From Jiangella alkaliphila (GTDB lineage Bacteria > Actinomycetota > Actinomycetes > Jiangellales > Jiangellaceae): DNA of 24,000 nt. The notes beneath the pieces were generated by a model. That model ran no database searches, was not told the origin of the DNA, and worked only from the letters and a program-made list of their open reading frames with translations. The position numbers were made by a program, and so were the translations under genes. Location of the stretch: NCBI RefSeq assembly GCF_900105925.1, contig NZ_LT629791.1:2057278-2081277 (forward strand), given 5' to 3'. Shown here piece by piece: positions 1-24,000 of this stretch; positions within the stretch are counted from its first letter, which is position 1; every line of letters begins with the position of its first letter.

Positions 1-1
1 G

Positions 2-949
2 ACCAACGACGGGTACCTCCAGCCGGCCCGCGACCGTCCCGGCCTGCGCGTCGTGGGCGACGCGCTGGTCGAGCGCATCCTGTTCACCGGGAACCGCGTG
101 ACCGGCGTGCGTGCGATCGTCGCCGGTGCGCCGGTCGAGTTCCGCGCCGCCGAGGTCGTGGTGTCCGCCGGCGCCATCCACTCGCCGGCGGTCCTGCTGC
201 GCTCGGGCGTCGGCCCGGCCGGCGAACTGTGCGACGCCGGCGTCGACCCGGTCGCGGACCTTCCGGTCGGGCGCAACCTGCAGGACCACCCGAGCATCGC
301 GCTGGGCCTCGGCCTGCACCAGGAGATCGACTACCGCGGCGTGCCCATGCGTGGCCAGGTCTGCGTGCGGTTCACCACCGGCGTCGGCGACGAGGTCAAC
401 GACGCCATGATCGCGGTGACCGGTGCGCTGGGCCTCGGTGTGCCGGCCGCCGGCGTCGTCGGCTGGGTCAACCGAGTGACGTCGACCGGACGCATCCGGC
501 TGGCCGGCACCGATCCGGCCGCCGATCCGGTGGTCGACTTCGACCTGCTGTCCCACCCCGACGACCTGCGGCGATTCCGGGCCGTCGTCGACGAGCTGCG
601 GACGTTCGCGGCACAGCCGGAGCTCAAGGAGATCGCGCCCGAGATGAGCCTCAGCGGCCTCGGCGCGGTCGCCGCCGATCCGGCCGAGACCATGAGCGAC
701 GACGAGTTCGCGCGGTTCGCCCTCGCCGCCGTGAGCGACACCGTCCACGCGAGCGGAACCTGCCGCATGGGCGATCCGGGTGACCCGGACGTCGTCGTCG
801 ATCCGGCCGGGCGGGTGCTCGGCATAGACGGCCTGCGCGTGGCCGACGCGAGCATCCTCCCGTGGGTGACCCGGGCGAACACCAACCTGACCGCGATCCT
901 CGTCGGCGAGAAGGTCGCGGCATCGATGCGCGCGGAGGCCACGACATGA
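2..949 (+). CDS. GMC-family (glucose-methanol-choline) FAD oxidoreductase, C-terminal portion; 5' end lies outside the window
   Basis: The frame is open from base 2 (TNDGYLQPARDRPGLRVVGDALVERILF...). The listed ORF 53..949 is only the part downstream of an internal GTG. C-terminal GMC signature is present: HASGTCRMG, VDGLRVADASILP, NTNLTAILVGEKVA. Stop TGA 947-949 overlaps the next gene's ATG (ATGA). Confidence 0.9.
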   Translation, partial: TNDGYLQPARDRPGLRVVGDALVERILFTGNRVTGVRAIVAGAPVEFRAAEVVVSAGAIHSPAVLLRSGVGPAGELCDAGVDPVADLPVGRNLQDHPSIALGLGLHQEIDYRGVPMRGQVCVRFTTGVGDEVNDAMIAVTGALGLGVPAAGVVGWVNRVTSTGRIRLAGTDPAADPVVDFDLLSHPDDLRRFRAVVDELRTFAAQPELKEIAPEMSLSGLGAVAADPAETMSDDEFARFALAAVSDTVHASGTCRMGDPGDPDVVVDPAGRVLGIDGLRVADASILPWVTRANTNLTAILVGEKVAASMRAEATT

Positions 950-2370
950 GTGATCACGACTGCACGATCCGGGAACTGGTGGGCACGACGGCCGCGGTAC
1001 CGGCCGGGGAGCTGGACCCGGTCCTGACCGACCCGGACACCGGGCAGCGGCTGCATCCGCAGCGGGCCAGCGCGCCCGAGAGCGTGGAGACGGCGGTCGC
1101 GACCGCGTGGGCCGCTCACGCCGGCGGCGTCTGGTCCGACCTCCCACGCGGCGAACGCGCGGCCGCGCTGCGCCGTCTGCACACGGAGCTGGCCTCGCGC
1201 ACGGAGGAGCTGGCGCGCGCGGACAGCCTGGACACGGGCGTGCCGCGGGCGACGACCGCCGCCCTCATCGGCGCGGTGGCCCAGCTGCTGGACCTCGGCG
1301 CGACCCAGATCGAGGACGGGTTCGAGCACACCGAGCAGCTCTCGTCGGCCGGGGCATGCGACCAGTGGCGACTGCCCTGGGGTCCGGCGGCGGTCTTCAT
1401 CCCCTGGAACGCGCCGAGCCACCTGGCGATCGTCAAGACCTCCTACGCCCTGGTCGCCGGGTGCCCGGTCATCGTCAAACCGTCGGAGTGGGCACCGCAC
1501 TTCTCCGGCGTGTTCGCCGACGCCGTGCGGGCGGCGCTGCCACCCGGCGTCGTCCAGATCGTGCACGGCGACCGCACAGTCGGCGAGGCGATCGTCGGCG
1601 ACGAGCGGATCGCCGCCGTCTCGTACACGGGCGGCGTCGCGGGCGGCATGGCCGTGGCCGAGGCGTGCGGGCGGCTGCTCAAGCCGGTCGACCTGGAGCT
1701 GTCCGGCAACAACCCGGTCGTCGTGCTCCCCGGCGAGGAGCCGAAGGCGGTCGTCGAGCAGGTCGTGACGGCGATGCTGACGCTGAACGGGCAGTACTGC
1801 ATCGGGCCGCGGCGGCTCATCGTCCCGGAGGCGGAGGTCGAGGACTACCTGGCCGCCCTCGGGCCCGTCCTCGACGCCGTGCGCATCGGCCGCACCACCG
1901 ATCCGGACGCCCAACTGGGTCCGCTCTCGCACGAACCGCACCGCCGCCGCATCGACGACCAGCTCGCGGAGTTCGCCGCGCGTGGCTGCGAGGTGCGCCG
2001 GTATGGGCGGCTCCCGGATGCCTCCGGGCACTTCGTGGCTCCGGCGGTCGTGCTGACCGACCCGGCGCCGGAGCTCAGAGAGGAGATCTTCGGCCCGGTG
2101 CTGCAGGTGCGGACCTACCGGGAGCTCGACGACGCGATCACGACCGCCAACGACCATCCGTACGGGCTGGGCGGCTACGTGTTCGGCACCGACCGGGAGG
2201 CCGCCCGTGCGGTGGGCCGGCGGCTGCGCGCCGGCCTGGTCCGGCTGAACTCGGCCTACGGACCGCCCGACGCCGACCCGGTGGCGAGCATGTGGGGGGT
2301 CAGCGGCCTCGGCGAGCTGGGCACCTGGCAGGGGCCGGCCTTCTTCACCGGAGCCCGCTTCGTCGGCTGA
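946..2370 (+). CDS. NAD(P)-dependent aldehyde dehydrogenase family protein
   Basis: ALDH motifs: IPWNAPSHL (Asn region), ELSGNNPVVV (general-base Glu), GQYCIGPRRLIV (catalytic Cys), EEIFGPV. I place the start at ATG 946 (MSDHDCTIRELV), preceded by GGAGG at 934-938. The ORF-track start at 862 would overlap the upstream gene by about 90 nt. Confidence 0.9.
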   Translation: MSDHDCTIRELVGTTAAVPAGELDPVLTDPDTGQRLHPQRASAPESVETAVATAWAAHAGGVWSDLPRGERAAALRRLHTELASRTEELARADSLDTGVPRATTAALIGAVAQLLDLGATQIEDGFEHTEQLSSAGACDQWRLPWGPAAVFIPWNAPSHLAIVKTSYALVAGCPVIVKPSEWAPHFSGVFADAVRAALPPGVVQIVHGDRTVGEAIVGDERIAAVSYTGGVAGGMAVAEACGRLLKPVDLELSGNNPVVVLPGEEPKAVVEQVVTAMLTLNGQYCIGPRRLIVPEAEVEDYLAALGPVLDAVRIGRTTDPDAQLGPLSHEPHRRRIDDQLAEFAARGCEVRRYGRLPDASGHFVAPAVVLTDPAPELREEIFGPVLQVRTYRELDDAITTANDHPYGLGGYVFGTDREAARAVGRRLRAGLVRLNSAYGPPDADPVASMWGVSGLGELGTWQGPAFFTGARFVG

Positions 2371-2539
2371 GCATGGAGATGTGGCGCTAGCCCTTGCAGA
2401 TATGAGTGCCTGGAGTAGCGACCGCCCATCGCATCAACCTGCGGTGGGCCCGACCGCCTTGGCCAGGCTGGTCGTCGCACAAGAACCGGCATATCGGGCG
2501 CCGTCACGACGATCAGCCTTGCCAAGGGCGGCGCGATGA

Positions 2540-3178
2540 TCACGGTCTGAGGTGGCGCCGCATCAGGGCCTCGGCGGCCGCGCCGTCGCCGGCCACGATG
2601 AGGTCGACGAGCTCGAGATGCTCGGCCGCGGCGTTCGCGAGCGCGCCCTGCTCCACGAGCGGCGCCAGGCCGTGAAGCCGCGTCTGGTCGCGCAGGCCGG
2701 CGACGAGGTCGACGACGCGCTGGTTCCCCGCGTGGCCGAGCAGCTCGAGGTGGAAGCGCCGCTCGGCCTCGTTGTAGCCGATCAAGTCGCCGGCGCTCGC
2801 CCGGTCGACGATGCTCCGGGCGAGCTCGCGCAGGGCGGGGATGTCGCGGCCGAGGATCGACGCGATCGCGCGGCGGACGGCGGGTGGCTCGACCAGCAGG
2901 AGCAGCTCGGTGATCTCGGCGAGGTCCCGCTCCGACACCTCGGTGACGCGGAACCCCTTGTTCGGCACCGTCGACATGAGTCCCTCGCCGACCAGGTCGA
3001 GCAGCGCCTCGCGGACCGGCGTCGCGGAGATGCCGAAGTGCTGCCCGAGACTCGGCGCGGAGTACACGTCGCCGGGCTCCATCTCGCCGGAGACGATGGC
3101 CGCCCGCAGGGCCTGGGCGACGCGCACGCGCAGGCCCTCCCGCTTGGGGATCTCGGTGAACGCCGGCGTGGACGTCAT
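2540..3178 (-). CDS. GntR-family transcriptional regulator, FadR/FCD subfamily
   Basis: N-terminal winged HTH typical of GntR: LRVRVAQALRAAIVSGEMEPGDVYSAPSLGQHFGISATPVREALLDLVGEGLMSTVPNKGFRV. The all-helical C-terminal domain includes RRFHLELLGHAGN. It starts 7 nt after the SDR stop, so it is probably co-transcribed. Confidence 0.9.
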   Translation of the reverse strand: MTSTPAFTEIPKREGLRVRVAQALRAAIVSGEMEPGDVYSAPSLGQHFGISATPVREALLDLVGEGLMSTVPNKGFRVTEVSERDLAEITELLLLVEPPAVRRAIASILGRDIPALRELARSIVDRASAGDLIGYNEAERRFHLELLGHAGNQRVVDLVAGLRDQTRLHGLAPLVEQGALANAAAEHLELVDLIVAGDGAAAEALMRRHLRP

Positions 3179-3185
3179 GACACGG

Positions 3186-4010
3186 CTACTTCGGGGGCAG
3201 CCGGACGCCTCCGTCGACGCGGACCACCGCCCCGTTCAGGTAGGGGTTGGTGAGGCACTCCATGACCATGCGGGCGACCTCGTCGGGAAGGCCGAGACGC
3301 GAGGGGAAGAGCACAGACCGGCCCAGCCGCGCCTTGAACTCCTCGGCCTGCTCGCCCACGCCGTAGATCGGGGTGTCGACGAGGCCCGGCGCGACGGTGT
3401 TGAGCCGGATCCCGCTGACCGACAGGTCGCGGGCGACGGGCAGGGTGAGGCCCACGATGCCGCCCTTGGAGGAGGAGTACGCGGCCTGGCCGATCTGGCC
3501 GTCGAACGCGGCCACGCTCGCGAACGCCACGATCGCGCCGCGCGCGCCGTCGGCGTCGGTCTCGTTGCGGCTCATCGCGGTGGCGGCGAGGCGGATCGTG
3601 TCGAAGGTGCCGATCAGGTTGACCTCGAGCACCTTCCTGTACATCGCGAGATCGTGCGCCGAGGCGAACTCGCCGTCGCGGCCGATGGTCCGCTGCGCCG
3701 GTGCGAAGCCGGCCGAGCAGACGACCGCGCGGAGCGGACCCAGCGCGACGGCCCGTTCGACCGCGGCCTGGAGCTGCTCGGTGCGGGTCACGTCGGTCTC
3801 GACGAAGACTCCGCCGATCTCGTCGGCCAGCGCGCCACCCGGGCCGGCCTGGAGGTCGGCGACGACGACCGCCGCGCCGGCCGCGGCGAGCCGCCGGGCG
3901 GCGGCCGCGCCGATGCCGGAGGCGGCGCCGGTGACCAGCGCGGACGCGCCGGCGAGCTCGACGGGACCGTGGCCGGGGGTGGTGATGTCACGGGTCGGGG
4001 CGGGGGTCAC
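3186..4010 (-). CDS. Short-chain dehydrogenase/reductase (SDR), 3-hydroxyacyl-CoA dehydrogenase-like
   Basis: Rossmann motif ALVTGAASGIGAAAARRLAAAG. Catalytic YSSSKGG (YxxxK). PG motif NTVAPGLVDTP. GTG start at 4010 with GGAGG 5 nt upstream on the minus strand. Confidence 0.9.
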   Translation of the reverse strand: MTPAPTRDITTPGHGPVELAGASALVTGAASGIGAAAARRLAAAGAAVVVADLQAGPGGALADEIGGVFVETDVTRTEQLQAAVERAVALGPLRAVVCSAGFAPAQRTIGRDGEFASAHDLAMYRKVLEVNLIGTFDTIRLAATAMSRNETDADGARGAIVAFASVAAFDGQIGQAAYSSSKGGIVGLTLPVARDLSVSGIRLNTVAPGLVDTPIYGVGEQAEEFKARLGRSVLFPSRLGLPDEVARMVMECLTNPYLNGAVVRVDGGVRLPPK

Positions 4011-4171
4011 TCTTCCTCCTCGCGAGACGGTGCGGCCGTCCTAGTGCCTAGAAGAACAGCCGATCTGTGTGGATGATTCACTACCCAGAGGATGACGTCA
4101 ATGATGCCCTGGTGTAGTGCACCAATGGTGGGGTAATCTGCGCCTATTCAGCTAGGTGAAAGGGCGTCGAG

Positions 4172-5293
4172 ATGTTGACCTCAGCCGACCTTCCCCGCCT
4201 GCTCTCCGACCTCGATCGGGAGGCCGAGGACTACCTCGTCACCCGCGACGAGGCGACGCTCATGATCGGGCTGTCCGTGCGGGGCGAACGTCATGTCCGG
4301 AGCTTCCGGTCACCGGGCGCCCAGCACGCCCCGCTGCCCGACGAGCGGACGATCTACGAGATCGGCTCGGTCTCGAAGGTCTTCTCGACGACCGTGCTGG
4401 CCGTGCTGGAGGCCGAGGGGCTGATCGGGCTCGACGACCCGATCGGCGCGCACCTGCCGAAGGACCTCCGGCTGCCGGAGCGGATCGCGTCGATCACCGT
4501 CCGGCAGCTCGCCACGCACAGTTCCGGGCTCGGCTCGGTCGGCCGGCGCCACCAGGCCTTCATCGACGAGGAGCTCCGCGGCACCGAGCCGCCGTTCGGC
4601 GCGTACACCCACTACCTGCGGTACCGGAAGGAACACCTCTACGCCGACCTCGAGGACGCCGAGCTGGTGTACCCGACCGGGCAGGGCTGGACGTACTCGA
4701 TCATCGGCATGGGGACGCTCGGCCACCTGCTGGAACTGGTGACCGGGAAGCCGTACGAGCAGCTGCTGAAGGAGACGGTCTGCGCCCCGCTGGGCCTCGC
4801 GGACACCGGCTACGCGCTGTCCGAGGAGCAGCAGGGCCGGGTGGTGTACGCGTACGACGGCGGCGGGCAGCCGTGCCCGAACTGGTACCACGACGTGCTG
4901 CTCCCGCAGGGCGGACTGCGCTCCACGATGACCGACCTGCTCGCGTTCGTCGAGGCGAACCTCGCGGCCGGTGCGGCCGCGGACGGGTCGCCGCTGTCGC
5001 GGGCCATGCGCACCGCCCGCGAGCAGTACTTCGCCGTCCCCGACGGGTTCGCCATGCCCGACGGGAGCGAGCCGCCCGACTTCGTCCAGGGCCTGGCCTG
5101 GCGTGGGCTGGACCGGCCGGACGGACTGGCCTGGTGGCACCCGGGGACGACGTTGTTCTACCTCGCCGGCGCCGGTGTGGACGACCGCGCCGGGGTCGGC
5201 TTCGTCGTCCTGTACTCCGGCCGCAGGGCGCTCGTCGAGAGAGACGTCCTGCACCCCCTCCAGCGGGAGTGGTTCCGCCGCGCCTGTCTGTAG
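4172..5293 (+). CDS. Serine hydrolase of the beta-lactamase/transpeptidase fold (class C beta-lactamase / esterase / D-aminopeptidase-like family)
   Basis: SxxK nucleophile motif in YEIGSVSKVFSTTVLAVL, followed by LATHSSGL, a Tyr motif WTYSIIG and an HxG motif WWHPGTT. No signal peptide is seen. The overlapping 4156.. frame is Arg/Pro-rich nonsense here. Confidence 0.85.
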   Translation: MLTSADLPRLLSDLDREAEDYLVTRDEATLMIGLSVRGERHVRSFRSPGAQHAPLPDERTIYEIGSVSKVFSTTVLAVLEAEGLIGLDDPIGAHLPKDLRLPERIASITVRQLATHSSGLGSVGRRHQAFIDEELRGTEPPFGAYTHYLRYRKEHLYADLEDAELVYPTGQGWTYSIIGMGTLGHLLELVTGKPYEQLLKETVCAPLGLADTGYALSEEQQGRVVYAYDGGGQPCPNWYHDVLLPQGGLRSTMTDLLAFVEANLAAGAAADGSPLSRAMRTAREQYFAVPDGFAMPDGSEPPDFVQGLAWRGLDRPDGLAWWHPGTTLFYLAGAGVDDRAGVGFVVLYSGRRALVERDVLHPLQREWFRRACL

Positions 5294-5319
5294 CCGCCGT
5301 CTCCCGAGGAGCGATCGCC

Positions 5320-7593
5320 ATGACCGCCGACCTGACCGCCCGCTACGCCAAGGCCGAGGCCCTGCTGCCGCACCACCTGAAGGAACTGGTCCGCACCCCA
5401 CGCGTGACGCCCCAGTGGATCGGCCGCACCGAGACGTTCTGGTACCGGACCAGGACGGCCGAGGGTGTGCGGTTCGTGGTCGTCGACGCCGAAGCCGGCA
5501 CGAAGCGGCCGGCGTTCGACCACGAGCGGCTCGCCCGCGCGCTCGGTGACGTCCTGGGGGAGGAGGTCGATCCGGCGGCGCTGCCGTTCTTCTCCATCGA
5601 CCTGCTCGAGGACGGCGCGGTGCGCGTGGTCGTCGGGGAGCGGCGGATCGAGATCGCCCTCGACGACTACGGCGCGACGGTCCTCGGCCCCGCCCACCCG
5701 GCCGAGTCGCCGTCGCCGGACGGGCGCTGGGCCGTGGGGATGCGCGACCACAACCTCTACCTGCGCGACACCGCCACCGACGAGGAGCGCCAGCTCACCA
5801 CCGACGGCGTCGAGTCGTACGACTACGCGACGATGGCGGACTCCTGTGCCAACCTGGTGATGCAGGAGAACCTCGGCTTCACCATGCCGCCGCTGGTCGT
5901 GTGGTCGCCGGACTCGACCCGGTTCGTCACGCACCGGCTCGACCAGCGCCGCGTCGGGCTCATGCACCTGCTGCGCTCCGCGCCGCCGGAGGGCGGCTTC
6001 CGGCCGAAGCCGATGGCCTATCGCTACGCCGTCGTGGGCGACACGACGGAGAACCTCGCGACCTCGGAGTACTTCGTATTCGAGGCGGCGACGGGCGCGG
6101 TGACGCGGGCCGCCGGCGAGCCGTTCCTCACCCCGTTCGTCCCCACCATCGCCTACGGCTTCCTGTGGTGGAGCGCGGACGGGGCGACCGTCTACTTCCT
6201 CTCCAGCGACCTCGGCGACCACACCGCCCGGCTGAACGAACTCGATCCCGGGACCGGCGCGGTCACGGTCCTGGTCGAGGAGACGAGCACGTCGCACATC
6301 CTGCACGGTCCCCAGCAGCAGGACAGCAACGTCCGGGTCACGTCGTCTGGCGAGGCGCTGTGGTGGTCGCGGCGCAGCGGCCACGGCCACCTCTACCGGT
6401 ACGGCCGCGACGGCTCCGTCACGACCCTGACCGCGGGCGACTGGTCGGTCCGCCACGTCGTGTCGATCGACGAGGACGCCCGCCGGGTCGTGTTCACCGG
6501 CGGCGGGCGCGAGCCGGGCTCAGACCCGTACCTGCAGGAGCTGTACTCGGTGTCGCTGGACGGCGGTGAGCTCACCGCGATCACGTCCGACGGCCGCGAC
6601 CACGCCTGCGCCGCGTCGCCGTCGGGACGGTTCTTCGTCGACAACACGTCGCGGTACGACGTCGAGACCGTGTCGGTGCTGCGCGACCGCTCCGGCGCTG
6701 TGGTGCTGGACCTCGAGCGGGCCGACGCCGCCGCCCTCTACGCGGCCGGCTGGACGCCCCCGGAGCGCGTCGTGGTGAAGGCCGCCGACGGCGAGACGGA
6801 CCTCTACTGCGCCATCTACAAGCCGCACGACTTCGACCCGTCGGCGACGTATCCCGTGGTCGAGGAGATCTATCCCGGCCCGCAGATCTCCACCGCGCCG
6901 CTGCGCTTCCCGCTGTCCGGAGGCGTGCTGACCGGCGAGCGCAACGCCGCGGGCTTCGCGGCGCTCGGGTTCGTCGTCGTGGCGGTCGACGGCCGGGGTT
7001 CCGCCCTGCGCGGCAAGGACTTCCAGGACTTCGGCCGCCGCGGGCCAGAGGGCGAGTTCGTCGGCGACCACGTCGCGGCGATCAAGCAGCTGGGCGCGAC
7101 CCGGCCGTGGATGGACCTGGATCGGGTCGGCATCTACGGCCACTCCGCGGGCGGCTACGCCTCGACCAGATGCATGCTGCTCGCACCCGAGTTCTACAAG
7201 GTCGCGGTCTCCTCGGCCGGCAGCCACGACAACCGCCCGAACCACGTGTGGTGGGCGGAGAAGTTCTTCGGCTCGCCCGACGAGTTCGACTTCGCCGCTC
7301 AGTCCAACCCCGAACACGCCGCGAAGCTGAGGGGCAAGCTGCTGCTGGTGCACGGCGAGATGGACGACAACGCCACGCCGCACCTGACGATGCGCCTGGT
7401 CGACGCCCTGATCAAGGCGAACAAGGACTTCGACCTCCTGATCGTCCCCAACGCCGACCACCGCCTGATGATCGGCACCGCGTACTGGCTGCGGCGGCGC
7501 TGGGACTACTTCGTCCAGCACCTGATGGGCGAGCCGCCGCCCGCGTACCAGATCGCCGACATCCCGATCGATCCGGAACTGCTGGCGCCCTGA
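5320..7593 (+). CDS. S9-family serine peptidase (dipeptidyl-peptidase IV-like beta-propeller N-domain plus alpha/beta-hydrolase C-domain), copy 1
   Basis: Sensible sequence begins at ATG 5320 (MTADLTARYAKAEALL), with GAGGAG at 5305-5310. Catalytic triad context: GIYGHSAGGYAS (Ser), HGEMDDNATP (Asp), VPNADH (His). The 5' 1.1 kb of the listed 4156..7593 ORF is off-frame read-through of the hydrolase gene. Confidence 0.9.
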   Translation: MTADLTARYAKAEALLPHHLKELVRTPRVTPQWIGRTETFWYRTRTAEGVRFVVVDAEAGTKRPAFDHERLARALGDVLGEEVDPAALPFFSIDLLEDGAVRVVVGERRIEIALDDYGATVLGPAHPAESPSPDGRWAVGMRDHNLYLRDTATDEERQLTTDGVESYDYATMADSCANLVMQENLGFTMPPLVVWSPDSTRFVTHRLDQRRVGLMHLLRSAPPEGGFRPKPMAYRYAVVGDTTENLATSEYFVFEAATGAVTRAAGEPFLTPFVPTIAYGFLWWSADGATVYFLSSDLGDHTARLNELDPGTGAVTVLVEETSTSHILHGPQQQDSNVRVTSSGEALWWSRRSGHGHLYRYGRDGSVTTLTAGDWSVRHVVSIDEDARRVVFTGGGREPGSDPYLQELYSVSLDGGELTAITSDGRDHACAASPSGRFFVDNTSRYDVETVSVLRDRSGAVVLDLERADAAALYAAGWTPPERVVVKAADGETDLYCAIYKPHDFDPSATYPVVEEIYPGPQISTAPLRFPLSGGVLTGERNAAGFAALGFVVVAVDGRGSALRGKDFQDFGRRGPEGEFVGDHVAAIKQLGATRPWMDLDRVGIYGHSAGGYASTRCMLLAPEFYKVAVSSAGSHDNRPNHVWWAEKFFGSPDEFDFAAQSNPEHAAKLRGKLLLVHGEMDDNATPHLTMRLVDALIKANKDFDLLIVPNADHRLMIGTAYWLRRRWDYFVQHLMGEPPPAYQIADIPIDPELLAP

Positions 7594-7631
7594 CGGCTCC
7601 ATCACCCGACGTCACCCGAGGAGCGAAACGT

Positions 7632-9902
7632 ATGAGCACCGATCTGGCCGGCCGCTACGCCAAGGCCGAGGCACTGCTGGCGCACAACCTCAAGAAGCTG
7701 GTCCACTCCCAGCAGGTGCGGCCGAACTGGATCCGCGACACCGAGACGTTCTGGTACCGCAACCAGACGGCCGAAGGGGTGCGGTTCGTCCTCGTCGACG
7801 CCGAGGCGGGCACGCAGCGGCCGGCGTTCGACCACGAACGCCTGGCCCAGGCGCTCGGCGCCGTCCTCGACAAGGAGGTAGATCCGGCGCAGCTGCCGTT
7901 CTTCGGGATCGAGCTGACCGACGACGTGGTCCGGGTCGTCGACGGGGAGCAGCGGATCGAGATCTCGCTCGACACCTATGCCGCGACGATCCTCGGCCCG
8001 GCCCACGGCTCCGAGACGCGCTCACCGGACGGCCGCTGGTCGGTGGGGGTCCGCGACCACAACCTCTACCTCCGCGACACCGCGACGAACGAGGAACGGC
8101 AGCTCACCTCCGACGGCGCCGAGGCGTACTCGTACGGGACGCCGCCGGACTCCACCGCGAACCGTGTGATGCAGGAGAACCTCGGCTTCACCACGCCGCC
8201 GCTGGTCGTGTGGTCGCCCGACTCCACCCGTTTCGTCACCCACCGGCTCGACCAGCGCGATCTCGAGCTCATGCACCTGGTGCGGTCGGCGCCGGCGGGC
8301 GGTGGCCGGCCGACGCCGATGACCTATCGCTACGCCATGGTCGGCGAGGAGAACGTCGCGACCGCGGACTTCTTCGTCTTCGACGCGCGGACCGGGCAGG
8401 CCACCCAGGCGAAGTCCGAGCCGGTGCGGATGGACTACCTCTCGGCCATCGCGATCGGCCACGTGTGGTGGAACGCCGGCTCGACGACGGTGTACTGGCT
8501 CTCGGCCGGCCGGGGTGGCCGGACCGCTCGGCTGCACGAGTTCGACCCCGCGACCGGCGAGGTCACCGTGCTGGTCGAGGAGACCAGCGACACGAACGTC
8601 CTGCACGGCCCGCAGTTCTACGACCGCAACGTCAAGGTCCTGGACTCCGGCGAGGTGCTCTGGTGGTCCGAGCGCACCGGCTGGGGCCAGCTCTACCGGT
8701 ACGCCGCCGACGGCACCGTCAGCACCGTCACCTCCGGCGACTGGCTGGCGCGCACGGTCGTCGGCGTGGACGAGCAGAACCGTCGCGTCGTCTTCACGGC
8801 GGCCGGGCGAGAGCCGGGTGCGGACCTGTACGTGCAGGGGCTCTACTCGGTGTCGCTCGACGGCGGCGAGATCACGGCCATCGCGTCCGACGGCCTCGAC
8901 CACGACCCGCGGCCGTCGAGGTCGGGGCGGTTCTTCGTCGACGTCATGTCCCGGGTCGACGTCCCGGCGGTCTCGGTGCTGCGCGACGCGACCGGAGCGG
9001 TCGTCCTGGAGCTCGAGCGGGCCGACGCCACCGCGCTCTACGCGGCCGGCTGGTCGCCGCCGGAGCGGGTCGTCGTGAAGGCGGCCGACGGCGTGACGGA
9101 CCTCTACTGCGCGATCTACAAGCCGCACGACTTCGACCCGTCTAAGACGTACCCGGTGCTCGACGAGATCTACCCCGGCCCGCAGGTCTCCACCACGCCG
9201 ATCCGCTTCCCGCTGTCCGGCGGCGTTCTGACCGCCGAGCGGCACGCGGCGCCGTTCGCCGCCCTGGGATTCGTCGTCGTGGCGGTCGACGCGCGGGGGA
9301 CGGCGATGCGGCACCGGGCCTTCCAGGACCACGCGCGGCTGGGCGGCGACGGCGAGTTCGTGGCCGACCACGTCGCGGCGATCAAGCAGCTCGGGCAGAC
9401 CCGGCCATGGCTGGACCTCGACCGGGTCGGCATCTACGGCCACTCCGGCGGTGGCTACGCCTCGACCCGGAGCATGCTGCTGGCTCCGGACTTCTTCAAG
9501 GTCGCGGTGTCGTCCGCGGGTGACCACGACGACGCCACGTACCACGCCTGGTGGGGCGAGCGGTTCTTCGGGCTGCCCGACGAGTTCGACTACGGTCCGC
9601 ACGCCAACGCCGCGGACGTCGGCAACCTCCAGGGCAAGCTGCTGCTGGCGCACGGCGCGATGGACGACAACGTCACGCCGCACCTGACGATGCGCCTGGT
9701 GGACGCGCTGATCGACGCCAACAAGGACTTCGACCTGTTCATCGTGCCGAACGCCGACCACAGCATGTTCCATCAGCAGGCCTACTGGCTCAGGCGCCGC
9801 TGGGACTACTTCGTGCGCCACCTGATGGGCGAGACGCCGCCGTCCTACCGCATCGCCGACGTCCCGGTCGACCCCGAGGTGATCGCCGCCTACATGGGCT
9901 GA
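7632..9902 (+). CDS. S9-family serine peptidase (DPP-IV-like), copy 2, tandem paralog of 5320..7593
   Basis: Starts at ATG 7632 (MSTDLAGRYAKAEALL), preceded by the same CCCGAGGAGCGA block as copy 1. It is collinear with copy 1 over the full length. Triad context: GIYGHSGGGYAS, HGAMDDNVTP, VPNADH. Confidence 0.9.
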   Translation: MSTDLAGRYAKAEALLAHNLKKLVHSQQVRPNWIRDTETFWYRNQTAEGVRFVLVDAEAGTQRPAFDHERLAQALGAVLDKEVDPAQLPFFGIELTDDVVRVVDGEQRIEISLDTYAATILGPAHGSETRSPDGRWSVGVRDHNLYLRDTATNEERQLTSDGAEAYSYGTPPDSTANRVMQENLGFTTPPLVVWSPDSTRFVTHRLDQRDLELMHLVRSAPAGGGRPTPMTYRYAMVGEENVATADFFVFDARTGQATQAKSEPVRMDYLSAIAIGHVWWNAGSTTVYWLSAGRGGRTARLHEFDPATGEVTVLVEETSDTNVLHGPQFYDRNVKVLDSGEVLWWSERTGWGQLYRYAADGTVSTVTSGDWLARTVVGVDEQNRRVVFTAAGREPGADLYVQGLYSVSLDGGEITAIASDGLDHDPRPSRSGRFFVDVMSRVDVPAVSVLRDATGAVVLELERADATALYAAGWSPPERVVVKAADGVTDLYCAIYKPHDFDPSKTYPVLDEIYPGPQVSTTPIRFPLSGGVLTAERHAAPFAALGFVVVAVDARGTAMRHRAFQDHARLGGDGEFVADHVAAIKQLGQTRPWLDLDRVGIYGHSGGGYASTRSMLLAPDFFKVAVSSAGDHDDATYHAWWGERFFGLPDEFDYGPHANAADVGNLQGKLLLAHGAMDDNVTPHLTMRLVDALIDANKDFDLFIVPNADHSMFHQQAYWLRRRWDYFVRHLMGETPPSYRIADVPVDPEVIAAYMG

Positions 9903-11128
9903 GACGCGCTCAGCTCCGACTCGACGCCGCGGGCGGTCGCGTGGGCGGGCAGGCCCAGCCACCGCGCGACCGAGGCGCCGACGTCGGCCAGCGAGGCCAG
10001 GTCGTGCCCTCGCCGTGCCGACGCGCCGGACCCCGTCCCCGCCAGGACGGGGACCCACTCGCGGGTGTGGAACGGGTGACCGATCGTCGGGTCGTTGCCG
10101 TGGTCGCCGGTGACGACCAGCAGGTCCTCCGGGCCGAGCCGCGCCACGATCCGGGGCAGCGCGCGATCGACCGCCTCCAACTGCCCGGCGAACGCGGCCG
10201 GGTCCTGCGAGTGCCCGGCGAGGTCGGTCTGCTGGACGTTCGCCACGACCAGCCCGTGCCCCGCGGTCGCGGCGACGTCGGCCAGGACGGCGGGGGTGTC
10301 CACGCCCGGTCGCCGGTCCACCGGCGAGTCGGTCACCAGCAGGTCCGCGGCCTTCCCGATCAGCACCACCCGGTGGCCGGCCCGGGCGGCCGCCTCGGGT
10401 AGCTGGTGGGCGTGGTCGACCCTGGCGCCGAGGTGCTGCACCCGCAGCCCGCCGTTGCGGTAGAAGCCGCTGGCCGGGGTGTCCAGCCCAACGGTGCCGC
10501 CGGGGCCGGGACGGACGGCGTCGGTCAGCGGCCGGTCGGAGTGGCCGCCGACGGCGATGACGCGGGCGACCGGCGCCACGTCGCGCACGACCCGCGCGAT
10601 GTCGAGGATCGCGGCGAAGTCGAGGTCGTCCAAGCGGGCGGAGACGTTCCAGTTCAGGCCGGGGTCGGCCTCCAGATTGTCGTGGACGAGCGCGGCGTCG
10701 TCGACGACGAGGACGGGGCCGTCGTCGAGCGTCCGCACCCGGTGCCCGCGGGCCCGCAGCGCCGCCGTCACCACGTCGATCCGGTCGGCCAGCCGGCACA
10801 GGACGACGTGGGACATGTCGGCGCCCATGAGCGTCTGGTGGCCGGCGAAGGAGTCCGCGCCGGGGTAGCCAAGCCCGGCCCGGGCGCCGGCCGCCCGCAG
10901 CAGCGGGACGGGCGCGGCGAGCAGGTCGCCCAGGTCCGGCCGCAGCGCCGCCAGCCCCAGCCCGGCCAGGTGCGGCACCCGCAGCGGGCGGCCCCGCTCG
11001 CGCACCGACCAGGCGGCGACGGCGCCGACGGTGTCCGCCGCGGCGTCGGCCGCCCGGACGGCAGCCGCGTCGGGCATCGCGCCGGTGCCGAAGCCGTCGA
11101 GGACGAGGACGGTGGCCGACGGGCTCAC
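9890..11128 (-). CDS. yhfW: YhfW-like phosphopentomutase/alkaline-phosphatase-superfamily metalloenzyme
   Basis: N-terminal VLVLDGFGTGAMPD and C-terminal VVTGDHGNDPTIGHPFHTREWVPVL are the metal-binding motifs of the phosphopentomutase-like family. GTG start at 11128 overlaps the upstream stop (GTGA). The upstream 330 codons of the listed 9890..12121 ORF are off-frame Arg-rich sequence. Confidence 0.85.
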   Translation of the reverse strand: MSPSATVLVLDGFGTGAMPDAAAVRAADAAADTVGAVAAWSVRERGRPLRVPHLAGLGLAALRPDLGDLLAAPVPLLRAAGARAGLGYPGADSFAGHQTLMGADMSHVVLCRLADRIDVVTAALRARGHRVRTLDDGPVLVVDDAALVHDNLEADPGLNWNVSARLDDLDFAAILDIARVVRDVAPVARVIAVGGHSDRPLTDAVRPGPGGTVGLDTPASGFYRNGGLRVQHLGARVDHAHQLPEAAARAGHRVVLIGKAADLLVTDSPVDRRPGVDTPAVLADVAATAGHGLVVANVQQTDLAGHSQDPAAFAGQLEAVDRALPRIVARLGPEDLLVVTGDHGNDPTIGHPFHTREWVPVLAGTGSGASARRGHDLASLADVGASVARWLGLPAHATARGVESELSASQPM

Positions 11129-12288
11129 GCGACCCGGCTCCCGAGCGCGTCGAACACGCCGTCCAGCCGGGGACGCTCCGAGCCGATCCCGGCGACGACG
11201 GCCACCCGGGAGCGGGTGACGAAGATCTGCGTGCGGAACGCCATGACCGCCGTGTCGCCGACGCGCGCGCCGTCGCCGCCGCCGGTCCAGTCGAACCGCC
11301 GGTAGTAGTCGATGCTGCCCGCCGGTGTGTCGTGCAGCGTCGCCCGGCGGCGGCCGCCACCGGTGGCGACGAGCAGGTCGCGGGCCCGGCCGCGGCTGTA
11401 GAAGCCGCCGCCGAAGACGCTCGGCGCGGAGCCGAGCTGGGCGATCTCCGAGACGTACACCAGCGCCGGCCGCTCGGTGAGGCCGGCGTCGACGGCGTGC
11501 TCGGGCGTCGTGCCGGTGAGCGCGTGGCCGGGCTCGCCGACGGTGCCGCCGAGCCGCTGGATCTGCGGGATCGTGCTGACGCTGGTGTGGCTGGGCAGCG
11601 ACAGCACGGGCTCGAGGCCGGCCGCGCGCATCGTCGCGGCGGCGGCGAGCACCCGGTCCAGCGTGCCCGTGGGCCGGGGCCGGCCGGCGTCGACGTCGAA
11701 GCTCAGGCAGGGGAAGCCGGTCGCGCCGGCGACGCGCACCCCGTCCAGCCGCGCGGCGTAGTCGAGCACGCCGGCGACGTCGCCGGGTTCGAAGCCGCCG
11801 TCCTGGCCGGGGAACGTCGACTCCGCCGCGCCGCGGATCTTCAGCAGCACCGGCTGGACCCGGCCGAGTTCGTGCGCGGCTGCGGCGATGGCGGCCAGGT
11901 TCTGCTCGTCCGCCGCGGTGACGTAGGCGGGCCGTTCCGCCAGCAGGCCGGGCAGCCGGCGCCGCGGCACCTGGACCAGGTGACCCAGGTTGCCCAGCCG
12001 GGCGCCCGCGCCGATCAGCGCGGCGGCCTCTCGGTGGTCGATCGCGGCGGCCAGCGGGAGGTGCTGGGCGACGGTCGAGGTGACGAGCGGGTTGCGGCCG
12101 TACTGCTTGGCGACGAACCACAGCTCGACGCCGTGCCGCGCGCCGGTCGCCGCCAGCGCGGCCGCGTTGTGGTCCACGGCGTCGAGGTCGATCACGTACG
12201 TGTCCGGTTCGATGGCGCCGGAGCGGTGCAGGTCGATCGCGGCCTCGACGAGCGCCGGGTTGCGCCGCTCGGTCATCGCCAGGAACAT
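11125..12288 (-). CDS. yhfX: YhfX-like fold-type III PLP enzyme (alanine racemase N-terminal domain family)
   Basis: MFLAMTERRNPALVEAAIDLHRSGAIEPDTYVIDLDAVDHNAAAL, with the Lys-containing block WFVAKQYGRNP. The length (387 aa) and N-terminus resemble E. coli YhfX as I recall it. The start ATG shares one base with the upstream TGA (TGATG). Confidence 0.8.
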   Translation of the reverse strand: MFLAMTERRNPALVEAAIDLHRSGAIEPDTYVIDLDAVDHNAAALAATGARHGVELWFVAKQYGRNPLVTSTVAQHLPLAAAIDHREAAALIGAGARLGNLGHLVQVPRRRLPGLLAERPAYVTAADEQNLAAIAAAAHELGRVQPVLLKIRGAAESTFPGQDGGFEPGDVAGVLDYAARLDGVRVAGATGFPCLSFDVDAGRPRPTGTLDRVLAAAATMRAAGLEPVLSLPSHTSVSTIPQIQRLGGTVGEPGHALTGTTPEHAVDAGLTERPALVYVSEIAQLGSAPSVFGGGFYSRGRARDLLVATGGGRRRATLHDTPAGSIDYYRRFDWTGGGDGARVGDTAVMAFRTQIFVTRSRVAVVAGIGSERPRLDGVFDALGSRVA

Positions 12289-13397
12289 CAACGATCCCCT
12301 TCGGCCAGCGCCGACCGCAGCATCCGGGCGGTCAGCTCGGCGCCGGCGCGCATCGGGTTCACCCGGACCGCCCAGTCGGCCAGCTCCGGCTGCGCGGTGA
12401 GCGTCGACGACGACAGCCGGTAGACCAGCGGGGTGATCTCGTGCCGTGAGTTGGACCCGACGGGGAACGGCGCCGCGCCGTGCCGCGCGGCCCACGCCGG
12501 CAGCTGTGCCGCCACCGGCCGGTCCAGCAGCGCGACGACACACAGGTCCTGCGCGTTGGCCAGCCTGACGTCGACGACGCCGGGCACCTCGCCGCCCGCC
12601 AGCCGGCCGGCCAGCTCCGTCACCGCACCGGCCTGCGCGGCCCAGTTCAGCGGCACCATCACCAGCGCCTGCAGGGCCGCGAGCGCCTGGCCGCCCTGGA
12701 CCTGGCCGCCGCCGGAGTAGTTCGCCGCCCGCGCCCGGCCGACCAGCTCGCCGTCGCCGACGACCACACCGACGCCCTCGGGGCCGTGCAGCTTGAACAG
12801 GGAGAACGCCGAGGCGGTCGCGCCGTGCTCGACGCCGGTCCGCGGGGTGCGGTAGACCGCGTAGTTGTCGTCCACGACGACCTTGCGGCCGGCCGCGACC
12901 GCCCGGGCGATGACGTCGGCGGGCTGGTGCCGGTCGGCCAGCCGCTGGCGCGAGTGCTGGACGTAGACCCAGCGCGCCGGGTCCTCGGCGAGGACGGTGT
13001 CGAGGGCCGCGTCGTCGTCGAAGTCGACCCGCGCCACGTCGGCCAGGCCGTCGCGGAACGTCGTCGCTGTCGTCGAATAGTCCGGAGCGTCGTGGGCGAC
13101 GATCCGGCGTTGCCCCTCCGACCACGGCCCGGCCGAGAGCGCGGCCCGGATCGCGCCGGTCCCCGCGCCCTGGACCAGGCAGGCGTCCTCGGCGCCGAAC
13201 GCCTGGGCCAGCGCCGCCTCCGCACGCGCCGTCGTGTCCGGCCGGCCGAGGCCCGCGACGACGCCGACGTCGGCGCGGAACAGCGCGCCGTCGGTGAAGT
13301 GGGTCGCGATCGCGGCGACCAGCCGCTGCTGCGCGGCCAGGGCGTCGTCGGCGGTCGCGATGGGCAGCGGGGTGGTCTCGGGCAGCGTAGGGCTCAT
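12288..13397 (-). CDS. yhfS: YhfS-like fold-type I PLP-dependent enzyme (aminotransferase/lyase-like)
   Basis: VQGAGTGAIRAALSA, DDNYAVYRTPRTG, FSLFKLHGPEGVGVVVGD (candidate PLP Lys) and YSGGGQVQGGQALAAL match my recollection of E. coli YhfS. Its ATG at 13397 overlaps the php stop (ATGA). Confidence 0.8.
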   Translation of the reverse strand: MSPTLPETTPLPIATADDALAAQQRLVAAIATHFTDGALFRADVGVVAGLGRPDTTARAEAALAQAFGAEDACLVQGAGTGAIRAALSAGPWSEGQRRIVAHDAPDYSTTATTFRDGLADVARVDFDDDAALDTVLAEDPARWVYVQHSRQRLADRHQPADVIARAVAAGRKVVVDDNYAVYRTPRTGVEHGATASAFSLFKLHGPEGVGVVVGDGELVGRARAANYSGGGQVQGGQALAALQALVMVPLNWAAQAGAVTELAGRLAGGEVPGVVDVRLANAQDLCVVALLDRPVAAQLPAWAARHGAAPFPVGSNSRHEITPLVYRLSSSTLTAQPELADWAVRVNPMRAGAELTARMLRSALAEGDR

Positions 13398-14317
13398 GGG
13401 TGCTCCGTTCCGTCCAGCCAGCGCAGCGCGTTTTCTCGGTACAGCAAGTCGAGGTCCGTGGGGTCGATGCCGCGGGCGGCCAGCTCGGCGCGGAACGGGC
13501 CGAGCACGTGGCCGAAGCCCGGCCCGCCGCGGCTGGTCAGGTAGGCGTCGCGGGAGATGTCGTTGCTGAGCAGCACGTGCCGGGCGTGGCCGGCCTCCAG
13601 CAGGGCGAGCAGCAGCTCGATCCGCTTCTCGTCCGGCTGGTACGACGCCTTGCCGACGGTGTCGAACGCGACGTACGCGCCGGCGGCCGCGATGGCCCGG
13701 TGCTGCCCGGGGTCGTCGATGAGGTCCTGGTGGCCGATCGAGATGCGGTGCGGCGGGAGGCCCGCGGACGTGAGCAGGTCGAGCTGTTCCAGCCCGCCGC
13801 GCCCGAGGTGGGCGTGGGTCGCGACGGACAGGCCGGTCCGCAACGCGGCACCGGCGGCGGCCAGCAGGCCGACCCGTTCGGCCGGAGTGGCCCGCTCGCC
13901 GCTGCTGCCGATCTCGCCGATCACGCCGGGGCGGATCCCGCCGCCGAGCCCGCCGCCGATGTCGTCCACCAGCAGTCGCGTCGCCTGCTCGACGGAGTCG
14001 CCGGGCTCGCCGTCGGGGTGGAACCGCTCGTAGTACCAGCCGGTCGCGAGCACCACCTCGACGCCGGCCCGCTCGGCGATGGCGCGGGCCCGCGCCGGGT
14101 CGCCGCCCATCGCGCGGCCGGTCAGGTCGACGACGAGGCCCAGCCCGCCCGTGCTCCGGGCCGCGGCCAGCTCGGCCGCCACCGCGGCGTCGTCGCTGAC
14201 CCGCGCCTCGGCGTCGCCGAACCGAGTGAGGTCCACGACCAGGTGCTCGTGCGCGAGGACCGTGCCGGGCACGTCCGCCGGCGCGAGCACCCGGCCGCCG
14301 GCCGTCCGGATCGGCAT
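13394..14317 (-). CDS. php: Phosphotriesterase-homology protein (Php; amidohydrolase superfamily, binuclear metal centre)
   Basis: Metal-ligand motifs appear in order: LAHEHLVVDL, GEIGSSG, VATHAH, ISIGHQD, LLSNDIS. The block AYVAFDTVGKASYQPDEKRIELL closely parallels E. coli Php (AYVQFDTIGKNSYYPDEKRI, from memory). Confidence 0.9.
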   Translation of the reverse strand: MPIRTAGGRVLAPADVPGTVLAHEHLVVDLTRFGDAEARVSDDAAVAAELAAARSTGGLGLVVDLTGRAMGGDPARARAIAERAGVEVVLATGWYYERFHPDGEPGDSVEQATRLLVDDIGGGLGGGIRPGVIGEIGSSGERATPAERVGLLAAAGAALRTGLSVATHAHLGRGGLEQLDLLTSAGLPPHRISIGHQDLIDDPGQHRAIAAAGAYVAFDTVGKASYQPDEKRIELLLALLEAGHARHVLLSNDISRDAYLTSRGGPGFGHVLGPFRAELAARGIDPTDLDLLYRENALRWLDGTEHP

Positions 14318-15711
14318 CAGCCCGCCACCGGCTGCACGAGGTCGACCAGATGCAGCAGGTTGAGCACGATGCCGCCGACGATGACCGCGGTCGGGCCGGC
14401 CGCCATCCGCACGATCGGACGTCCCATCGACTCGTTGAGCAGGTACAGGCCGCCGACCAGCGCGATGCCGAGGCCGCCGCCCATGGCCAGGCCGGCCATC
14501 AGTGAGCCGACCAGGATCGCCAGCGACAGCGACTCAGTGATCGCGTGCCTGATGTGGTCGGCCGACTCGCGCACGCTCGGCCAGTGCTGCAACCACCGGC
14601 CGACGGCGCTGAGCAGCAGCACCTCGGCCGACATGACCAGCGCGCCTAGCACGAACGCGATCGCGAGCGCCAGCGGCCAGGCGTCCACCCAGATGTGGGC
14701 GAGATAGCCGATCGGGTAGACGAAGGTGAACCCGGCCATCGCGTACGCGCCCGAGGCCAGCGCCGTCGTGGCGATGAGCGGCACGAAGCCGAAGGCGCGC
14801 AGGAAGTCGACCTGGGCGGCCTCGCCGTAGGTGCCGTCGGCGACGAGGAAGCTGGTGGCCTCGCCGCCGCCGAAGATGCCGCTGGCGGCCAGCGCCGCGA
14901 CCATGCCGCCGAGGATGCCCAGCGGGATCACGTTCCTGCGCAGCCGCTCCGCGTTAGGCCCGAACAGCTGGTCCGACGCCGCGGCGGTCGCGGCCTGCCG
15001 CTCCTCGTGCTCGGCCCGGTCGGCCGCGGAACCGCCGGCCAGCACCAGCTGCTCGACCCGCCGGGCGGTCCGGTCCTGGGTCAGCGCGAACCCGAGCAGC
15101 ATGATCACGCCGAGCGCCATGGCCAGCGACCCCGGGAACAGGTCCGGCCAGACGTTCATCGACAGCAGGATCATCGCGACCTCGGCGCCGAACGTGATCA
15201 GGCCCTTCGCGCGGCCGAACTGGCGGGTGATCGCCAGCACCGGGAACAGCGTGAACAGCCAGAGGATCGGGGTCGAGATCTGTTGCAGGGCCGTGACGAA
15301 GTCGATCGGCAGCGACGTCGCGGCCGAGTTGGCGGCGTTGAGGCCGAAGACGCAGACGGCGCCCCACGCCGCGCCGCCGGTGGCCGCGAGCCACCGCCAC
15401 GGCGCGATCAGGCCGATGATCTCCACCGGCAGGAACACCAGCCACGGGTTGAGCACTCCGGTCGACAGCGCCATCGGCGCGCCGAGCCCGAAGATGAACC
15501 CGGCCGAGAGCCCGGTGACGATCGTCGCGGTGGCCAGCCGGGTGGACCGGCCCTGGATGTAGTCGAGCAGGAACGGCCGGGCGCCGTCGTTGAAGACCGC
15601 GAGCGCGGCGTTCGCGATCAGCGCCGCGAACGCGCACAGCACGATGACCAGCACGCTCTGCCAGGCGTCGAACGAGACCGACGCCGTGTCGGTGGCGGCG
15701 AGGAGCGTCAT
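14317..15711 (-). CDS. yhfT: YhfT-like polytopic inner-membrane protein (putative transporter)
   Basis: 464 aa and highly hydrophobic, with many predicted TM segments. The blocks GFVPLIATTALASGAYAMAGFTFVY, SAEVLLLSAVGRWLQHWPSVRESADHIRHA and LNESMGRP match the YhfT family as I recall it. The start and stop overlap both neighbouring genes. Confidence 0.85.
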   Translation of the reverse strand: MTLLAATDTASVSFDAWQSVLVIVLCAFAALIANAALAVFNDGARPFLLDYIQGRSTRLATATIVTGLSAGFIFGLGAPMALSTGVLNPWLVFLPVEIIGLIAPWRWLAATGGAAWGAVCVFGLNAANSAATSLPIDFVTALQQISTPILWLFTLFPVLAITRQFGRAKGLITFGAEVAMILLSMNVWPDLFPGSLAMALGVIMLLGFALTQDRTARRVEQLVLAGGSAADRAEHEERQAATAAASDQLFGPNAERLRRNVIPLGILGGMVAALAASGIFGGGEATSFLVADGTYGEAAQVDFLRAFGFVPLIATTALASGAYAMAGFTFVYPIGYLAHIWVDAWPLALAIAFVLGALVMSAEVLLLSAVGRWLQHWPSVRESADHIRHAITESLSLAILVGSLMAGLAMGGGLGIALVGGLYLLNESMGRPIVRMAAGPTAVIVGGIVLNLLHLVDLVQPVAG

Positions 15712-16076
15712 GCGTCCGCCCCCTGTCGTCTCGCGTCCAGTACCGCCCAGAGCGCCGGCACGACGTCCTGGACCTGGTCCAGGGCGAAGCCGAAGGCGAG
15801 GTTGCCCGCGTCGACGGCGGCCTCGATCGCCTCGGCGGAGGGGATCGACCGGCCGAACGTGTGCGTCTTGTCCGAGCCGAGCAGCCCCACGAGCACCCCG
15901 AGGCTCGCGCCGGCGCCGGTGTGGCAGGTGCCGAGGTAGTAGTCCGCCTCGCCGGTGCGCAGCTGGATGGCCGCGTCCATGTCCGTGCCGATGACGACGC
16001 TGTCGTCCGGTCCGAGCAGTGGTCGCAGCACCTCCGCGACCTCGGTCTTCGCAACTCCACCAGCGATGATCTTCAT
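15708..16076 (-). CDS. yhfU: YhfU-like small protein (DUF2620 family)
   Basis: MKIIAGGVAKTEV...GEADYYLGTCHTGAGASLGVLVGLLG parallels the E. coli YhfU block YYIGACNTGAGAALS. ATG at 16076 has AAGGAG upstream on the minus strand. The listed 15708..16457 ORF carries a spurious Arg/Pro-rich N-terminal extension. Confidence 0.8.
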   Translation of the reverse strand: MKIIAGGVAKTEVAEVLRPLLGPDDSVVIGTDMDAAIQLRTGEADYYLGTCHTGAGASLGVLVGLLGSDKTHTFGRSIPSAEAIEAAVDAGNLAFGFALDQVQDVVPALWAVLDARRQGADA

Positions 16077-16453
16077 CGGTTCTCCTTGGTTGCGGTCAGC
16101 GCGAGGGCGCCGAGATGGAGGCTGAGGTATTGCTGCTCGACGGCGGACAGGGCGACGCCGAGCGCGGCTTGCGCACGGCCGGACACGCCGGCGGCGGCGT
16201 CCACGGCGGCCGGGGCCTCGTCGACGACCTGCTGGTAGACGGCGTCGGCCGGCGGCTCGACGTCCGGCTCGCCGCGCAGCAGCCGCCCGAGCGCGGCGAC
16301 GAGGTGCGAGGTGAGCGAGCCCGCGGTGTCGTCGGTGACCTCGAAGTCCGGTTCGAGCCGGGCGAGCTCGCTGGTCACGAACTCGACGACACCCGGAGGG
16401 GTCTGCGCCATCTCGCGGAACAGGTCGAGGCGCAGGCGGAGGCGGTCGTCCAT
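16073..16453 (-). CDS. yhfY: YhfY-like PRD-domain protein
   Basis: About 126 aa, all-helical: MDDRLRLRLDLFREMAQTP...VEQQYLSLHLGALAL. Its size and its position between the regulator and yhfU match YhfY. The stop overlaps the yhfU-like ATG (ATGA). The family assignment rests on context and on weak motif recall. Confidence 0.6.
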   Translation of the reverse strand: MDDRLRLRLDLFREMAQTPPGVVEFVTSELARLEPDFEVTDDTAGSLTSHLVAALGRLLRGEPDVEPPADAVYQQVVDEAPAAVDAAAGVSGRAQAALGVALSAVEQQYLSLHLGALALTATKENR

Positions 16454-16484
16454 GCATCGCTCCGTCGGTAGGTGGGATGGTCGG

Positions 16485-17408
16485 TCAGTAGGTGGGGATC
16501 CGCCGGCCGCCCACGACGTCGTCCGCAGCCGTCCGCACGAGGTCGTCCACGAGCGCGGCCTTGACCGCGGTCGGCAGCGCCTCGGCGTCGCGGCGCGCGA
16601 CGATGACGGCCGACGTGGTCGCGTCGTCCGCGAGCCCCTCGACCGGATGGACCGTGACCGGACTCGAGATGTGCGTGTCGATCTCGTCGAGGTTCCAGAC
16701 GGTGGCATCGACGAGGCCGTCGGCGAAGTACCTGTTCAGCTGGTTGTAGGACACCTCGACCCGCCGCTGTGGCGGCAGCCCGGGGAACACGGCGGCGGTC
16801 AGCTCGGCCTGGTCGACCGACGCCGGGTCGACGGCCACCCGCAGCTGCGGGTCGTCCGGCGTCCGGCCCTGGGCCACGACGAGGCCGTGCGCACCGACGT
16901 AGGTGTGCGGGCCGAAGTCGCGGACGACGTCCAGCTCCGGGTCGGAGAGCGCGGCGAACCGCGACATCACCGCGAAGTCGGCCCGCTCCTCCCGCAGCGC
17001 GCGCATGCGGTCGGTCGACCCGCGCACGAACATCAACGTCAGCGGCACGCCGGCCTGCTGGAACGCCGCATGCATCCCCGTCGCGAGGCCCTCGTAGCGG
17101 CGCGAGTACGGCAGCGGCATGGCGACCGAGATCGATCGGCTGCCCGCGAACTCCCAGATCAACCCGTGGTCGATGGCCGAGACGAAGGTGCCCAGCTTGC
17201 CGCGCGGGCGGATCTCGACCGCGCCGGCCTCTTCCAGTAGTGCCAGCGCCGCCTGGACGGTGCCCTTGCCGACCTGGAACCTGTCGCTGAGCTCCTGGAC
17301 GGTCGCCATCCGGTCGCCCGCCGACGCCGTCGACAGCTCGACGGCCAGCAGGTGGGCCACCGTGCCCACCTTCGACATCAGCATCTGGATGCGCGACATG
17401 GCGGGCAT
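16485..17408 (-). CDS. yhfZ: YhfZ-like transcriptional regulator (GntR-type winged HTH plus YhfZ C-terminal ligand-binding-like domain)
   Basis: N-terminal wHTH: ATVQELSDRFQVGKGTVQAALALLEEAGAVEIRPRGKLGTFV. It is the first gene of the operon. The start is ambiguous: ATG at 17408, 17399, 17384 or 17378, none with a clear SD. The promoter geometry favours a leaderless start at 17399. Confidence 0.8.
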   Translation of the reverse strand: MPAMSRIQMLMSKVGTVAHLLAVELSTASAGDRMATVQELSDRFQVGKGTVQAALALLEEAGAVEIRPRGKLGTFVSAIDHGLIWEFAGSRSISVAMPLPYSRRYEGLATGMHAAFQQAGVPLTLMFVRGSTDRMRALREERADFAVMSRFAALSDPELDVVRDFGPHTYVGAHGLVVAQGRTPDDPQLRVAVDPASVDQAELTAAVFPGLPPQRRVEVSYNQLNRYFADGLVDATVWNLDEIDTHISSPVTVHPVEGLADDATTSAVIVARRDAEALPTAVKAALVDDLVRTAADDVVGGRRIPTY

Positions 17409-17435
17409 ACTATCCAGAATTCTGGATATTGGCCA
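17407..17435 (-). promoter_or_regulatory. Candidate promoter TGGCCA-N17-TAGTAT with an embedded perfect 18-bp palindrome TATCCAGAATTCTGGATA (17411..17428), a putative operator of the yhf-like operon
   Basis: On the minus strand the -35-like TGGCCA lies at 17435..17430 and the -10-like TAGTAT at 17412..17407, 17 nt apart. The AT-rich perfect palindrome fills the spacer and overlaps the -10. The predicted TSS falls near the ATG at 17399. Confidence 0.4.
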
Positions 17436-17476
17436 GAACTAGTTCGTGGTGGCGCTGACCAGCAGCTTCGCCGTGG

Positions 17477-17923
17477 TCAGGCGGCTGCGACGCCCAGCTG
17501 ACGCAGGAAGTTGCGGTTGTCGGTGCGGACGAACTCCTCGACGAGCCGGCCCCGGTCGTCGAACCGGAAGATGTTGATGAGGTCCATCACCACGCGGGCG
17601 CCGGTGGGCTCCAGGCGGCCGGCCGGCGAGTGGGTGAACGGGCGCACGAAGGTCCCTTCGATCCACGTCTGGCAGGCGATCTGGTCGCCCTCGGCGATGA
17701 CGATCCCGCGGCGGATGCTCCGGTCGTCGAAGGCCGATCGGAGCGACCGGAAGAAGTCGGTGAGGCCCGCGTAGTCGGTGTCGAAGCCGTCCGGTCCGTG
17801 GAACGCGAAGTTCTCGGTGTCGAAGTAGGAGTCGATCTCCTCCTGGCTCGCGCCGGCGACCTCCAGCTCTCCGGCGCGGACGAGGCGCGCGACGAGTTCG
17901 TCCCGGGTGAAGTGGTGCGTCAT
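17477..17923 (-). CDS. SnoaL-like / ester cyclase family protein (NTF2-like fold)
   Basis: 148 aa. Contains FHGPDGFDTDYAGLTDFFRSLRSAFDDRSI, IAEGDQIACQTWIEGTF and PTGARVVMDLINIFRFDDRGRLVEEFVRTDNRNFLRQLG, typical of ester cyclase/SnoaL_2 proteins. AAGGA SD lies 6 nt before the ATG. Confidence 0.8.
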   Translation of the reverse strand: MTHHFTRDELVARLVRAGELEVAGASQEEIDSYFDTENFAFHGPDGFDTDYAGLTDFFRSLRSAFDDRSIRRGIVIAEGDQIACQTWIEGTFVRPFTHSPAGRLEPTGARVVMDLINIFRFDDRGRLVEEFVRTDNRNFLRQLGVAAA

Positions 17924-18039
17924 GTCGGATCCTTCTCGTTGGTGTCACCTCCAGCCTGCGTCCGGCCGAGGTATCACACAAGCGAGGATTCTCGACACCA
18001 GCCATGCTGAACGCGCATACCTGCGGCTAGGCTGCCGGG

Positions 18040-18933
18040 GTGGCGGAACTGACCCTGGTCGGCCTGCGCGTCGTCGTCGAGGTCGCGCGGGCGGGCTCCT
18101 TCAGCGCGGCCGCGGCGAGGCTGGGGTACACCCAGTCGGCGGTGTCGCGGCAGGTGGCGGTCACCGAGAAGGTCGCGGAGACGCCGCTGTTCGAGCGGCA
18201 CGCCCGCGGCGTTCGTCCGACCGCGGCCGGCGAGGCGTTGGTCCGGCACGCGAGCCGGGTGCTCGACGGCGTCGCGACGGCGACCCAGGAGCTGGCGGGC
18301 ATGCGCGACCGCCTCGTCATCGGCGGCTTCCCCACGGCCGCCGCGGTGCTGCTGCCGCGTGCCATCGCCAGGCTGACCGCGGCCCATCCCGGACTCCAGG
18401 TGCGGCTCACCGAGGCGTCGACCCCGGCGCAGCTCCTGGCGCTGCGTCGCGGACGCCTCGAGGTGGCCGTCCTCGCGACCGGCGACGGCCTCCCGGAGTA
18501 CGACCTGGACGGGCTGCGGCTCACCGAGCTGCGCGGCGGAGGCGGTGCCGGGGTCGCCGTCGCCGACACCCACCCCTTCGCGGTACGCGACCGGGTCGAG
18601 CCGGCCGAGCTGGCCGACCAGGCGTGGGTGGTCGGCGCGCGTGTGGGCGACGCGCCGGAGTTCGGCGCCTGGCCCGGCATCGCCGAACCGGTGATCTCCT
18701 TCGCCGCCCGCGACTGGCCCACCCGGCTGGGGCTCGTCGCCGCGGGTCTCGGGATCGCGCTCGTGCCCGGCCTCGCCGCCCCGGCGATGCCACGCGGCGT
18801 GCGCTGGGTCCCCGTCCGCGGCGACGGCCTCGGACGCACCGCGTGGACCGCGACGAAGCCGGACCCCAGCGCAGCCGCGCAGGCGATGGTGCGCGCCTTG
18901 GAGGAGGAGCTCGGCTCGTGGGCCACCCCCTAG
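18040..18933 (+). CDS. LysR-family transcriptional regulator
   Basis: N-terminal HTH: LRVVVEVARAGSFSAAAARLGYTQSAVSRQVAVTEKVAETPLFERHARGVRPTAAGEALV. The C-terminal substrate-binding domain is LysR-like. It is divergent from the SnoaL-like gene. GTG start. The stop TAG at 18931-18933 lies inside the left arm of the palindromic element. Confidence 0.9.
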   Translation: MAELTLVGLRVVVEVARAGSFSAAAARLGYTQSAVSRQVAVTEKVAETPLFERHARGVRPTAAGEALVRHASRVLDGVATATQELAGMRDRLVIGGFPTAAAVLLPRAIARLTAAHPGLQVRLTEASTPAQLLALRRGRLEVAVLATGDGLPEYDLDGLRLTELRGGGGAGVAVADTHPFAVRDRVEPAELADQAWVVGARVGDAPEFGAWPGIAEPVISFAARDWPTRLGLVAAGLGIALVPGLAAPAMPRGVRWVPVRGDGLGRTAWTATKPDPSAAAQAMVRALEEELGSWATP

Positions 18934-19096
18934 GGTGTGTCTCCCGAGTCTCGGCCGTAGCGAGCGGCGTCCAGGTGGATGCCTCGCAAGGCCGAGGAGG
19001 GAGTCATAGCGGTGCCTATGGCGACTGACGAGAACGCAGCGAGGCGCCGCCTGGGCGTCGCGCAGTAGGCCATGGACTTGGGAGACACACCCTAGG
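18929..19096. repeat. 168-bp imperfect palindromic element with 22-bp terminal inverted repeats (MITE-like element or long-hairpin RNA / bidirectional terminator)
   Basis: CCTAGGGTGTGTCTCCCGAGTC (18929..18950) pairs with GACTTGGGAGACACACCCTAGG (19075..19096) over 22 bp, with one G-T position. Interior segments also pair symmetrically: GGCC 18953-56 with 19068-71, CCAGG 18971-75 with CCTGG 19050-54, and GCCTCGC 18981-87 with GCGAGGC 19039-45. The apex hairpin GTCATAG-CGGTGC-CTATGGC is centred at 19012/19013. Confidence 0.7.
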
Positions 19097-19111
19097 CGCC
19101 GACCTCGCGGA

Positions 19112-19303
19112 TCAGGGCCAGTAGTCGCACCGGCTCGAGTTGTACCACCAGCCGTAGCCGCCGGTCTCGGTGTCGATCATGAAGTAGTCGTGGCCGACGC
19201 ACGTGCCTGCTTGGACGGCGTTCGCGGGAACCGTGGCGGCCACCATTCCTGCCACCGCGACGCTGATACCCACCAGGCCGCTCACGATCACTCGACGCAT
19301 CAC
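19112..19303 (-). CDS. Small secreted pre-peptide (63 aa; Sec-type signal peptide, predicted mature ~34 aa with two Cys), unknown family
   Basis: MMRRVIVSGLVGISVAVAGMVAATVPANA / VQAGTCVGHDYFMIDTETGGYGWWYNSSRCDYWP, with n-, h- and c-regions and an AxA cleavage site. A strong SD GGAGG lies 7 nt upstream of the ATG on the minus strand (GGAGGTCAAGTGATG). The amino-acid composition is unlike the off-frame artefacts. Confidence 0.6.
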   Translation of the reverse strand: MMRRVIVSGLVGISVAVAGMVAATVPANAVQAGTCVGHDYFMIDTETGGYGWWYNSSRCDYWP

Positions 19304-19440
19304 TTGACCTCCGTGTTTTCCGACATCGGACGTGACGAAGCTAGCGGCGCCCGGCGGCCGGATGGCCCACTCCGGGCCGAACCCGAACGACCCCGAACGC
19401 CGGTGTCGTTAGGATCGTGGCGGCGCCGAGGGGAGCATCG

Positions 19441-22075
19441 ATGGGCGACGGCCGCCCGCAGGCGGTGGGCCTGTGGAGTCTCGACGATCTGGCCGCCGGG
19501 ATGGCCCGGCTGCGGGTCTGGGCGGGGTCGCCGTCCTACGCGCAGATCACGCGGCGCATCGCGGAGCTCCGGGAGGCTCGCGGGGGCGGCGCGCCCGGGC
19601 CGCGTCACCGTCTACGACGCCTTCCAGCCAGGCCGCCGGCGCGTCGACGCCGAGCTCGTCGGCGACATCGTCAGCGCGCTCGGGCTGGCGGAGGGGGAGG
19701 CGCTGACGTGGCGGCTGGCCGCCGGCCGGGCGATGGGTTCGGCGCCGGACCAGCTGGCGCTCGTCGCCGAGACCGTCGCCGACGCGGTGACCGAGTTCAC
19801 CGGACGCGGACGCGAGCTGGCCGCCGTCAGATCCGCGGCATGGAACGCGGCGACCCTCATCACGGGCATGGCGGGGGTCGGCAAGACCGAGCTGGCCCTC
19901 CGGTCGGCCGCTCCGTTGCGGTCGGACCGGGCCGGGCTGAGCGCGCTGTTCGTCAATCTCCGCGGCTTCGAGCCGGACGGCGCTCCACCGCTGGCTCCGG
20001 GTGCGGTGCTGGTGAGCATCCTTCGGCTGCTCGGCGAGCGGGATCATCGCTGGCATGCGGACGACGTCGACGCGCTGATCGGGGAGTGCCGGCAGCGGTT
20101 CGCGGCCCGGCCGTACCTCGTCGTGTTCGACAACGCCGGCGATGAACGGCAGGTGGCGCCGCTGCTCGCCGCGACGACGCGCGCGCGGGTGCTGGTGACG
20201 AGCCGGCTGACCATGCCCGGCGTCGACGCCGGCCGGGCCGTACAGCGGATCGAGCTCGAGCCGTTCACCGAGGCCGAAGCCCTGGAGCTGTTCCGGCGGA
20301 CGGCCGGCGCCGCGCGGATCGACGGCGAGCGCGAGTCGGCGCTGGAGATCGTCCGGGCGCACGGGCGGTTGCCGCTGTCGCTGGGCATCACCGCCCGGCG
20401 CATCGCCGAGCGCACCGACTGGACGCTCGCCGAGCTGGCCGATCAGCTGCGGCAGCGGCTCGCGGGACTGCGGCTGGAACCGGACGTCGACGCGTCGCTG
20501 GCGCTGTCCTACCAGGGGCTGTCCGTTGACGATCAGCGGTTCCTGCGCCTGCTCGCCCTGCATCCGGCCCATCTGCTCGACGCGCCGGCGGCTGCGGCGC
20601 TGGCGGGTCAGGACGTCGCCTCGGCCGGCGAGCGACTGGCCTTCCTCGCCGACCGTCATCTGCTGCAGCGCAGTGGTCCGGAGACCTACGGCCTGCACGA
20701 CCTCGTCCGGGCCCAGCTCATCGCCGCGTCCGTCGACGAGGACCGGCCCACGGACCGGTCGGCGGCCGTGGCGCGGCTCCTCGATCACTACCGGAACGCG
20801 GCTCTCATCATGATCGCCGAACTCGGCCCACCCGATCCCGAGATGGCCGATCTGCCGCTGCTCACGGGCGACCCGTCCGCTCGCCCATGGCTGTCCGACG
20901 CTGCCCGGACGCCGGCCGGCCGCGTCGCCGCCCTGGCATGGTTGGACGCCAAGGCTGCCACGTTCGTCGCGCTGATCCAGAGCGAGCACGCTTACGAGCA
21001 CGCCAAGGCGACGGTGGCGCTGGTCCTGGTGCTCGCGCCGTATCTGCGGCTGCGGGCGGACCTTCAAGTCGTGCTCGACCTGCACCTGCGTGCGCGCGAT
21101 GCCGCTGAGCGGCACGGCGACCCCGTCGTGATCGCGTTGACCGAGCGGCAGATCGGCGGGACCTGGCTGCGGATCGGTGACCTCGCCGCCGGCCGTCAGC
21201 ACCTCACCGCGGCGGCCGACCTGTTCGCCGCGACCGATCACGACCTCGGGCTGGCCCAGGCGATCAGCTCGCTGGCGATCGTCGACGCCGAGGGCGGAGA
21301 TCATCGCAAGGCGGTCGACGGGTTCCGTGCGGCCCAGCGGATCTATCAGCGCCACGGTCTGGAGCGCGCGGTGCGGGTCGTCGCGAACAACCTGGCGGTG
21401 GCCCAGGTCCACACCGGTGAGCTGGCCGAACGTCTCGCACATTTCGAGCGCGAGATCGCCACCTGCCTCGAGAAGAGCGAGCACGACCGGGAGATCATCG
21501 CCCGCACCAACGCGGCATCGTTCTGCCTGCAGCTCGGCCGATTCGCCGAAGCCCGCGACCACGCCGAGCGCGGCCTGGCGTTGTGCCGGCAGCTCGGCGA
21601 TCGGATCGGCGAGGCCTACCTCGAGCAGAACCTGGCGGAGGCGCTTGCGGCCTCCGGCGACGTCGACGAAGCCGCCCGTCGGCTTGGGGCCGCGTTCGAG
21701 CTCGCGCAGGAGCTCGGCGACCGCGGGCTGGAGGTGCACCTGCACCGGACGGCCGGCGTGGCCGACTGCTACCGCGGCGATCTCGACGACGCCGAACGGG
21801 CGTTCACGACCGCCCGGGACATCGCCGCGGAGCTGTCCGACCAGCTCAGCGTCGCCGCCGCCGACGAAGGGCTCGCCGCCGTCGCGTGCGCCCGCGGCGA
21901 CCGCGACACTGCCCACGACCTGTGGACGCGCGCCGGTGACCGGTACCGGGCCGCCTCGCTGCCCGAGGCCGCGCGGGTCGCCGCCCACCTCGCCCGTCTC
22001 GACGCCGGCGACGACTGCGGCTGCCGGCGACCCGACAGCCCACTCGTCATCGATCGAGCCCTGACCCGAGTGTGA
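19441..22075 (+). CDS. HTH / NB-ARC (STAND P-loop NTPase) / TPR regulator-like protein with an apparent +1 frameshift near 19582..19603 (possible pseudogene or sequence error)
   Basis: Frame 1 from ATG 19441 encodes an XRE-like N-domain (LDDLAAGMARLRVWAGSPSYAQITRRIAELREARG). The sense then continues in frame 2 (RPGRVTVYDAFQPGRRRVDAELVGDIVSALGL). Walker A is GMAGVGKTELA (19865..), Walker B is YLVVFDNAGD, then RVLVTSR. The C-terminal ~350 aa consists of TPR-like repeats. Removing one G from the G5 run at 19582..19586 gives one continuous ORF of ~877 aa. Confidence 0.8.
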
Positions 22076-22114
22076 CGACGTAGCCGAACTGCCGGGCCTT
22101 CGCCCGAACGCTCC

Positions 22115-22134
22115 ATTGCGGCCGTGACCGCAAT
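22115..22134. promoter_or_regulatory. Palindrome ATTGCGG-CCGTGA-CCGCAAT followed by CGAACC; upstream copy of a paired motif (auxiliary operator or terminator hairpin of the STAND gene)
   Basis: Perfect 7-bp arms with a 6-nt spacer, 40 nt after the STAND stop codon. It has the same architecture as 22180..22199, with a compensatory G:C to C:G swap at arm position 4. Confidence 0.4.
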
Positions 22135-22152
22135 CGAACCTCACGCCAGGTC

Positions 22153-22199
22153 TTGCCAGCCGAGCGGCGAGACCCTAGCATTCCGGTCTAGACCGGAAT
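22153..22199 (+). promoter_or_regulatory. Candidate promoter TTGCCA-N17-TAGCAT overlapped by the perfect 20-bp palindrome ATTCCGGTCTAGACCGGAAT (22180..22199), a putative operator
   Basis: The -35-like TTGCCA lies at 22153..22158 and the -10-like TAGCAT at 22176..22181, with a 17-nt spacer. The palindrome covers the -10 end and the expected TSS. GGAGG at 22212-16 and ATG at 22222 follow. Confidence 0.45.
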
Positions 22200-22221
22200 C
22201 GAACCATCCATGGAGGCATCC

Positions 22222-23247
22222 ATGAACGTTCGTTCGTTGGCCGCGGCGTCAGTCCTCGTGCTGGCCGCCGGTCTCCTCCAACCCGTCGCCGCCCACGCGG
22301 CCACGTCCGTCACCTTCACTCCGCGCACGATCCTCGCGCCCGGCCTGCCGACCGCGGAGGAAGGCGGTGGCGTCGACCAGAACGTCACGCCCGTGGGCAC
22401 CATCTCGCTGACCATGACCGCGTCGCAGTCCGCGTACGTCGTCTCGAAGATGCGCGTCAACAGCGCGACCATCCGCAGCCTGTTCGACAACGAGGTCGTC
22501 TGCTCCGGACGGGGAGCCTGGAGCAAGAACATGGTGATCGGCCAGAACGTGTACGACATCCATTCGGGCTCGCCGAACCAGGACGTGACGCTCTACACCC
22601 GGTTCCTCATCCACCCCGGGGTCGCCGGCACCGTCACCTGCACCGCCAACGTGCGCGGCAACTCGCTCAGCAACGACGACGCCACGTACCGCTTGGTCAG
22701 CGGCTACATCCAGTTCGCCGACACGTCGGTCATCAACAACCCGCTCAACGGCAAGCCGGTGCAGGGCAGTGTCAGCGCCGGGGTGCACCGCCTCAACGCC
22801 GGCACCCCCGTACAGCGGCTGCCCGCGCTCGACGACTTCACCATGCCGTCCGGAGTGACGAACCTGAACGTGGTGGGCGACGCCGAGCTGATGGTGTGCG
22901 TGCCGAGCACGCCGTGCGACCGGTACCAGTCCGCGCAGGTGAAGTTCACTCTGTTCATCAACCAGTGGAGGTCGGACGGCACCTTGTGCAAGACCGACGC
23001 CAGCATCCAGGTCACGCACGACGTGCCGTACTGGGTGCACCACAAGTACGTGCCGTTGAACAAGGCCGACTTCACCGTCAGCGACGCACCCGGGTGCATT
23101 CCCCGCTTCAACGCCTATGTGAAGGCCGAATGGCTGGGCGGTGAGACCGCCGGCATCCAGGGGACGGCGCTCGACCTGCCCGACTCCCGCGGCTCGAGCA
23201 GCACGCACGACTCCGACATGAGCCACGCCTTCGTCCTGCCGTCGTGA
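22222..23247 (+). CDS. Secreted protein of unknown function (signal peptide; six Cys; beta-rich; no family recognised)
   Basis: MNVRSLAAASVLVLAAGLLQPVAAHA / ATSVTF... has a Sec signal with an AxA site. GGAGG lies 5 nt upstream of ATG 22222; the listed start at 22210 is less likely. Six Cys are consistent with disulfides. The composition is rich in N, S, T and V. Confidence 0.75.
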   Translation: MNVRSLAAASVLVLAAGLLQPVAAHAATSVTFTPRTILAPGLPTAEEGGGVDQNVTPVGTISLTMTASQSAYVVSKMRVNSATIRSLFDNEVVCSGRGAWSKNMVIGQNVYDIHSGSPNQDVTLYTRFLIHPGVAGTVTCTANVRGNSLSNDDATYRLVSGYIQFADTSVINNPLNGKPVQGSVSAGVHRLNAGTPVQRLPALDDFTMPSGVTNLNVVGDAELMVCVPSTPCDRYQSAQVKFTLFINQWRSDGTLCKTDASIQVTHDVPYWVHHKYVPLNKADFTVSDAPGCIPRFNAYVKAEWLGGETAGIQGTALDLPDSRGSSSTHDSDMSHAFVLPS

Positions 23248-23273
23248 TCGTCCCAGAGGAAGGGTGCACGCGC

Positions 23274-24000
23274 ATGCCTGTACGGAACCGCTCCTCGTGG
23301 CTGCTGGTGGTCTCGGCCGTGATCGCCGCGCTCACCCTCGCTCCGGCCACGGCTGCCACCGCGCAGACCACCTATCCGCAGTACACCGACCGCGGCACCG
23401 TGCCGCTGACGGCGACCACGACCTCGGGCGGCGAGACGGCCCGCATGCCCGACGGCACGTACCGGACCTGGCTCGCCGTGACGGGCCTGCCCGCCGCCGG
23501 CGTGCCCGCGTACCTGGCCGAGATCGACCCGTTCACCCGGACGGTGGTGCGCAAGCTCCCCATGGAGAACGCGTCCGGCGCTTGGGGCGTGTCCGTCGCC
23601 GACAACGGTGACGTGTACGTCGCCACCAGCGTCGACGGTGACCTGTTCCGGTTGCCGTGGGGCAGCGCCGACATCGAGAACCTCGGCCGCCCACTCCCCG
23701 ACGTGAGCTTCCTCTGGGAAGGCGACACCGACGAGAACGGGACGTACTACATCGGCACGTATCACGGGTACGCGACGGGTGGACTGCCGCCGGCGCACCT
23801 CGTGAGCTGGGACCCGGACACCCGGCAGTACCGCGACTACGGCACGTTCGGCGACCGGTACACCTACGTCCGGTCGGTCGAGTACGTCGACGGGCAGCTG
23901 TACGTCGGGGTCGGGCCGTTCACCGCGTTCTACCGTGTCGACCCGGTGACGGGCGACAAGACGGAGATCGCCCTGCCGCCGGGGGTGTCGGGCGACAAGT
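23274..24000 (+). CDS. Secreted repeat protein, probably beta-propeller-like; 3' end outside the window
   Basis: It is absent from the ORF track because no stop occurs before 24000. I translated frame 0 by hand from ATG 23274: MPVRNRSSWLLVVSAVIAALTLAPATAATA / QTTYPQYTDRG... (signal peptide). This is followed by recurring G-D/Y-hydrophobic strands: GDVYVATSVDGDLFRL, GTYYIGTYHGY, GQLYVGVGPFTAFYRVDP. GAGGAAG lies ~11 nt upstream. It sits 26 nt after the previous gene. Confidence 0.65.
   Translation, partial: MPVRNRSSWLLVVSAVIAALTLAPATAATAQTTYPQYTDRGTVPLTATTTSGGETARMPDGTYRTWLAVTGLPAAGVPAYLAEIDPFTRTVVRKLPMENASGAWGVSVADNGDVYVATSVDGDLFRLPWGSADIENLGRPLPDVSFLWEGDTDENGTYYIGTYHGYATGGLPPAHLVSWDPDTRQYRDYGTFGDRYTYVRSVEYVDGQLYVGVGPFTAFYRVDPVTGDKTEIALPPGVSGDK

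Follow-up and report, generated by a model that had tools for sequence, protein, structure and literature searches.

The closest described relative of the locus considered here is the E. coli K-12 cluster yhfZ-yhfY-yhfX-yhfW-php-yhfU-yhfT-yhfS (b3383-b3376), whose products are still 'putative' or 'uncharacterized' in RefSeq. A January 2026 paper has yhfW among uncharacterized genes, and a literature search found neither a paper nor a 2026 RefSeq annotation giving the cluster a substrate; the preliminary description of the present DNA was right in holding that no substrate or role has been established. The same eight families occur one-to-one, on one strand and at 20-45% identity, in E. coli and in Jiangella alkaliphila, and they share the C-x-T-G-x-G motif of YhfU, the lysines of the PLP enzymes and the metal ligands of Php. 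The E. coli order given in that description is correct for K-12. It differs from the Jiangella order by two block moves that retain the pairs Z-Y, U-T and X-W, and these pairs adjoin in every arrangement seen.

Which of the two orders is the rearranged one? Z-Y-U-T-php-S-X-W, as in the window (the whole 24,000-nucleotide stretch analysed), is the order found at 72 of the 80 actinomycete loci; two Bacillota contigs and Cetobacterium (Fusobacteriota) have it too. In Actinomycetota, Bacillota and Fusobacteriota this order is canonical, and it is the Gammaproteobacteria (E. coli, Vibrio) that are rearranged. The earlier view of conserved content with shuffled order survives insofar as the window and E. 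coli differ by rearrangement, but the shuffled order is that of E. coli and Vibrio, not that of the window. Since the same eight genes are in the same order in many actinomycetes and two other phyla, the window holds one typical copy, and its high-GC actinomycete host, previously thought worthy of remark, is not so: dozens of genomes, among them Streptomyces, Jiangella, Aeromicrobium and Georgenia, have the family in their annotation. Across genera the eight genes co-occur without any other conserved neighbour, their flanks varying even between Jiangella species, and the module is patchily distributed, as an accessory, being in 458 of 185,579 species genomes and also on megaplasmids. The eight-gene set has exceptions: Z and W are missing from the module of a B. 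thuringiensis plasmid, S is absent from that of a Vibrio plasmid, and the Cetobacterium version has an extra amidase.

In the window, eight co-directional minus-strand genes at 9890-17399 correspond one-to-one to YhfZ, YhfY, YhfU, YhfT, Php, YhfS, YhfX and YhfW, and all eight translations exactly match deposited Jiangella alkaliphila proteins. The assignment to the families of the E. coli php cluster is borne out by Pfam, NCBIfam and PDB matches, and catalytic and ligand residues are kept across about 80 orthologues. A complete operon spanning 9890-17435 had been proposed: the gene set and left end stand, while 17435 is the outermost 5' base of a -35-like hexamer and yhfZ starts at 17399 in RefSeq (304 aa) or at 17408 in GenBank (307 aa). 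Similarly, seven of eight junctions had been counted as overlapping; there are seven, of which six overlap, the exception being a 31-nt gap from yhfZ to yhfY. No internal promoter or terminator-like site was found on the coding strand of the operon and, with the short or overlapping junctions and one conserved predicted promoter/operator, this supports the earlier proposal that the eight genes are one functional unit.

That predicted promoter, with a palindrome in its -35/-10 spacer, is new in this analysis. Its -35-like hexamer, TGGCCA (17430-17435, minus strand), agrees with the TTGACA consensus in 4 of its 6 bases and aligns with a TTGnCA (TTGCCA, TTGACA, TTGGCA or TTGTCA) that other genera have at this position; a strict sigma-70 scan did not call a yhfZ promoter. 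The -10-like hexamer is TAGTAT (17407-17412, minus strand), and TAnnnT is at the same position in 17 of 17 representative loci. In these 17 loci, from nine named genera and MAGs, the start codon lies 6-8 nt past the -10, which suggests that the yhfZ mRNA is leaderless. The perfect 18-bp palindrome TATCCAGAATTCTGGATA (17411-17428) fills the 17-nt spacer and overlaps the -10. It occurs once in the window against a chance expectation of 0.01 matches, and at all 77 other actinomycete loci a version with 0-5 mismatches precedes the start of yhfZ by 16-29 nt (mostly 19-23); sequence farther upstream is without conservation. In E. coli, no copy of this actinomycete palindrome was found ahead of yhfZ. 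It is probably the operator of YhfZ (16485-17399, 304 aa, exact match to WP_046770364.1), a winged-helix regulator of GntR type that carries a PBP-like ligand domain (Pfam YhfZ_C 1.5e-53, plus HTH_41 and GntR; NCBIfam YhfZ_full 287 bits, cut-off 260; PDB 2OZZ 'yhfZ' 1.6e-25), which has weak secondary matches to NMT1 and SBP_bac_3.

Catabolic operons usually combine a regulator able to bind a ligand with a membrane protein and hydrolytic and PLP enzymes, as here. We consider it modestly probable that the module, the Jiangella orthologue of E. coli yhfZYXW-php-yhfUTS, is a self-contained, substrate-inducible system for uptake and catabolism, the most likely function being inducible uptake and breakdown of an amino-bearing, phosphorylated compound; that the substrate bears an amino group, and is possibly phosphorylated, is reasonable to infer. 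The eight genes would be transcribed from the one conserved predicted promoter, with YhfZ, through its winged helix, binding the spacer palindrome and repressing until its PBP-like sensor meets the arriving ligand. YhfY, always encoded beside YhfZ, would tie induction to whether the PTS is phosphorylated. With YhfT as permease, YhfU could act on, or pass along, the incoming sugar-phosphate-like substrate by means of its RpiB/LacAB-like Cys-Thr loop. Php would then open a lactone or ester ring, probably of a phosphorylated substrate, YhfW would shift or remove phosphate via a Ser/Thr phospho-enzyme, YhfX would invert or labilise the amino-bearing carbon, and YhfS would take off the amino group by elimination or transamination.

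YhfY (16073-16453, 126 aa) alone among the eight scores below its cut-off (18.3 bits; Pfam PRD, 23). Its family profile matches both PRD1 and PRD2 of LicT at 7.3e-11, H50 and H113 aligning with the phosphorylatable His positions of these domains; H50 is invariant across five phyla and the H113 position is His in 77 of 78 sequences. Unlike the window protein, those of E. coli, Vibrio and Cetobacterium have Asn there. A new result here is that YhfY, on this alignment, is a genuine PRD, present singly and with His at the two phosphorylatable positions. The likeness to the LicT, GlcT, BglG and MtlR regulators stops at the PRD, as YhfY is a stand-alone single domain without an RNA- or DNA-binding domain, DNA binding here being the function of the separate, adjoining YhfZ.

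YhfU (15708-16076), a small alpha/beta protein of DUF2620 (Pfam 1.5e-34; AF2 model pLDDT 92), is suggestive of homology to the RpiB/LacAB isomerases, though not established as such. Its best PDB fold match by Foldseek is RpiB 5IFZ (E 7.5e-4, TM 0.63), the only RpiB entry in the top 50, and its best sequence-profile match is 2PPW, both being RpiB/LacAB members. C51-x-T53-G54-x-G56 is invariant across five phyla and in register with the RpiB catalytic C66-G-T68-G-x-G. At the sequence level the relation is weak (hhalign E 0.0088, probability <5%, 26 columns), there is no Pfam LacAB_rpiB match, and YhfU is about 30 residues shorter and without equivalents of RpiB Asp9/His10, His99/Asn100 and the C-terminal Arg133/Arg137. 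Its gene is always directly upstream of yhfT, which it overlaps in Jiangella. YhfT (14317-15711, 464 aa; Pfam YhfT 3.6e-135; AF2 model all-helical, pLDDT 85) is presumed a permease solely because it is a polytopic membrane protein; no PDB structure matches the fold of its model (best E 0.26, TM <0.2), and its family is small and orphan, amounting to only 239 clusters at 50% identity in a set of 1.84 billion representatives.

These three proteins might instead form a non-canonical PTS-like group translocator, phosphate being relayed from HPr~P via YhfY (His50/His113) to Cys51 of YhfU as an EIIB analogue, with YhfT as an EIIC analogue importing and phosphorylating the substrate. A phosphomutase-like enzyme without a kinase would thereby be accounted for, there being no kinase in or beside the module in any phylum surveyed, whereas uptake followed by catabolism leaves the source of the phosphorylated intermediate unexplained. 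The conserved PRD histidines, the invariant cysteine, glycine-rich loop and small alpha/beta fold of YhfU, its fixed position before yhfT, and the relatedness of RpiB and EIIB folds fit such a relay. We nevertheless regard it as doubtful: PRDs are not known as phosphocarriers but as regulatory phosphorylation targets, the second YhfY histidine is replaced in the three genera named above, EIIB is absent from the top 50 fold matches of YhfU, the YhfT model matches neither EIIC nor another solved transporter, and so small a family is not a branch of the large EIIC family.

The putative enzymes are firmly placed in their families. Php (13394-14317, 307 aa), a phosphotriesterase-homology binuclear-metal hydrolase (Pfam PTE 5.3e-54; PDB 1BF6/4LEF 5e-52), keeps its metal ligands H23, H25, E135, H168, H196 and D253, and likewise K223, R256 and Y259, in 80 sequences. 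YhfS (12288-13397, 369 aa), of PLP fold type I (YhfS-like_C 3.6e-34, plus Aminotran_5; PDB 4J8L 'YhfS' 1.4e-83), keeps S199-x-x-K202 and D176 among orthologues, which further match Cys_Met_Meta_PP and Met_gamma_lyase. YhfW (9890-11128, 412 aa, GTG start), phosphopentomutase-like and of the alkaline-phosphatase superfamily (NCBIfam PRK12383 375 bits, cut-off 254; Pfam Metalloenzyme 9.2e-26; PDB phosphopentomutases 8e-20, limited to the C-terminal third), keeps D11, D92, D302, H306, D342, H343 and H354, and has at position 93 either Thr (66 sequences) or Ser (12). YhfX (11125-12288, 387 aa), of PLP fold type III (YhfX-like_C 2.3e-21; Ala_racemase_N 7.5e-11; PDB 4KBX 'YhfX' 4.7e-65), keeps K61, C194 and E252-P-G-H255. 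Racemases place Arg at PLP N1, and the decarboxylase-type motif is EPGR. YhfX has E252-P-G-H where racemases put this Arg, a motif resembling the decarboxylase-type one, so that its racemase activity is not assured. It is like the fold III ornithine racemase OrnR, whose Lys36 and Cys164 acid-base pair are 128 residues apart (PMC13397332), in having an invariant Cys194 about 133 residues on from an equally invariant Lys61, as compared by residue spacing, not alignment.

The same enzymes could be read as scavenging phosphorus and nitrogen, not carbon, from a natural organophosphate or phosphonate ester, with Php cutting the phosphorus ester, YhfW as an alkaline-phosphatase-superfamily hydrolase freeing phosphate or cleaving a C-P-linked group, and the PLP enzymes handling the amino moiety, as in 2-aminoethylphosphonate pathways. 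No kinase would be required; Php is in the phosphotriesterase family, in which certain PDB relatives, such as 3RHG (Pmi1525), hydrolyse organophosphonate esters, YhfW weakly matches phosphonate-pathway enzymes (PhpG, 8e-7) and shares its superfamily with phosphonoacetate hydrolase, and the Aminotran_5 match of YhfS is to the fold class of PhnW. This is distinctly unlikely, however, as YhfW retains the phosphopentomutase-type Ser/Thr nucleophile and gets a far better score from the YhfW/mutase model than from any model of a phosphonate enzyme, and E. coli Php is said, from the work of Buchbinder et al. in 1998, to be without phosphotriesterase activity. A biosynthetic or protective cluster, one that for instance makes or detoxifies a D-amino-acid-containing or lactone metabolite, with YhfT exporting and not importing, is very improbable. 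In its favour, secondary-metabolite clusters can likewise contain PLP and racemase-like enzymes, Streptomyces-rich lineages have the module as an accessory, and a biosynthetic role was suggested for a Salmonella ornithine racemase operon (PMC13397332). Against it, the module has no conserved scaffold enzyme such as a ligase, NRPS or ATP-grasp protein, the same eight genes are in gut Enterobacteria, Fusobacteria and Bacilli of very different secondary metabolism, and control that responds to nutrients typically pairs a PRD protein with a regulator bearing a PBP-like sensor.

Two further known systems bear comparison. The phospho-sugar lactonases (Lmo2620/Bh0225, and the Mycoplasma phospho-furanose lactonase, NF045706) have the fold of Php and, like it, a binuclear site bridged by Glu and not by carboxylated Lys (PDB 3PNZ 1e-21; NF045706 6.8e-9). 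Php K223, R256 and Y259 presumably fall, going by the alignment offset, on the phosphate-binding Lys242, Arg275 and Tyr278 of Lmo2620. However, the window protein is far closer to E. coli Php (5e-52), reaches 35 bits against an NF045706 equivalog cut-off of 630, and has a different operon context. The Salmonella dga locus comprises a D-glucosaminate PTS, the PLP ammonia-lyase DgaE and the aldolase DgaF. It differs in that its PTS is a canonical one of the mannose family and in lacking PTE-like, fold-III PLP and mutase-like enzymes, but by description it is an analogue in how it works: uptake yields a phosphorylated amino-sugar acid, and PLP-dependent deamination follows.

The operon has eight minus-strand genes, which encode a GntR-type regulator (yhfZ, 16485-17399 in RefSeq, or to 17408 in GenBank), a PRD protein (yhfY, 16073-16453), a DUF2620 protein (yhfU, 15708-16076), a YhfT family membrane protein (yhfT, 14317-15711), a phosphotriesterase family member (php, 13394-14317), a fold-type I PLP enzyme (yhfS, 12288-13397), a predicted fold-type III PLP enzyme (yhfX, 11125-12288) and a phosphopentomutase-like protein (yhfW, 9890-11128). 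All eight yhf/php families are there, contiguous and co-directional, as an orthologue of E. coli b3376-b3383, and Pfam and NCBIfam searches bear out the family to which the preliminary description had assigned each product. The eight translations, from a window whose G+C ranges from 67 to 78%, exactly match deposited Jiangella alkaliphila proteins (100% identity for YhfT). RefSeq names these, in the order of transcription, GntR-family regulator YhfZ, hypothetical/PRD-domain protein, DUF2620 family protein, YhfT family protein, phosphotriesterase family protein, class-V-fold PLP enzyme, alanine racemase and phosphopentomutase. The best PDB matches are solved E. coli or Shigella structures (1BF6/4LEF for Php, 4J8L for YhfS, 4KBX for YhfX and 2OZZ for the YhfZ C-domain). 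This is a typical, already annotated member of a known operon family without an assigned substrate.

A pattern-limited scan of 185,579 species genomes found a YhfT relative in 458 of them; the 80 best of these hits are all from Actinomycetota, their genera including Jiangella, Aeromicrobium, Georgenia, Enemella, Boudabousia, Streptomonospora and Actinomadura, with many Streptomyces. The order Z-Y-U-T-php-S-X-W, identical to that of the window, is present in 72 of these 80 loci; seven of the others are without genes at one end of the operon, several of them terminating at a contig end, and one (L057) is without only a detectable YhfY. Two Bacillota contigs repeat this order, one from Cytobacillus firmus and one with a YhfT that RefSeq places in Clostridia, and so does the fusobacterium Cetobacterium somerae, there with an extra gene between yhfT and php. 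That inserted gene, in an otherwise canonical operon, is annotated as ‘amidase family protein’ (13279-14310 of the Cetobacterium locus, L084) and hints that an amide bond can be part of the natural substrate in some hosts. The E. coli order differs, being Z-Y-X-W-php-U-T-S, and a Vibrio halioticoli plasmid (L085) has Z-Y-php-U-T-X-W without S. It had been proposed that a conserved gene set is here found in shuffled order; the difference from E. coli stands, but the window does not have the shuffled order. Its order is the majority order elsewhere, and the E. coli and Vibrio arrangements are rearranged versions. Reduced modules occur on megaplasmids, that of Vibrio and one of B. thuringiensis (L083), which has Y-U-T-php-S-X only, without Z and W; Y, U, T, php and X are the genes common to every version seen.

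Through all arrangements the adjacencies Z-Y, U-T and X-W are kept. No conserved flanking gene, such as one for a kinase or for PTS components, adjoins the module across the genera examined, and in three other Jiangella species the operon has none of the window's own neighbours (the SnoaL-like gene, LysR regulator, NB-ARC/TPR protein, DPP-IV-like peptidase and beta-lactamase-fold protein) near it. Kept order and adjacencies, together with the want of shared neighbours, argue that the eight genes relocate together as one self-contained unit. In E. coli K-12 (L001:1-4784) the cluster directly adjoins the fructoselysine operon frlABCD-frlR and is convergent with frlR, which, since the other phyla have no such neighbour, is probably coincidence.

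The surroundings in the window have some features of their own. A DPP-IV/S9-family peptidase gene (7107-9902, plus strand; Pfam DPPIV_N 3e-45, Peptidase_S9 2.5e-35) converges on yhfW; the two 3' ends overlap by 13 nt (9890-9902), and the terminator scan gave no terminator-like site between them. On the other side a small SnoaL-like protein (17477-17923, minus strand) and a divergent LysR-family regulator (18040-18933, plus strand) form a separate pair, neither of which adjoins the yhf module in the other Jiangella species examined. Farther on are a 961-aa ORF for an NB-ARC and TPR protein of the actinomycete STAND/AfsR-like regulator type (19190-22075, plus strand) and a 345-aa ORF (22210-23247, plus strand) with a GC3 of 0.93 and no Pfam match, located where the GC content of the window is at its lowest (0.67). 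No convincing gene was assigned at 5300-7100, which separates the beta-lactamase-fold gene (4172-5293) from that of the peptidase; a 432-aa minus-strand ORF at 5158-6456 has no Pfam match.

How is such a block controlled? Immediately upstream of yhfZ is a perfect 18-bp palindrome, TATCCAGAATTCTGGATA (17411-17428), unique within the window, where 0.01 matches are expected by chance. In all 77 of the other actinomycete loci examined, the yhfZ start is preceded at a distance of 16-29 nt (mostly 19-23 nt) by a version with zero to five mismatches. When 17 representative loci (nine named genera and MAGs) were aligned, a core was constant and the sequence farther upstream unalignable. The core starts with a TTGnCA-like hexamer (TGGCCA in the window, 17435-17430), followed after one or two bases by the palindrome, which fills the 17-nt promoter spacer; a TAnnnT hexamer (TAGTAT, 17412-17407) begins with the palindrome's last two bases, and an ATG or GTG start is 6-8 nt past it (ATG at 17399 in the window). 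As judged from the alignment, the layout is that of a leaderless actinomycete promoter with a candidate repressor operator covering the spacer and the -10, and YhfZ would be the protein that binds the palindrome. Since the alternative ATG at 17408 falls within the -10, the RefSeq start giving a 304-aa YhfZ is favoured over that giving 307 aa. A strict sigma-70 consensus scan missed this promoter, which is visible only by cross-genus alignment; the same scan and a terminator scan found no internal promoter and no coding-strand terminator inside the operon, the one terminator-like site being on the wrong strand and at chance frequency. There was no Rfam match in the window to a riboswitch, RAT or other RNA element, and a search upstream of E. 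coli yhfZ did not find the actinomycete operator motif. A hairpin (17440-17490, minus strand; -19.8 kcal/mol, z = -2.2) lies shortly before the yhfZ -35; it extends across the SnoaL-like gene's stop codon and may be a U-tract-less terminator insulating the yhf promoter.

YhfZ itself has the winged helix-turn-helix and YhfZ_C architecture (NCBIfam YhfZ_full 287 bits against a cut-off of 260, GntR 31.9 against 27, YhfZ_C 182 against 35; 1.6e-25 to PDB 2OZZ), and in its sensor domain there is a weak, secondary resemblance to NMT1 and to solute-binding proteins of family 3. YhfY consists of one PRD that stands alone and is recognized through its family profile: the single sequence scores 18.3 bits, below the Pfam PRD cut-off of 23, and the profile of 15 orthologues from five phyla matches the LicT PRDs at 7.3e-11 and those of GlcT and the BglG family at 1e-6 to 4e-4. 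Its H50 and H113 occupy the positions of the phosphorylatable histidines in the alignment to both PRDs of LicT. The former is His in all 78 sequences and invariant across five phyla; the latter is His in 77 of the 78. Across the phyla sampled, position 113 is His in actinomycetes and Bacillota, and in E. coli, Vibrio and Cetobacterium it is Asn.

For the enzymes, residue conservation was scored over about 80 orthologues, E. coli included. Php conserves its metal ligands, H23, H25, E135, H168, H196 and D253; in the alignment they correspond to H12, H14, E125, H158, H186 and D243, the ligands of the Glu-bridged binuclear site in E. coli Php. Also conserved are K223, R256 and Y259, which by the offset of the 3PNZ alignment fall at residues that presumably bind phosphate in the phospho-sugar lactonase Lmo2620. 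Php is below the equivalog cut-offs for phospho-furanose lactonase (NF045706, 35 against 630 bits) and OPH (NF041153, 64 against 500), and below that of the E. coli-type model PRK09875 (193 against 486). YhfW similarly is below the DeoB equivalogs (PRK05362, 116 against 256 bits; TIGR01696, 84 against 341) and above the YhfW-type model PRK12383 (375 against 254); it aligns to solved phosphopentomutases in its C-terminal third only. Its D92 is conserved. D11, D302, H306, D342, H343 and H354 are invariant, and residue 93 is a Thr in 66 sequences and a Ser in the other 12; these we assume to correspond to the phosphopentomutase metal ligands and Thr/Ser nucleophile. Because the Asp/His set and Thr/Ser93 are conserved, YhfW is predicted to be competent for phosphoryl transfer.

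The assignment of YhfX to the fold-type III, alanine racemase-like PLP enzymes is drawn from its Ala_racemase_N score (42.6 against 24.1 bits), its match to 4KBX (4.7e-65) and an invariant putative PLP lysine, K61. C194 and E252-P-G-H255 are also conserved. A Lys/Cys pair is used by ornithine racemase, likewise of fold type III (2025 study, PMC13397332), and the distance from K61 to C194 in YhfX is similar. YhfS is a fold-type I PLP enzyme (4J8L at 1.4e-83; YhfS-like_C 117.6 against 27 bits) with conserved S199-x-x-K202 and D176; its orthologues also match Cys/Met-metabolism and Met-gamma-lyase models, and a lyase or aminotransferase role is therefore favoured.

The predicted structure of YhfU is confident (pLDDT 92), and its best PDB match by Foldseek is Brucella RpiB 5IFZ (E 7.5e-4, TM 0.63), with no second RpiB in the top 50 and generic flavodoxin-like folds following. 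The best sequence-profile match is 2PPW; it and 5IFZ are both bona fide RpiB/LacAB members. A loop, C51-x-T53-G54-x-G56, is invariant in five phyla and by three methods is in register with the RpiB catalytic C66-G-T68-G-x-G. Direct hhalign comparison with RpiB is weak (E 0.0088, probability 4.6%), and 26 YhfU orthologues searched against Pfam, with E allowed up to 10, gave no LacAB_rpiB match, the one weak match being to Gly_rich_SFCGS (0.035). The likeness to RpiB/LacAB, as modelled and aligned, is a good lead and not membership. As a candidate PTS EIIB YhfU was rejected, with no EIIB in the Foldseek top 50. The AF2 model of YhfT is likewise confident and all-helical (pLDDT 85), and nothing in the PDB matches its fold by Foldseek (best E 0.26, TM below 0.2). 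With that search empty, and exhaustive HMMER revealing a tiny isolated family, EIIC or another known transporter fold was rejected for it too. At 50% identity the family comprises 239 clusters in a set of 1.84 billion representatives; when the two halves of YhfT were compared by hhalign, no significant internal repeat emerged. YhfT is an orphan membrane-protein family, presumably of transporters, and on the model may have a membrane-protein fold without a solved representative.

The set of genes, their one promoter and the residue conservation are observed; for the proteins we infer roles in what is most likely an inducible uptake-and-catabolism unit. YhfZ would repress at the palindrome until its ligand binds, with YhfY linking repression to the state of the PTS; YhfT and YhfU would import and first handle the substrate; Php would open a lactone or ester, YhfW shift or remove a phosphate, YhfX act at the amino-bearing carbon and YhfS take off the amino group. 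The main gap is a mutase-like enzyme without any kinase beside it, and this keeps two other explanations alive. One is that the imported substrate is an ester phosphorylated or phosphonylated from the outset. The other is PTS-like group translocation by YhfT, YhfU and YhfY, against which YhfT and YhfU are without fold similarity to EIIC or EIIB. That Z-Y-U-T is a new kind of PTS-coupled uptake, in which the orphan permease YhfT, an RpiB/EIIB-like Cys-x-Thr YhfU and the single PRD of YhfY deliver an amino compound that is already phosphorylated to a four-enzyme pathway without a kinase, we consider improbable. In the inducible uptake-and-catabolism unit, the PRD protein YhfY points toward PTS-linked control.

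That no substrate has been established, as the preliminary description held, agrees with what was found: no paper assigning one to the yhf/php cluster in the literature searched (coverage that takes in few subscription journals), a RefSeq annotation of the E. coli K-12 cluster that is still ‘putative/uncharacterized’, and a January 2026 screen that counts yhfW among uncharacterized genes. Despite solved structures of Php, YhfS, YhfX and the YhfZ C-domain, the cluster is a long-standing E. coli ‘known unknown’. Set against it the window brings no new kind of system; what the comparison does is sharpen the problem. The eight genes behave as a single mobile module whose canonical order is shared by three phyla, its conserved candidate operator and leaderless promoter are usable for reporter and ligand screens, and YhfU offers a concrete candidate catalytic loop. 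With the PRD of YhfY and the orphan family of YhfT, these are testable handles for assigning a pathway to a cluster long familiar from E. coli.
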